64,000 bases of DNA from an uncultured Planctomycetota bacterium. Its GTDB lineage: Bacteria; Planctomycetota; Planctomycetia; Pirellulales; PALSA-1355. Location of the stretch: positions 53,235 through 117,234 of the forward strand of contig CAVQEL010000052.1 in NCBI GenBank assembly GCA_963711515.1, read 5' to 3'. Below the pieces are notes generated by a model. It worked only from the letters and a program-made list of their open reading frames with translations, was not told the DNA's origin and ran no database searches. Both the position numbers and the translations under genes were made by a program. Positions 1 through 64,000 of the stretch are shown here, in pieces (position 1 is the first letter of the stretch; the number at the start of each line of letters is the position of its first letter).

Positions 1-814
1 GGCTCAGGACCTCGAGTTCATCGAAGGGGACATCGTCGACGCCGGCACCGTGGCCGCGGCCGTCAAGGGGGTCGACTGCATCTTTCACGAGGCGGCGCTA
101 GCGTCCGTGCCGCGGAGCGTCAAAGATCCGCTGAAAACACACGAGGGTTGCGTCACCGGCACGCTGACCGTCCTCAACGTGGCCCGGCAGTCGGGCGTGA
201 GGCGGCTCGTCTATGCCGCCTCCAGTAGCGCCTACGGCGACCAGCCGACGTCGTCCAAACGGGAAAGCGACCTGCCCGCGCCGATCTCGCCGTACGGCGC
301 CGCCAAGTTCGCCGGCGAGGCTTATTGCCAGGCGTTCGCGGCCACCTATGGGTTCGAAACCGTGTGCATCCGTTACTTCAACGTGTTCGGTCCGCGGCAG
401 GATCCCAACAGCCAGTATTCGGCCGTCATCCCGCTGTTCATCACGGCCATGCTCGCCGGGAAGCAGCCCACGGTGTATGGCGACGGCTATCAATCGCGCG
501 ACTTTACGTACATCGACAACGTCGTGCACGGCAACCTGCTGGCGGCCGACGCGCCGGCCGAGCGGGCCTCCGGCCGCACGTTCAACGTGGCCAACGGCCG
601 TACCACAAGCCTGCTGGAACTGTTGGCACTGCTCAACCGGCTACTAGGCACCAACATCGCGCCGGTCCACGCCCCGCCGCGTGTGGGCGACGTGCGCGAA
701 AGCCTGGCCGATATCTCGCTTGCCCGCCGCGACCTGCAGTACGAGCCCCAAATCACGTTCGACGAGGGTCTGCGCCGCTCGATCGAGTACTATCGCAGCG
801 TGGCGGGGAAGTGA
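1..814 (+). CDS. NAD-dependent epimerase/dehydratase (UDP-sugar 4-epimerase-like extended SDR), C-terminal part; 5' end lies outside the window
   Basis: The frame is open from base 2. The translation has the SDR YxxxK (SPYGAAKFAGE), FNVFGPRQDP and YGDGYQSRDFTYIDN blocks typical of WbpP/GalE-type epimerases. Stop at 812-814. Confidence 0.85.
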   Translation, partial: AQDLEFIEGDIVDAGTVAAAVKGVDCIFHEAALASVPRSVKDPLKTHEGCVTGTLTVLNVARQSGVRRLVYAASSSAYGDQPTSSKRESDLPAPISPYGAAKFAGEAYCQAFAATYGFETVCIRYFNVFGPRQDPNSQYSAVIPLFITAMLAGKQPTVYGDGYQSRDFTYIDNVVHGNLLAADAPAERASGRTFNVANGRTTSLLELLALLNRLLGTNIAPVHAPPRVGDVRESLADISLARRDLQYEPQITFDEGLRRSIEYYRSVAGK

Positions 815-858
815 GACTTCGACACGGGCGGCGCCCTCGGCGTTCCCCACAACCGGGC

Positions 859-2106
859 TTACCTTCGCGAAATGATCGCGTACCAAACGCCCGTCAGCAC
901 CACGCCGGCCGCCAGGATGACAAAGGTCGTCGAATAGGGGGGCAGCCCCGCCGACTGGCTGTACTCGACCATCCGGCCCACCAGCGGATTGCCGACGAAC
1001 ATTCCGGTGTCCAGCATGGCGAGCATCAAGGTCGTGCCCAATCCACGGTAACGGCTGGGAAACGACGTGCTCCCCTGGGCCGTCACGCTGGGAAACAGCA
1101 CGGCATGCGAGATGCCCGCGAAGAATCCCGGGATGGCCAGCCCCCATTGCGTCTCGACCGGCAGATACAACAGCAAGCTGACCGCCAGCGAAGCCAGCCC
1201 GATGAAGATCATCGGCCGCACGCCGAACAGATGTGGAAAGTTGCGCGTGGCCAGGCGCGCCAGAAACGCCGTTCCCGCATACGCCAGGAAGAACGTGCCG
1301 GTGTGGTCGATGCCGTGTTGTTCGATGAACGCCGGCAGAAACGTCGTCGGAATGACCAGCCCGATCCCCATCACGATGGCCAACAGCATCACGCCGCCGG
1401 GATGATACCGCCGCACGAGCCATACCATGGGCGGTCGCCGTCCGCGGCGCGGCGGCGCTTCGTGCCGCGTAGCCAGTTCGGCGCAAAACAGTGAGAACAC
1501 GCCCAGCGCGGCGGCGACGACAAACAACGCGTTCAGATCGCCGCGGGTGATCGGCTCGTGCCCGCAGAAATAGTCACCCAGCATCGGTCCGACCGCCATG
1601 CCGATGAAGCCCGAGGTGCCCAACGTGCCGATCACTTCGGCCGTGCGCGCCAGCGGCAGCTTCCGCGAGATGCTCGTGATCGACGAGCCGAACACGCCGG
1701 CCAGGCTGGTGGCATAGAGCATCCGCAGCAGAAAGATGGCCGGCCCGTGCACGTCCGTCACGAGGATGTGGGCCAACAGCGCCACGACGAACATGGCGTT
1801 CGACCACAGCCAGACACGGCGCGGGCCGAAGTGGTCGATGCCAAAGCCTTGAAAGAACCGCATCGCCAGGCTGCCGACCATGCCGACGCCGACGATCAGC
1901 CCGACGTTCCACTCCGTGCCTCCCAGGTAGAGCACGAAATCGGCATACCGGTACATCATCGCCATCGCTACAGTGAACGCAGTATTACCGAGATACGTGC
2001 ACCAGAAGGCGGGGCCGTAAATCGGGGCATCCTGGCGAAATCGCGATCCGCTGGGGAGCCGGCGAGCGACGGTAGTGGTGGCGGCAGCTTCCGAAGAAAC
2101 GCTCAT
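859..2106 (-). CDS. MFS transporter
   Basis: 415-aa ORF from ATG 2106; the 50 codons upstream in the ORF-track call are not protein-like. It has about 12 hydrophobic spans and an MFS motif-A-like loop (GIDHFGPRR). Confidence 0.75.
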   Translation of the reverse strand: MSVSSEAAATTTVARRLPSGSRFRQDAPIYGPAFWCTYLGNTAFTVAMAMMYRYADFVLYLGGTEWNVGLIVGVGMVGSLAMRFFQGFGIDHFGPRRVWLWSNAMFVVALLAHILVTDVHGPAIFLLRMLYATSLAGVFGSSITSISRKLPLARTAEVIGTLGTSGFIGMAVGPMLGDYFCGHEPITRGDLNALFVVAAALGVFSLFCAELATRHEAPPRRGRRPPMVWLVRRYHPGGVMLLAIVMGIGLVIPTTFLPAFIEQHGIDHTGTFFLAYAGTAFLARLATRNFPHLFGVRPMIFIGLASLAVSLLLYLPVETQWGLAIPGFFAGISHAVLFPSVTAQGSTSFPSRYRGLGTTLMLAMLDTGMFVGNPLVGRMVEYSQSAGLPPYSTTFVILAAGVVLTGVWYAIISRR

Positions 2107-2290
2107 CGAGGGCGGGCAATAGCGGGGGTATGGTTTGAGCAACCTAAGATTGTAGAGGGAGTCGAAGCACTTTAACAGGGACGCCCGCGCCGCGCGCCCG
2201 GGCAGAAGCCACGCTTCGTTCAACCCTGCCAAGGCGTTGCGCAGTGGACGCCGCACGCGTTAGTTTTTGATTTTGCCGAGCAACGCAACC

Positions 2291-3040
2291 ATGACTGCCG
2301 ACCGTGCGACACTCGTCACCCTGGCGACTTACAACGAAATTGAGAACCTGCCCCGGCTGGTCGGCGAAATTCTGGCCGTCGCGCCCCGGGCCGATATCCT
2401 CGTGATCGACGACAACTCCCCCGACGGAACCGGCGCCTGGTGCGACGCGACAGCCGCCGGCGAGCCGCGGCTGAAGTGCCTGCATCGACCGGGCAAGCTG
2501 GGCCTGGGCACGGCCATCATCGCCGGAATGCAATACGCCATCGATCACGGCTATCGCTACGTGCTCAACATGGACGCCGACTTCAGTCACCATCCGCGCC
2601 ATCTGCCAGCCATGCTCGCCGGCATGGACCCGGCCGATGGCCCGGCAGTCGACGTCATGATCGGCTCGCGCTACATCGTCGGCGGCGCGATCGAAGGCTG
2701 GCCCTGGGGGCGACACTTGATGAGCCGCACGGTCAATGCCTATGCCCGCTTGCTGCTGGGCCTGCGGGCCAAGGATTGCAGCGGCGCGTTTCGCTGCTAT
2801 CGCACCGCCTTATTGGAACGAGTCGATTTCAGCGCGATTCGTTCGCGCGGTTACTCCTTCCAGGAGGAAATCCTCTGGCACTTGAAACGGCTCGGGGCGC
2901 GGTTCGGTGAAACGCCGATCACCTTCACCGATCGCCGGCAAGGCGTGTCGAAAATCAACTCGCGCGAAGCCTTTTCGGCCCTGGGGATCATCCTGGCGCT
3001 GGGAGCCCGTAATTGGCTCCGCGCCGCCGCGCCGCCACCG
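2291..3040 (+). CDS. GT2 glycosyltransferase, polyprenol/dolichol-phosphate mannosyltransferase-like (Dpm1/Ppm1 type); 3' end uncertain because there is no in-frame stop before the next gene
   Basis: ATG 2291. Motifs: LVTLATYNEIENLP, VIDDNSPDGT, NMDADFSHHP (DxD-type), GSRY..GG. The homology-like part ends near ILALGARNW (~3020). The frame then runs open into the epimerase ATG at 3152. Confidence 0.7.
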
Positions 3041-3151
3041 CCATCTAAGCCGCGTGCCCCGTGGGGTTGCCGGGTGCTACAATCGAAGCGGTCGCCGACA
3101 TGGGCCCGTGTGGCGGTCGGCACCCGGGTCGTCTTTCACGTCTGGAATAGC

Positions 3152-4107
3152 ATGACGGTTCTGGTTACCGGCGGCGCCGGATTCATCGGCAGTCATTTCA
3201 TCGAGCGACTTCTGGCCGCCAGCAGCGACGCGGAGGTCGTATGTCTCGATGATTTCAACGCCTATTACGACCCAGCCCTAAAACGGGCCAACGCCGCCCT
3301 GGTGGCGGCGCACCGGCGCGTCACCGTCGTCGATGGTTCCATCAACGACGCCGCCCTGGTCCGCGCGCTGTTCGCCAGCCACGCCGTCCGGCAAGTCGTG
3401 CACCTGGCCGGTTACGCCGGCGTGCGGGCCAGCATGGCGATGCCCCTTGAATATGAAGAGGCGAACGTGCGCGGGACGCTCGTGTTGCTGGAAGCCGCGC
3501 GGCGACACCCCCTCGAACGGTTTTTGCTGGTATCCTCGTCGACGGTCTATGGCGCCGGTTCGCCAGTACCGTTCGTGGAGGACGCCCCGTTGGGCATCCC
3601 CTTGAGCACTTACGGCGTGACCAAGCGGGCCGCCGAACTGTTGGCACTGCACTACCACCGCGTACACAACGTGCCGGCCGCGTGCCTGCGGCCGTTTAGC
3701 GTCTATGGGCCGCGGATGCGCCGGACCTGGCCATCCATGTCTTTGCCGAAGCCATCGCGCGTGGCGAGCCGATTCCACTGTTCGGCGACGGCACGTACCA
3801 GCGCGATTTCACGCACGTCAGCGACATTTGCGCGGGACTATCGGCGGCCCTCACCGCCGACGGAGTGGCCGGCGAGGCGATCAATCTCGGGCATCACCAG
3901 CCGGTGGCCATCAACGACCTGCTGGCCCTGCTCGAGGCGTCGCTGGGACGCAAAGCCATCATCGACCGCCGACCCGCTTTTGCCGGCGACATGCCCGTCA
4001 CTTGCGCCGATCTGACGAAAGCCCGGCGGCTGCTGGGCTACGCGCCGCAGGTTTCACTGGCCGACGGCGTTCGCGACTTCGCGGCCTGGTTTCGCCAGCG
4101 CCGCTGA
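3152..4107 (+). CDS. NAD-dependent epimerase/dehydratase (UDP-glucuronate/glucose 4-epimerase-like); one apparent 1-nt deletion at ~3721
   Basis: MTVLVTGGAGFIGSH Rossmann motif and YGVTKRAAE (YxxxK). After ..FSVYGPRMR the protein-like reading (PDLAIHVFAEAIARGEPIPLFGDGTYQRDFTHVSD..) continues in the frame of ORF 3865-4107. The observed CGCCGG would be CGCCCGG in an intact gene. Confidence 0.85.
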
Positions 4108-4159
4108 TCCGCGGAAATCACGCGAGGCGAAAGCCTGGTTTGACACTCCCGCCGACGCG

Positions 4160-4880
4160 TCACTTCTCGCCCATCAGCTTGGACACGGTCGGCTCGATCG
4201 ATTCGGCCCAGATTTCATAACCCTGCGGGCTCAGATGCAGCAGGTCAGGCATGATCTCTCGCGTGAGCGTGCCGTCTTCGGACAGGAATTTGGGGCCGAT
4301 GTCGACGTAATAGATCATGTCGTTGTCGGCCAACTTCGAGGCGATCTCGCTGGCCTTGGCGTTCTTTTCGCGCAGCGGGCTGGGCTTTTCGCCACGGGGG
4401 AAGATGGCCAGGATGAGCACCTTCGTCTCGGGCAGGTCCTGGCGCAGCTTCTTGACGATGGCCTCGATGCCGGCGCCGATCTCTTCGCCCGTGTTGTCGT
4501 GGGAGTTGTTCGTACCGATCATCAGCACGGCCAGCTTCGGCGAAATGCCGTCGATGTTGCCGTTTTCCAAGCCGCCACAGCACGTGCTGCGTGCGGTCGC
4601 CGCCGATTCCCAAGTTGGCCGCCTTGCGCGGGCCGTAGTACTTGGCCCACACGTCCTTGCCATTGCCTTCCCAGCCCTGGGTGATCGAATCGCCGATGAA
4701 GATCAAATCGATGTCGCCCTGCTTGACGCGTTCGTTGATTTTCTTGTGGCGCTCCGTCCACGCGCCGTCGCGCGGCACGGGCTGCACCGTGGTGGGAAGT
4801 TTGTCGTCCGCTCCGGCGGTTGACAAGAAAAAGGCCGCTCCGCAAGCGAACAACAACAGCGCGCGCAAGTGGAATCTCAT
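4160..4880 (-). CDS. SGNH/GDSL hydrolase (PAF-acetylhydrolase-like lipase/esterase), secreted; apparent 1-nt insertion at ~4567
   Basis: Signal peptide MRFHLRALLLFACGAAFFLS and the block-I motif LIFIGDSITQGW. The N-terminal frame (ORF 4245-4952) and C-terminal frame (ORF 4160-4663) join at ..HVLWRL/ENGNIDG.., and the C-terminal part carries DLLHLSPQGY. Confidence 0.85.
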
Positions 4881-5101
4881 GATGATTGCTCCGAGGCGTG
4901 GATTCGGGATGGTTGGAACATCGGGCCGAAGGCGGATCGCGCGGCAATGCACCGCGTTCGTCCATGCATGGCGGACCGGCGTGTGGTCCTAAGATAGACA
5001 GCCCACACGGCCCTGAAAAGGCAGGCGGCGAGGAAAATCGGCGGCCGCCCCGCAGACTCCGCAAAATCGAGCCGGGTCCGCGCTTGATCCCTGCACCGTC
5101 G

Positions 5102-6424
5102 CTACGGGGCCACGCCGCCGCCAAGACCGGTGAACGTCGTGTAGGAGACGTTGCCCATAAACGGAACCACGCCGTACAGCCCCTTGGTAAACACCATTTC
5201 GATCACGTTGTCCGTCCACAGGATGCGGCTCTTGGGAACGATCACGAGATCCGCATCGCTGACCCAGATTTCGCCGGCCGGGCAGGGGACCTTGCCCAGC
5301 ATCGCGTTGCGCAGGTTGACGATCGTGGCAATCAACCGCCAGTCGTCGGCGCGGCGAAAGACGACGACCGAACTGATGTGGGCCCCCACGTTGTAGCTGC
5401 CCGCCATGGCGATCGATTGCATGACGGTCGTGGGCTGTTGCAGTTCGTAACGCCCGGGCAGCTTCACCTCGCCGAGCACGTAGACGTAGCGCGGCGCCCG
5501 GCCGGTCAGCACGGGGATCACCTCGATGCCTTCGATTTTCTCGCGGAACCGGGCGTTCAGCTCGCGCGAGAATTCATCGATCGTCAGCCCCTGCGCCGGC
5601 ACCGAGCCAACGGCCGGCAATTGGATCGTCCCCTCGGGAGTCACGCGGGTGCTGAGTACCTGGCCGCCGAAACCCGATCGGCCGCTGACCGTATAGCGCA
5701 GGTCTTCCAGCTTCGTATCGACCTTGACCGGAGTGACCGTGATCGCCGGGACCTTGTAGTACTTCTTGTAGGCCCGCTCCAATTCCTCGCGCAACTCAGG
5801 CACCGTGAGATTCGCGGCCCGCATCTGGCCCAACAGCGGCAGGGTGATGGTGCCGTCGGGCAACACGATCAGGTTGCGCCGCAAGTCGCGGTCGGTGCTC
5901 GATTCGACGATCACTTCGTCGCCGACGTTGATCTCGTAGGGATTGGGAATCTCGTCGCGCGTCACGCGAAACACGAACTCCATCGTGTCGTCGACGCGCA
6001 ACCGGTACGTCGGCACGTGCGGCAACCGCGCCCGGCCCACGTACTCGCCTTGCGAATATTCCTGAAAGTCGGGCGCGGGGCCCGAGGCGCTCCAGCCGCG
6101 GTTGGTCTTGCAGGCGCCGCTGTTGACGCAGTCGATGGCCGGCGTCGGGTTCGGCGAAGCCGGCGTCAAATGCTGACACAGCCGCACCTGGCCTTCGCCG
6201 GAGACGTCCGGATACTGCCAGGGGTGCCGGGCTCGCACCGTGTCTTCGAGCGCCGGCGCGGCGGCCGGCCGCGGCGACTCAGCGGCAAAACGCGACGCGA
6301 CTCCGCCGACAACCAACAGCGCGGCGATGGCAAGCCCCCCGGCCGCCCAGCGGCGCCTCAGGAGGAACGCCTGGCGGCCGGAGAGCACCGATCGATGGGT
6401 TGGTGTCGTGGGCAATAGTTTCAT
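5102..6424 (-). CDS. Polysaccharide export protein (Wza/EpsE-like with SLBB-type repeats)
   Basis: ATG 6424 (MKLLPTT..) followed by a TM/signal anchor. Motifs: YRLRVDDTMEF, LPDGTITLPLLGQM.AANLTVPELREEL, GEVKLPGRYEL, and a soluble-ligand-binding beta-grasp-like C-terminal half. Confidence 0.8.
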   Translation of the reverse strand: MKLLPTTPTHRSVLSGRQAFLLRRRWAAGGLAIAALLVVGGVASRFAAESPRPAAAPALEDTVRARHPWQYPDVSGEGQVRLCQHLTPASPNPTPAIDCVNSGACKTNRGWSASGPAPDFQEYSQGEYVGRARLPHVPTYRLRVDDTMEFVFRVTRDEIPNPYEINVGDEVIVESSTDRDLRRNLIVLPDGTITLPLLGQMRAANLTVPELREELERAYKKYYKVPAITVTPVKVDTKLEDLRYTVSGRSGFGGQVLSTRVTPEGTIQLPAVGSVPAQGLTIDEFSRELNARFREKIEGIEVIPVLTGRAPRYVYVLGEVKLPGRYELQQPTTVMQSIAMAGSYNVGAHISSVVVFRRADDWRLIATIVNLRNAMLGKVPCPAGEIWVSDADLVIVPKSRILWTDNVIEMVFTKGLYGVVPFMGNVSYTTFTGLGGGVAP

Positions 6425-6437
6425 GAGGTAGTGCCGT

Positions 6438-7990
6438 TTAGCGACGGGTCCAAGGAAGCCAATCGGAGATGCCGCGGGCGGTCCGTACCGGGGTTTGCTC
6501 GGGCGCCGCCTCGGGCGCGGCCGCTGGCGGTCCGACGACCGGCGGTAACACCGAGTCGCTGGTGGGTGCCATGCCGGCAAACGTCGCGGCGTCGACCCAC
6601 TGCACGGCGGGACCCGCGCGGAAACGGCCGGATTGCTCAAGCGCCACGGCCTCACCCATCGCCCGCTCGGCCAGTTGCGCCTCGCCCAGCTTCGCCAGCA
6701 CCACCGACAGGTTGCGATACGGCACCGGGTGGGGCGACAAGCGGACACAGTGCGCCAACAGGTCGCGAGCGTGCGGCAAGTCGCCGTTGCGGGCCAGGAT
6801 GACGCCCAGCTCGTTGGCCGCGCGATAATTGGCCCGATCGGCCATCAAGGCGGCCTGGTACAACACCATGGACCGGGCGGTGCTTTCCATTCGCTCCGAC
6901 GCGCTGTTGGCGCTAGTGATCGTCACCGTCTTGCCGAGTCCGTATAAGGCGATCGAGCTGCGCGGCTCGCCGGCCGCCGCGCCGGCCAGTTGTTCCTGGG
7001 CATAGGCGTAGTAGCGCCGGGCCGCCATCGCCGGCGCCATTCCGTCGAGCGGTTCGTCCTGCAAGATTCCGGTCCGGTGGCCGCTCGTGATGTGCGCCAG
7101 GTCCAACCGTTTGCCCAGCGGCCGCGGGCGGAGAAAATCGCGGCTCTCCTCCAGCGCCGTCAGTCCGGCATCGAGCGAGTCGGTGTAAAATCGGGTGCCT
7201 TGCTGCATGTCGTTGGCCTGCGCGATCAGCTCCAGCGCGCCGATGAATTCATCGCGAGCCAGGTACAGGGCGTTCCGTTCGGCCAGGCGAAACGCTTGCC
7301 GCACACGCGCCTCGGCCTGGTTGAGCACGGCCTGCATCTCGGGACTTACCGGCGGCCGGCCCGCCCAGGGAAGCGGCGTCTGCGGTGTCGATTGCGACGT
7401 GTCCGTGTCGGGCAGACGTCGGCTCGTCACCGGACGCGGCGCCGTCGCCGGAGCCAGGATGCGCGGCGCACCCGTGGATTCATCGGCACTCGGCACGCCT
7501 GCTTTGCGCGGCGCGGCGGCGCGGCGGGGGTGATCGGTTCGGGACGTGGCCGCGCGTCGGCGGCTCCCGCGTCCGGTTCGGACGCGGAGGGGTCGGCAAT
7601 GCGAAAGTCGTACGGCGGAGCGTCCGCGCCTGTCGAGCCGGCCAGCGGATCGTCGTCGGGCAACGCGCCCCGGCTGGGATACTGCATCCGCGTCTTCAAA
7701 TGGTCGATCTCGGCCGGATCGAGTGCCGAAGGCGGCACAAAGGAACCCTCGACCGGTCGCTCCAGCGCCGTCGGGGCGACGCCCGAGGCACCCAGGCGAC
7801 GCCACGGGCCGGGCGAGGACCGCTGCAGCTCGGCCAACACCAACGGCGCGTGCTCGACCGGCTCGGGCTGCGGCTGGGCATCGCAACCGACGCCCAGTGC
7901 CACGGGCGCAAGCGCCAGCGCGCAGACGACAAAGACTGTACGATCCATCGCGTCGATCCGGGTTCTCATCCGTGCGAACGTGCGCCGCAT
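6438..7990 (-). CDS. TPR-like lipoprotein, co-directional with the export gene; apparent frameshift at ~7500; start (7990/7969/7948) uncertain
   Basis: The N-terminal frame (ORF 7427-7990) has a lipobox-like ALAPVALGVGC and a Pro-rich linker. The C-terminal frame (ORF 6438-7886) is helical-repeat-like (..ANYRAANELGVILARNGDLPHARDLLAHCV..). The two frames join near ..PPRRAKQ/AGVPSADE... Confidence 0.6.
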
Positions 7991-8228
7991 TGCATCCGTC
8001 GTGCGGCGCAGTAAGTTATTTCAGCGATCGACCGGCCGCGCCGATCGTCCCGAACAAATCCGCGGCAATGCGTCCCTCGTGCTAGCGGCTGGCCCGCTCA
8101 GCCGTCAAAGAGCGCGCGTGCCGAACGAAAGCTTCGGTACGAGCGGAATGAGCGATTTCGGCGGTGGCTTCCGCTTCAGTCGCACGGGCGGCGCAACCCG
8201 AACAATGAGTCGCTCGGTCCGAACCAGC

Positions 8229-9167
8229 TCAACGCTCGCGACCCAGCAGTTCTTCCAGGTGCACGGCCACGCAGCCGGCCAGCACGCCGGTATTGTAGCC
8301 TCCCTCCAACAGGCTCACGATTTTGCCACCGGCGTATTCCGCGGCCACCTCAAGCGGCGCCGCGGTGAGCGGGGCAAAGTCTTCGGTCTCCAGACCGAGC
8401 GAACCGACCGGGTCGTCGGTGTGAGCGTCAAAACCGGCGCTGACGAGCACCAACTCCGGCCGAATGCGGGCGGCCAATCGATCCAGACCCCGGCGAAAGG
8501 CGTCGAGATAGGCAGTTCGCGAAGTGCCGAACGCGATCGGCAGGTTCAGCTTCGTGCCGATGGCCGGCCCGGTGCCCGTTTCGTCCGCTCTTCCGGTGCC
8601 GGGATAAAACGGCCAACGATGGATCGACAGAAATCCCACTTGCTCATCGTGCCAGAAGGCGGCTTGCGTGCCGTTGCCGTGATGGACGTCCCAATCGACA
8701 ACGAGCACGCGGTTCAAGTCGAACTGGCGAACGGCATACCGGGCCGCGATGGCAATGCTGTTAAACAGGCAAAAGCCCATCGGTTCTGCTGGCAGGGCAT
8801 GATGGCCTGGCGGACGGACGACGCACAGCGCCTGTCGGTCTTCGCCTCCAAGGACCCGCCGGACCGCGTCGCAGGCCGCTCCGGCGGCCAGTCGTGCCGC
8901 GTCATACGAGCGCTGGCTGCAAATCGTATCCGCCTCGATCCGCCCGCCGCCATCGCGGCAAAACGCTTCAACCGCCGCCGTATAGCCGCTCTCGTGCACC
9001 AGCGCCAGTTGCTCGAGCGAGGCGGGCTCCCACTCGGGGCGACGACAGCGCTGGTCGAGCCCCGTGCGCTCCAGGTGCCGCATGATCTGAACGAGCCGCT
9101 CGGGGCGTTCCGGGTGGCTTCCCGTGCGGTGTTCGAGAAACAGTGGGTCGTAATAGAGCAACGTCAT
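8229..9167 (-). CDS. Histone deacetylase-family (arginase-fold) deacetylase, AcuC/APAH-like
   Basis: Intact 312-aa ORF with the HDAC signatures RPPGHHA, DWDVHHGNGTQ, SAGFDAH and GGY. Confidence 0.9.
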   Translation of the reverse strand: MTLLYYDPLFLEHRTGSHPERPERLVQIMRHLERTGLDQRCRRPEWEPASLEQLALVHESGYTAAVEAFCRDGGGRIEADTICSQRSYDAARLAAGAACDAVRRVLGGEDRQALCVVRPPGHHALPAEPMGFCLFNSIAIAARYAVRQFDLNRVLVVDWDVHHGNGTQAAFWHDEQVGFLSIHRWPFYPGTGRADETGTGPAIGTKLNLPIAFGTSRTAYLDAFRRGLDRLAARIRPELVLVSAGFDAHTDDPVGSLGLETEDFAPLTAAPLEVAAEYAGGKIVSLLEGGYNTGVLAGCVAVHLEELLGRER

Positions 9168-9388
9168 GGTTTTAAGGGGGTTGCGTCGGCGGGTGAACGA
9201 CTGCTGACCACCGCTTGCCAGCGATGCTAGGATATCGGCCTGGCGGGTGCCGTGGGTCCAACTTGACAGATTCTAGCCGGAGGTGGTACTCTGGAGGTTG
9301 GAATTATTGAAACCCCATGCTGCATTTCAGTTTGCGCGCCCCCTGGCGCCTTGGTTCGGGGTCACCAACGGAGAGGTTGAGCGGATCG

Positions 9389-10609
9389 ATGTCCCTTCCA
9401 TCCATGCGCCTTGTCCGATTGTCACTGCCGCTTATTGCGCTGTGCTCGGCACTTCATGTCGCCATCTGGACGGAAGCGGCGTATTCGCAGGGCGTTAGCC
9501 ACCACGACGTACGCAAACTCCTTGGCCAAGGAGCCGCTTCGGCGCAGGCCCAGGCGGCCATCAAAGCCTACTTGTCGACCTACTTCAGCCAATTCCAAAA
9601 GCCTGACGATGTCGCCGCGCTGCCCAATTTGCGAAAAGAATTCGCCAACATGGTCCGCAACGCACCCGACAATCCGGCGCACCGCTATCTGAATGATCTG
9701 ACTTATTCGGCCGCGATGAACGTCGTGAAGAACAAGCAGTACAGCATCGCGGCTCGCTACAACGCGATGCTGTTGATCGCGGATCTCAATCAAAGCGATG
9801 CGGTGGGCAACATCAAGCCGTATCCGCCGGCCTTCAGCATTCTGAAGGCGGTCCTCGGATTTCCCCCCGACCACGATTATGCGTTCCTCAAGCCCGCGGC
9901 GCTGGTGGGGATCACGCGGATCGCGCAGGATCGGGCCATTCCGCCTGAAGACGTCGCCTCGTTGACGACTTCGTTGCTCACGATTGTGAATAATGCTGAC
10001 CCGCCGCCCGGTCGCAGTGGATGGGCGCATAATTTTCTGCGGCGGAGTGCCGCCGGAGCGCTGGCGATGATAGGGACCGTGGGCCCTGACAATGCCGTGC
10101 CCAAGGCCTTCGAAGCGATCTTGATGGATCCGAACACGCGGCCGCCGATGCGGTGCGAGATGATGCAGTTTCTCGGCGACTTGAACTATCCGCCCGACGC
10201 CAAGGACGAATTGAAGCGGCTCGCCAACCTGATCGGGCACCAGACCGTGGAAATCTGCCGGCAGGAACTCGACCGAGCCACGACCGAAGCCCGCGATCCT
10301 TCGCGCCGGATGTTGATGTATGCCGTGTACAGCGGCAAAGAGGGCTTGCGCGGCATGTACACCGCCGCGGCGAGCGACCGTGGCTCCGAAGCCTATGGGT
10401 TCATCGCCGGGGTAGGCAGCAAGATCAACTCCCTGTATCGCATGCTGGACGACACCGAAAAGACGCCCGACAACGAGTTAGACGAAAAGGTTTCGACCGA
10501 GATTGACGTCATCCGCGGCGAGCTGCTGGCCAAGCCGGCCGCGCCGACGCCGCTGGTGGCCGCCGGTCCACCGCAAGAAGAAACGGCCAAGCCTGGCACG
10601 ACCAACTAA
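9389..10609 (+). CDS. Secreted hypothetical protein (helical, HEAT/ARM-like by eye)
   Basis: ATG 9389 gives the signal peptide MSLPSMRLVRLSLPLIALCSALHVA. Protein-like composition throughout; I recognise no family. Confidence 0.6.
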   Translation: MSLPSMRLVRLSLPLIALCSALHVAIWTEAAYSQGVSHHDVRKLLGQGAASAQAQAAIKAYLSTYFSQFQKPDDVAALPNLRKEFANMVRNAPDNPAHRYLNDLTYSAAMNVVKNKQYSIAARYNAMLLIADLNQSDAVGNIKPYPPAFSILKAVLGFPPDHDYAFLKPAALVGITRIAQDRAIPPEDVASLTTSLLTIVNNADPPPGRSGWAHNFLRRSAAGALAMIGTVGPDNAVPKAFEAILMDPNTRPPMRCEMMQFLGDLNYPPDAKDELKRLANLIGHQTVEICRQELDRATTEARDPSRRMLMYAVYSGKEGLRGMYTAAASDRGSEAYGFIAGVGSKINSLYRMLDDTEKTPDNELDEKVSTEIDVIRGELLAKPAAPTPLVAAGPPQEETAKPGTTN

Positions 10610-10687
10610 TCGCACACGTGTTCGGCCAGGAAGGCCGGCGACGATCGAGTTCACATCTCACTTCTCAATAGGCAAAAGGATTTGCCC

Positions 10688-11775
10688 ATGGATACGTCCC
10701 CGCGATGGGGCGCCAGTGCGTCCATCAACGCTCGCACGCCGGTTCTCGCACTTTCACTGGCGGCTTGGCTTGCCCTGGCAGCCTGTCTCGCCGGCTGCCG
10801 CAGGGATCCGACGAATCCGTTTCTGGCCCACGACCCACGGCACGATGGCGCTTCCCCGGACGAAGTGGTGCCAGGCCCGCTGGCCGACTCGCTGGCACGC
10901 TTGAAACAACGGGGACACGAATTCCAGGATGCCGCCGCGCAAGCGACGGACGCCGCTCGCGGACTTGGCGACGACACCCGGGCCCTGGCCCAAGATGCCA
11001 CGACAGAAGTTCAAGCCTCTGCGACCGCGTCGCTCAACGAGGCCGAAGCACGCGGGCGACAGATGGCGGCCGATGCCGGCGCCCAGATGCAGGTCGAGGC
11101 CATCGAATCTCTCGAAGAGATGCCGCTGGAACAGGCCGGGCCGATTCTGCTGGTGGCCATGACCCAGGGTGGGCCGGTCGCGCGCGCGCGGCCGCCGAAC
11201 AGCTGGCGCGGCGCTGGCCGCCGGCCGCCGGTTTTCCGACCGACCTGGCTGCCGCCGACCGCGACCAGGCGCTGGCCGAGCTGCGCGGACGCTGGATCGA
11301 ACAATTCGGCCAAATCGACGAGGCGGTGGCCGCCACGCAGGCGCAGGCACAACGCATCGTCGACGGCGCCGGACAAGTCGTCGATAGCGCCACCGCCACG
11401 GTGCAAGACGCGCAGCAGCAGGTCGACGACTTGCGGCAGGTCGTGGCCTCGCTGCACAACGCGAATTTGCCCGGTGCCGCGCGGCAACGGCTGGCGACGT
11501 CGCTCGAACGGGCCGCCGGCGACGCCAATGCCGCCGTCCGCGCACAGGCCGCGCAGGCGATGGGGGAAGTCGGCGATCCGATCTTCCTTCCCGCGTTGAT
11601 GTCGCTGCTGAGCGACGAGCCCGACGTGCAGGTCGTGGCGCTGGCCAGCCTGCCACAAGTCGCCGGGCACGACGTCACGATGACCGACGACGGGCATCCA
11701 CTGAGCAACGACGAGAAAGCGCGCCTCTGGCAGCTCTGGTACCGCCAGCAACACGGAGTCGCGCAAGCGGAATGA
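10688..11775 (+). CDS. Lipoprotein with C-terminal HEAT-like repeats; apparent frameshift inside a (CG)n run at ~11180-11190
   Basis: Lipobox LALAACLAGC after ATG 10688. The reading switches from ORF 10682-11599 to ORF 10705-11775 at ..GGPVARA/RAAAEQLARRW... The C-terminal GEVGDPIFLPALMSLLSDEPDVQVVALASL is HEAT/PBS-like. Confidence 0.6.
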
Positions 11776-11890
11776 GGAATAAGCGCGGGGACTGGGGATC
11801 GGCCATTAGGGACGGTTGATCAAAACGGCCGGCCGCCGGCTCGCAAATCCGCGGCCATTCCCGATGGCTTGCCTCACGCCGCTTCGGGCG

Positions 11891-12397
11891 TCAGGCGGCG
11901 TACAGGCTCGCGCGGAATTGCACCGCCAACGCGTAGAGTCCAAAGAAGCCGGCCGTGAACAGCAGATCGCCTGCCAGCGAATTGGCCAGAAACGGCACGG
12001 CGGCCGCGAAGCAGCGCGACGCTCCTTCGGTCGTGTGTGGGTACCAGGCGTACCAGACCGCGGCGTTACTCAAAGTGAAAAACGTCAACGATGAGCAAGC
12101 CGCCCCACTGCCGACCGTAAGCGGCGACAGATCGCGCCGCAGCAGCGATCGCCAGGCGATCGGCAAGCTCTGCGACAAGTAAACCGCGGCCATCACCCCG
12201 CGCTCGTAGCCGCCGAGGAATTGATCGCTGATCACCAGCGCCGCCAAGGGCACGCACAGCGCCACCGTGCGATGACGGAAGTAGAAGCCGGCAAACAGCG
12301 CCGCCGCCGTGACGGCACCGAAGTTCGGAGTCGTGCTCACCAACCGCACGGCCACCGCCAGCCCCACCAGGGCACAAAACACCGCCGCGCCGATCAT
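11891..12397 (-). CDS. Small polytopic membrane protein, DUF6580-like (putative ECF-S-component-like vitamin transporter)
   Basis: ATG 12397 (MIGAAVF..). It has 5-6 hydrophobic spans and the N-terminal pattern ..TPNFGAVTAAALFAGFYF that I associate with DUF6580 (from memory). Confidence 0.55.
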   Translation of the reverse strand: MIGAAVFCALVGLAVAVRLVSTTPNFGAVTAAALFAGFYFRHRTVALCVPLAALVISDQFLGGYERGVMAAVYLSQSLPIAWRSLLRRDLSPLTVGSGAACSSLTFFTLSNAAVWYAWYPHTTEGASRCFAAAVPFLANSLAGDLLFTAGFFGLYALAVQFRASLYAA

Positions 12398-12495
12398 TTT
12401 GTCGCGTTTCACGTCACTCGACTCCAATGCCCGGAAAATGAGACGTCCGTTCGTGGATCGCACCAAAAACGAACCTGGACCTGCCAGCAACAATT

Positions 12496-12949
12496 CTACT
12501 CGTACTCTTTAAACTCCCACAAGACGCGATCGTCAGGCTCAAGCGCGTACGTGCCGGCGCCCACCTCGGCCGTCTTGCCATTGACCGCGTAGATCCAGTT
12601 CTTGCCGTTGCCCTGGTTCTTCAAATCTCCGATTTGCGTGACCAGGGCGTTGGCTCCTCTGCCACGCTGGACGAACTTGACGCCGTGCCGATGTTTTTGG
12701 GCGGCCGCCAGCGCGTCGACCGCGGTCATCCCTTTGCTCCACGGCAATGCGGTCAGATGGACCTGAGCACCGTCGCCGTAATCGACCACGAGGCTGACGG
12801 TCTTCATCTTGGGTTCGGCGGCCGCTAGCCGCGGTGCCGACCGGCAGCAGCCCGACCGCCAGGAGCATGACGGCCAACACCCAGACCCCCAACGCCCAGA
12901 CCGCACGTCGCGCCGCCAGTCGGTTGTGCTGTCGCCACTGATCCTGCAT
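12496..12949 (-). CDS. DUF4430 (transcobalamin-like) domain protein with N-terminal anchor; apparent frameshift at ~12828
   Basis: C-terminal part VSLVVDYGDG...VDAL...GDLKNQGNGKNWIYAVNGK...YALEPDDRVLWEF. The N-terminal anchor MQDQWRQHNRLAARRAVWALGVWVLAVMLLAVGLLPV lies in the frame of ORF 12539-13048. Confidence 0.6.
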
Positions 12950-13202
12950 CACAGCATCCCCCCCTTGGGACTTGCAAAACGCCTTGTAACATAGGGCCAT
13001 CGGTCGAATTGTCAAACCGGCACACCGGACCGCGAATGCCGACCGCACCGGAGGTCGCGAGTCGCCGGGGTCTTGTGGGCGCCCCGCAGCGGCGGTATCA
13101 ATAGGTTTTTGCGAGCTAGTGCACTTCCCCGCTGCTGCCGCGTGAGCGGGCTCTCCTCACAAACAAACTCCAGGTTGTCGCCAGGCAAAAGGTGAACGAA
13201 CT

Positions 13203-15348
13203 ATGGCCGACGCAGGCTACATGACTCTCAGCACCGAAGACAAAGACATCGCGGTGCTCACGCTCGACGATCCTCGCGGCAGCGCCAACGTGCTCTCCCG
13301 GGCCGTGCTGGAAGAACTCGAAAAGAACCTCGACGAGCTGGAAAAAGGCAAAGGCTTAGCGGGGCTCGTGATTCGCTCCGGCAAGCCGGGCGTGTTCATC
13401 GTGGGGGCCGACATCCGCGAGTTCGTGGCCAACATCGACGCCCCCAAGGATCAAATCGTCGAGATGTGCAACCACGGCCGCAAGCTGTTCCAACGGTTGT
13501 CGAAGCTGCCGTTTGTGACGGTGACGGCCATCGTCGGCCAGTGCGTCGGCGGCGGCGCCGAGTTGGCCCTGTGGTGCGATCGCCGCGTGATGTCCAGCGA
13601 CTCGAAGGCCGCCTACGGGTTCCCCGAGGTGAAGCTCGGCTTGCTGCCGGGCTGGGGAGGCACGGTGCGGTCGCCGCGCGTGCTGGGTCTGTCGAATGCC
13701 ATCGAGCTGGTCACTTCCGGCGAATCGATCGACGCCGTGGCAGCCCGCACGATGGGGCTCATCTCGGATCTCGTCCCCTCGGATCATTTGCTCGCCTCGG
13801 CCATCGCCGTCATTCGCAGTGAACAGAAGACCGGCCAGTGGAAGCGCGACCGCGCAGCTGTGGGACAAACCCGTCGACATCAGCGACACCGAATTGGGAT
13901 TCCTGGGCGCCACGGCTTCGGCCCTGATCCAGGGGCAAACCGGCGGGCAGTATCCCGCTCCGCAAGTGGCGCTCGAATTGATGCTCGAAGCGTCCGGCCA
14001 GGACGCCGACGCCGCCGGATTGGCCGAAGCCAAGGCCATGGCCAGCCTTTTCGGCAGCCCGGTCAACCGCTCGCTGATCAACGTCTTTCTGCTCACCGAC
14101 CGCAACAAGAAGGACACCGGCATCGACCGCAAGGACGTCAAGGCGGACAAAGTCGCCAGCGTGGCCGTCATCGGGGCGGGTATCATGGGCCAGGGGATCG
14201 CGGCCGCCACGCTCAAGCGGCAGATGCCCGTGATGTTGTCCGACGCCGTGACCGAGGCCCTGGCCAAGGGCGTCCAGCAGGTCCTCGAAGAGGTGTCCTA
14301 CGACAAAGCGACGAAAGGCCCCGACGCCAAGAAGGCCGTCAAATTTGCCGGCCTGCTCAATCCTGCCACGGTCGACGCCGAGATGGCGCCTTGCGATCTG
14401 GTGATCGAAGCGATCGTCGAAAATCCGGAAGTTAAGAAACAGCTTTACGCGCGGCTGGAGCCGCTGTTGAAGCCCGAGGCCATCCTGGCGTCGAACACGT
14501 CAACGATCCCGATTACCAAGCTGGCGCAGGGGCTCAAGCGGCCAGAGCGCTTCTGTGGCATCCACTTCTTCAACCCGGTGCGGCGGATGCCGCTGGTGGA
14601 AGTGATCCGGGGCGAAAAAACGAGCGACGAAACCGTGGCCACGGCCGTGGCCTACGCCAAATCGATCGGCAAGAGCCCGATCGTCGTGAACGACGGTCCT
14701 GGGTTCCTGGTCAACCGGTTGTTGCTGCCGTACATGAACGAAGCGCTGGAGCTGATTTCCGACGGCGCCGAGGTCAAGGCCATCGAGCGGGCCGCCAAGG
14801 AATTCGGCATGCCGATGGGTCCGATCACGCTCTACGATGTCGTGGGGCTGGACACGGCCTTTTACGCCGGCCGCGTGATGTACGAGGCGTTCCCCGACCG
14901 CACGGTGGGCTCGCCCATCCTGGGCGCGATGGTCAAGGCCGGCCGGCTGGGACAAAAGTCGGGGGCCGGCTTCTTTGCCTACAAAGATCCCCGCGGACGC
15001 GGCACGCCGGATCCTGCAGCCGACAAGATCGTCAAAACCTACGTCCGCAAGGAACAAAAGTTCACCGCCGAGCAAATCACCCACCGGCTGTTTCTGCCGA
15101 TGGTGCTCGAGGCGACGCGCATTCTCGAAGCCAAGGTGGTTCGCAACGTCCGCGACGTCGACTTGGGGCTGATCTTCGGCGTCGGCTTCCCGCCGTTCAA
15201 AGGGGGCCTGCTGTTCTGGGCTGATACGATCGGGGCTGGCAAGATCGTCGAATTGCTGGGGCCCTTGGAAAGCCTCGGCCCGCGGGCTCAGCCCACGCCG
15301 ATGCTGTTGGAAATGTCCAAGAGTGGCAAGAAGTTTTACGATCTGTAA
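13203..15348 (+). CDS. Fatty-acid oxidation multifunctional protein (enoyl-CoA hydratase + 3-hydroxyacyl-CoA dehydrogenase, FadB/FadJ type); apparent frameshift at ~13853
   Basis: Crotonase half (VIRSGKPGVFIVGADI, GGGAELALWCD, FPEVKLGLLPGWGG) in ORF 13203-14435. HAD half (VAVIGAGIMGQGIA, NTSTIPI, HFFNPV) in ORF 13696-15348. The frames join at ..QWKRDR/QLWDKPV... Confidence 0.9.
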
Positions 15349-15494
15349 GCCGAGGTTTCGCCAGTCGCGCGGCGGGGGCGAGACGCACCGGCTCGCACTT
15401 TCGCCCTGGCCGGGATGGATAGAATGGTACGTGCCGCGACGATGCCGCAACGGCGCCGTCCGCTCTCACTTCAAAACCGCGAGGTAGTTGGCCG

Positions 15495-16652
15495 ATGAAA
15501 CGCGCCGTGATTGTCGATTGCGTTCGTACGCCGGTTGGTCGGGCCCACAAGGACAAGGGGGTCTTTCGCGAGGTCCGCTCCGACGACCTGGCCGTGCAAG
15601 TCGTGCAGGCGCTGATCGAGCGGACGGGCATCAATCCCGACGAAGTCGAAGACGTCGTCCTGGGCAACACGCAGCAGCAGGGCGAACAGGGAATGAATGC
15701 CGCCCGCATCGTCAGCCTGATGGCCGGCCTGGCCACGCACACCGGCGGCACCACCGTCAACCGCTTGTGCGGCTCGAGCCTGCAAGCCATCAACCAGGCC
15801 TCGCACGCGATCATGGCCGGCTTCGAGGACGTGCAGATCGTCGGCGGGCTGGAACACATGCAGCACATTCCGATGGACGCCGGAGTGAATCTGAATCCAA
15901 AAATGTTCCACCGCACGTCCAAAGGCGCGCTGGCCATGGGTGTGACGGCCGAATTCCTCGCCCAGACGCAAGGCATCTCGCGCGAAGAGCAGGACAAATT
16001 CGCCCTGCGGAGCCACAAGCTGGCCTCTGAAGCCTGGAAGAAGGGTGAGTTCAAGCGCGAGATGGTTCCGGTCTACGGCCGCGATGAAGCGGGCAACCGC
16101 ATCCTGGTCGACTTCGACCAGTGCGTCCGCGCCGACGCCAGCATGGAGAGCCTGGCCGCGCTCAAGCCGGCCTTCATGCCCGGCATGGGCACCGTCACCG
16201 CCGGCAACAGTTCGCCGCTCAATGACGGGGCCGCCGCGCTGCTGGTCATGTCTGAAGACAAGGCCAAGGAGTTGGGCCTCAAGCCGATGGTGCGCGTCGT
16301 GGCCACGGCCGTCGTCGGCGTCGATCCGGCCGTGATGGGCACCGGCCCCGTGCCGGCCACGAAAAAAGCCCTCAAACGGGCCGGCATGCAGCTTGCGGAC
16401 ATCGACGTCATCGAGCTGAACGAGGCTTTTGCCAGCCAGGCCATCGCCTGTATGCGGATGCTCAAACTCGACGAATCGAAGGTGAACGTCCGCGGCGGCT
16501 CGGTGGCCATCGGCCACCCGCTGGGTGCCAGCGGTGCTCGCATCACGACCACGCTGGTCAACAACATGGTGGATCGCGGGGCGAATCTCGGCCTGGCCAC
16601 GATGTGTATCGGCGTGGGGCAGGGTATCGCCACGATTTTCGAGCGAGTCTAA
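15495..16652 (+). CDS. Acetyl-CoA C-acyltransferase (3-ketoacyl-CoA thiolase, FadA type)
   Basis: Intact 385-aa ORF with NRLCGSSLQA (active-site Cys), NEAFA and the C-terminal GLATMCIGVGQG. Confidence 0.9.
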   Translation: MKRAVIVDCVRTPVGRAHKDKGVFREVRSDDLAVQVVQALIERTGINPDEVEDVVLGNTQQQGEQGMNAARIVSLMAGLATHTGGTTVNRLCGSSLQAINQASHAIMAGFEDVQIVGGLEHMQHIPMDAGVNLNPKMFHRTSKGALAMGVTAEFLAQTQGISREEQDKFALRSHKLASEAWKKGEFKREMVPVYGRDEAGNRILVDFDQCVRADASMESLAALKPAFMPGMGTVTAGNSSPLNDGAAALLVMSEDKAKELGLKPMVRVVATAVVGVDPAVMGTGPVPATKKALKRAGMQLADIDVIELNEAFASQAIACMRMLKLDESKVNVRGGSVAIGHPLGASGARITTTLVNNMVDRGANLGLATMCIGVGQGIATIFERV

Positions 16653-16876
16653 CGTTCCGTTAAGCCGACCGGCGAGGGCGGCAGGCGCGTCGGATTCGCA
16701 CGCTTCGGTCACCCGTCATGCCGCGGCTTGCCAGAGGGTTGGAAAAAACCGTCGGCAAAGCTCGCGTGCGCGCCTACCAATCCGATTTTCCGCGTGATAT
16801 CTTGAGTTGCGGCGGGTCCCCCACTTCTTCCGCTGCGCCGCAGTCTCAGTTTCGCATTGTTCAGGCAGGAATCGCC

Positions 16877-18550
16877 ATGCACGACGTCAACACAGATACG
16901 ATCCCCGCGATGTTTGCCCGCCGCGTGGCGGCCGACGGCGACAAGCCTGCGCTTCATTTTCGCAAAGACGGAAACTTCACTTCGCTCAGTTGGAACGAGT
17001 TGGCCTCGCAAGCGCGGCGCATGGCCGCGGCACTTGTGAAGCTGGGCGTAAAGCCCGGCGACCGCGTCGTGCAAGCCTCGGAAAATCGCTACGAATGGAT
17101 CGTGCTCGACCTGGCCGTGCACATGGCTCGGGCCATTCACGTGGCCGTCCACTCGACGCTTACCGGACCGCAGATCGCCTGGCAGATCAGCAACTGCGGA
17201 GCAAAGCTGGTCGTGGTCTCCGGGCCCGAGCAGGCGCAAAAGCTGGCGGCCGCGGCGTCGCAACTTCCGAAGGGAGTGAAATTCGTTTCCTACGATCCCT
17301 GCGACGGCGAAATCGCCGGCCAGGCGATCGAGCCGCTGTCGAAGTACATGGCCGAAGTCACCGACGAAGAAGGCCGCAAGCTGGAGCAGCAAGCCCTCGA
17401 AAACACGACGCCCGACGATCTGGTCACGATCTTGTATACCTCTGGCACCACCGGCGAACCCAAAGGCGTGATGCTGTCGCACCGCAATCTGACGTCGAAT
17501 TGCCACGCCGTGATGTTGGCCTTTACGGTCGAGCCCGGCGACGTGCGATTGAGCTGGCTGCCGCTGTCGCACATCTTTGCCCGCACGAGCGACTACTACC
17601 TGTGGATTGCTGCCGGCGGCGAGCTGGCCCTCTCGGCCAGCCGCGAGACGATCATTCCCGATTGCCAGGAGATCAAGCCGCATTACCTCAACGGCGTGCC
17701 CTACTTTTTCGACAAAGTGATGCGCACCTTGCAGGAGAAGGGAGTCGCCGATGCACCCGGCGCCCTGCAGGCCCTGTTGGGCGGCCGCATGAAGATGTGT
17801 TGCGCCGGCGGCGCGGCCCTGGCCGATCACGTCAACGAATACTTCCTCAAGCACAACATCGTGCTCGTACAAGGCTATGGCCTCACGGAAAGCTCGCCCG
17901 TGATCAGCGTCGGCACGCAAGAGGACCACCGCGTGGGCACGGTCGGCAAGATGATCCAGGGCGTGGAAGTGAAGATCGCCGAAGACGGCGAGGTTCTGAC
18001 CCGCGGGCCGCACGTGATGGTCGGTTATTGGAACCTGCCGGAGGACACGGCCGAGACGATTCGAGACGGCTGGCTGCACACCGGCGACTTGGGAACGATC
18101 GAAGACGGCTTCCTCAAGATCACCGGACGCAAGAAGGAGTTGATCGTCACGGCCGGCGGCAAGAACATTGCCCCCAGCTACATCGAGGCGCTGTTGACGG
18201 CCGATCCGCTGATTATCCAGGCCATGGTCGTGGGGGACGCCAAAAAGTATCTGGCCGCCCTGATCGTGCCCGATCCGGACGTGTTGCGGGCCGAAATCAT
18301 CAAGCGACAGATTCCGGTGTTCACGCCGGAGCAGGCGCTGGCGCACCCGGACGTGCAGGCCCTGTATGCCCAGCGGATCAAAGAGCGGTTGGCCGACGTC
18401 TCGCACGCCGAGCAGGTGCAGAAGTTCACGCTTCTGTCGCGCGGCTTTACGCCGGAGACGGGCGAACTGACCTTCAAGCTGAGCCTGAAGCGCGAGGTGG
18501 CGATGCAGAACTTCGCCAAAGAAATTGACGCAATGTACAGTGACAATTAA
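16877..18550 (+). CDS. Long-chain fatty acid--CoA ligase (AMP-forming)
   Basis: ATG 16877. AMP-binding motif LYTSGTTGEPKGVMLSH, plus GYGLTESSP, TGDLG and GRKKELIVTAGGKNIAP. Confidence 0.9.
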   Translation: MHDVNTDTIPAMFARRVAADGDKPALHFRKDGNFTSLSWNELASQARRMAAALVKLGVKPGDRVVQASENRYEWIVLDLAVHMARAIHVAVHSTLTGPQIAWQISNCGAKLVVVSGPEQAQKLAAAASQLPKGVKFVSYDPCDGEIAGQAIEPLSKYMAEVTDEEGRKLEQQALENTTPDDLVTILYTSGTTGEPKGVMLSHRNLTSNCHAVMLAFTVEPGDVRLSWLPLSHIFARTSDYYLWIAAGGELALSASRETIIPDCQEIKPHYLNGVPYFFDKVMRTLQEKGVADAPGALQALLGGRMKMCCAGGAALADHVNEYFLKHNIVLVQGYGLTESSPVISVGTQEDHRVGTVGKMIQGVEVKIAEDGEVLTRGPHVMVGYWNLPEDTAETIRDGWLHTGDLGTIEDGFLKITGRKKELIVTAGGKNIAPSYIEALLTADPLIIQAMVVGDAKKYLAALIVPDPDVLRAEIIKRQIPVFTPEQALAHPDVQALYAQRIKERLADVSHAEQVQKFTLLSRGFTPETGELTFKLSLKREVAMQNFAKEIDAMYSDN

Positions 18551-18668
18551 AGATAGGGCCTCGTTGGCCCGCCCGGTCGTTTTTGCATAGAATATATCTA
18601 CCGAACGGTCGGAAGGTTTTGTATAACCGATGGGTCCGACCCGTCACCTTTCCCCTTGCGAGACAGAC

Positions 18669-20609
18669 ATGAATCCGCAGACCCAAGCTGAGCGGCACGG
18701 CGCGGCCGCCGAAGATCAGGACACCAAGGCCTCGTTCGCCGAAACGGCTTTGAAGCTGGGTGGCAAGAGCGACGACGAAGCGCGCCGCATGGGAGCCGTC
18801 GACAAGGCCGACGACCAGGTCGAAGAATTGTTCGCCAAACGCTTCCAGACCACCAACAGCCCGGTGCATCGGGCCGTCTGGGACCAGGAGTTGCCCGTCG
18901 AGCTGTTTCAAAGCAAGCAGGCACCGGCGCCGGCCGACGTGCAGAAAGTGATGGACGACTCGATCGAAGTGATGAGCAAGCACGCCCAGGCCGGTACCAA
19001 TCTGGACGAGAACCGCAAGGTTCCGCAGCACGTGCTCGACGAGTTGGGCGAAGCCGGTTACTGGGGATTGCTGGTTGACAAGAAGTACGGTGGGGCGGGT
19101 TCGCCGTTCGCCGCGTTTGCCGGCTTTCTGACGAAGATGGCCATGGTCGATGCCACCGTGGCCGGCCTGGCTTCGGTGCACGGCTGCATCGGCGCGGTCG
19201 ACCCGGTGCGCACGTTCGGCAGCGAAGAGCAGAAACAGAAGTTTCTGCCGGGTCTGGCCAGCGGCCAGCGGCTGAGTGCGTTTGCCCTGACCGAGCCGGG
19301 CGCCGGTTCCGACCTGACGGCCCTGCGGACCGAGGCCGTGCTCGACGGCAACGACTATGTGGTCAATGGCGAGAAGCTGTTCATCACCAACGTGGTGCCC
19401 GGTCGTACCGTCGGCCTGGTCTGCCTGATTAACAAGAAGCCCGCCGTGCTGGTCGTCGATCTGCCGAAGGAAGAAAACGAGCAGTTCCAGCTCCGCAAGT
19501 ATGGCCTGTACGCCCTGAAGCACACCTACAACCAGGGCATCATCTTCAAGGACCTGCGCGTCCCGGCCGAAAACCTGTTGAAGCCCACCCGTGGCGACGG
19601 TCTGACGATCGCCTATCACGGGCTAAACCTGGGGCGCGTCTCGCTGTGTGCCAACGCCGCCGGGACGATGCGGCTGATGATGGCCAGCATGATTCCCTGG
19701 GCCAAGTACCGCAAAACCTACGGCGCCGCGATTTCAACCCGCGAACTGGTGCAGCGCCGCCTGGGAAAAATCGCCGGGCTGATCGTGGCCTGCGACGCCT
19801 TGGTCCAGTGGGGCGGCGGACTGATCGACGAAGGCTACCGCGGCGAAATGGAATGCGTCATCGCCAAGGTGTTTGGCAGCGAGACCCAGAAGGAAGCCGC
19901 CATTGAGCTGTTGATGAAGACCCACGGCGGCCGCTCCTTCCTGCACGGCCACATCCTGGGCGACAACGTCCACGAGTACCTGGCCCCCTGCATCTACGAG
20001 GGGGAAGGCGAAATGCTTTCGATGGCCTTCTTCAAGTCCCTGGTCAAGCAGCACGGCACGCAATTCTTCGAACCCGTGGGCCGAGCCCTGCAAGCCGCGA
20101 AGATCAAGAAGCCGAACATGGCCAATCCGGCGCATCTCTGGGCCCTTAAGGGCGTCATGGTTCCCTACGCCAAGTGGCTGGCCGGCCAGTACATGCGTCC
20201 CAAGGCGCAGCCGAAACTGCCCAACATGCCCGAGAGCCTGCGGCGGCACGCCGACTTTGCCGTCCGCTTCCTGCAGCGTTCGCCGCGGGAAATCTCCGGC
20301 GCGATGAGCAAGCACCAACTGGGGCTGGCCGACCGGCAGTGCCGCATGTCGGAGCTGTCGCAGCGGCTGCAAGATGCCGTCACGATTCTGTGCACGTCGC
20401 TTTATGCCGCCAAGCAAAACGACGAAGTGATCCGCCAGGCGGCCGACGTCTTCTGCCAGGACCTGCATCGCAAGCTGACCGGCGAGCGCCCCAGCGATCG
20501 CTACTACCGCACGGTCACGAAGCTGGGCGAAGCGATCGTCGATGGTGGGTTCAAGTCGATCCAGGGCGTCTATGCCGGCGAAATCATGATGAAGTACGAC
20601 AACGCATAA
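18669..20609 (+). CDS. Large acyl-CoA dehydrogenase (FadE-like)
   Basis: ATG 18669. ACAD N-terminal, middle and C-terminal domain patterns (FALTEPGAGSD, GEKLFITN, KVFGSE, IYEGEGEM) plus a C-terminal extension. Confidence 0.8.
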   Translation: MNPQTQAERHGAAAEDQDTKASFAETALKLGGKSDDEARRMGAVDKADDQVEELFAKRFQTTNSPVHRAVWDQELPVELFQSKQAPAPADVQKVMDDSIEVMSKHAQAGTNLDENRKVPQHVLDELGEAGYWGLLVDKKYGGAGSPFAAFAGFLTKMAMVDATVAGLASVHGCIGAVDPVRTFGSEEQKQKFLPGLASGQRLSAFALTEPGAGSDLTALRTEAVLDGNDYVVNGEKLFITNVVPGRTVGLVCLINKKPAVLVVDLPKEENEQFQLRKYGLYALKHTYNQGIIFKDLRVPAENLLKPTRGDGLTIAYHGLNLGRVSLCANAAGTMRLMMASMIPWAKYRKTYGAAISTRELVQRRLGKIAGLIVACDALVQWGGGLIDEGYRGEMECVIAKVFGSETQKEAAIELLMKTHGGRSFLHGHILGDNVHEYLAPCIYEGEGEMLSMAFFKSLVKQHGTQFFEPVGRALQAAKIKKPNMANPAHLWALKGVMVPYAKWLAGQYMRPKAQPKLPNMPESLRRHADFAVRFLQRSPREISGAMSKHQLGLADRQCRMSELSQRLQDAVTILCTSLYAAKQNDEVIRQAADVFCQDLHRKLTGERPSDRYYRTVTKLGEAIVDGGFKSIQGVYAGEIMMKYDNA

Positions 20610-20657
20610 GTATTCGCCGCCGCCGAGACCGCGAGCCTAGGCTCGCTTTGATTGCTG

Positions 20658-20700
20658 AAACGGGGGTGAGTCATTGCGATGCTCACCCCCGTTTCTTATT
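20658..20700 (+). terminator. Rho-independent terminator after the acyl-CoA dehydrogenase gene
   Basis: Perfect 13-bp stem AAACGGGGGTGAG / CTCACCCCCGTTT (20658-20670 and 20682-20694) with an 11-nt loop and a T-rich tail. A second palindrome, GCGAGCC-TA-GGCTCGC, lies at ~20629-20644. Confidence 0.7.
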
Positions 20701-20801
20701 GCGCTTTCGAAGTCGCGCGGCCGGCAGCTTGACGCGTTCGCCGCCAGCCGGACAATAACGGTCGAAGTCGTTTCGTTCACAAGCGGACAAGGGTTCGTGC
20801 G

Positions 20802-21541
20802 GTGGCAAAGTTCGCGGTCATTCTGCCGGCGGCGGGGCGCAGCAGCCGGTTTCACGACAAAAACTACAAGAAGCCGTTTGCCCCCCTGGCAAACAAGGCC
20901 GTGTGGCTCCATTCGGCCGAGAAGTTCGTCAACCGGCCCGACGTCAAGCAGATGATCGTTGTCGTTTCGCCCGAGGACCGGGAGTACTTCCAGTTCAAGT
21001 TCTCGGCCAACACCACGATCCTGGGCATCGAAGTCGTGGAAGGCGGCGCCGAGCGGACCGATTCGGTGTCCAAGGCCTTGGCCCGGGTCAAACCCGACGT
21101 CGACTACGTCTGCATTCACGACGCGGCGCGGCCGTGCATCGCCGACGAGTGGATCTCCGAAGTGTTTGCCGCCGCGGAAAAGTCCGGCGCCGCGATCTGC
21201 GCCATTCCCGTCGCCGGCACGCTCAAGCGGGTCGGAGCGAACCATAAAATCGAGGAGACCATCTCGCGCACGGGCTGTGGGAAGCCCAGACCCCGCAGGT
21301 CTTCAGCCGGCAGCTATTGCTCGAGGCCCACGCCAAGCGGGGCGATTTTCCGGCCACCGACGACGCGCAACTGGTCGAACGTCTCGGCCACACGGTCACC
21401 GTCGTCACCGGTTCGACCATCAATTTGAAGATCGCCACCCGCGAAGATCTGCGGCTGGCCGAGCAGGCGCTCAAAGCGCTGCCCAAGCCGAAACTGGCCG
21501 GCCCGGGCCATCCGTTTGCCGACGACGACATGTGGCGCTAG
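20802..21541 (+). CDS. ispD: 2-C-methyl-D-erythritol 4-phosphate cytidylyltransferase; apparent 1-nt deletion at ~21273
   Basis: GTG 20802. [12 protein letters not shown] and IHDAARPC motifs. The reading continues from ORF 20802-21428 into ORF 21317-21541 at ..[15 protein letters not shown].., which is the canonical IspD block. Confidence 0.85.
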
Positions 21542-21603
21542 GGGACCGGGATGCCGATTCCCGCGGCGGCCTAATTAGCGAACCGGGTTGGGAAGGAACA
21601 GCG

Positions 21604-22888
21604 TTGAAAGACATTCTTGCCGAATTGAGCTGGCGCGGGCTCGATTCATCAGTCGACCGACGAAGCCAATCTGCAAAACTGGCTGAACGCCGCCGGCCGC
21701 ACGCTGTACGCCGGCTTCGATCCCACGGCCGATAGCCTGCACGTCGGCAGCCTGATGCCGCTTTTGATCCTCCGCCGCTTTCAGCGCGCCGGACACCGCC
21801 CAATCGCGCTAGCCGGCGGCGCCACCGGCATGATCGGCGATCCCAGCGGCAAGAGTGAAGAGCGCAACCTGCTCGACGTCGACACACTGACGCGCCAACC
21901 TGGCCGGCATCGAGGGTCAGATGCGGATGCTGCTCGACTTCGACGGGCCGCAGGCGGCGCGGGTGGTCAACAACTTCGACTGGATGAGCCGCTTCAGCTA
22001 TCTCGATTTTCTGCGCGACATCGGCAAGAACTTTCCCATCAACGTGATGCTAGCCAAGGACTCGGTCAAAAGCCGCCTGGAACGCACGGCGACGCAGGCA
22101 TGAGTTACACCGAGTTCAGCTACATGCTGCTGCAAGCCTACGATTTCGTCCATCTGCACACCGAGTACGGCTGCGAATTGCAACTCGGCGCCAGCGACCA
22201 GTGGGGTAACATCACGGCCGGCATCGACCTGGCCCGGCGCATGAAAGGCGTGCAGCTCTACGGGCTCACCTGCCCGCTGTTGACCAAGAGCGACGGCACG
22301 AAGATGGGCAAGACCGAAAGCGGCACCGTCTGGTTGTCGCCCACCCGCACGAGCCCGTACGCTTTCTATCAATACTGGATCAACGTCGAGGATACGGACG
22401 CCGGCAAGTGTCTGCGCTTTCTGACAGAACTGGACCGCGCAGAAATCGAAACTCTCGACGCGGCCCGGGCCGGCGACCCCGGCCGGCGCGAGAGCCAGCG
22501 CCGACTGGCCGAGGAGCTGACGCGGATGATCCACGGCTCCGCGGGGCTCGACACCGCCCAGCGGGCCACGGAGATCTTCTTCGGCGCCGAGATCAGCGAG
22601 CTTTCCGACGAACAACTGGTCGAGATCTTTGCCGACGTGCCCAGTCAGGAGTTGTCGAAGTCGCGGCTCGCCGGCGAGGGCCTGTCGATCGTCGACGCAT
22701 TGGTCGAAGCCGGCCTGGCCAAGTCCAAAGGGGACGCCCGCCGCACGGTCGAGCAGGGCGGAGCGTACGTCAACAATCGCCGCACCGGCGGGCTCGACAG
22801 CCGGCTCGGGGTCGGCGACCTGGCCAGCCAGACCGTCATGGTCCTCCGCAGCGGCAAAAAGAAATACGCTCTGCTGAGATTTCGCTAA
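21604..22888 (+). CDS. tyrS: Tyrosine--tRNA ligase; three apparent 1-nt indels (~21643, ~21896, ~22088)
   Basis: TTG 21604. The pieces LKDILAELSWRGL / IHQSTDEANLQNWL..YAGFDPTADSLHVGSL (HIGH-type) / ..LAGIEGQMRMLLDFDG..NVMLAKDSVKSRLER / GMSYTEFSYMLLQAYDF..KMGKTE (KMSKS-type) lie in three frames. A C-terminal S4 domain is present. Confidence 0.9.
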
Positions 22889-23274
22889 CGGTGCTTCGCC
22901 CGCTGCGACTGGTCCCGCCACAGCGCTCCCCGCGCCGCGATCGCGATGGCCGCGAACAACAGCGAGCTGAAAACGATCGCCGCCGCCAGCATTACCGGGA
23001 AATTATCCCGCAACAGCACCAACGTGGGTGGCTCCTCGCTGGTGGGCGGCCGCCGCCGCACGGGCAAGTCGGTCCGCTGGTTGGGCTCCGCTTCGCGCCA
23101 CTCTTGCCACTCGGCGCGGGCCTCGGGCGTGTCCATCGTTTCCAGCGCAACGCTGCGCAATTGCAGCATCCCGACGACCACCACCACCAGCAGGATCAGG
23201 TAGGCCAGCAGCCAGAGCCACCGGCTCTTGCGACGCCACGCGCTCACAGGGTCATCGGCTCGTGGCGCAGTCAT
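22885..23274 (-). CDS. Small two-TM membrane protein (hypothetical)
   Basis: 129-aa ORF. Its ATG overlaps the stop of the upstream amidohydrolase (ATGA at 23271-23274). It has two hydrophobic spans. Confidence 0.5.
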   Translation of the reverse strand: MTAPRADDPVSAWRRKSRWLWLLAYLILLVVVVVGMLQLRSVALETMDTPEARAEWQEWREAEPNQRTDLPVRRRPPTSEEPPTLVLLRDNFPVMLAAAIVFSSLLFAAIAIAARGALWRDQSQRAKHR

Positions 23275-24575
23275 TGCTTCGGCGGCAACAGGTCCACGAC
23301 GGCCGTGGCCATGGCCGTGACACCGGTCTCGAGGGTCGGTTCGGGGTCGGGATAGTAGATGGCCGAATGGAGCGACGGCGGTTCACCAACGCGGCGATAG
23401 CCGGCCAGTCGCTTGGCGTCGACCGAGCCCAGGCGGAACATGAAGATCGGCACGCCGGCCCGGCCGTAGCGGCTGAAATCTTCGCCCCCCATGGACGGCT
23501 CCGAGAGGACCAGGTTGTTTTCGCCAACCGCCCGCCGCAGCGACGGCAGGACACGCTCGACGAGCTCCTCGTCGTTGAACAAGGCCGGCGTCATTTCCTG
23601 TTCGAGGACTTCGACCGTCGGCTCGGGCGCCCCGGCGCCGGCCGCCACGGCTTCGGCCTTGCGGCGGATGCCGTCCAGCAGTTTGCGACGGACCTCGTCG
23701 GTGTAGCTGCGCACGGTGAGCTGCAAGTGGCACGCGTCGGGAATCACGTTGTGCTTCGTACCGCCATGGATCGAACCGACGGTCACGACGCCGGACGCCA
23801 CCGGATCGATTTCGCGGCTGACCAGCGTTTGCAGCGAGAGGACCAACTCCGCGGCCTGCACGATCGGATCGATCGTCGTGTGCGGCGCCGCGCCGTGCCC
23901 GCCGCGGCCGTGCATCGTGACGTCGACGCTGTCGACGTTGGCCAGCGTATAACCGGGCCGGTAACCGATCTTGCCGGCTTCCAACGTGGCGTCGACGTGC
24001 AGCGCCAGCGCCATGTCCGGCTTGGGAAATCGCTCGAACAATCCGTCGGCCAGCATGCGGCGCCACCCCTCGCCCCGTTCCTCGGCCGGCTGCCCGATAA
24101 ACATCACCGTGCCCGACCAGTCCTGCTTGTGGCTGGCCAGATACCGGGCCACGCCGATCAGGTTCGTTATGTGAATGTCGTGGCCGCAGGCGTGCATCAC
24201 GCCGGTGGTCGTGCCGTCGGTGTTCTTCACCTTCACCGTCGAGCTGTACGCCAGGTGGGTATTCTCCGTTACCGGCAGCGCGTCGAGATCGGTCCGCAAC
24301 ATCAACGTGGGGCCGGGGCCGTTCTTCAGAATGCCGACGACTCCGTGGCCGCCGATGCCCGTGTGCACTTCGGCTCCGGCCTGTTTGAGAAAATCGGCCA
24401 GCTTGGCGGCGGTCGTTTCTTCCTGGAGCGACAGCTCGGGCGTGCGATGAAAGTCGCGATAAATCTTCAACAGATCGGGTAAATGCGATTTCGTCCAGTC
24501 GGCCGGCGACTCAGCGCGCGCCTGCGAAAACGACGCCGCGATCAACAGCAGGGCCAGGGAGAATCGACGGGGCAT
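23271..24575 (-). CDS. M20D-family amidohydrolase (hippurate hydrolase/aminoacylase-like), secreted
   Basis: ATG 24575 gives the signal peptide MPRRFSLALLLIAASFSQARA. Motifs MHACGHD, GQPAEE, GGHGAAPH and SIHGG. Confidence 0.85.
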   Translation of the reverse strand: MPRRFSLALLLIAASFSQARAESPADWTKSHLPDLLKIYRDFHRTPELSLQEETTAAKLADFLKQAGAEVHTGIGGHGVVGILKNGPGPTLMLRTDLDALPVTENTHLAYSSTVKVKNTDGTTTGVMHACGHDIHITNLIGVARYLASHKQDWSGTVMFIGQPAEERGEGWRRMLADGLFERFPKPDMALALHVDATLEAGKIGYRPGYTLANVDSVDVTMHGRGGHGAAPHTTIDPIVQAAELVLSLQTLVSREIDPVASGVVTVGSIHGGTKHNVIPDACHLQLTVRSYTDEVRRKLLDGIRRKAEAVAAGAGAPEPTVEVLEQEMTPALFNDEELVERVLPSLRRAVGENNLVLSEPSMGGEDFSRYGRAGVPIFMFRLGSVDAKRLAGYRRVGEPPSLHSAIYYPDPEPTLETGVTAMATAVVDLLPPKQ

Positions 24576-24681
24576 GGAATGGCTCCTCGCGGTCGTGAGC
24601 AAATCGGAACGCGCGGCGGCGCGCCGCACGCTGCCCGTATTTTAGCTTCTCGGGCACCCCGGCTGCAGCCAAGCGCCGAAT

Positions 24682-25311
24682 TTACAGCGAATTCAACACC
24701 AACGGCCGCCACTGACCAGGAGGCTCAATTGCTGAAGCAGCATTTCGGCCGCGCAGGGCGCGGTGGCTCAACACGCGTTTGACCGCCTCGCCCAGCTCGC
24801 CGAACGTGCGATGGTACTCGACGACTTCGAACAGCGGGTCGTATCCGAAACCGGCCGTGCCCGCCGGCTCGAGCCGAATCCGGCCTTGGCATCGTCCGCT
24901 GCACTCCGCGGCAATCGTGCCCGCGGGATCCGACAGCGCCAGACTGCACACGTAATACGCGGTGCGGCGCTCCAGCGGCGTCCCCTCCAACTCGGCCAGC
25001 AGCCGTGCGTTGTTGTCCTCGTCGGTGGCGCCGGGCCCCGCATACCGGGCGGAAAAGATTCCCGGACCGCCTGCCAACGCGTCGACCGCCAGGCCGCTGT
25101 CTTCGCCCAACACCCAGGCTTTCAGATGCCGGGCTTGAGCGGTTGCCTTCAGTGCCGCGTTCGCTTCGAACGAATCGCCGGTCTCTTCGACCTCCAGCGG
25201 CGTTGGAAAATCCGCCAGCGACTGGATCTCCAGTCCGGCCGGCGTTAGCAGCTCGACCAGCTCGCGGACTTTGCCGCGATTGTGGGTGCCTAAAACCAAC
25301 GTCGGCGGCAT
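24682..25311 (-). CDS. rdgB: RdgB/HAM1 non-canonical purine NTP pyrophosphatase
   Basis: ATG 25311. Motifs LGTHNRGKVRE, EETGDSFEANA, EDSGL.VDAL.G.PG..SARY, GFGYDP.F and SHR. Confidence 0.85.
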   Translation of the reverse strand: MPPTLVLGTHNRGKVRELVELLTPAGLEIQSLADFPTPLEVEETGDSFEANAALKATAQARHLKAWVLGEDSGLAVDALAGGPGIFSARYAGPGATDEDNNARLLAELEGTPLERRTAYYVCSLALSDPAGTIAAECSGRCQGRIRLEPAGTAGFGYDPLFEVVEYHRTFGELGEAVKRVLSHRALRGRNAASAIEPPGQWRPLVLNSL

Positions 25312-25433
25312 GGCAAGCCTCGAGGACGCGTCGTCGATTCGCGTGAAACGGCGCATCGTAGTCGGCCAAGTGCCGGGCGGTCAAACGGCGGACCACCCAG
25401 GAACGGTAGCCCACCGATGGCTTGGTAAGTCGA

Positions 25434-26570
25434 TTACCGGGCGTCGACGGTTCGCTCGTAGGCGTTGCTGATTCCGAACCGCGGGATTTCAACGGGCATC
25501 GGTTGCACGTCGAAGGGGATGCCGGCCAGCTCCTTCTGCCGGCCGACTTCCGGCAGTTCGCCCGGCTCGATCGTGGTTCGCGCGCCAAACGTGCGCATGA
25601 TGGCGTGAATGCCGGGATTGATTTCGATCTTGCCGTCGGGCCGTTTGCTGCCCACGGCGGCGAACGATCCGACGGTGACGATGCTCGATCCCCGATCGTG
25701 AAATTCGTAGGCCTCGTAGCCCTTTTTGCGCAAGGCTTCGGTCAGCAGGTGGGCGTTCTTGGCGGCGTCTTCCAGCTTGCTCGGCGGCAACTCGCCCCGA
25801 TCGATCTGGTCCTGACGCTTTTGGTCGATGATAAACGAGCGGCCGGTGAACGTCGCCACCTTGACGGTGTACGGTTGGGGACAGTCGAGCAGGCTGTGCT
25901 CCACGCCGCTGTTCATTTCCAGCACCAGCTTGTCGACGCCCTTCGGTACAAAATACTCCGGCGGCAGAATGGGGTTGGTGACGACGAACGCGTTGGCCAT
26001 CGGTCCGCGGTCTGCCGCGTCATCGTTTTTAAACAATGCCTGCTTCGCCTTCTTTTGCAGCATCCGGTAGGCGGCCAACGCCTGGTGTGACTCCTGCGGA
26101 GCGACTTCCAGGGTTTCTGGACGAATGTGCTTGATCTTCTTCAGCACCTTCTGCATTTCGGGATCGTCGACGCTGGGAAAATCTCCCACGAGTACGGCGG
26201 TCTCCACCACGTCGCCGTCACGCTGGTAACGCATCAGCATGGGCTCGCCCTGCGGCGTGAGCCCCTTGCCCCGCACCGGCTTCGAGTAGTCAAACGTGCG
26301 GCGATACGAATAGGCCGGCACCTTGTATTCCTTGCGCAGCTCGTAGATCAACCGCCGGGCCTGCTGCTCCGCACCCTCGCCGGAGAAAGTGGCTGCCATG
26401 ATCATCCAGGGGCCGTTGCCGTCGGTAATGGGGTACAGCTCGTTCGGATCGGCTGCCAGGTGTTTGAACACGACGAGCTTGGCCCACGGCGGTGCCGCCG
26501 GCACCACGCGCGGCGACAGCAGACCGACGAGCGCGACAATTGCCAACCACGCAAACTTTCTACCGGGCAT
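25434..26570 (-). CDS. Secreted hypothetical protein
   Basis: ATG 26570 gives the signal peptide MPGRKFAWLAIVALVGLLSPRVVPA. Intact protein-like ORF; no family recognised. Confidence 0.6.
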   Translation of the reverse strand: MPGRKFAWLAIVALVGLLSPRVVPAAPPWAKLVVFKHLAADPNELYPITDGNGPWMIMAATFSGEGAEQQARRLIYELRKEYKVPAYSYRRTFDYSKPVRGKGLTPQGEPMLMRYQRDGDVVETAVLVGDFPSVDDPEMQKVLKKIKHIRPETLEVAPQESHQALAAYRMLQKKAKQALFKNDDAADRGPMANAFVVTNPILPPEYFVPKGVDKLVLEMNSGVEHSLLDCPQPYTVKVATFTGRSFIIDQKRQDQIDRGELPPSKLEDAAKNAHLLTEALRKKGYEAYEFHDRGSSIVTVGSFAAVGSKRPDGKIEINPGIHAIMRTFGARTTIEPGELPEVGRQKELAGIPFDVQPMPVEIPRFGISNAYERTVDAR

Positions 26571-26831
26571 GACCGACTCCCTGGCCAGCGGCACGCGCGC
26601 GAGGCGTCCCGCCGGCGCGCCTTCACAATTGATATGGTCGAATACCGAAGTGCAACGAACGACAGTTCGAACTCAGATGATTCTCGAACCGTCCAGATGT
26701 GAGGGGCGAAGTGTAGCGAAGCCCGCCCGCCGTTTCCAGAGGGGATTGCCGCACGCAATTAACCTGGTGCTAGCATGGCGGCTCGATGACGGCCCGACGG
26801 CCTCTGGGCCGCTAGCGGTTTAGCGAACCTG

Positions 26832-28103
26832 TCAACGCGGCAAACCGTGAATACGTCCCTCCGCGAGCGGGCCGGCCGTCACCTTGACCAGCCGCCCCAC
26901 CGCCTCGCATCCACCGGCCAGTTCGACCGGAGCGTACCGGCAGGCCGTCCCCACCACCCGACCCGGCTGCTCGCCGGTTGCTTCCACCAGCACGTCCAGC
27001 TCCCGGCCCGCAAGGCTCTCGAAATATCGCTTCCGCAAGCGTGCCTCGAGCGTGCTGAGCTCGCCACAGCGGTGGGCCTTCACGTCCGGCGGCGTCTGAT
27101 CCGGCATCTCGGCCGCCGGCGTGCCGCGGCGTGCACTGAACGGAAAGACGTGGATCTTGGAAAAGCCCGCCGCCTCGCACGCCGCGAGCGTCGCGGCAAA
27201 GTCGTTGTCCGTTTCGCCCGGAAAGCCCACGATCACGTCGGTCGTCAGCGCCGGCCGATCGAGCGCCTCGCGCACCAGCCGGCAGCGATCGAGATAGCGC
27301 TGGCTGCCCCAGCGGCGCCGCATCCGCCGCAGCACGCGGTCCGATCCGCTTTGCATCGAAATGTGCAAATGGGGACAAATCCGTCCGGGATTCGCCGCCA
27401 GCACGCCGACGAGTTCGCGGGTGACTTCCGTGGCCTCGATGCTGCTCAGCCGCAGGCGAAACTCGCCCGGCAACGCGACCAGCCGCTCAAGCAAATGCGA
27501 CAGTCGAAACCAATCGCGCTTGGCCCGGCCGCGGCTCCATTCCACGCCGTAATGACCAAGATGAATGCCGGTCAGCACGATTTCGCGGTAGCCCCCCTCG
27601 ACGAGCCGGCTGATTTCGTCGACGACGTGCTCCGGCGGCCGGCTGCTGGGATGCGGGCGCACGGCCGGGATGATGCAAAAGCTGCATCGCAGCAAGCAAC
27701 CGTCCTGAATCTTGACGTACGCTCGTTGCCGGCTGCCGAACGTCGAGATGCCGGTGGGCACGTCGGTCACGCCCCAGCGGCCGAGCCAATCGGGCAGTTC
27801 GCGCTTGTCAGTGATCACCTCGACGACACTCGGCAAGGTGGCCACTTCCGCGGGAGCGCGGGTGGCGTAGCAGCCCATCACGACGATCCGCGTGCCGGGA
27901 TTCCGCCGGGCCAGTTGCCGAATGGCCTGCCGGCTTTTCGAGTCCCCCTCGGCGGTCACGGTGCACGTGTTGACGACGCACAGTTCGGCCGCTTCGTCGT
28001 CGCCGGCGTCGCGATAGCCGGCCGTGGCGAGCGATTGGCGCACCAGCTCGGTCTCGTACTGGTTGACCTTGCAGCCCAGCGTCACCGTGCGCAGCGTCGT
28101 CAT
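26832..28103 (-). CDS. mtaB: tRNA (t6A37) methylthiotransferase, radical SAM (MtaB type)
   Basis: Intact 423-aa ORF. UPF0004 N-terminal domain (TLGCKVNQYE, NTCTVT), radical SAM CLLRCSFC cluster and a TRAM-like C-terminus. Confidence 0.85.
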   Translation of the reverse strand: MTTLRTVTLGCKVNQYETELVRQSLATAGYRDAGDDEAAELCVVNTCTVTAEGDSKSRQAIRQLARRNPGTRIVVMGCYATRAPAEVATLPSVVEVITDKRELPDWLGRWGVTDVPTGISTFGSRQRAYVKIQDGCLLRCSFCIIPAVRPHPSSRPPEHVVDEISRLVEGGYREIVLTGIHLGHYGVEWSRGRAKRDWFRLSHLLERLVALPGEFRLRLSSIEATEVTRELVGVLAANPGRICPHLHISMQSGSDRVLRRMRRRWGSQRYLDRCRLVREALDRPALTTDVIVGFPGETDNDFAATLAACEAAGFSKIHVFPFSARRGTPAAEMPDQTPPDVKAHRCGELSTLEARLRKRYFESLAGRELDVLVEATGEQPGRVVGTACRYAPVELAGGCEAVGRLVKVTAGPLAEGRIHGLPR

Positions 28104-28191
28104 TGGGAAAAGCCGTATTCGAGAATCGAAGCCCAGCCGCTCAGCCTAAGAAGTCCGGCGGCGGATGGCAACCGTCAAGCGAGCCGCGCGG

Positions 28192-28578
28192 CTATTCCGG
28201 CACTGGCTCGATGCTGGCTGACATCGAGCCCTGACAGGTTTCGATGTCGCGGTCTTTGCCGAAGGCGTGGATCTGATCGCGCTTCAGCTCGGCGTGCTCC
28301 TTGGTGGTGGTGAGCACGATGGCCCGGCCTTGGGTGTCAACCTGCTGGGCGATTTGCACGCCGCGGGGCGCCGGATAGCCGAACAGTTTTTGCATCATGG
28401 CCACGACGTACTCGGGCGTATGTTCCTGGTCGTCCCACAGGATGACGTTGTAGCGTGGCTGGTGCTTCGGCTTCTTGTCTTGCTTCGTGCGCTCTTTGAG
28501 CACGGTTTGTTCGGCGGGTTCCGCAACGCCGCCGCTGGACTGCTCTGCCACGAGAACACCTCGCTGAAATCTCGCCAA
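28192..28578 (-). CDS. clpS: ATP-dependent Clp protease adaptor ClpS (start may be the internal GTG)
   Basis: The core YNVILWDDQEHTPEYVVAMMQKLFGY..A......VDTQGRAIV...KEHAELK matches the ClpS fold signature. Confidence 0.85.
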   Translation of the reverse strand: MARFQRGVLVAEQSSGGVAEPAEQTVLKERTKQDKKPKHQPRYNVILWDDQEHTPEYVVAMMQKLFGYPAPRGVQIAQQVDTQGRAIVLTTTKEHAELKRDQIHAFGKDRDIETCQGSMSASIEPVPE

Positions 28579-28706
28579 ACGAATGGCCGAATCGGCTCAG
28601 AGCCATTATATTGCAGGCCCGGTAAGGTGGCGAGCCGAGCCCTCGCGGGCGGCAGGCCTTCTGGACGCGACCAGCTTCATCGACAGCAAGCGGAAAGGCG
28701 GCGGGG

Positions 28707-30114
28707 ATGAACGCCCTGGACGACTACCTGACCGAGCATCACGATCGCTTCGAGCGCGAGCTGTGCGAACTGTTGCGCATTCCCAGCGTCAGCGCCGATA
28801 GCAGGCATCGCGGCGACGTCCGCCGGGCCGCCGATTGGGTTGCCAACCAGTTTCGCGGGATGAAGCTGGCAGTCGAGGTGGTGCCGACGGCCGGCCATCC
28901 GATCGTGTACGCCGAGTCGCCGCCGGTCGCCTGCGCGCCGGTCGTGCTGGTGTACGGTCATTACGACGTGCAGCCCCCCGATCCGCTCGATGAGTGGAAA
29001 TCGCCCCCGTTCGAGCCGACCGTCCGCGACGGAAATCTCTACGCCCGGGGGGCCACCGACGACAAGGGGCAGATGTTCACCCATCTGAAGAGCACGCAAG
29101 CCTGGATTGACTCCGCCGGCAAGCTGCCCGTGCAACTCAAGTTTGTGATCGAAGGAGAAGAGGAGGTCGGCAGCGCCAATCTGGATTCGTTCATCGCCGC
29201 GAACCGCCAGCGGCTGGCTTGCGACGTGGTCGTGATCAGCGACACCTGCCAGTTCGGGCCCAACCAACCGGCGATTACCTACGGCCTGCGGGGCATTGCC
29301 TACTACGAGTTGCGGCTCAGCGGGCCGAAGCAGGACTTGCACTCCGGCACGTTCGGCGGCGCCGTGGCCAACCCGGCCAACGTGCTGGTGAAAATGCTCG
29401 CGGCGCTGGTGAACGAGCGGGGAGAGATCCAGGTGCCGGGCTTCTACAACGACGTCCAGCCGCTCACGCCGCGCGAGCGGCAACAGTTCGCCGCCCTGCC
29501 GTTCGACGAGCGGCAGTTCATGCGCACAGATCGGCGTTACGGTACTGCGCGGCGAAGAGGGCTATACGACGCTCGAGCGCCGCTGGGCTCGCCCCACGTG
29601 CGACATCAATGGCCTGTGGAGCGGCTACCAGGGCGAGGGAGCCAAGACGGTGCTGCCGGCCCGGGCCGGCGGCAAGTTCAGCTTCCGGCTGGTACCGCAC
29701 CAGGATCCGAAGAAGATTTCCGCGGCGCTCGAAAAGTGGTTGCGCCAGTTGTGCCCCCCGGGCATCCAGATGGAGTTAATCGACTTTCACGGCGCGCCGG
29801 GCGTGGTCGTGCCGCTGGAGAGTCCCTTCGTGACGGCGGCCCAGCAGGCGATCGAGGAGGGATTCGGCCGCGCGCCGGTCTTCATGCGCGAAGGAGGATC
29901 AATCCCGGTGGTGGGCACCTTTCACGATCTGCTGGGGGCCGACACCTTGCTGCTCGGCTGGGGCCTGGACGACGACAACACGCATAGCCCCAACGAAAAA
30001 TTCTCGCTGGCCGATTTTCACCGCGGCATCAAGGCCAGCGCTCACTTGTGGCAGCACCTGGGCGCCTTGAAATCGGATGCCAAGAGCAGCGGCGCCAAGA
30101 ACAAGGGTGCCTGA
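28707..30114 (+). CDS. M20-family dipeptidase (ArgE/DapE/CPG2-like); apparent 1-nt insertion at ~29523
   Basis: HYDVQP, RGATDDKGQ and EGEEEVGS motifs in ORF 28707-29987. After ..PFDERQFM the protein-like reading (AQIGVTVLRGEEGYTTLERRWARPTCDINGLWSGY..) is the frame of ORF 29650-30114. Confidence 0.85.
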
Positions 30115-30164
30115 AAAAGTCGCTTACCATCTCCTTTAGCAACTCTAGGGAATCCGCTCGTTCT

Positions 30165-31445
30165 ATGCTCGACCGCAGATTTGTCGCCGAAAACGTCGAA
30201 CTCGTCGAAGAAAACTGCCGCCGCCGCGGCTCGAAGGCCGACGTGCGGGCCTTTGCCGACCTGGAAGCCCGCCGCCGCGCGAAGCAAGGCGAGGTCGAGG
30301 AACTGAACCGCAAGGCCAACGAGGTCAGCAAATCGATCGGCAAGGCGAAGGACGCCGCCGAACGCGAGCGCCTGAAATCCGAAGGCCGGGCCCTGCGCGA
30401 ACAGACGGCCGCGGCGCAGGTGCTGTTGGATCACCTGGCGAGCGAAGCCGACACGATCCTCAAGTCGATCCCCAACCTGTCGCATCCCGACGCCCCGCTG
30501 GGGGCCGACGACCAGGCAAATCTCGAAATCCGCCGCGGCCAGCACGAGCCGCCCAAGTTCGACTTCAAGCCGCTCGATCACGTTGAGCTGGCCGAGAAGC
30601 TCGATTTGCTGGATCTGGACGGCGGGGCCAAGGTCGCGGGGCACGGCTTTTATTTCCTCAAGAACGAGGCCGTGTTGCTGGAACTGGCGTTGCAAAGATA
30701 CGCCCTTGAGCTGCTCATCGCCGAGGGATTCCAGCCGACGATCACCCCCGATCTGGCCCGCAACGAGATCCTGCAAGGCACCGGCTACATTCCGCGTGGT
30801 CCGGAGACGCAGATCTACAGCATCGCCGACACGGATCTGAGCCTGGTAGCCACGGCGGAAATCACGCTGGGGGGGCTCTTATCGGGCGAAATCCTCGATG
30901 CCGATAAGCTGCCCGTCAAGCTATGCGGCATCAGCCACTGCTACCGCACCGAGGCCGGCGCCCACGGCCGCACGACGCGCGGCCTGTACCGGGTGCACCA
31001 ATTCACCAAGGTCGAGATGTTTGCCTTCACGCTGCCGGAGGCCAGCGACGCGATGCTGGACTATTTCTGCGAGCTGGAGTGCCGGCTGTTCGACGGGTTG
31101 GGAATCGCCTATCGCGTGGTGGATACGGCCACCGGTGATCTGGGCGGGCCGGCGTACCGCAAGTTCGATCTGGAAGCCTGGATGCCGGGCCGTGGCGCGT
31201 CGGGCGAATACGGCGAGGTGACCAGCACGTCGAATTGCACCGACTACCAGGCCCGGCGGCTGGGCATCCGCTATCGCACGGGCGAAAAAGGAACGGCTTT
31301 CGTCCACACGCTCAACGGCACGGCCATCGCCGTCAGCCGGGCGCTCGTCGCCATCCTGGAAAACTTTCAACAAGCCGACGGCTCGGTTGTCGTGCCGGCA
31401 GTGCTCGTGCCATGGGTGGGCAAAGACCGCATTGCCGCTCGCTAG
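30165..31445 (+). CDS. serS: Serine--tRNA ligase
   Basis: ATG 30165. N-terminal coiled-coil arm and class II motifs (FYFLKNE, CYRTEAG, RVHQFTKVEMF, TLNGTAIAVSRALVAILEN). Confidence 0.95.
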   Translation: MLDRRFVAENVELVEENCRRRGSKADVRAFADLEARRRAKQGEVEELNRKANEVSKSIGKAKDAAERERLKSEGRALREQTAAAQVLLDHLASEADTILKSIPNLSHPDAPLGADDQANLEIRRGQHEPPKFDFKPLDHVELAEKLDLLDLDGGAKVAGHGFYFLKNEAVLLELALQRYALELLIAEGFQPTITPDLARNEILQGTGYIPRGPETQIYSIADTDLSLVATAEITLGGLLSGEILDADKLPVKLCGISHCYRTEAGAHGRTTRGLYRVHQFTKVEMFAFTLPEASDAMLDYFCELECRLFDGLGIAYRVVDTATGDLGGPAYRKFDLEAWMPGRGASGEYGEVTSTSNCTDYQARRLGIRYRTGEKGTAFVHTLNGTAIAVSRALVAILENFQQADGSVVVPAVLVPWVGKDRIAAR

Positions 31446-31576
31446 CCCGCACTCGCCCGTGGCGAATGGCCGCGGGCACTTGTGCCGTGACGGCTACCGA
31501 CGACCTTGGGCCGAAAAGAGACCATGACAATCGCGCGGCGCACTGGGATGGCACGCCGAGCCGCTCGGCTAACGTG

Positions 31577-31753
31577 TTAGCTCCCCACTGTGTCTAACGA
31601 GTTGGAAAAATTCTGAAACGATGTGCTGGTCTGCGTGCCCAGGATCTGGATGCTTCCCAGGCAGACGGTGATCACCAGGGCCAGCATCACGGCATATTCG
31701 ACGGCCGTGGGGCCGTCCTCCTCGGCCAGAAAGCGCTTTATTTTTAACAGCAT
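31577..31753 (-). CDS. Flp/Fap-family type IVb pilin
   Basis: 58-aa ORF from ATG 31753 with an AGGAG RBS 5 nt upstream. Flp motif ..EEDGPTAVEYAVMLALV.. followed by a hydrophobic helix. Confidence 0.8.
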   Translation of the reverse strand: MLLKIKRFLAEEDGPTAVEYAVMLALVITVCLGSIQILGTQTSTSFQNFSNSLDTVGS

Positions 31754-32187
31754 CGTCTGCTCCTTTGCGTATACGGGTCCGGACCTTCCCGTGCGCGGGC
31801 AGCCCCAGCCCCACGGCGATACGCCCGCGCCGAGGCGACCGCTCGGCGCGACGGACCACCTTACCTTTCGACAACCGGCTACCCCGCGGAGCAATGCCCG
31901 TGGGGCCCTTGGCTTTGCGTCCTGGCCTTACGGCCAGTTTGCCTTTTCGAGGATGGTGGCCAGGAGCACAACAACGGCTGCAAGGCCGCCAAGCTCTCTA
32001 ACAAAATTTGTTGACGTGAACCGTCTGAGGAGGTGACCCGGCCACCGTCGCGATTCGCTGTCCGGTGGACTGATCTGCCACAGGAGAGCCGACCCGGGTC
32101 GGGCTATTGCAAACCTATCTTACTTTTTGGGACTGTCAAATCGGTGGAAGCGGTTTGTTGGTTTGATGGTTTGTACGAGGAATCCGC

Positions 32188-33531
32188 TCAGGCGTCGCTC
32201 ATGGCCGCCTGTGCATCGCGGCAAAGCCGGGCAGCCTCGTCCTGCGTGGGAGCCTCGGCCACGATGCGGACGATTGGCTCGGTGTTGCTGGCTCGCACCA
32301 GCAGCCACTTGCCGGGCCAGTCCAGCCGCAACCCGTCCAGGCGGTCGGCCGCCGCATCGGGAAAGTGCCGCTCGGCTGCGTCAAACGCCCCGGCAATCCG
32401 CTCCGGCGGCAGGGTCATCTTCGTCTTGACGATCTCGTAACGGGGCAGTTCGTCGGCCAGACGGCTGACCGGCAGCTCGCGGCGAGCCATCGCGTCCAGC
32501 AGCATCGCCATGCCCACGAAACTGTCGCGCACCAGCACGACGCGGGGGTCGATCACGCCCCCATTCCCCTCCCCTCCCAGCAACGCCCCCCGTTCGAGCA
32601 TCAAATCCACGACGTTCGCTTCGCCCACAGCCGAGCGAAAAAAGGGGACATTGTACTTTTCGGCAATATCCTGAGCCATGCGGCTGGTCGAGCAGTTGGT
32701 CACGATCGGCCCGCGCTCGTCTTGCAATCGTTGCTCCACGCAGATGGCCAGCGTGTACTCTTCGCCGATATACCGCCCCGACTCGTCGACGACGGCCAGC
32801 CGGTCGGCATCCGGGTCCTGGCAAAAGCCGACGTCGCAGCCAAGACGCGTGACGGCCGCCAACACGCCGGACAGGTTCTCGGCGGTCGGCTCGGGGGTGT
32901 GTTCGAAGCGTCCGTCGGGCGACTCTCCCAGCAGCGCGGCCTGGCAGCCCAGTTCGTCGAACAGACGTCGCCCCAGCAGGCTGCCGGCCCCGTGATTTGA
33001 ATCGAGCAGGACTTTGAACCGGCGGCGGCGGATGCGCTCGACGTCGACCGTCGCCAGCACGAGCCTCAAGTGCGCACTGGTGGAATCCTCCAAGCGATTG
33101 ACATCTCCCAGCTTGTCGTGAGCAACCCAGGCCGGTAAACCGTTCCGGTAGGCTTCCATGACCTGTCGACCGGGCTCCGCGGGAATGACGCGTCCTTCGG
33201 ACGAAAACAGCTTCAGGCCGTTATAGGGAGCCGGATTGTGGCTGGCCGAAATCTGGACGCCGCCGGCAGCTCGCCCATCGCGGACCAACACGCCGGTCGT
33301 GGGCGTCGCGGCCACGCCGGCGTCGATGACGTCGCGTCCCACGGCGGCCAGCGCCCCGCACAGTACCGATGACAGCATGGCCCCGGTGGCCCGGCCGTCG
33401 CGCGTGACGACGATGGGGCCTCCGCCCAATTGCCCGGCAAACGCGCACGCATACCGCATTGCCACTTCCGGCGTCAGACTTTCGCCGACAATGCCCCGCA
33501 GTCCCGACACGCTAATGATCGGTTCGCTCAC
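32188..33531 (-). CDS. glmM: Alpha-D-phosphohexomutase, phosphoglucosamine mutase type
   Basis: GTG 33531 (VSEPIISVSGLRGIVGE..) gives 447 aa. Active-site loop ISASHNPAPYNGLK and metal loop DPDADR. The upstream 94 codons of the ORF-track call are not protein-like. Confidence 0.7.
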   Translation of the reverse strand: MSEPIISVSGLRGIVGESLTPEVAMRYACAFAGQLGGGPIVVTRDGRATGAMLSSVLCGALAAVGRDVIDAGVAATPTTGVLVRDGRAAGGVQISASHNPAPYNGLKLFSSEGRVIPAEPGRQVMEAYRNGLPAWVAHDKLGDVNRLEDSTSAHLRLVLATVDVERIRRRRFKVLLDSNHGAGSLLGRRLFDELGCQAALLGESPDGRFEHTPEPTAENLSGVLAAVTRLGCDVGFCQDPDADRLAVVDESGRYIGEEYTLAICVEQRLQDERGPIVTNCSTSRMAQDIAEKYNVPFFRSAVGEANVVDLMLERGALLGGEGNGGVIDPRVVLVRDSFVGMAMLLDAMARRELPVSRLADELPRYEIVKTKMTLPPERIAGAFDAAERHFPDAAADRLDGLRLDWPGKWLLVRASNTEPIVRIVAEAPTQDEAARLCRDAQAAMSDA

Positions 33532-33687
33532 GCCGCGTCTCCCTCGTGCGTTGCTCGAAAAGCCTGCGTCCAGTCGCCGCAGGCGTGGCCCTGTGTGCCG
33601 AAATTCTAGCACTTTTCCAATCACGATTCCTGCGGCCACGGGAAACGGCCGCATGCGTCGCGCAAACGCAGCGGCTATACTGGCGCG

Positions 33688-33987
33688 GTGCAGCAAGAAC
33701 CCGGGCCGCCCCTTCCGCACCGATTTCGATTCACCGTCCGCAGGCTTCTGGGGGCTACCTTTTGGATCGCACTTTGGTTTGCTGCTATCCTGAATCTGTT
33801 CCAGCCCGCGCAACGGCCCCTGTGGTTCGCGATTCCGGCCGGAGCAATCCTCTACTTGGCGCCCTACTTGGCACTTGGCACGCTATTCGGCCGGCCACTG
33901 CATTGGCTCATCGGGGGGCTGCTGATCCTCGCAATGTACCTGATGATCGTGGCGGTGATCGCCTTCATCACGTGGCGGAACCCTTGA
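33688..33987 (+). CDS. Small membrane protein (hypothetical)
   Basis: 99-aa ORF (GTG start) with three hydrophobic spans. No family recognised. Confidence 0.4.
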   Translation: MQQEPGPPLPHRFRFTVRRLLGATFWIALWFAAILNLFQPAQRPLWFAIPAGAILYLAPYLALGTLFGRPLHWLIGGLLILAMYLMIVAVIAFITWRNP

Positions 33988-34325
33988 CCGAGAAGCGGCA
34001 AATCCGCCTGCCCGCGACCAGGGATTTCGCGATCCTATCCGTCGGCGGACCTCGGCGATATAATGGCTGAAATTTGCGCTGCTCGCGGGGAAGCGAACCA
34101 ACAGGCGCGCAAAAAAAGAGGGCTCTTGCTCGCCGGGGCAAGAACCCTCTGATTTGGCTGTCCGGACTTGGCGTGGCCGCGTCCGGAGACCCACAGCCGT
34201 AACAAGCGTATCGGGCCAGCGGCGCAGAGAACTTTAGCACTGGCCGCCGCGCCCGAACGAGCGATCATTACAAGCCGAAGGGTTTGCCTCACACGCACCC
34301 TCGCGTACGACGAACGGTTACAAAC

Positions 34326-35470
34326 ATGAAAGTTGCCAAGTTGGCCTTGGAGGATGGAACGGTCTATCCGGGGCATTCTTTTGGAGCCCCGGGGGAAGTC
34401 GACGGCGAAGTGTGTTTTAACACGTCGATGACCGGGTATCAGGAAATCCTCACCGATCCGAGCTACCGTGGCCAGATCGTGACGATGACCTATCCCGAGA
34501 TCGGCAATTACGGCGTCAACGACGAGGACGTCGAAAGCGCCGGGCCGCAGCTGGCCGGTTTCGTGGTTCGTAATCGCAGCCGCGTGGCCAGTAACTTTCG
34601 CGCCGGCGGAACACTGGAAGAATACCTGCGGCAGTACGGCGTGGTGGGCATTTCGGGCATTGATACCCGATCGCTGGTCCGCCGGATTCGCGAGCACGGG
34701 GCGCTCAAGGGAGTGCTTTCGACCGAAGATCTCGACGACGCCAGTCTGGTCCAAAAGGCCCAAGCCAGCCCTGGCCTGGTGGGGCGCGACCTGGTGCGCG
34801 AGGTGATGCCCAAACAGCCCCGCACGTGGAACGAGCGGCTCAGCACCTGGTCGAAACTCGATCCGCCGGCCGAAGCGGACGGAACCAGGGCCGGCAAACC
34901 GCCACACGTCGTGGCGATTGACTACGGCATGAAATGGAACATTGCCCGGCACTTGTGCAACCAGGGGGCCCGGGTAACGATCGTGCCGGGGACGACTCCT
35001 AACGCCGAGATCCTGGCCCTCGAGCCCGACGGGGTCTTCCTGTCGAATGGCCCGGGCGATCCGGAGCCCTTGGTCTATGCCATCGACACGATCCGCCAAC
35101 TGCTGGGCAAGACACCCCTTTTCGGCATCTGCCTGGGCCACCAGTTGCTGAGCCTGGCCTGTGGGGCCACGACGTTCAAGCTGAAGTTCGGCCACCGTGG
35201 CGCCAACCAGCCGGTGCAGGACCTTCAAACCGGTCGCGTGGAAATCACGTCGCAGAACCACGGATTTGCCGTGCGCGAGGACAATCTGCCCGATTGTCTG
35301 GAGGTGACGCACCGCAACCTGAACGACCAGACGATCGAAGGCGTGCGGCATCGCGAGCTGCCGGCCTACGGCGTGCAGTATCATCCCGAAGCGTCGGCCG
35401 GCCCGCACGATAGCGACTACCTGTTCGAGCGGTTTTGGGAGCTGATTGACCGGAGGCGCGTAGCGGTGTG
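34326..35470 (+). CDS. carA: Carbamoyl-phosphate synthase small (glutaminase) subunit; true stop not identifiable, as the frame stays open to 35981
   Basis: ATG 34326. Motifs TGYQEILTDPSY, GICLGHQLL (catalytic Cys) and QYHPEASAGPHD. Homology-like sequence ends at ..LFERFWELID (~35455). The remaining 500 nt are antisense to the convergent gene and not protein-like. Confidence 0.85.
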
Positions 35471-35475
35471 CTGGG

Positions 35476-36809
35476 TCATTCTTCGAACAGCACGCTCAAC
35501 ACGTCGATCGCTGCCAGGGCCCGTTCCGGCCGGCGAACTTCCCCTTCGGCAAAGTCGGCACAAATCGCCAGCGCACGGCGCAGGTACTGCTCGCGCGATT
35601 GTTCGACCAGCTCGGGTTCCAGCTCCGAGGCCGCCAGCGGCCACGCGACTTCCAGTTCGGCCAAAGCTTGCGCATCGCCGGAGATGGCGGCGAAGACCAG
35701 GTCGTCCACCCGTTCCAGCATTTCCAGGACGTGCAGCCGGCTGTTGGGCCAGCTTTGCCGCCAGCAGGTCCAGCTCGGCCCCGCGTTCGGCCGGAGCGTC
35801 CACGAGCAAGCCGGACGGTGCCGCATGCGCCGCGTCAGTCCGTGATCCGGCTTGGGAGGGCCGGATGCATTGGCGCCGGTCGAGGTTCTTGGCGGCGGGT
35901 CGTTTCGGTACGGTCCGGCTGAGTCTGCCGATGCGTCCGCCTGAATGCTGGCTGCCAGTTCATCCAGGCCCGCGGTGGTGAGGCCCGGTCGCGGTTTCTC
36001 CAGTTCGGCTGCCAGGGCCGAGAGTTTGCCAGAAGTGAGGTTCGACGCGATCCAACCCGCCCAGCCGTCCCAGGTCACGTCCGATCCAGCGGTAGGGTCC
36101 AATTGCAATACGGTGAATCCTTGTCGGGCGGCAGCCCGCGCGGCAGCGGCGTCGGCCGGGCAGCGCCAGATCGCGCACCGGTCGGCCTGGCGAGTGTTCA
36201 AGCCGGTCGTGAAGGAGAACTCGACGCGGCATTCGACCGGCAGCAGGTTGAACAATCCCGCCACCAACTGTTCGCAGGGAATATCCGACGAAATCGCCAG
36301 CCGCCGGTTGGCCAACGCCGCTTGCACGAGCATCGCCATGGCCGCGGGCCCCGGCTCGCGGGCCAATTGGGCCAACAGCCCGGGATCGACCGCCGGCGCG
36401 CGGCCCCCCAGTTGGATCGACGGGAGCGACTCGGGCACGGGGTCCTCGACGCACAAGCGCGCCGCTGGCGGCGGCCGCTCGCAGGACGGCGAACGGGTCG
36501 TTGGCAAAGCGGGCCATGACCTGCGGCGGCACGACCAGGTATTGCGTATACACCAGCTCCCCGCCGCGGCCGCTGTATTCCCGTCCCGCCACGCTGGTGC
36601 GCGAAACGCTGTAGGCTCCGCTGGCCAGCGTGAAGAAGTTGACGCTCCCGTTCCTGGCCCGGCTGTGTCAGCAGCGAGCCGTGTGACGGCCCCCACACGG
36701 ACAACTCCCGGGCATCGGCCTCGGACAGGTGCCCGCTACGGCTGAGGAGTTGATAGCCCTGGGCTCGGTCCGTTTTGGCCGACGTGAAAATGGCTTGTTC
36801 GATGAGCAC
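35476..36809 (-). CDS. GAP1-N2-like 'GTPase-associated' protein (hypothetical); about four apparent frameshifts (~36645, ~36460, ~35815, ~35738)
   Basis: GTG 36809 with GAGGA 11 nt upstream. The N-terminus is LIEQAIFTSAKTDRAQGYQLLSRSGHLSEADARELSVWGPSHGSL. Protein-like reading hops through ORFs 36198-36809, 35960-36592, 35476-36696 and 35417-35809, and ends ..AIDVLSVLFEE. Confidence 0.55.
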
Positions 36810-36892
36810 GACCGCCGCGTCCTCGCAACAGGTGAAGGTATTTGAACGGCTTCATCTGCGCCGTGAGCTGACCGCCAGCACCGCCGGGTTTG

Positions 36893-37805
36893 TCAGGTCC
36901 GCAAGTTCTCGACCAGCCACTCGAACGGCTCGATGATGCCGCGCGGCTCGATCCGCAGTGGCACGGTCTGCTCGCCGGCGGCCCGCACCGGCCGGGTGGC
37001 GCAGGCGCCGGCCACTCCCGCCGCGAAGAACCGGTGCCGCTGGAATCGCTGCTGGCAGATTCGCGACAAGCCGGGCGCGTGGCGGCGGGCGTACGCGGCC
37101 GGATCGTCGAAGCACGATTCGCACTGATCGGCCTTGCTGAAGATCAACGCCACCGGGCCGCGTGGCCCAGGAATTCTTCGAGGTGCCCTCCAGCTCCGAC
37201 AAGTGGCTGAGCAGCTTCATCGTGAAGTAATCTTCGTCGATTGAGCCCGACTGCAGCTTTGTGCCGTCGATCAAGATCATCACGCCGTCGCACCGGCTCA
37301 GCAGCGAATGGATCACACGATAGGAGCGCGGGTGTTCGACCTCCTCGAACAGCGCTTCGCCGGCCATGTCGGGGAGCACCATTTCGACCGGCTGGCGGTG
37401 CTTCGGGCTGCGCAACTGGCAGTGGACCCAGTTCCAGCGGTCGGGCTCGTTGGGCGTCTTGCTGGGAAACTCGCACCGCGCAGCGCCCCCAGCGTGTTGT
37501 GCTGCAGCGTGACGGAAAAGCCGCCCGCGGGCCGAAAGCTGCAAGTGCTTCGGCTGCCGCGAGAGCATGTCCAACAGCATGCCCAGGTACACGGTCTTTC
37601 CGACGCCGCTGGGCCCCAGTGCCGCGAACATCACGGGTTTGACGTTCTTCGACTGGGCCTGATGGGCGAGGATCATCGGAGCGTAACAGTTGCGACAGGC
37701 CTCGGCGTCGGGAGTATTGCCCTCGCCGCAGATCAAGCAGGGGATCTGGTTGCCGTAATGGGCCAGACGCAACGAATCCAATTCCAGAGCGACGCCGCGA
37801 TTCAT
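36893..37805 (-). CDS. Zinc-ribbon-fused P-loop (TRAFAC-type) GTPase; apparent 1-nt insertion at ~37154
   Basis: ATG 37805 overlaps the stop of the upstream gene (ATGA). CxxC-x10-CxxC (CLICGEGNTPDAEACRNC), G1 GPSGVGKT, G3 DMAGE, and G4 SKAD after the frame switch ..WATRP/VALIFSKADQ (ORF 36893-37153). The stretch 37440-37560 may hide a compensating indel pair. Confidence 0.7.
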
Positions 37806-38958
37806 GTTTGGTTCTCCGCCAACTGGCACTCGGTCGGTTCTGCCGCGCTTTGCGGCTCGGCGTCCGCGTCATCCTGCCGCGGCGAAAGGTCGCCGAGCTT
37901 GATGGCGCAACGGAATCCGATATTGTGCTTGCGCGCAGCGCCACGTCGGCACTTTGAAAGTGGCAAGTGGCCTGGTTATCGAGATACGTGTCAAAGGCCC
38001 CGCCGCGAACGCTCTTCATCTTGGTCTGCACGGTCGACAGCTCGGTACCTTCGAAGGCAAAGGCGTCGGCGGTCCACTCCCAGACGTTGCCGATCAACTG
38101 CTGCACGCCCCCCACGCTCACGCCGCCGGGAAACTCGTAGACGCTCACCGTGCGCCCCGGGCCCGAGCCCCACAGGTTCGCCCGGCTGCGGTCCATCGCT
38201 TCGCCCCACGGATAGCGGCGCATCAAGAGCGGATGCCCCGGGATCGACACCGGCCAACTCCCCGCTTTGACCCACTCGGCGTCGCTGGGCAGCCGCTTGC
38301 CGACCCAGCGGGCATAGGCCACGGCCTCGTACCAATTGACGCCGATCACCGGATGGTTTTCCTCGCCGCGCGCAAAGCGACCGTTCTTCCAGAACCGCGG
38401 GCCGGGATGCCCCGTCGAATCGACGAAGTCCAACAGCGCCGGCCAAATCTCCGGATCCCAGATCTGCATCTGTTCGTATCCGCCCGTGGCGACGAAGTGG
38501 TAATACTGGCCGTTGGTCACCGGGTACCGGTCGAGATAAAAGGCTTCCAGACTCAACAGCGGCCCGCCAGCCGATTTCTGTCCCGTTTCGCCGTCGTCGC
38601 TCGCACGGCGCACGACGATCTGGCCCTCGGGCACCAGGCACATCCCATCGGCCAAGGCGGCACGCGTCCGCGCCAGTTGTTCGAGCGACAGGTTCTTGAT
38701 CAATTGCGGGCGCAGCAACAGCGCGTAGCGATTCTGCGACAACATTTCATCGATCACGGTCTGGATTTCGCGGTTGGCAGCAGCCGCAGCCACAGGCGCT
38801 TCGTTCGGCCCACTGCCGGGCGTAACCGATTCGGCCTGGGGGCTGTCCTCAGTTCGCTTGGCCCGGCCGCTCGCACAGGTCGCGCCAATGATGCCGCCGA
38901 ACCATTCCGGCAGTTTCGACAGCACCGTGCCGGGGGTTGTCGAGTTAGGTGATCCCAT
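37802..38958 (-). CDS. FGE/SUMF1-fold (formylglycine-generating-enzyme-like) domain protein with helical N-terminal region; apparent frameshift at ~37940
   Basis: Motifs YPVTNGQYYHFV, GVNWYEAVAYARWVGKRLPSDAEW, YPWG, GNVWEWT and RGGAF. The canonical C-terminal NIGFRCA appears only after a 1-nt shift, and that frame then stops at 37802-37804. Confidence 0.8.
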
Positions 38959-38998
38959 GGAACCTCTCCGCGTTTATTGAGCGACTCACCGTGTGGCC

Positions 38999-41526
38999 TT
39001 ATCGTTTGTTCGCCAGGTTGCGAATCTTGCTTTTCTGCAGGGCCTCGAATTGCTCCATGACCGATCCCAACACGCGATCATCCGGCCGCGCGACCCCGGC
39101 CGGGGACTCTGCCGGAGGCTGTGGAGGCGGGCTAACCGGGGCCGAGTAGGCCGGCACGGCGCCGCTGCGATGGGCCAACGCCTCGGATTGCATTTCCACC
39201 GCTCTGCGCAACTGGCGCAGCTCCTCGCTCCAATTCTCTCGATCCGCCGCAGCGGTCCGTTTCTGTTCGGCCAACTGTTCGATCAACTCGGCGGCGCGAT
39301 GCCGCAGCAAGTCCAGCTCGTTTTCCAATTGCTGCCGTTCCGACTCCGCGTCTGCCACGCGCTGTTGGAGCGCCGCAGCGTCGGGTGCCTGGCTCAATTG
39401 CTCGGAGAGTCGGCCCAATTCGGCCTGGGCCGCTTCGAGCTCGCTGCGCAGTTGCTCCGCCCGGGCCGCGTCCTCGCCGGCTGTCCCGGCTTCCTCGCGC
39501 AAGCGTTCAAGCTCCTCGCATGCCGCCCGCCGGCTGGACTCGATCTGTTCGATTTCCCGCTGCAATTGTTCGTTCTGTTGCATCTGGGCCTGCAATCGCT
39601 GCTGGCTGCGGGCCAGTTCGGCTTCGGCGTCGGCCAGCCGGCCGCGGGCCGCAGCCATCTCGGCGGTCTGCTCGTCCGACGGTTGGGCGGCCCGGGCGGC
39701 CCAGGCGTCCGACTGACGTTCCAAGGCCTCGCGCAGGTGTCGCAGCTCGTCGCTCCAGCTTTCGCGGTCGGCGGCTGCCTGGCGCTGCCCTTCGGCCAGT
39801 TGATCCGTCAGATCCGCGGCGCGTTGGCGTGTCGCTTCGAGCTCGCCTTGCAGATGCTGGCGATCGGTCTGGCTGGCGGCGAGCTGCTGTTCGAGCCCGG
39901 CCATTTCGGCCGGAGCCGTGACTTGTGTCCGCAGACGTTCGATTTCGTCCTGTGCGGCCGACAATTCGCCTCGCAGCCGGGCGACTTCGGTGGCGCTTTC
40001 GGCCAATGGAGCAAATTGTCCGCGCAACTGTGCCAATTCTTCGCGGGCGGTCTCGCGGTGAGCCTCGAGCCGGCTGATCTCTTCGCGAAGTTGTTCGTTT
40101 TGCTCGACCTGTAGCTGCAGCCGGCTGGAGCTCTGCGCGATTTCGGCTTCGGCCTGCGTGGCCCGCTGCATAGCCGCAGCCAGAGCGGCGGCGTTTTCTG
40201 CCGATTGGTCGCCGCGCTCCTCCCAAGCCGCGGCCTGCCGATCGAGCGATTCGCGCACCTGGCGCAGCTCCTCGCTCCACTGCTGCCGTTCGGATGCGGA
40301 CATGCGGTGTTGTTCTTCGAGCGCCTCGCCCAGATCGGCGGCCCGCCGCCTGAGTGACTCCAGCTCGCCTTGCAACTGCTGGCGCTCGTTTTGCATGGCG
40401 CACAGTTGATCTTGCAAGTCGGCGGCTTCGGCCGGAGCGGTCAGTTGCTCGCGCAGCCGCTCGATTTCCGCCTGCGCCGCCGACAACTCGCCAGCCAGCC
40501 GTGCCGACTGCGACGCCGCTTCCGCCAGGGCGCGAACTGCCCTTGCAGATTTGCCAGTTCCTCGCGGGCCGCCTCGCGTTGCGCTTGGAGCTGCTCGATC
40601 TGGTCGCGGAACTGTGCACATTGCTCGGATTGAATTTGAAGTCGCTCGGTGCCTTGCGCGATTTCGGCTTCGGCCTGCGAGAGCCGGCCGCGGGCGGCAG
40701 CCAAGGCGGCCGCGTCGTCCGACGCCTGAGCGGCACGCTGCAACCAGGCTTCGCTCTGCCGCTCGAGCACCTGCCGCATGTGGCGCAACTCTTCGCTCCA
40801 GCGATCGCGCTCGGCCTCGGACTGCCGCTTCTGTTCGGACAGCAATTCACCCAATTCCGCGGAACGGTGCCGTAGCGTTGCAACCTCCTGTTGCAATTGG
40901 TGCCGCTCGGCCTCGACGGCCGCCAGTTGCGTTTGCAACTCCGCTCCGTCACCCGCTCCGCCTGACGGTTCGCGCAGCCGCGCGATCTCGGCCTGGGCGG
41001 CCTCCAATTCGCCGCGCAGCCGCGCCGCTTCGGTCGCCGCCTCGGCCAAGGGGGCAAACTGTCCGCGCAATTGCGACAGCTCTTCGCGGGCTTCGCGATA
41101 GTCGGTCTCCAGCCGCGCAATCTGCGAGCGCAAATGTTCGCTTTGTTCGGCGGCCATTTCCAACCGCTGCTGGTGCTGCGAACACTCCGACTGCACCCGC
41201 GCAATCTCCTGCGTCGCCTGCGCAAGCTCGGACGACGTAGTGTCCAACTGTTTCTTCAGGGCCGTGCATCGACCCGACAGTTCACCTTCGACCCGGGTCC
41301 GCTCGGCGATCTGTCGTTCGCACTCTGTCAGGCTGCGGCGGGCCTCGGCCAATTGGCGGCGGCAATCGGCCAGCTCGGTGCCGCGGTGCTCGCAGTCCTG
41401 CAACGCCTGTTCCAGACACTCCGACACCGTCTGATAACCGCGACGCAGTTCGCGGATCGACTCCTGGAGCGGGCGTCCGACGGCGTTCAGCGGTAATGAC
41501 AGGTCGAGCGACACATTCATTCCCAT
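38999..41526 (-). CDS. Giant coiled-coil protein (~840 aa) built of ~172-aa tandem repeats; apparent 1-nt deletion (CCCC to CCC) at ~40528
   Basis: ORF 40441-41526 continues into ORF 38999-40621 at ..LQGQFAP/LAEAASQSARL... Heptad-rich, Cys-containing N-terminus, and a Pro-rich tail ending DRVLGSVMEQFEALQKSKIRNLANKR. Confidence 0.75.
39150..41090 (-). repeat. About 3.7 tandem coding repeats of ~516 bp inside the coiled-coil gene
   Basis: The unit REEL.QLRGQFAPLAE.A.E.ARLRGEL.AAQ.EI.RLR....APAE...L..QL......RQ.LQ.ELE..R.RAA.L...L.EQ.R....ER..WS.ELR..R..L.RQ..AW..R..Q.....AALAAA..R..QAEAEIAQ...RLQ.Q.EQ..Q.R..I..LE..RE.A recurs with diverged residues. Confidence 0.8.
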
Positions 41527-41887
41527 CAGTTTGGGAGCAGCCGTGAACGCGCGGGTGGCCGCTCGGCCAAAACGCCAAAACGGACCGCAACTATAAGCCC
41601 GCGGCGAAATGGCCCAGACGTGCGTGTTGGGGGCAGCCGCCTTGGAAAATCTAGGTCATGACCGGCCGCTAGCAAAAGCCGCGCGTTCGCCAGGAGGCAC
41701 GTTTGTGACCCGCGCCGGGGACCAAGTTTAGGCCATTTTGCAACGCTTAAAGCGTTTTTATATAAATGCTTACGCCATGAAGACGAAATGCGCAAACTGT
41801 AGAGACCTTGCGGAAAACAGAAAATATGGCACCTTTGAGGCAACACACAGGGCGGTGAATGGATGGGTTCCACTTGAGAGGAGAACG

Positions 41888-42355
41888 ATGATGATGCTGA
41901 ATCGCTGCTTGTTAACCGGCCTGGCATGCGGAGTGGTGCTGGCATTGGGCCCCGCCGAAAGCGCCCACGCCCGCGTCTTAAAGCGGACGGACGCCGCGCC
42001 GGCGAGCCTGACGAAATCGCTGGGTGGCTGCGCAACTCCGGAGCCGGCTTGCTGTGCTCCGGAGCCGGTTTGCTGCCCGAAACCATGCATTCATTACCGG
42101 CACCGTGGACCGAAGCTGTGCTGTGGCTGCGAACCGTCGCAACCGATCGTGCTGCACGTGAAGGACCCCTGCACCGGATGCGAAACCGACGTGCCGGTTT
42201 GCCTGCCGGCCTGCTGCGAAGGAGAGCCGAAGGTCTGCTGCGGCACCGGCTTTCTGGGACGCGACGTGGTCGAGTACCAGTGGTGTTGCGGGTACAGTGT
42301 CCGCGTTGCCTTCAAGCATTGCGGCGACCTGCTGGTGACGACCTGGGGCCGCTAG
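41888..42355 (+). CDS. Secreted cysteine-rich protein (hypothetical)
   Basis: ATG 41888 follows a GAGAGGAGAA RBS. Signal peptide MMMLNRCLLTGLACGVVLALGPAESAHA. The mature part has more than 20 Cys in CC/CxxC/CxC clusters (ACCAPEPVCCPKPC, LCCGCEP, CTGCE, CLPACCEGEPKVCCG, WCCG). Confidence 0.7.
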   Translation: MMMLNRCLLTGLACGVVLALGPAESAHARVLKRTDAAPASLTKSLGGCATPEPACCAPEPVCCPKPCIHYRHRGPKLCCGCEPSQPIVLHVKDPCTGCETDVPVCLPACCEGEPKVCCGTGFLGRDVVEYQWCCGYSVRVAFKHCGDLLVTTWGR

Positions 42356-42382
42356 CCGTAGCGGCTTATGCAAACAAACAAT

Positions 42383-42421
42383 CGGCCCGGGGGACGAACG
42401 GCGTCTCGCGGGCCGTTTTTC
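42383..42421 (+). terminator. Rho-independent terminator after the Cys-rich protein gene
   Basis: Outer stem CGGCCCG / CGGGCCG (42383-42389 and 42409-42415) with inner GACG/CGTC pairing, followed by TTTTT. Confidence 0.6.
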
Positions 42422-42461
42422 TTAGAGCACCGCGTGGAGCCGCGCCGCGACGGGTCCTATC

Positions 42462-42857
42462 ATGGTGCTGGACCGCCGCCGTCCAGAAAGTCCAGAGGAG
42501 CCCGCCGTGGCTAAGGATACGAGGCGCAAGAAACGCCAGGATCGCCGCAACGAAGGACGCGACGACGAGAGCCGCGGCACCGAGGCGTTGACCGTCGTCT
42601 GGATGATGTCGGTGACCACCACGCTGCTGTGCGGGCTGGCCGCCGCGGTGATCCTATTGGCCGCCGGCAATCATCCGGGCGCCGATCGGCCTCGGCTGTT
42701 CGGGCGGCTGCTGCATTTCAGCGCGTTCGTCTCGGCCATCCTATCGCTTTTGCTGTTGGCGGCCGTGCTCAAATTCCGCCAGCAGCCGCCTCCGCCGATC
42801 ATCACCTGGTCAGCCGTCACGATTGCCTTGCTGACACTCGGCGCGGCCTTTCTTTAG
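42462..42857 (+). CDS. Membrane protein (hypothetical; basic N-terminus plus 3 TM)
   Basis: 131-aa ORF with an Arg/Lys/Asp-rich N-terminal 40 aa followed by three hydrophobic spans. Confidence 0.5.
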   Translation: MVLDRRRPESPEEPAVAKDTRRKKRQDRRNEGRDDESRGTEALTVVWMMSVTTTLLCGLAAAVILLAAGNHPGADRPRLFGRLLHFSAFVSAILSLLLLAAVLKFRQQPPPPIITWSAVTIALLTLGAAFL

Positions 42858-42916
42858 GCCGTTCTTGGCGAGAGGGTCCCCACAGGCGTCAAAGAGTCCA
42901 CAATGGTCGGGGCATC

Positions 42917-44362
42917 TCAGGCCACGTGGCGGTGGTCGGTCGCGTCTGGCTGCGGGGCGTCAACCACCGGCAGGCCGGTGTGCGGCTTTGGCGGACCGTC
43001 GTGAACGTGGGCCGCCGACTCGGGAATTGGCGGCAGCCGCCATCCGAATCGCTGCAAAATGGGCCAGACCAGCGGCGCATTCGCCCAGAACCAGCGACCC
43101 CGAAAGAAGTAACTCAAAAAACACTTGGCGTGCAATTGGGCCACTTGTTCGGTGGTCAGGTTCTGATACTTCAGCACCGGCGTGTAAACCGTGTACTGCG
43201 ACGTGTCGAACGTGGCGATTTGCGACTTGATCAGCTCGTAGAACTCCGTGCCCGGATAGGGCGTCACCACGTTGAAATTGGCGAACGTCGGATTGACAAC
43301 CTTGGCATAGCGCAACACGTTGAGGATCGTTCGCTCGGTGTCCTCGGGAAAGCCGATCATGAAACCGGCCACGGTGCGAATGCCCAGCGAGCGGCACAAG
43401 GCCACGAAGTCGCGCTGCCGGTCGTCGCGGATCGGGGCCCGGCGGTAGCGTCTGAGCGTTTCCTCCGAAGGGGTCTCAATGCCAACGGTGATGCTGGTCA
43501 AACCGACCTCGCGCAGCACCTTGAGCACGTCGGCGCGCAACAGGTCGATGCGGCTTTCGATCGAGAACTGAATCTTGCGTGGCAGCGAACCGATCAGCTC
43601 GGCCAGGCGAAACACCTTTTGCCTGTCGACGCCGAACAGCGGATCGCGAAACTTGAACGACCGAAAACCGTAGATCTCGATACCGGCTCGCATCTCGGCG
43701 GCCACCATCTCCGGCGCCCGCACGCGGGTGGCGTTTTCCAGGATAATGTACGGGCAGTAATTGCACTTGAGCGTGCAGCCGCGGCTTTGTTGCACGTACG
43801 CGGTCGGAAACTGCGAGAAGTCGTAACCGATGCGAAACTTTCGGTAGGCAAACAGCGACCAGTCCGGAAACGGCAGTCCGTCCAGGTCGTCGATTTTGCC
43901 GACGTCGACGGTGCGCGAGGTGCTGGCCAGCACTTCGTCGAGTTTCCACAGCAACTGCTCGGCTTCGCCGCGAACGATCGTCACGTCCAGCCCGGCGAAC
44001 GCTTCGCTCATCGAATAGGCCACGGTGCCGACGACCAGCACGCGACAACCGGGCGAAGCGGCCAGCGCTTCGGCCATGGCCTGCCGCTCGAGCGGCACGG
44101 TGATCAGCGAAGGATTGAATACGTACAGGTCGGCGCCCACGGGCACGCGATCGAGCGAATACTCGACGCTGTGCCCCAGCTTGCGAAAAATCGCGGCCAA
44201 ATTAGCGAAAGTGAGAGCCGCGGGGCGGTAATCGCGCTTGAAGAAATGGCGCACGATCCGCCCGGCCAGCCCGCCTCCGCCGGGAAACTGGCCGACGCCA
44301 TAGCCGCCGGCAAAGTCCTTGGCCACGTCCAGCTTTCGCGTATCCCACAAGACAACGCGCAT
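42917..44362 (-). CDS. B12-binding-like domain radical SAM protein
   Basis: Intact 481-aa ORF. N-terminal Rossmann-like region, radical SAM cluster QQSRGCTLKCNYCPY, and TIM-barrel pattern (SIESRID, ITVGIETPSE, GFMIGFPEDT). Confidence 0.8.
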   Translation of the reverse strand: MRVVLWDTRKLDVAKDFAGGYGVGQFPGGGGLAGRIVRHFFKRDYRPAALTFANLAAIFRKLGHSVEYSLDRVPVGADLYVFNPSLITVPLERQAMAEALAASPGCRVLVVGTVAYSMSEAFAGLDVTIVRGEAEQLLWKLDEVLASTSRTVDVGKIDDLDGLPFPDWSLFAYRKFRIGYDFSQFPTAYVQQSRGCTLKCNYCPYIILENATRVRAPEMVAAEMRAGIEIYGFRSFKFRDPLFGVDRQKVFRLAELIGSLPRKIQFSIESRIDLLRADVLKVLREVGLTSITVGIETPSEETLRRYRRAPIRDDRQRDFVALCRSLGIRTVAGFMIGFPEDTERTILNVLRYAKVVNPTFANFNVVTPYPGTEFYELIKSQIATFDTSQYTVYTPVLKYQNLTTEQVAQLHAKCFLSYFFRGRWFWANAPLVWPILQRFGWRLPPIPESAAHVHDGPPKPHTGLPVVDAPQPDATDHRHVA

Positions 44363-44429
44363 CGGGGGTTCCTTTCCACCGTGCAGGTGTGAGCTGTTCT
44401 AGCGATCTGTTGTTTTCGCCAACACGCGA

Positions 44430-45698
44430 CTAGGCCGCCTTTCGCGCCGCTTCCACCGGCGGGACCGGCACGTCGGGTCGCACGATATTCGTGATCGTGC
44501 CGCCGGGCCGCATGTCATAGCTAATTCCTTTCCACACGATCCGGCGACTCAAGGCGGAACACACCAACCCCAGCCAGCCGACCACGTTCGCCACCGGTCC
44601 CAGCCAACGATCGAACCGCTGCACCGCCCGCAGGTCGCCTTGCCGCGCCGGCAGATAGTAGCGCGATGCGTCGTGCCGCAAGTGAGCACGCCATTGGTGC
44701 AGACCATACAACACGCCGACCGCCAGTGCCGGCTTCCAAGACCAGGCCGCAGCCGTCGCCAGCCCCCAGACCGCTCCCGACAGGCTGCCCCAAAAAGTGG
44801 CCACCATGACGCTGGAACCGAACAGCAGCGCGTACCAGTGCACCACCGCATAGCAACGCCCAATGATGAGCTGCCGCCGAACGAAACTGAACATCTCGCG
44901 CCAATCCGCGTCCAGCGGCGACGGCAATATGCACATCGGCTCGGCGACCACGCGCCGTTGCTCGCGGGCCATCACCCGCGTCGCGATCAGGTCGTCACTG
45001 AGCGTACCCTGCCAATCATCGCGGATCCGGCTGTCGTCGAAGACCTCGCGGGTAATGGCCCACGATCCGCCCCAGATCAAGTGATGTTTGCCGGGAAACA
45101 TGATCGGCACGACCGCGCCGTTGATGCTGGCCAAGACCAGGTTGGCAAATGTCGGATGCTTGGGGATGAAGTAGCGATAGCCGGTCGAAACGGCCGCATT
45201 GTAGAGCCGATTCGTGAGCAATCGCAGCCAGTCGCGCGGCGGTCGCACGTCGGCGTCGACAAACACCAGCTCTTCGATCGACGGCGACAGATTCTCCGTG
45301 GCTACCAACAAGTTGTGCACCTTTTGGCCGGTGCCGGTCGAAATGCCGGCCACGACCAGCCGCGACGGCGTGCCCGGGTACTCCTGCATCAAGCGACGGA
45401 TGGTGCCGGCAGCCGGATCGGCGTCGCTTTCGACGACGAACACGATTTCGTAGTCGGCGTGGTCCTGCTCGAACAGCGGCCGCAAGTTCGCGACCAAATC
45501 ATGGTCCATGCCCTTGCAGGGTACAAACAAGGCCGCGTGCCGTTTGTGGCCGGGCATTGGCCGGTGCCTCGAACGGCTACGAGCATAGCGCCGGTGCTCG
45601 AACGCCTGCCAGGTGAGCAACATCGAGAAGATGGTTGCGCCAGCCACCGCCGCCCAATAGCACGTGGATAACCATTCCATGCGAGTAGCACCTTCCAT
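44430..45698 (-). CDS. Membrane-bound GT2 glycosyltransferase (ceramide glucosyltransferase/HpnI-like)
   Basis: N-terminal TM, then FVPCKGMD..., FVVESDADPA, GQKVHNL, FVDADV (DxD) and GGSWAITRE, plus about 4 C-terminal TM spans. The start is 45698 or 45680. Confidence 0.7.
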   Translation of the reverse strand: MEGATRMEWLSTCYWAAVAGATIFSMLLTWQAFEHRRYARSRSRHRPMPGHKRHAALFVPCKGMDHDLVANLRPLFEQDHADYEIVFVVESDADPAAGTIRRLMQEYPGTPSRLVVAGISTGTGQKVHNLLVATENLSPSIEELVFVDADVRPPRDWLRLLTNRLYNAAVSTGYRYFIPKHPTFANLVLASINGAVVPIMFPGKHHLIWGGSWAITREVFDDSRIRDDWQGTLSDDLIATRVMAREQRRVVAEPMCILPSPLDADWREMFSFVRRQLIIGRCYAVVHWYALLFGSSVMVATFWGSLSGAVWGLATAAAWSWKPALAVGVLYGLHQWRAHLRHDASRYYLPARQGDLRAVQRFDRWLGPVANVVGWLGLVCSALSRRIVWKGISYDMRPGGTITNIVRPDVPVPPVEAARKAA

Positions 45699-45861
45699 GG
45701 CGCAAAGAAACGCTCTCGACGAGGCAAAGACCGGCGCAATCGTTCGTCAAGCGGGCCGAAATAGTATCCAGGCCCGACACAGCGGTCAATGCCTTTGAGG
45801 CAAACAAGAGAAGCTGGCGAGATTGCCTGGCACGGATTTCTGATTTTGTGCCTTGGCGCTC

Positions 45862-46269
45862 TTACGGCTTGTCCGCCACCGGGAATCCGGCTTTCTGCAA
45901 GTCGTTAAACCCACTGGACAGCGGCCGCACGTCATAGCCCAGTTTACCCAGAATATCCGCAGCACTCAGCACCCGTACACCGCTGGCACAGTGGCAATAG
46001 ATGATCCGGTTCTTGGGCAACGCCTTTTCGACCTTCTTACGCGCGTCCGGGTCGCTCTTCACCTGTCGCAGCTCGCTCAAGGGCAGCAACTGAGCCTCCT
46101 CCAGATGCCCGCGTTTCCACTCCCCCGGTTCGCGGACGTCGACGATCACGGCCTTCTTTTCGGCCAGGTTTTCACGCACCTTTTCGAGCGAGTCTTTCGT
46201 ATGCTCGGCCGCCCGAGCGGCAACGGCAAACAGCAGCAGGAACGAGAACCAGCAAAGTCGCATCTTCAT
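45862..46269 (-). CDS. Rhodanese-domain protein, secreted
   Basis: Signal peptide MKMRLCWFSFLLLFAVAARA. Motifs VDVREPGEWKRGHL and active-site loop CHCASGVR. Confidence 0.85.
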   Translation of the reverse strand: MKMRLCWFSFLLLFAVAARAAEHTKDSLEKVRENLAEKKAVIVDVREPGEWKRGHLEEAQLLPLSELRQVKSDPDARKKVEKALPKNRIIYCHCASGVRVLSAADILGKLGYDVRPLSSGFNDLQKAGFPVADKP

Positions 46270-46381
46270 GACAAACTCTCACCGTGGACGAATGGGTTGA
46301 GAAACTTCTGGCAGTCGCTGCCGTCTTATTGTACGGCGAGCGTCACGGTTGCCAAATGCACTAGCTATCGCGCCATGTTGG

Positions 46382-47661
46382 CTACGCGGCCAGTAGAGTC
46401 GGGCGACGGGCCGAACTGACCACGTCGGGCCGCTTGAGCGCCACGGCGGCCAGCGTTCCGCCAAAAGCCACCGACATCTTGAGCGCGCAGACGAACTGGC
46501 TCCTGCGCCCACCAGCGGAATGCAGTCCAGATCGCACTCCGGGTCGGGCCGCGTCAGATTGAGCGTCGGTGGAACGAACCCGTCGCGCATCGCCAGCGCC
46601 GTGATCGCCAGCTCCACGCTGCCGGCGGCGTTGATCAGGTGTCCCAGGATCGACTTGGTGGCGCTGGCGCACAGCGAGTCGGCGGCGCGGCCCATCGCTC
46701 GTCGAATCGCCCGCGCTTCGGCCACGTCGTTTTGCTGCGTGGCCGTACCGTGAACGTTGATGTAGCCGATGTCCTCGGGCCGCAGCCCTGAAACGCGCAG
46801 CGTGTCCGAAATAAGATGCACCAGTGCGTCGCTTTCCACGTCGACGCCCGTCACGTGATGGGCCATCGCCAGCAAGCGCCCGCCGGCCACCTCGGCGTAG
46901 ATCTTCGCGCCGCGGGCCAGCGCGTGGCTAAGCCGCTCGAGCACGAACATCGCGCCCCCTTCGCCCATCACGAATCCCTGGCGATCGAGATTGAACGGCC
47001 GGCAGGCCTGTCGCGGGTCGTCGTGATTCGCGAGCACGCGCATCTGGTGAAAACCAGCGGCAAACAGCGGCGTGATCGCTTCGGCGCTGCCGGCCAGGGC
47101 CAGGTCGCATTGGCCGTCCTCAATCGCCCGCACTGCGGTGAGCACGGCAATCAGTCCGCTGGCGCAAGCCGTTGAATGGCTCAGCCGCGGACCCATCAGG
47201 CCGTGTCGCGTCGCGACCTGCCAGCAGGCCGTATTCGGCAGCCACTGCTCGCGCCACGGGATATGCGTGGGCGGATTCAGATGCGCGCATCCAAACTGTT
47301 CGACCAGCCCGCGCATATCACCCATATGCGCGCTGACCGCGCAGCCAAAGCGATCGGGGTCTATGGTATGACACGAGACTCCGGCGTCGTCCATAGCTTC
47401 GTCGGAGACGCGTTCGCAAAGTGCGAGCACCTTGAGCCGGTCAGGAGCGTCCAATTCAATATCGACCGGTGCGCCGATCAACATTCCATCGGGAATTCCG
47501 GTCAGCCCGGTCAGACGGCGCATGGAGCTTCGTCCTTCGCGCACGGCTTGCCATACGCTTTCGCGATCGGAGCCGGCCGAAGCCAGCAATCCGATGCCGG
47601 TGATCACGACGCGTTCGGAGTCTCGTCGATCGTGGTGCACGCCTGCTCCCGCCGAGGTCAT
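46382..47661 (-). CDS. Beta-ketoacyl-ACP synthase (KAS I/II, FabF-like); apparent frameshift at ~46508
   Basis: Cys-His-His triad contexts STACASG, VHGTAT and KSILGHLINAAG. The C-terminus ..DCIPLVG/RRSQFVCALKMSVAFGGTLAAVAL continues in the frame of ORF 46382-46672. Confidence 0.85.
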
Positions 47662-47919
47662 GCTCGAGCCGCTGATTGGAAGTGTTCATCGCGGCAAGCG
47701 GCTTGGCCACTTCCGCTTTCTTCGCCCACCGCGCGTACGGCGAGGGCCGCGAACTGTACTGGAATTGTTGTCGGCAAGCCAATCGCAAGTTGCCGCCAAC
47801 CGGGGGCCGTCCGCACGGCTCCGCCAGCTAGCGAGGGGCGCGATTCGACGCATGTACTCGCAAATCAGGCCCCCGGCGTGGGTCAGCCAGGCTCGAGGAA
47901 AATTTTTCCGAGCACCTGC

Positions 47920-47947
47920 TTGCAAACAGCTCAAGGGCTGCTACACT
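47920..47947 (+). promoter_or_regulatory. Candidate sigma70-type promoter of mraZ
   Basis: TTGCAA (47920-47925), a 16-nt spacer, then TACACT (47942-47947), about 90 nt upstream of the mraZ ATG. Confidence 0.35.
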
Positions 47948-47953
47948 TTGCCC

Positions 47954-48010
47954 GTGGGAAATTTGCCCAAGGATGGCTAGAAAAACAATATTTCATGGGA
48001 AACCTGCCCA
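47954..48010 (+). promoter_or_regulatory. Two palindromic TGGGAAAnnTGCCCA boxes; candidate MraZ operator
   Basis: GTGGGAAATTTGCCCA (47954-47969) and ATGGGAAACCTGCCCA (47995-48010), 41 bp apart, lie between the putative -10 and the mraZ start. Each box is an imperfect TGGG...CCCA inverted repeat. Confidence 0.4.
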
Positions 48011-48037
48011 CAATTACCTGTTGGAACCCGCCTGGTC

Positions 48038-48523
48038 ATGCCCGCACCGCAGGACTTCATCCTCGGCGAGTTTCCCAGAGCGCTCGACGAACGCCATCGC
48101 TTGTCGATCCCGGCCGAGTTGGCCGATCCGCTGGCACAGGAGGGGAGCGACTGCATCTTGGCCAAGGAGCGGCCCGGTTGTCTCAGCTTGTGGAATGCCG
48201 CACTGTGGCAGGACCGGCTCGACCAGGGAGTCGAACTGGTGCGCAGCAAGATGCGAGCCGGACGGCTTGAAGGCAAGTTGGAGGAAGTGCAGTTACTAGG
48301 GCGATTGCTATCCACCCGCCACAAGACCGTGCAATTGGCCGGTCGCGGGCGGCTTTCCATACCCGAGGGGTTTCGGGAGTTTCTTGGCGTTGAACAAGGA
48401 GGTGAAGTGATCGTGCTGGGGGCCGGCGTGTGCGTTGAGATTTGGAACCCGCGCGCCTGGCTCGTTTATCTCGAAGCACGCATCGGGGACTTTCGCCAGC
48501 TTTTCGATCAGCTTTCCGGCTGA
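48038..48523 (+). CDS. mraZ: Transcriptional regulator MraZ
   Basis: Intact 161-aa ORF with the duplicated SpoVT-AbrB/MraZ pattern (LDERHRLSIPAEL and LAGRGRLSIPEGFREFLG). Confidence 0.85.
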   Translation: MPAPQDFILGEFPRALDERHRLSIPAELADPLAQEGSDCILAKERPGCLSLWNAALWQDRLDQGVELVRSKMRAGRLEGKLEEVQLLGRLLSTRHKTVQLAGRGRLSIPEGFREFLGVEQGGEVIVLGAGVCVEIWNPRAWLVYLEARIGDFRQLFDQLSG

Positions 48524-48725
48524 TCCTGAGAACCTAACGTCCATGCCCGGCAGTTTCGGAAACACTGTGTAGATTTCCTGCCCGTGTCACCCGGTTGGGA
48601 ATGCAAGTCCCAGGGAACGGGCCAATGTTTGGCACGGAAGCCCAAACAAACCGACTGCCGGGCATGGCGTTATTTCTCGCAAGCGACGCGCAGCATCACG
48701 CCGCGCACCTTCCAGGCCCCGCCAG

Positions 48726-50357
48726 CTAAACCCGCTGCACGCCGGTCCCGCGCGACGATAGATGCCGGGCCAAGGCCGCACCCACGAAATTGGCAAATAG
48801 CGGATGCGCCGACGTCGGCTTGCTCTTAAACTCGGGGTGGAACTGCACGGCCACAAACCAGGGGTGCTGCTCCAGTTCGATGATCTCGACCAGCGAGTGG
48901 TCAGGGCTGGTGCCGGAAAACGCCAGACCGTTGGCCTCGAACTGTTGCCGATACTGGTTGTTGAATTCGTAGCGATGCCGGTGTCGCTCGGAAATGATCG
49001 GGCGCCCATAAGCGGCGGCGGCCTTGCTGCCGGACAGCAAATGGGCCGTTTGGGCTCCCAGCCGCATCGTGCCTCCCTTGTCGGTGATCGACTTTTGCTC
49101 GTCCAACAGGCAAATCACGGGGTGCGGCGTGTCTTTGCTGAACTCGGTGGAATGCGCCCCGGCCAGTCCCACCACGTTGCGGGCGAATTCGATCGCCGCG
49201 CATTGCATCCCCAGGCAAATCCCCAAAAACGGTACGCCCCGTTCGCGGGCAAAGCGAATCGCCTCGACCTTGCCTTCGATTCCTCGCTCGCCAAACCCTC
49301 CGGGCACGAGCAATCCGTCGTAACCGGACAGGAGCCGCTCGGGGCCTTCCTGTTCGATCGATTCGCTCTGAATGCGTTGCACGCGCACCTGCGCCCGGTG
49401 GGCGATGCCCGCGTGATCGAGCGCCTCGTAGATCGACTTGTAGGCGTCGCGATGTTCGGCGTACTTCCCCACGACGGCGATCGAAATCTCGTGCACCGGA
49501 TTGCGCAAATTGTGCACCAGGTCGCGCCAGCGGTCGAGCTCCAGCGTTTCGGCCGGCAGGCTCAGCGAGTCGACGATCAGCTCGTCCAGCCGATTGTCGA
49601 CCAGACTGAGCGGCACTTCGTAGATTGAAAAATCCTTGTCCTTCTCCTCGATCACCGCTTCGATCGGCACGTTGCAAAACAGCGCGATCTTCTCGCGATC
49701 CTCGCGCGACAAGCTCCTTTCCGTGCGGCAGATGAGAATGTCGGGCTGGATACCGATCTCCCGCAACTGCCCCACCGAATGCTGCGTGGGCTTGGTTTTC
49801 AACTCGCCGGCCGCCTTCAGATACGGCACCAGCGTCAGGTGAATGTACAGGCAGTTCCGCTTGCCGGCGTCCAGCGAAAACTGGCGGATGGCCTCCAAAA
49901 ACGGCTGGCTTTCAATGTCGCCCACCGTGCCGCCGATCTCGGTGATCACGACGTCCACGTCGTCGTCGGCCAGCTTGCGGATGCAGGACTTGATTTCGTT
50001 GGTGATATGCGGAATGACCTGCACGGTCTTGCCCAGAAATTCGCCCCGCCGCTCCTTATTGATCACCGACTGGTAAATCTGCCCCGTCGTGTAGTTCGAA
50101 TCGCGCGACAACGGGCTGTGCGTAAAGCGCTCGTAGTGCCCCAGGTCCAGGTCGGTCTCGCTGCCGTCGTCCAGCACGTAAACTTCGCCATGCTGGTAGG
50201 GGCTCATCGTCCCCGGGTCGACGTTGATATATGGATCAAGCTTTTGCATCCGCACCCGCAGTCCACGCTGCTCGAGCAGCATGCCAATCGATGCGCTGGT
50301 GAGTCCCTTGCCCAACGAACTGACGACGCCGCCGGTGACGAAAATATGCTTGGTCAT
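48726..50357 (-). CDS. pyrG: CTP synthase
   Basis: ATG 50357 ([18 protein letters not shown]..). Synthetase domain plus glutaminase domain (GICLGMQ, HRHRYE). Intact, 543 aa. Confidence 0.95.
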
Positions 50358-50495
50358 GCAATCTCCATCCTGCTCATGAAATATTGCCCCTACCCAAACG
50401 CGCAAGGCGACACGAAAAAGGGTGGCGGAACGCTCTGAAAAGCCTGCGGAAGGCACACGGGCGGGGCCAGGGTCTCTGATCCCTGGAACCGTATT

Positions 50496-51293
50496 TTACC
50501 GCAGTCGGGCTCGCCTGACAAACGCCCGGTAATCCTCGGGCGTGTCGATGCCCACGGTTCGCTCGCGAACTACGCCCACTCCGATCCCGTAGCCGTTTTC
50601 CAGTACCCGCAGTTGCTCGAGGCTCTCGAGCTTCTCCAGCGGCGTACGGCCGAGATCGGCCAGGCGCAACAGAAAATCGCGCCGGTAGGCATACAGTCCG
50701 ATGTGCAGATGAAACAGCGGCGGTTCGGCCACCAGCAACGTGTCGTTCCACTCGCGCGCGTGCGGAATCGGACTGCGACTGAAATACAACGCCCGGCCGC
50801 GACCGTCGAACACGACTTTGACACAAGAAGGATCCTCGAGCACGGCGCGCTCGCGAATCGGCGTGGCCAGTGTGGCCATCACCAGGTCGGGGTCGGCCTC
50901 GAGCATCGCGATCACCAGGTCGATCGACGAACCAGGCAGCTCCGGCTCGTCTCCCTGAACGTTCACCAGAATGTCAACGTCGTGCAGTTGCCGGGCCACC
51001 TCGGCTACGCGGTCGGTGCCGCTGGCACATGCCGGGCTAGTCATCCGCACTTCGCCGCCGAACGCCCGGACGGCCGCGGCCACTTCCTCGTGATCCGCGG
51101 CCACGAGCAGGCCCGAGGGCTTCGCCGCTCCCGCGGCCGCCTCGTAGGTGTGCTGCAACAGGGGCTTGCCGGTTTCGGCCAATAGCAGCTTGCGGGGAAG
51201 TCGCGTCGAGGCCAACCGGGCCGGTATGACGACGTAACTCGTCGCGTGGACGCGTAACCGAGGAACTGCTGGCAACATCCCCTCGTCCCCCAA
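50496..51293 (-). CDS. kdsB: 3-deoxy-manno-octulosonate cytidylyltransferase (start 51293 or 51278)
   Basis: Motifs VIPARLASTRLPRK, NVQGDEP, YFSRSPIP, HIGLYAYR and LEQLRVLENG. Confidence 0.9.
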   Translation of the reverse strand: MGDEGMLPAVPRLRVHATSYVVIPARLASTRLPRKLLLAETGKPLLQHTYEAAAGAAKPSGLLVAADHEEVAAAVRAFGGEVRMTSPACASGTDRVAEVARQLHDVDILVNVQGDEPELPGSSIDLVIAMLEADPDLVMATLATPIRERAVLEDPSCVKVVFDGRGRALYFSRSPIPHAREWNDTLLVAEPPLFHLHIGLYAYRRDFLLRLADLGRTPLEKLESLEQLRVLENGYGIGVGVVRERTVGIDTPEDYRAFVRRARLR

Positions 51294-51555
51294 AGCGAGA
51301 ACCCGTGGAAATCCGCTGACATAGCTTGTAGCGGAAGGGTCGGCGATTCCCCAAGACCGGTTTCTTGCCGCCGGGAGCCCCTCATCGGGACACCGAGGGG
51401 TCGGAATCGACGGGCTTTGGCGATGGTTGTGGTAGCATGGCCGACGGTTGCGTATGCTAACCTTGGTGGGACCTTGCGCCGAAGCCCGGCGGACAATCCG
51501 GCGGCGGCGGTTCGTCCTGCCTCAACCCTCTTGGCCTTTGGGAGTTCTGAACTTC

Positions 51556-53457
51556 ATGTGCGGAATTGTCGGCTACGTCGGCCCGCGAGAAGCGGTCCCT
51601 TATCTCATCGAAGGTTTGCGTCGGCTCGAATATCGTGGCTACGACAGCGCGGGCGTTGCCACCATCAACGGATCAGGCCTGGTCGTTACCAAGCGAGCCG
51701 GCCGGCTGGACAACCTGATTAAGACTTTGGGTGAGCACAGTTCACCCGGCTCGGTGGGCATCGGCCACACGCGGTGGGCCACCCACGGCCCGGCCACCGA
51801 CACCAACGCCCATCCGCACGTCGGCGGCCAGATGGTCGTGGCGGTCGTCCACAACGGCGTGATCGAGAACTTCCGGCAGATCAAGACTCGGCTGGAAGCC
51901 GAAGGCTATGAATTCCAATCCGCGACCGATACCGAGGTGATCGCCCACCTGATCGCCAGTTGTCTGGAAGAACAGCTTGCCGCGGCCGAGGGTAACGGGC
52001 AGGCTGCCGACGACGACCTGCACGGTTGGATCGCCGCGGAGCACTTGCCGCTGGCCAAGGCCGTGCAGCAGGCCGTCGGACAGTTGCGCGGCACGTATGG
52101 CCTGGCCGTCTTGTTCCGCGATTATCCCGGCGTGATCGTTGCCGCCCGGCTGGGCAGCCCGCTGGTGGTGGGCGTGGGCGACGACGAGCACATTATCGCC
52201 AGTGATGCTTCGCCCTTGGCCGGGCACACCCAGCAGATCGTCTATCTGGCCGATCACCAAATCGCCGTCATCACGGCCGATTCGCTGCACGTCATCGATC
52301 GCGACCAGGGACACGTGCAACATCAGGTCAGCGTGCTCGACATTCCGCCCGACGCCGTGACGCTGGATGGCTACCCGCACTACATGCTCAAGGAGATCTT
52401 CGAGCAACCCGAGACGCTGCGCAACACGATGCGGGGCCGGTTGAGCATGGACGAGGCCACCGCCGTCTTCGGCGGACTGAACCTTTCGCCCCAGCAGTTA
52501 CGGAGCGTGAACCGCATTCTGCTCACCGCCTGCGGTACGAGCTGGCACGCGGCGCTGGTGGGGGAATACCTGATCGAGGAAATCGCCCAGATTCCCGTCG
52601 AAGTCGAATACGCCAGCGAGCTGCGATATCGCAATCCTCCGCTGGACAGCAACACGCTGTTGTTTGCCATCACGCAAAGCGGTGAGACGGCCGACACACT
52701 GGCTGCCTTGCGCGAAATGAAACGCAAAGGACATCCGACGCTGGCCATCTGCAACGTCGTGGGCAGCTCGATCGCCCAGGCGGCCGACGGCGGCATTTAC
52801 CTGCACGCCGGTCCCGAAATCGGCGTGGCGTCGACCAAGGCGTTCACCTCGCAGTGCCTGGTGCTGGCCATGTTGTCGCTCTACTTCGGCCGGATCCGCA
52901 ACGTCGGCTTCGACGCCGGCATGCGAATCATCGAGCGGCTGCACGAGCTGCCCGATCGCGTGGCCCGGGCCCTGGAGACCAACGACACGGTGCGGCAAGT
53001 GGCGGGCAAGTACTGCCACTGCACGAACTTTCTCTACCTGGGCCGGCAGTTCAATTTTCCCACTGCGCTGGAAGGAGCCTTGAAGCTCAAGGAAATCAGC
53101 TACATCCACGCCGAAGGCTATCCGGCGGCCGAAATGAAGCACGGCCCCATCGCGCTGGTGGACGAGCACACGCCCACGGTGATCATCATTCCGCACGGCT
53201 CGGTCTACGACAAAGTGATGTCGAACCTGGAAGAGATCAAAGCCCGCGGCGGCCCGGTGATCGCCGTGGTATGCGAGGGCGACACCCGCGTGGCCGACCT
53301 GGCCGACGACGTGATTGAAGTGCCCCACGTCGAAGATTTTCTGCAGCCGATCGTCGCGATCATTCCGCTACAACTATTGGCCTATCACATCGCCGTCTTG
53401 CGTGGCTGCGACGTCGACAAGCCCCGCAACCTGGCCAAGAGCGTGACCGTGGAGTAA
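51556..53457 (+). CDS. glmS: Glutamine--fructose-6-phosphate aminotransferase (isomerising)
   Basis: ATG 51556 gives MCGIVGY (Ntn Cys). Two SIS domains and the C-terminal ..RNLAKSVTVE. Intact, 633 aa. Confidence 0.95.
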   Translation: MCGIVGYVGPREAVPYLIEGLRRLEYRGYDSAGVATINGSGLVVTKRAGRLDNLIKTLGEHSSPGSVGIGHTRWATHGPATDTNAHPHVGGQMVVAVVHNGVIENFRQIKTRLEAEGYEFQSATDTEVIAHLIASCLEEQLAAAEGNGQAADDDLHGWIAAEHLPLAKAVQQAVGQLRGTYGLAVLFRDYPGVIVAARLGSPLVVGVGDDEHIIASDASPLAGHTQQIVYLADHQIAVITADSLHVIDRDQGHVQHQVSVLDIPPDAVTLDGYPHYMLKEIFEQPETLRNTMRGRLSMDEATAVFGGLNLSPQQLRSVNRILLTACGTSWHAALVGEYLIEEIAQIPVEVEYASELRYRNPPLDSNTLLFAITQSGETADTLAALREMKRKGHPTLAICNVVGSSIAQAADGGIYLHAGPEIGVASTKAFTSQCLVLAMLSLYFGRIRNVGFDAGMRIIERLHELPDRVARALETNDTVRQVAGKYCHCTNFLYLGRQFNFPTALEGALKLKEISYIHAEGYPAAEMKHGPIALVDEHTPTVIIIPHGSVYDKVMSNLEEIKARGGPVIAVVCEGDTRVADLADDVIEVPHVEDFLQPIVAIIPLQLLAYHIAVLRGCDVDKPRNLAKSVTVE

Positions 53458-53594
53458 AGACCCATCGAGCCGTTGCTTGTCCACTCCGCGCATCTGGCAT
53501 GTGATCATTTGCCTGCGGCAAATCGCCGCGTCAACGCGTCCGCGCTCACCCTGTCCACCGCGCAACGGCAGGGCTATATTTGAATTTTGCCCAC

Positions 53595-53668
<74 letters not shown>

Positions 53669-54242
53669 TTCGCGTCATCGTCCGACGCATCGTGACAGAC
53701 GCCAACCTCGTGAAGCTCAAGAGGTTGTGCGCCTATCTCGACCTCGACCTGGTTCTTCGACGCTGACGACCCCGGGTGGGGTCAAATCGGTCGCCGATGC
53801 CAAGGCCCCTGCCCAACGAAACCCCACGTCCCTTGTCTCTCACGTTGCGCTGATCCGAAAAACGGCCGAGGCAGTGTTTCGCCTGCGGATGGAGTCGAAG
53901 ACAACGAAAAGCTGTTCCGCAGACGCCATGCCATTGAACCAGCACGACTCTTCCATCTCGTTCACGACACACTTCGAGCCGGTTTGGTATTCCTTCCACG
54001 TGGTCGGCAAAATGCCAGTATCGCGATGCTGATTTCTGTTGATTGTCTACCGTCCAAGTGCACTATCTCCTTTAAAGTCCTGTGCACGAAGACTCTCTCT
54101 CCATTGGGCGACGTTTGATGCACTCCGCTCAATCGAGTTTTTAAAACATGCCCCCGAAAAATGTTTGACGCGTTAGAGGGTGGTGGACTACGCTAGTGCC
54201 CCTAGGCAGTTTCGCAATGGTCGTTTATCAGGAGAACCGCTA

Positions 54243-55052
54243 ATGATCCCCACTCGTGAATTGTTTGAAAGTTTCGGTCGCCAACCCGTGCGCACCGTCG
54301 CGCGTCGCGCACTTGCGGGTTGCCTGGCAGCCACGTTCGTGGCGCACGCATCGGCCGCGCTTGCGGATTCATTTGCAGTTTCCGCATCTCCAACGAGCTC
54401 GGTGCAGGTCGACTTATATACAAATCCGCAAGATGCCTACGTGGATACGCTGGGTCCGAACGACGTGAGCGGCTCGGCCGACGCGACCGTGAGCGTCGGC
54501 CTCGGCGGCAATGGCTCGTTCGATTTCAATTCGGCCTCACTGTCGGTGGCGAATCAGACCGTCACGCTCACTCTTCCGAACGGCCTTGGTACCGTTGACG
54601 TCGTGATGGACAGCGTCGGGATGGGCCTCGTATCCACCGGCGGTATTCCGGTTGTCGGTAATCAATGGAACCTGAGCTCGATCGGTGCCCCGTCAAGTTT
54701 CACCGTCAGCTTCAACGCGGGGACGATGACCCTTAATAACGCGACCGGGCTTGCCCTGGTTTTCCTTACAACGCCGGCCGTCATCGACCTTGATGCAAAC
54801 CCCATCAACTTCACGCTGCCGAGCCTTGTCGCTGCCGGCGTCAGTGGTACGGCTGATTCGACTTCGATCAGCATGGTGATGTCCAACGTACAGATCGAGG
54901 GGTTCATCGACGCCGGCGGCCTCTTTCTTGACGGACAAATGTCCGGCAGCCTCTATCTGGCAACCGTGCCGGAACCAGGCACGTTTGCCCTGTTCGGCGT
55001 CGGTTTGATCGGTCTGGCGGCTGTGCGACGTGCCCGTTCGCGTCGGAGCTAG
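54243..55052 (+). CDS. PEP-CTERM sorting-domain protein
   Basis: ATG 54243, signal peptide, Ser/Thr/Gly/Asn-rich beta-type body, and C-terminal VPEPGTFALFGVGLIGLAAVRRARSRRS (PEP motif, TM, basic tail). Confidence 0.85.
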   Translation: MIPTRELFESFGRQPVRTVARRALAGCLAATFVAHASAALADSFAVSASPTSSVQVDLYTNPQDAYVDTLGPNDVSGSADATVSVGLGGNGSFDFNSASLSVANQTVTLTLPNGLGTVDVVMDSVGMGLVSTGGIPVVGNQWNLSSIGAPSSFTVSFNAGTMTLNNATGLALVFLTTPAVIDLDANPINFTLPSLVAAGVSGTADSTSISMVMSNVQIEGFIDAGGLFLDGQMSGSLYLATVPEPGTFALFGVGLIGLAAVRRARSRRS

Positions 55053-55089
55053 TCGCCGCGTACCATAAAATCTGCTGGAAGAAACGCAG

Positions 55090-55131
55090 AACGCCTGAGT
55101 CCAGTTCACACTGCGACTCAGGCGTTTTTTT
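55090..55131 (+). terminator. Rho-independent terminator after the PEP-CTERM gene
   Basis: Perfect 12-bp stem AACGCCTGAGTC / GACTCAGGCGTT (55090-55101 and 55115-55126) followed by a run of 7 T. Confidence 0.8.
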
Positions 55132-55272
55132 GGACATTTACTCCACTAGTGCTTTGTCATAAGTCTGACCTTCGGGCCAGACGTGGCACTGCCCAGGCCA
55201 AAGTTGTAGGCCAAGTGCAGCCGGACGACTCCGGCAGCCCAGTTTAGGACTTCAACACGATCTGTCGCAGGT

Positions 55273-56010
55273 CTACTTCGACCGCTTTCGCCAGCCAGCG
55301 CAAAGCAGGCCGAACACGCCCACCGCCACTAGCACGATCGTCGACGGCTCCGGCACCGCTCGCGTTGCGACGAGCGTCCCGATCAGCTCGAAATGTGCCG
55401 AGGTACCGGTGATCCGCGTGACCGGCAGCACCAGCGTCTCGACGCCTCCGGCGGTGGTCAGGCTGGCCGCCAGACTCGTCGAATTGGCGCCGGCACCGTC
55501 GGTCGGCGCCGCACCGAATATTGTTATGTCGCCAAATGCGCCCGGCAGCACCTCCAGATTCATGCCCGCCGGAACGGTGCCGTCACTGACGGTACCGGTA
55601 GTGATGTCCAGCGCCGTATTGCGCAGCGCCGCGGAAAGGACTCCTAACGGAGTGGCGGCGACTGTCACGATGCCGTAATTGTCAGTACCCGGATGGGCAT
55701 TCGGCATGTAAGGAGGGGGGCCGGCCGGGTTCAGCGCGGCGGTAATCGTGCTGCCGCCGCTGAAGGTGAGCACGCCGCCGGTTTCGTCAGCGGCAATGGT
55801 GCCAGAATAGGAGTCGGTGTCGGAGCCAGCCACTTGGGCTTGTACCGCGACTCCCAGCAAGCTCGTTCCCGGCCCTATTGCAAGGAAGCTCTGAGAAGGG
55901 TCAATCGTAAAGCTGACTGGCACGGCCTGAGCCACCGTCGACCACGCGGCGCACAGGGCACAAAACAATGCGATAACTAGCAACGCACGGACTCGGAATT
56001 TCATTAACAT
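55273..56010 (-). CDS. PEP-CTERM sorting-domain protein
   Basis: ATG 56010 (or 56004), signal peptide MLMKFRVRALLVIALFCALCAAWSTVAQA, and C-terminal VPEPSTIVLVAVGVFGLLCAGWRKRSK. Confidence 0.85.
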   Translation of the reverse strand: MLMKFRVRALLVIALFCALCAAWSTVAQAVPVSFTIDPSQSFLAIGPGTSLLGVAVQAQVAGSDTDSYSGTIAADETGGVLTFSGGSTITAALNPAGPPPYMPNAHPGTDNYGIVTVAATPLGVLSAALRNTALDITTGTVSDGTVPAGMNLEVLPGAFGDITIFGAAPTDGAGANSTSLAASLTTAGGVETLVLPVTRITGTSAHFELIGTLVATRAVPEPSTIVLVAVGVFGLLCAGWRKRSK

Positions 56011-56394
56011 TAGGCTCTCCCGGGTGCAACTGCTGAGGGGGATTGTCAGAAGCAAAAACGGATTTAGTTTCGGAGCATGACTAAACAGATGTTGACGCGG
56101 CATGGCATTCGGTGTTGAAACAGTCCGAAAGCCCACGCGGATGGCAAGACGGAATTGGCCATCTTGGATCTGGACCAATGGAGCAAGCCGCGCTGCAGTA
56201 AAGCTGCTGGACGAGGCCGCCGTGACTAGATGGCGTGGGTGGCAGCCGGAGTCGCGCTCGTGAATATCACGACACGACGGAGGCAGTCGGCCTTTAGAAG
56301 AAGCTCACTAGCGGGTCCAAACCGGTGCCCACGCGTCGGCCAAATTAGCGAGTATGAGGATAGTTTTGCTCCACGACGTTGTCAAACAAAAAAC

Positions 56395-56582
56395 GTCACT
56401 GTCTTGCCCCACATGGGTGGGCCTCCATCCTGGAGAGCCGCAATTCGACCGTTCCCTGACAGGGGCAGAACAATCGCTCCGGTGACACTTGGAGACGTTT
56501 CGGTCCAATCGGTTGAGGGGAAGAGCGGTTTCCCAGATTGCCGCGGTGGCCAAGCCGGGAACTTCCATTGGCCCCCAGTGAC
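56395..56582. repeat. Copy A of an unclassified ~170-190 nt repeated element closed by a 7-bp inverted repeat
   Basis: GTCACTG (56395-56401) ... CAGTGAC (56576-56582). The internal blocks CCCCACA.GGG, GAGAGCCGC.ATTCG, CAGGGGCAG, GGTGAC.CTTGGA.ACG, TCGGTC.AATCG and CGGTGGCCAAGCC are shared with copy B. Confidence 0.6.
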
Positions 56583-56683
56583 AGCGCGGAGCACCGCTCT
56601 GGCTGCGGCGGCGGCGAATCAACGCCGCTCTTACGAAAAGCCTGGCCACGCAGCGCGGCGGCTTCCGCCGTCGGTGCCGGGTC

Positions 56684-56936
56684 CTATTCGACTTCGATGA
56701 CTTTACCCGAGACCGATACTTCGACTTCCCGAATCTTTCCGTTGGGCATCGTGCCGCGGATTTCATAGACGTCTTCGCCGTTCACTTGGACGACTCGCGC
56801 TGGTGAACTTGACGTTGGGAAGCGTCTTTTCCGCGATGGCTACCAATTCCGGCGCGATTTCGGCCATCGGCACCACGGTGGTTTCCGCCTCTTTCGCCGC
56901 GCAGCCAACGCAGGCCAGTGTGAACAGAGAGCGCAA
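56684..56936 (-). CDS. Small PepSY-like lipoprotein; apparent frameshift at ~56790
   Basis: TTG 56936 gives MRSLFTLACVGCAAKE (lipobox). ..LPNVKFTSAS then shifts one frame to QVNGEDVYEIRGTMPNGKIREVEVSVSGKVIEVE, a PepSY-type beta pattern. Stop at 56684-56686. Both pieces fall below the ORF-track size cut-off. Confidence 0.45.
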
Positions 56937-56945
56937 TGGACCGCA

Positions 56946-57842
56946 TCAAAACTCCCCTGATACCGTTTCGCCACCAGCCCTGGTTGATAGGGCCTCAAAG
57001 ATTTCCGGATCGAGTTCGACCGTGAGGAACGAAACGTGCGTGTCGGCAAACAAAAAATTCGCCCCGCTCGGGTGCAAGCTGTGAAACATGTCGGCCTCGC
57101 CCAGGGGATCGCCGGGACTGATGTGCTCACCGGCCTGGCCGAGCACCATTGTCGCGCCGTGTTCGATTTCATAGGTGCCGATGCCGTCGGCCGGACCTGG
57201 GGCCAGCAGTGCTCCGGTCACCGATCCGACCCAAGTGGACTCGCCCAGCGCGTGGGAACGTTCGCCGACGGCGATCGTGCGCGACGTGCCGTCGGTGATG
57301 TCGCGAAACCGAACTCGGCTGTTGCGAAAAAACAGTCCCGTTCCATCCACGCCGGGCTCCGAGTTGCCGTACATGCCAACATAGTTGGCCGTAGCCACGT
57401 CGCAGATCTTCGTTCGCGACGGATCATCGCGCAGTGCCTCCCATGTCGGCGGCGCGGGATCGGAAGGACAAAGATATACGGCGATCCGCGTGATTCGTGA
57501 CTGCTGGTTTGCGCCGTCCTCGATCGAAAAATCGTATCGCAACAGGCCGCCGAGCGACGTTTCTTCCAACTGCTTCAGCAGCAGCGCTGCCCACCCCCAA
57601 CCCGGCCCCGTATCCGTGCCGCCGGCAGCGAATTGCGAAATATAGCCTGACGGCAGCGAGCGATGCGTCGATGCGTAGTTTTCAAACGCGACCCCGATTT
57701 GCCGAAGATTGTTCGTGCATTGGCTTCGCCGCGAGGCCTCCCGGGCAGCTTGAATGGCCGGCAGCAGCAGGGCCACTAGCAGCCCGATGATGCCGATCAC
57801 CGTGAGGAGTTCCACGAGGCTAAATCCGGCGCGTCGTCGCAT
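56946..57842 (-). CDS. DUF1559 protein with prepilin-type N-terminal cleavage/methylation domain (H-X9-DG family)
   Basis: ATG 57842 gives [51 protein letters not shown]-terminal [17 protein letters not shown]. Confidence 0.9.
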
Positions 57843-58110
57843 TCGTTCGTTCCCCTGGGATGGTGTTTCCACCTGAGAATTGTACCGCATCCAGACGAGT
57901 GCGCTCCAGGCCATCGGAAGGCCCGGCTCTGTGCAAGCGGCGGGATGAAGTGGTCCCATTGGAGCGTCCCGATCACCTCGGGCAGCCGGCCAACGAAGCC
58001 TCGATGAAGCCCCTTTGGATTTGATTTGCGTCCGGGTGACCTACCATATAACCGTGTTTTGGTTGGGCCACGCAGCGCCGGGCGCCCTGGTTCGACATGA
58101 GGAGCGGCCA

Positions 58111-58428
58111 ATGGACGAATCGCCACAGGCCGGAGCGTCTTGCGATCGCTTTGCCGCGACGTTCGACACGTTCTACGGCGGCAAGCCCACTCTGGCGACG
58201 CCGTGGATCGACCGCCGCTGGTCGCGCGGTAGGTACCTGCGCTACGCATTGACGTTTGAGCGGCTGGGCGATCTGGCCGGAAGGCACGGGCTGGACATCG
58301 GTTGTGGCTCGGGAACGTACATCGCCGAGGCCATCAACCGCCACTGTTTTTCCCCACAAGGGGGAGCCTCCGTCAAGAGAGCCGCGATTCGTCCATTTTC
58401 TGGCAGGGGCAGGACCATAGGTCGGTGA
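58111..58428 (+). pseudogene. Truncated paralog of the downstream SAM-dependent methyltransferase (first ~76 codons only), running into repeat copy B
   Basis: GAGGAG RBS plus ATG 58111. DRFAATFDTFYGGK...WIDRRW...LRYALTFERLGDL.G..GLDIGCGSGTYIAEAINR is about 70% identical by eye to residues 14-80 of the 58751 gene. Homology stops at 58341, where the repeat begins. Confidence 0.7.
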
Positions 58429-58510
58429 CGCTTGGAAACGCCTCGGTCAAATCGAGCGATTGCAAGGCGGGATCTCTCGGGTGACTCGGTGGCCAAGCCC
58501 CGAAAAGTGG
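58341..58510. repeat. Copy B of the unclassified repeated element
   Basis: Aligns with copy A over its whole length, with roughly two-thirds to three-quarters identity by eye and near-perfect blocks. The closing pair CCACT (58341-58345) / AGTGG (58506-58510) keeps the copy A stem through a T-A to C-G exchange. Confidence 0.6.
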
Positions 58511-58750
58511 TGCCAGAATAGGCAAAATACAATCGTTCAGGGCAATCGCTCCGGATGGCATCGATCGAAGTTGGCGCAAGCTCGCCTCCGCCATTTCGGA
58601 ACGGATTTGCCGGCGGAGAATCTAGAGTATACTAATTGCTCTTGCGTCTTGCGGGTGAACGAACTGGACGTCAAGTTTCGGTAATGGCGACGCCCGCTGT
58701 CGCCGCGCTAATCTGCCGCCTGGCTCGCTGGCGGTGTCCCAGTAGATAAG

Positions 58751-59416
58751 ATGAGCTCGATGAACGAAACGCAGCAGGCCGGAACCTTTTTCGACCGCTT
58801 TGCCACGACTTTTGACACATTTTACGACGGCAAGCGCAGCGTGATGATGCAGTGGATCGACCGCCGCTGGCGGCGCGACATGTTCCTGCGCTACGCCATG
58901 ACGTTCGAACGCCTGGGCGATCTGAAGGGCAAACGCGGGCTGGATATCGGCTGCGGCTCAGGCCCCTACGTCGCCGAAGCGCTCAAGCGCGGTGCCTCTC
59001 AGGTCGTGGGGCTCGATCCCGCACCGGGCATGCTCGAGCTGACTCGGCAACGGGTCGAAAAGCTCGGCACCGCGGACCGCATCGAATTGATGGAAGGCTA
59101 CTTTCCCTCCACTCAGCCGGCCGGCCCATTCGACTTCGCCATCATCATGGGCGTACTCGATTACGTGGCCGATCCGGTGGCGTTCTTTCGCGGGCTGCGC
59201 TCGATTCTGACGGGTAAGGCGGCCGTTTCGTTTCCGAGCAAGCACTGGTTCCGCACGCCGGTCCGCAAAATTCGCTACCGCCTGCGCGACTGCCCGGTGT
59301 ACTTCTACGACGAAGCGCAGATCCGCTCGATCGGCAACGAAGCCGGCTTCGGTACGGTCGACGTAGTCAAGATCGAAGGCGCCGGCATGGACTATCACGT
59401 ATGCCTGGAACCCTGA
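58751..59416 (+). CDS. Class I SAM-dependent methyltransferase
   Basis: Intact 221-aa ORF. Motif I LDIGCGSGPY, an acidic loop GLD, and post-I/II blocks (FDFAIIMGVLDYV). Confidence 0.85.
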   Translation: MSSMNETQQAGTFFDRFATTFDTFYDGKRSVMMQWIDRRWRRDMFLRYAMTFERLGDLKGKRGLDIGCGSGPYVAEALKRGASQVVGLDPAPGMLELTRQRVEKLGTADRIELMEGYFPSTQPAGPFDFAIIMGVLDYVADPVAFFRGLRSILTGKAAVSFPSKHWFRTPVRKIRYRLRDCPVYFYDEAQIRSIGNEAGFGTVDVVKIEGAGMDYHVCLEP

Positions 59417-60282
59417 GCTACGCACCGCCGATCATCAGCATCGACGTCGAGGACTGGCCCCAATCCAGTTGGGACCGCGAGTTGCCCGTCACGCAGCGGG
59501 CGGCCGACAACACCCGCCGCCTGCTCGACCTGTTGGCCGAAGCTAACATTCGGGCCACGATGTTCATCCTCGGCAAGCTGGCCGAAGCGTTTCCTGACGT
59601 CGTGCGCGAGATCGACGCCGCGGGACACGAAATCGGCAGCCACGGCTACGGCCACGTCGAAATCTTCAAGCAGTCGCGCGGCGAATTCGCCCAAGATGTG
59701 GCCCGCAGCAAGGATCTTCTGGAGCAGATCGTTAGCAAGCCGGTGCGGGGCTATCGGGCCCCCGATTTTTCGATCATCCGCGAGTCGCTTTGGGCTCTGG
59801 AGGTACTGGCCGAGCAGGGGTTTGAGTACGATTCGAGCATCTTTCCCGTAAAGCGGCCGCGGTATGGCATTCCAGATTGGCCGCTCGAGCCGACCCGCGT
59901 GGGGCTGCCTGGCGGCATGAGCATCCTGGAATTCCCGATTGCCAGTTACCGGGCTTGGGGCAAGAACTGGCCCGTAGGAGGCGGCGGGTATCACCGCCTG
60001 CTGCCCGGCTCAGCCGGACGCTGGCTGGCGCGGCGCGTGATGCAATCGCGGCCGTTCGTGTTCTATTGCCACCCCTACGAGTTCGACGCCCGGGAGTTCG
60101 CCGAGATCCCGCTCAAGCTCCCCTTGAAGGTGAAGCTGCACCAGGGGCTGGGACGCGGCCGGTTTCGTGCCCGATTCGTTCGCCTGGTCGGCCAGTTTGG
60201 CGGCTGCCGGATGATCGACCTGGTCGAAGGGCACCAGTGGCCCGACTTCTCGCTCGACGCACTGGCGGCGACCTCCTCGTAG
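59401..60282 (+). CDS. Polysaccharide deacetylase (NodB fold plus DUF3473), XrtA/PEP-CTERM-locus subtype
   Basis: Overlaps the methyltransferase stop by 16 nt. Motifs ISIDVEDW, ATMFILG, HEIGSHGYGH, RGYRAPDFS and YDSS. The tail GGGYHRLLP...FYCHPYEF is typical of the DUF3473 extension. Confidence 0.8.
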   Translation: MPGTLSYAPPIISIDVEDWPQSSWDRELPVTQRAADNTRRLLDLLAEANIRATMFILGKLAEAFPDVVREIDAAGHEIGSHGYGHVEIFKQSRGEFAQDVARSKDLLEQIVSKPVRGYRAPDFSIIRESLWALEVLAEQGFEYDSSIFPVKRPRYGIPDWPLEPTRVGLPGGMSILEFPIASYRAWGKNWPVGGGGYHRLLPGSAGRWLARRVMQSRPFVFYCHPYEFDAREFAEIPLKLPLKVKLHQGLGRGRFRARFVRLVGQFGGCRMIDLVEGHQWPDFSLDALAATSS

Positions 60283-60579
60283 GCCGGCCGGCGGGAGCCG
60301 CATGCGACCGTCCGTCGAGGGAGCGGGCCGGAGCCTTTTGCAGCCTCCAAACTTACACCGGCGGCTCGCGTGCCGTGCGGCGTCCTGGGATCGGCCGTGA
60401 CGCTTCGCACGGATCGGGCAACACTTGCGCGGATTCGCACCCGGAAGATTTTTTTGCGGTGTTGTCGATTCCGTCCGTTCTCGTTCGACTGTTCTGTGGC
60501 GGCCAGGAGACGGCATTTGAAACCAACCGCGCAAACGATTCACACCCACTCTCACCTTTTGAGCGAAGGAGCTTTGACG

Positions 60580-61074
60580 ATGACGCAAGCGACAAATCCC
60601 ATTCCTGCCGGACGCGAAGGCCTGATTCCGCACCTCGTGTGCGCGGGCGCCGCCGAAGCGATCGAGTTCTACAAGCGGGCATTCGGCGCCGACGAGATGA
60701 TGCGGATGCCCGGCCCCGACGGCAAACGGCTGATGCACGCGGCGATCTCGATCGACGGGCACCCGCTGTTTCTGGTCGACGACTTTCCGGAAATGGCCGG
60801 CGGCAAACCGCAATCGCCCACCGGGCTCGGTGGCACGCCAGTCACGATTCACCGCTTCGTGAAGGACTGCGACGCCGCGATCAAGCGGGCCGAGGAAGCC
60901 GGCGCCACGGTGCGGATGCCTCCGCAGGACATGTTCTGGGGGGATCGATACGGCCAGGTGGTCGACCCATGGGGCCACTGCTGGTCGTTCGGTACGCACC
61001 AGCGAGACCTGACGCCCGAGGAGATCACCCGTGCGATGAACTGTGCCTTCGAGCAGGCGCAGGCCGCGAAGTAA
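60580..61074 (+). CDS. VOC/glyoxalase-family protein (PhnB-like)
   Basis: ATG 60580 after a GAAGGAG RBS. 164 aa with ..IPHLVC..AAEAIEFYKRAFGA.E......PDGK.LMHA...I.G..L...D and ..FWGDRYGQVVDPWGH.W. Confidence 0.8.
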   Translation: MTQATNPIPAGREGLIPHLVCAGAAEAIEFYKRAFGADEMMRMPGPDGKRLMHAAISIDGHPLFLVDDFPEMAGGKPQSPTGLGGTPVTIHRFVKDCDAAIKRAEEAGATVRMPPQDMFWGDRYGQVVDPWGHCWSFGTHQRDLTPEEITRAMNCAFEQAQAAK

Positions 61075-61311
61075 CGCTGCTGATCGACGAACCGGCTGGC
61101 TACCGCGTGCGGTGGGACCCGTCCCGTCCACGCGGCCGCCGCGCCGGAGCCCGGTGCTTGAGCAGCCCCCGCCGTTCATTTCTGCTTTGTCGCGTTTCGG
61201 CGGCCTTTTTGGCTTACTTGGCGCACATGCCGCATCTCGGTGCCCTCGGTGTTCTCGGTGGCCAGCATGTCCGCGAATGTCCGGCGATGGGCAAGCTAGC
61301 ACGCCAAAGCG

Positions 61312-62713
61312 CTATTCGCCCAGCATCGATTTGCGCCGCAAGATGTGGTGATAGTGCTGGGCGAAGCGATGGGCTTCGTCGCGGACGTATTGCAATAGCC
61401 GCAGGGCGTAGGAGTGACGACTCAGCCGCAGCGGCTCGTCCTGGCCCATCACAAAAATCTCTTCTTCGCGCTTCGCCAGCGAGATGGTCTTGGGAGGCTC
61501 GATCTCGCAAGTCGGTGAACGCCTCCAGCGCGGCCGAGAGTTGCCCCTTGCCCCCGTCGATGAGCAGCAAATCGGGAAAGATCTGCGAGTCGTCGTGCAG
61601 CCGCTGGAACCGCCGGGCGATCACTTCGCGAATGCTGGCGAAGTCGTCGATGCCCTGGACGTCGCGAATCTTGAACCGCCGATAGTGCGGTTTGAACGGC
61701 AACCCGTCGATGAACTGCACGAGGCTGGCCACGGTCTCGCCGCCCCCCAGGTGCGCGATGTCGACCCCTTCGATCGTGCGCGGCTGCTCGGCCAGCTTGA
61801 GCACTTTTTGCAGGCCGGCCAACCCCTTTTTCGGATCAACGTAAAACACCTCGGGCTGAACGTGCGTCTCCAGTTCGCCCCGCTCATCGAGCGTTTCGAG
61901 CATGTGGATTTCGTCGCGCAGCCGGGCCGCCTGCTCGAATCGCAAGTCGGCGGCCGCGGCTTTCATCTCCGCTTTCATCTCGTCCAACAGCCGCCGCTTG
62001 TTCCCTTCCAGAAACATCCGCAGGCGGTGAATGTCGCGGCGATAGTCCTCTTTCGAGATCCGCAAGTTGCACGGCGCCGAGCACTGGTCGATCGACGCCA
62101 AGAGACAGGGGCGAAACCAGCGCCACTTCTCGTCCGACTCATCGATGTCGAGTGAGCAGGTGCGGAACTTGAAAATTTTTTGCAGCACCTGGATCGCCCC
62201 CCGCAGGCTGCCGGCGCTGGCGAACGGGCCGTACAGCTTCGTGCCCCGCTCGTGCGGCGTGCGGGTAAACTCGACGCGGGGAAAATCCTCCCGGGTGGTG
62301 ATCTCCAGGTAAGGGAACGTCTTGTCGTCCTTCAGGTCCTGGTTGTACTTCGGCTGCACGTCCTTGATCAGCCGGGCTTCGGCCAGCAGCGCGTCGACTT
62401 CGCTCTCGCACCCCAGGAAGTCGATGTCCGCGATCTCGCGGACCATGTCGGCCGTGCGGCGCTCCTCGGCCGCGGCCTTGAGAAAATAACTGCCCGCCCG
62501 GGCCCGCAGGTTTTTGGCCTTGCCGACGTAAATCACGCGTCCGGCCGAATCCTTCATCAGGTACACGCCCGGCGTCTGCGGAAACTCGCGCACTTTGGCC
62601 AACGCCCGCCGGAAACCGGGCGAACCGCCCGACGCCAGTTCAACGGCGCCGTCGTACGGGCCGGACTCCGCAGCCGGATCGGGAGGCGTCTCAGAATGGG
62701 TTTCGTCGGACAT
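61312..62713 (-). CDS. uvrC: Excinuclease ABC subunit C, short form without a C-terminal (HhH)2 domain; apparent frameshift at ~61507
   Basis: GIY-YIG (PGVYLMKD..GRVIYVGKAKNLRARAGSYF), UVR domain (..LRFEQAARLRDEIHMLE) and endonuclease domain (IEGVDIAHLGG, PDLLLIDGGKGQL). After ..EAFTDL the protein-like frame gives EIEPPKTISLAKREEEIF...LLQYVRDEAHRFAQHYHHILRRKSMLGE and then a stop. Confidence 0.85.
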
Positions 62714-62807
62714 GGAAGCTGCCGGCCGGATTCGTCAATTGTCCGTGGACTCGAGCGTCGTCCGCTCGTTGCATTCTATCGGGCCGTGCCAGCGGGGAGC
62801 CCGGTAT

Positions 62808-64000
62808 TCAGCCGCCCAGGTGCGAAAACGCCGTCAAATCGCCCCCCAGGTCGGCCAGCCGCTGGGCCAACTCGGCCTTGGTCGTGTCGAGGTTGGCCAA
62901 TTGCTCCGCGGGCTCGTAGGTGAACATGTAGAACTTCACCTTGGGCTCGGTGCCCGAGGGACGCACGGCCACGTACGTGCCCTCGGCCTCGAGGTCGAGC
63001 ATGACCATGTCCCCGTGGGGGCCCTCGAACGATTTGGCAGGGCCACCCGGCGCGTGCTCCTTCAGGCTCTGGTAGTCGCGGCACCCGCCGCACGGCGAGG
63101 CCCGCCAGCTGCGTCGGCGGATCCGTGCGGAAACGGGCCATCAACGCGGCCATCTGGGTCATTCCCTCGGACCCCGGCAGCACGATTGAAATCTGCGACT
63201 CGGCGTGGCAACCGTATTGCCAGTAGAGCGCGTCGAGCTTCTCGTGCAGCGACTGGCCGATGGCCTTCTGGTGCGCGGCCAACTCGGCCAGCAGCATGGC
63301 CGCCACCGCGGCGTCCTTGTCGCGGGCATAAGTGCCGGCCAGGTAACCGTGCGACTCTTCGGCACCAAAAACGAACCGCTCCGGCCCCCGCTCGTCCATC
63401 GTGCCGCCGATGTACTTGAAGCCGACCAGCAGGTTGCCGTAGGTCTGCACGCCGTACGCGTCGGCGATCCGCCGGGCCATTTCGGTGGTGACCAGCGTCT
63501 TGACGATGTAATGCTCGGGCGTGAGGCGGCCCGCCGCTTTCCAGCGGTCGAGCACGTACTCGACCAGCAGCGCCCCGATCTGGTTGCCGGTCATCGTGGC
63601 CCACTCGGCACCAGGTTTGAACGACAGCGGAGCGGCCAGCCCGATCCGGTCGCAATCGGGATCGCTGGCCAGCGCCAGATCGGCGCCGATCTCTTGAGCC
63701 CGGGCGATGATCGAGGTGAAGACGTCTTTGTTCTCGGGATTGGCGATGTGCTTGGGGACGTTGGGAAAATCGCCGTCGGGCGTGGCATGCGGGCCGAACT
63801 CCTCGACGTCGCGAAACCCGTCCGCCGCCAGCGCCGGCAAGACGGCCGTCGCTCCCACGCCGTGCAGCGGCGAATAGATGATCTTCAGCTCGCGCGGTCC
63901 CGGCAACGCCTGAGCATGAACGGCCGCGATGTAGGCCTTGTCGACTTCCTCCTGGCAGAACTCGACCTGGCCGCTGGCCACGGCCTCGGCAAACGGCGTG
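62808..64000 (-). CDS. Phospho-sugar mutase (PGM/PMM alpha-D-phosphohexomutase family), N-terminus outside the window; apparent 1-nt insertion at ~63080
   Basis: Motifs SDPDCDRIG (metal loop), GAEESHGY, and after the shift ..LAVRRV/RDYQSL.. the C-terminal domain block VAVRPSGTEPKVKFY (ORF 62808-63008). The frame is open to base 64000. Confidence 0.85.

Follow-up and report, generated by a model that had tools for sequence, protein, structure and literature searches.

The question raised by four minus-strand genes at 35476-41526 of the window, a 64,000-nt stretch of the Pirellulales contig CAVQEL010000052.1, is whether they form a working system and, if so, whether it acts against invaders or as a GTPase-regulated scaffold, the two readings offered by an earlier note. 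The quartet runs head to tail: gene A (38999..41526) encodes an 842-aa alpha-helical coiled-coil protein and is separated by 40 nt from gene B (37802..38958, a 385-aa FGE/C-type-lectin-fold protein), whose stop overlaps the start of gene C (36893..37805, a 303-aa protein with a zinc ribbon and a TRAFAC GTPase domain of the DO-GTPase family), and after a further 83 nt follows gene D (35476..36809, a 444-aa GAP1 protein), which is convergent with carA. These coordinates bear out the layout described earlier, including the 4-nt ATGA overlap of B and C (37802..37805, minus strand), an instance of translational coupling also present in 60 of 73 related loci. The divergent 361-nt intergenic stretch that separates A from g152 (41527..41887), presumed to bear a promoter, does have the lower GC content noted before (0.578 versus about 0.66), but consensus scans for promoters and terminators returned no more matches than expected by chance and identified no promoter. 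Across this region from A, g152 is a conserved small gene.

Profile searches were performed with frame-corrected proteins, from which all Pfam scores given here derive and in which every assignment exceeded the curated cut-off; the domain calls made earlier for B, C and D all held. C matched DO-GTPase1 (51.6 bits) and DO-GTPase2 (45.2 bits; cut-off 27), not a housekeeping GTPase family. It carries all the motifs previously reported, namely a single CxxC-x10-CxxC zinc ribbon (C23/C26/C37/C40, about 37686-37739), the G1 motif GPSGVGKT, DMAGE within the Walker B motif PDMAGE and the guanine-specific G4 motif SKAD, together with an invariant switch-region motif, FPxKTPNEPDRWNW; the usual catalytic Gln is absent from its DxAGE Walker B. 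The protein is nearly fixed in length (302-303 aa) and 95% identical to its nearest relative. C is a zinc-ribbon DO-GTPase. It belongs to the DO-GTPases and not to the G3E family, and it is neither of the Rag/Arf/Rab type nor of the MglA family. D, encoded directly downstream, is the cognate GAP1-N2 partner of C, with 56.6 bits against GAP1-N2 (cut-off 24) and the N-terminus described before; behind the GAP1-N2 domain (aa 3-123) lies a middle alpha/beta domain, which a disordered linker connects to a helical C domain.

The association of a DO-GTPase, GAP1-N2 and an FGE ("FGS") domain in planctomycetes has already been noted computationally by Kaur, Burroughs, Iyer and Aravind (2020, PMC7159879). 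Since FGS domains are, by their account, present in some of the GAP1-N2 systems of planctomycetes, the combination, which the earlier note could not place in any named system, is covered in all but its coiled-coil partner. Like the systems of Kaur et al., the locus encodes a DO-GTPase that bears a zinc ribbon and a Walker B glutamate, an N2-type GAP1 immediately downstream, an FGS/FGE-fold protein, a repeat-rich non-enzymatic partner and, in most lineages, a membrane-proximal feature (the TM helix of B). Unlike them, it has a single GTPase and a single zinc ribbon rather than two, its operon is without an effector or EAD domain, and its neighbourhood is stably syntenic rather than mobile, with strong purifying selection. 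The usual FNIII-repeat protein is missing; its replacement by a coiled coil of variable repeat number and length is new, and only this partner is unreported. Our literature search found no experimental work on any DO-GTPase/GAP1 system.

Gene A encodes a long helical rod whose ends are conserved and whose number of repeats is lineage-specific. A conserved head (aa 1-146) is followed by the repeats (39158..41088, minus strand, from pairwise alignment within A) and by a C-terminal coiled-coil module, which is also conserved; a Pro-rich linker then leads to the terminal helix, RVLGSVMEQFEALQ. Tandem units and a coiled coil had been recognised before in a protein of ~840 aa, but the unit measures 174-175 aa instead of ~172: there are three full copies (unit 1, 40567-41088; unit 2, 40046-40566; unit 3, 39521-40045) and a partial fourth (39158-39520), all on the minus strand and with approximate coordinates because they were corrected for a 1-nt deletion. 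The full copies align without gaps at 56-59% pairwise identity and match unit 4 at 39-43% (alignment score 487 versus 77 ± 9 in shuffles), and Tandem Repeats Finder detected no repeat at the nucleotide level. Hydrophobic periodicity of 3.4-3.6 residues exceeded 500 of 500 shuffles in five of six proline-delimited segments and all but 5 of 500 in the sixth; A gave no match to curated families, its coiled-coil matches all being sub-threshold. Orthologs of ~290-890 aa retain the head and the C-terminal module, and their repeats were expanded independently, in lineage-specific and sometimes near-identical copies (L012, L028, L033). This turnover would also be compatible with a rapidly evolving sensor, which counts against a scaffold.

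Of 84 related loci, all from Planctomycetota MAGs, 68 have the A-B-C-D order, down to 39% identity in D, and co-conservation of the quartet reaches well past close relatives; most of the remaining loci are contig ends. The module is typical of many uncultured members of the Pirellulales and Thermoguttaceae, with no cultured isolate among the best matches. It is not indispensable, since D occurs without A-B-C nearby, or beside an A fragment, at L021, L025, L026, L057, L068, L069 and L076. The flank order (KAS, rhodanese, GT21, radical SAM, small genes, ABCD, convergent carA) is common to the window, L001, L002 and L083 and in part to L084 and L085. GAP1-N2 systems were read by the family's definers as conflict systems in mobile neighbourhoods (PMC7159879; eLife 9:e52696): GAP1 would coordinate sensing, the DO-GTPase would act as a threshold switch, the FGS domain would bind an invader molecule and a repeat-protein superstructure would block the invader or kill the cell. 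Such a function is conceivable but rather unlikely here, both in its sensing and switching part and in the roles given to the FGS domain and the repeats. The trio does belong to the published class, in which planctomycete FGS domains are explicitly mentioned, the repeat expansions of A in L012, L028 and L033 are reminiscent of the "rapidly evolving repeats" described for it, and the module is lost or truncated in some genomes. However, housekeeping flanks are conserved where D identity is only about 40-57%, and instead of the variable or defence-island context considered earlier we observed stable housekeeping synteny, with no integrase, transposase or defence gene seen around the operon; this stable, non-mobile chromosomal context is new. 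Only one locus per genome was present among 80 loci examined, no relative was found on IMG/VR viral contigs, PADLOC returned coiled-coil noise and one weak P-loop match only, and the quartet encodes no toxic domain, be it a nuclease, a pore, a protease or another kind. Strong purifying selection acts on each of the four genes (dN/dS: A, 0.07-0.19; B, 0.04-0.21; C, 0.03-0.11; D, 0.10-0.28; carA for comparison, 0.06-0.14), C evolving more slowly than carA. By this synteny, the absence of a toxic domain, the purifying selection and the lack of IMG/VR or PADLOC support, an anti-invader role is weakened, and a GTPase-regulated scaffold fits better.

Whether this copy is alive is a separate matter, since the operon contains 11 frame disruptions, more than the count of at least seven given before. 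They lie on the minus strand, one in A (~40528-40530, a missing C in GCG(C)CCCTGG), one in B (~37936), three in C (~37527, +1; ~37480, -1; ~37155-37159, +1) and six in D (~36652, 36458, 36205, 36161, 35870 and 35735). A dead relic with real frameshifts is improbable, although other MAGs show natural partial deletions, PGM and radical SAM are undamaged and carA is disrupted in its last codons only. Once corrected, C, D and B keep 137 of 137 family-invariant residues (61, 21 and 55 columns, respectively), out-of-frame stretches still encode invariant peptides such as GGFSVTLQHNTLGAL in C, and their identity to the outgroup L001 is no lower than that of the intact sister L083, with no excess divergence. 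Both +1 and -1 indels occur, and most of them lie outside homopolymers; frameshifts are also present in the FabF-like KAS gene and the carA end, in the sister MAG L083 the operon is intact and housekeeping genes are split, and related long-contig MAGs carry random frameshifts in housekeeping genes. Because all invariant residues are kept and substitutions are not in excess, assembly or base-calling errors are the most likely source of the frameshifts, and the real decay that the earlier note left open appears unlikely. The local excess of about 10-fold (11 disruptions in 6 kb versus 3 in ~19 kb of homolog-covered flank) is a point against this explanation and in favour of a relic.

B opens with an N-terminal segment of weak hydrophobicity; a linker and the conserved helix MLSQNRYALLLRPQ lead into its FGE/C-type-lectin-fold domain (aa 104-352, about 37904-38649, minus strand), which contains all the motifs listed before (YPVTNGQY, WYEAVAYARWVGKRLPSDAEW, YPWG, GNVWEWT, RGGAF and NIGFRCA). 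With 140 bits over the full length of FGE-sulfatase (PF03781) the fold is complete, as claimed, and shares conserved structural motifs with FGE (SUMF1) and EgtB/OvsA; unlike FGE, however, B and its family have neither catalytic cysteine, and B therefore cannot be a formylglycine-generating enzyme. Its best PDB sequence matches were EgtB (E 2.6e-24) and OvsA (E 2e-20), which are sulfoxide and selenoxide synthases, and it scored 100 bits against the NCBIfam egtB model, far below the cut-off of 360. The iron ligands of EgtB are carried by its N-terminal DinB domain, which B lacks; without this domain and without the FGE cysteines, B is predicted to be non-catalytic. In distant orthologs a clear N-terminal TM helix precedes a cluster of basic residues, and such an anchor is present in most lineages; a B protein devoid of both cysteines and membrane-anchored in most lineages is new. 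That B is an EgtB/OvsA-like or other oxidative FGE-fold enzyme, with the GTPase pair as its assembly or metal-insertion chaperone and A as a scaffold, is most improbable, since the synthase matches and the established ability of G3E-type GTPases to act as metallochaperones are outweighed by the missing cysteines and DinB domain, the NCBIfam score and the assignment of C to the DO-GTPases rather than G3E.

The fold of D was approached with one AF2 model of the ortholog P0001 (74% identical) and a Foldseek search. The predicted GAP1 structure has longin topology, and its matches to TagF, FLCN-FNIP2 and DENND10 are new. TagF, the type VI secretion post-translational repressor, was the top match (9t0n, E 2.2e-4, 348 aligned columns), followed by chains of the FLCN-FNIP2 complex (E 5e-4 to 1e-3) and DENND10 (1e-2); global TM-scores are low (0.18-0.37), the E-values are modest and no sequence-level similarity to DENN/longin proteins or TagF was detected, points that weigh against the modelled likeness to DENN and longin proteins. 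Like the longin-DENN regulators (FLCN-FNIP2, DENND10, C9orf72-SMCR8, GATOR1 Nprl2/3), which are among the best whole-length matches of the model, D is predicted to be tripartite (longin-topology N domain, alpha/beta middle, all-helical C domain) and adjoins the gene of a presumed GTPase, although this partner is not of their GTPase type. For TagF we know of no GTPase partner, and T6SS genes are not found near the operon. In MglA/MglB of Myxococcus and other prokaryotes, a small TRAFAC GTPase is likewise paired with a regulator that is encoded next to it and is built on a Roadblock/longin-type platform, and a part in organising the cell spatially is a further plausible parallel, but D is ~3 times larger than MglB and has longin rather than Roadblock strand order, C falls outside the MglA family, and A and B have no counterpart there.

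Taken as a functional, vertically inherited four-gene GTPase-switch module, a reading to which we assign a probability of about one half, the locus would most likely act as a membrane-proximal, GTPase-regulated scaffold, an anti-invader role being less likely. D may bind C via its longin-like platform and set the nucleotide state of C as a GAP and/or GEF, and could supply the catalytic residue missing from C. The dead FGE fold of B would serve as a binding domain for ligand or protein recognition. GTP-bound C and membrane-tethered B would recruit or release the A rod via its conserved terminal modules, and thereby the module may build up, close to the membrane, a scaffold or tether whose length is defined. 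In these planctomycetes it would thus work as a switch of the polarity or cytoskeleton type and not as a suicide or defence device.

An earlier note made from the sequence had described four head-to-tail genes on the minus strand, and the ORF table and three-frame translations bore out both their arrangement and their coordinates: a coiled-coil protein (A, 41526-38999, 842 aa as rebuilt), an FGE-fold protein (B, 38958-37802, 385 aa), a zinc-ribbon DO-GTPase (C, 37805-36893, 303 aa) and a GAP1-N2 protein (D, 36809-35476, 444 aa). As frameshifts break all four genes, the proteins were reconstructed using orthologs as guides. A and B are separated by 40 nt and C and D by 83 nt, while B and C are coupled by an ATGA overlap of 4 nt, retained in 60 of 73 loci. 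The operon converges with carA at its 3' end, and its 5' end borders a 361-nt intergenic stretch where GC is lower (0.578). Scans for sigma-70 promoters and intrinsic terminators gave matches no more numerous than in shuffled sequences, so no promoter or terminator is claimed. The identification of the feature was correct, and the operon is real and well conserved.

The earlier count of at least seven frame disruptions, which had left real decay as an option, was right in that there are many; the reconstruction raises it to 11, and technical error is favoured over decay. On the minus strand, A and B carry one frameshift each (~40530 and ~37936), C three (~37527 (+1), 37480 (-1) and 37159 (+1)) and D six (~36652, 36458, 36205, 36161, 35870 and 35735). 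In carA, on the plus strand, an extra base at ~35456 in the last codons removes the stop, so the ORF runs on for ~178 codons past its normal end (35440-35981), over the 3' end of D. Ten of the 11 operon frameshifts and that of carA fall within 2.5 kb (35456-37936) with the highest GC of the region (0.67-0.70), many of them in GCGC, CGCGG or CCWGG contexts, with A/T lost or G/C gained. Methylation-linked nanopore error was considered, but DNA of 67-70% GC should hold such contexts in any case; the cluster may also stem from base-calling bias, low coverage or a mixture of strains. About 19 kb of homolog-covered flanking DNA holds three frameshifts, at ~46508 (minus) in a FabF-like beta-ketoacyl synthase (KAS) gene (46279-47661), at ~3721 (plus) in a gene for an NAD-dependent epimerase/dehydratase fused to a GT2 domain (2267-4101) and at ~4569 (minus) in a GDSL lipase gene. 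The assembly thus has scattered indels beyond the operon, at about one tenth of the operon's density.

The 10-fold local excess speaks for a dead operon copy in the window, a question separate from that of function. Against this, invariant peptides can still be read from the shifted stretches: all invariant columns of C (61), D (21) and B (55) are intact, as are 175 of the 180 columns conserved at 90% or more. By a rough estimate, 11 real indels would be accompanied by ~5 nonsynonymous changes in the 137 invariant codons, and none was observed. Nor is there excess divergence from the outgroup locus L001, to which A, B, C and D of the window are 74.5, 75.4, 91.4 and 74.0% identical, compared with 73.9, 76.7, 91.4 and 69.5% for the intact operon of a sister MAG (L083). 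The operon indels are a mixture of +1 and -1 changes, mostly outside homopolymers, and related long-contig MAGs show random frameshifts in housekeeping genes with the operon intact. Taken together, the intact invariant residues, the outgroup identities, the type of indels and the housekeeping frameshifts of the MAGs make technical error likelier than decay; we regard it as highly probable and a dead copy as quite improbable.

Corrected C matched the Pfam families DO-GTPase1 (PF19975, 51.6 bits) and DO-GTPase2 (PF19993, 45.2 bits) above the cut-off of 27, and its single CxxC-x10-CxxC zinc ribbon has invariant cysteines (C23, C26, C37 and C40), in agreement with the earlier assignment to a GTPase-centred class. 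It carries the motifs G1 GPSGVGKT, Walker B PDMAGE and G4 SKAD and a strongly conserved switch-region motif, FPxKTPNEPDRWNW; D, A and G of the Walker B motif are invariant, and at least 90% of 32 orthologs retain its Glu. Neither C nor D is represented by a model in NCBIfam. An AF2 model of an ortholog of C (P0121, 95% identical; pLDDT 75, pTM 0.77) shows a similar likeness to many TRAFAC GTPases, GBP1, septins, EF-Tu, Rnd1 and Rab among them, and no family is foremost, consistent with C being a member of a distinct TRAFAC family.

Kaur et al. (2020, PMC7159879) defined DO-GTPases as TRAFAC members that have a Glu in Walker B and in many cases zinc ribbons, and GAP1 as proteins with N1 or N2, M and C domains. 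The trio of C, D and B is of this already described kind, known computationally only: like the GAP1-N2 DO-GTPase systems of that paper, the operon has a TRAFAC GTPase with the Walker B Glu and a zinc ribbon (one, where those systems usually have two), and the GAP1-N2 gene lies directly downstream of the GTPase. The operon departs from its class by its coiled-coil partner and its non-mobile context. A variable-repeat coiled coil stands upstream in the place of the 'rapidly evolving FNIII-repeat protein' of other GAP1-N2 systems, the fn3 family being absent from all five Pfam-annotated neighbourhoods, and the synteny is conserved, with no variable effectors. The text of Kaur et al. (2020) names no longin, DENN or Roadblock domain, nor a coiled-coil partner for planctomycete systems.

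Protein A consists of 68.5% A, E, Q, R and L. Three gap-free repeats of 174-175 aa share 56-59% identity and are joined by a partial fourth (score 487; shuffled sequences 77 +/- 9), with two prolines per unit. When only L, I, V, M and F were counted as hydrophobic, a periodicity of 3.4-3.6 residues was stronger than in any of 500 shuffles for five of the six proline-delimited segments, and in the sixth only five shuffles were not beaten; the whole-rod test with Ala included as hydrophobic was negative. Tandem Repeats Finder detected no repeat in the DNA of A because the units are too diverged in nucleotides. Pfam holds no curated family for A, and a homology search with its C-terminal module returned only nine fragments. 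Every ortholog of A combines a head domain with a conserved module at the C-terminus (ER..LE.ELE.VR.RAAEL..., then a Pro/Ala-rich linker, DPVLDSVMAQFEMLQ and basic residues), and the rod between the two spans about 290 to about 890 aa. The hydrophobic moment of the C-terminal helix is 0.35-0.41, and its strict sequence conservation would argue for a protein-docking motif sooner than for a membrane-targeting helix. Repeat expansions are lineage-specific, with 174-aa units in the window's clade and 57-63-aa units in three other loci. In one of these (L033, 5915-7849), six copies among the ~57-63-aa tandem repeats are nearly identical, and the A orthologs of L012 (2228-4012) and L028 (5909-7462) have ~57-63-aa tandem repeats of their own; the rod has thus expanded recently and independently in several lineages.

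The complete FGE/SUMF1 domain reported for B stands as a fold (FGE-sulfatase, 140.4 bits, Pfam) but not as a catalyst. Active FGE has two catalytic, copper-binding cysteines, and B lacks both: in an alignment with human FGE their positions (C336/C341) read FDTYLD--NQA, and no Cys occurs there across 65 B-family members. The sole conserved Cys of the catalytic region pairs with a different Cys of human FGE, in an RCAARS stretch. In the PDB, EgtB and OvsA come closest in sequence, but the alignment covers only their FGE-like halves (B aa 99-298). These sulfoxide synthases have an N-terminal DinB domain with an iron-binding triad, and B has no DinB domain. Its NCBIfam matches to EgtB, SenA and OvoA are all far below threshold (TIGR03440, 100.6 bits; cut-off 360). 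Judged from these residues, B is not an active FGE, and with neither the catalytic Cys nor a DinB domain it is best read as a binding module. In most lineages B has a membrane anchor: orthologs from loci where D is 40-46% identical begin with a clear TM helix (up to 2.4 on the Kyte-Doolittle scale across 19 aa) and then a cluster of Arg residues, an arrangement that by the positive-inside rule would place their FGE domain in the cytoplasm. The N-terminal segment is degenerate in the window's own clade (0.6-0.9).

Corrected D matched GAP1-N2 (PF20013) with 56.6 bits against a Pfam cut-off of 24, as had been proposed. GAP1-M scored 16.6-20.8 bits, under its cut-off of 24, some orthologs having a precomputed PF20014 match, and the C domain had no Pfam match. 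An AF2 model of an ortholog of D (P0001, which shares 74% identity with corrected D; alignment of 23 sequences, pLDDT 80, pTM 0.64) has three parts, namely an N domain with the longin strand order, an alpha/beta middle and, after a disordered linker, an all-helical C domain. In a Foldseek search of the PDB with this model, TagF ranked first (E 2.2e-4, 348 columns), followed by chains of the FLCN-FNIP2 complex (5e-4 to 1.3e-3, 380-470 columns) and DENND10 (1e-2), with C9orf72-SMCR8 (E to 0.1), GATOR1 and a Lokiarchaeal longin domain at lower ranks. TM-scores were low, 0.17-0.37 overall and 0.17-0.28 for longin-DENN chains when normalised to the query. Searching PDB sequences with the D profile yielded nothing beyond noise (E ~0.5), and there is no sequence-level longin-DENN signal. 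The likeness in the model is a resemblance, in which membership is not demonstrated. The longin domain, defined by its strand order, was stated to be absent from prokaryotes (Levine et al. 2013, PMC3747258), and DENN and d-DENN domains were described as known only inside the DENN module, itself discussed as eukaryotic (Zhang et al. 2012). A literature search found no earlier link between TagF and DENN, or between DENN, longin and GAP1.

A search with D yielded 188 proteins, nearly all of 435-480 aa with PF20013, the named ones from Pirellulales or Planctomycetia MAGs. Among 1.84 billion representatives, the D profile matched 1,516 cluster representatives at E <= 0.001 and 690 at E <= 1e-30. 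With one genome scanned per species, 212 genomes had a relative, the best 80 of which are all MAGs, 79 labelled Planctomycetota or uncultured bacterium and one 'Candidatus Nealsonbacteria'. The contig of the latter (L020, JABMRB010000441.1) bears a complete A-B-C-D operon with a 46% identical D; mis-binning of Planctomycetota DNA is the probable reason, rather than an occurrence in the CPR. With ortholog HMMs, the order A C-terminal module-B-C-D was found in 68 of 84 loci, the misses lying mostly at contig ends, and D directly follows C in 77. The quartet is co-conserved beyond close relatives, with traces of synteny where D is only ~44% identical.

In the Pfam-annotated neighbourhoods, genes for KAS, rhodanese, GT21 and radical SAM proteins and two small genes precede the operon and convergent carA follows it. 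This full pattern occurs in the window, the sister MAG, the outgroup and L002; the sister MAG is 81% identical in nucleotides to the window and collinear across 13.8 kb. The two most divergent loci (L084 and L085, D ~44% identical) have carA or GT21 and radical SAM genes nearby, together with mraZ, uvrC, lutABC and hemA. Approximate dN/dS ratios of six intact ortholog pairs, in which dS is close to saturation, were 0.07-0.19 for A, 0.04-0.21 for B, 0.03-0.11 for C and 0.10-0.28 for D, compared with 0.06-0.14 for carA.

Several loci depart from this arrangement. In L021, L068, L069 and L076, D stands by itself amid unrelated housekeeping genes. In two loci labelled Thermoguttaceae (L025, 9484-11311; L026, 5065-6889) and one labelled uncultured Planctomycetaceae (L057, 9243-11335), a C-terminal fragment of A lies directly upstream of D, with an additional 67-aa remnant of C in L057, which looks like natural loss of B and C. 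The otherwise stable synteny breaks in L084, where a ~6 kb block (11487-17305) inserted between D and carA encodes a 761-aa protein without family match, small ORFs and a PIN_3 toxin-like gene. The two small genes, divergent from A in the window, encode a Cys-rich 152-aa protein (CC..P..CC motifs) whose N-terminus resembles a signal peptide (41888-42352, plus) and an 83-84-aa hydrophobic protein (42606-42854, plus). Both accompany the operon in about 30 loci, distant ones included, and adjoin D in L021 although A-C are absent; a functional link with the operon is possible.

We favour, with a probability of about 0.5, a housekeeping scaffold. C would be the switch, and since its DxAGE motif lacks the Ras-like catalytic Gln, hydrolysis probably needs a partner. 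D may bind C on a longin-type platform, acting as GAP and/or GEF; B would anchor the complex at the membrane, its lectin fold binding a ligand or protein; and A would form a rod of lineage-specific length that docks via its conserved termini. The output could be the GTP-dependent building of a membrane-proximal scaffold or tether. Kaur et al. (2020) called the neighbourhoods of these systems mobile and inferred a conflict function. The context of this operon, which the earlier note wished checked for variable or defence-island surroundings, is instead one of housekeeping synteny: no mobile-element or defence gene was seen in the Pfam-annotated neighbourhoods, the D alignment found no relative among IMG/VR viral contigs, and the operon has no effector domain. 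In PADLOC-DB v2, A gave only coiled-coil cross-matches (LmuB, JetC and PbeC), C only a weak P-loop match to DolB (E 0.0045, noise), and B and D nothing. We therefore hold a conflict role unlikely for this operon. An enzyme-chaperone role, set beside an FGE fold without its catalytic Cys pair, is very improbable.

The DO-GTPase/GAP1 class is large and known, with predicted roles, from one comparative-genomics paper only; for at least this branch there is now evidence of housekeeping cell biology and not mobile immunity. The planctomycete variant is unusually clean: its four proteins are soluble or cross the membrane once, accessory effectors are absent, and the operon is conserved and syntenic. 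It is thus well suited as a starting point for biochemistry, and the predicted fold of D suggests a testable mechanism, GAP or GEF action on a GTPase without the catalytic Gln. If that fold reflects homology, the longin-DENN regulator architecture would be placed in bacteria, against the papers of 2012-2013. That GAP1 is a true bacterial longin-DENN-type regulator, and the operon a prokaryotic counterpart of a small GTPase, a DENN/FLCN regulator and a golgin-like tether, is a tentative proposal from the model and on balance doubtful. Were it true, the operon would pair a TRAFAC GTPase and a longin-DENN GAP/GEF with a membrane-anchored lectin-fold receptor and a length-variable coiled-coil tether, and the entire class would have to be re-read as GTPase-regulator pairs, not immunity devices. 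In Planctomycetota, whose cell organisation is a long-standing puzzle, it would then belong to core cell biology: membrane organisation, polarity or budding.
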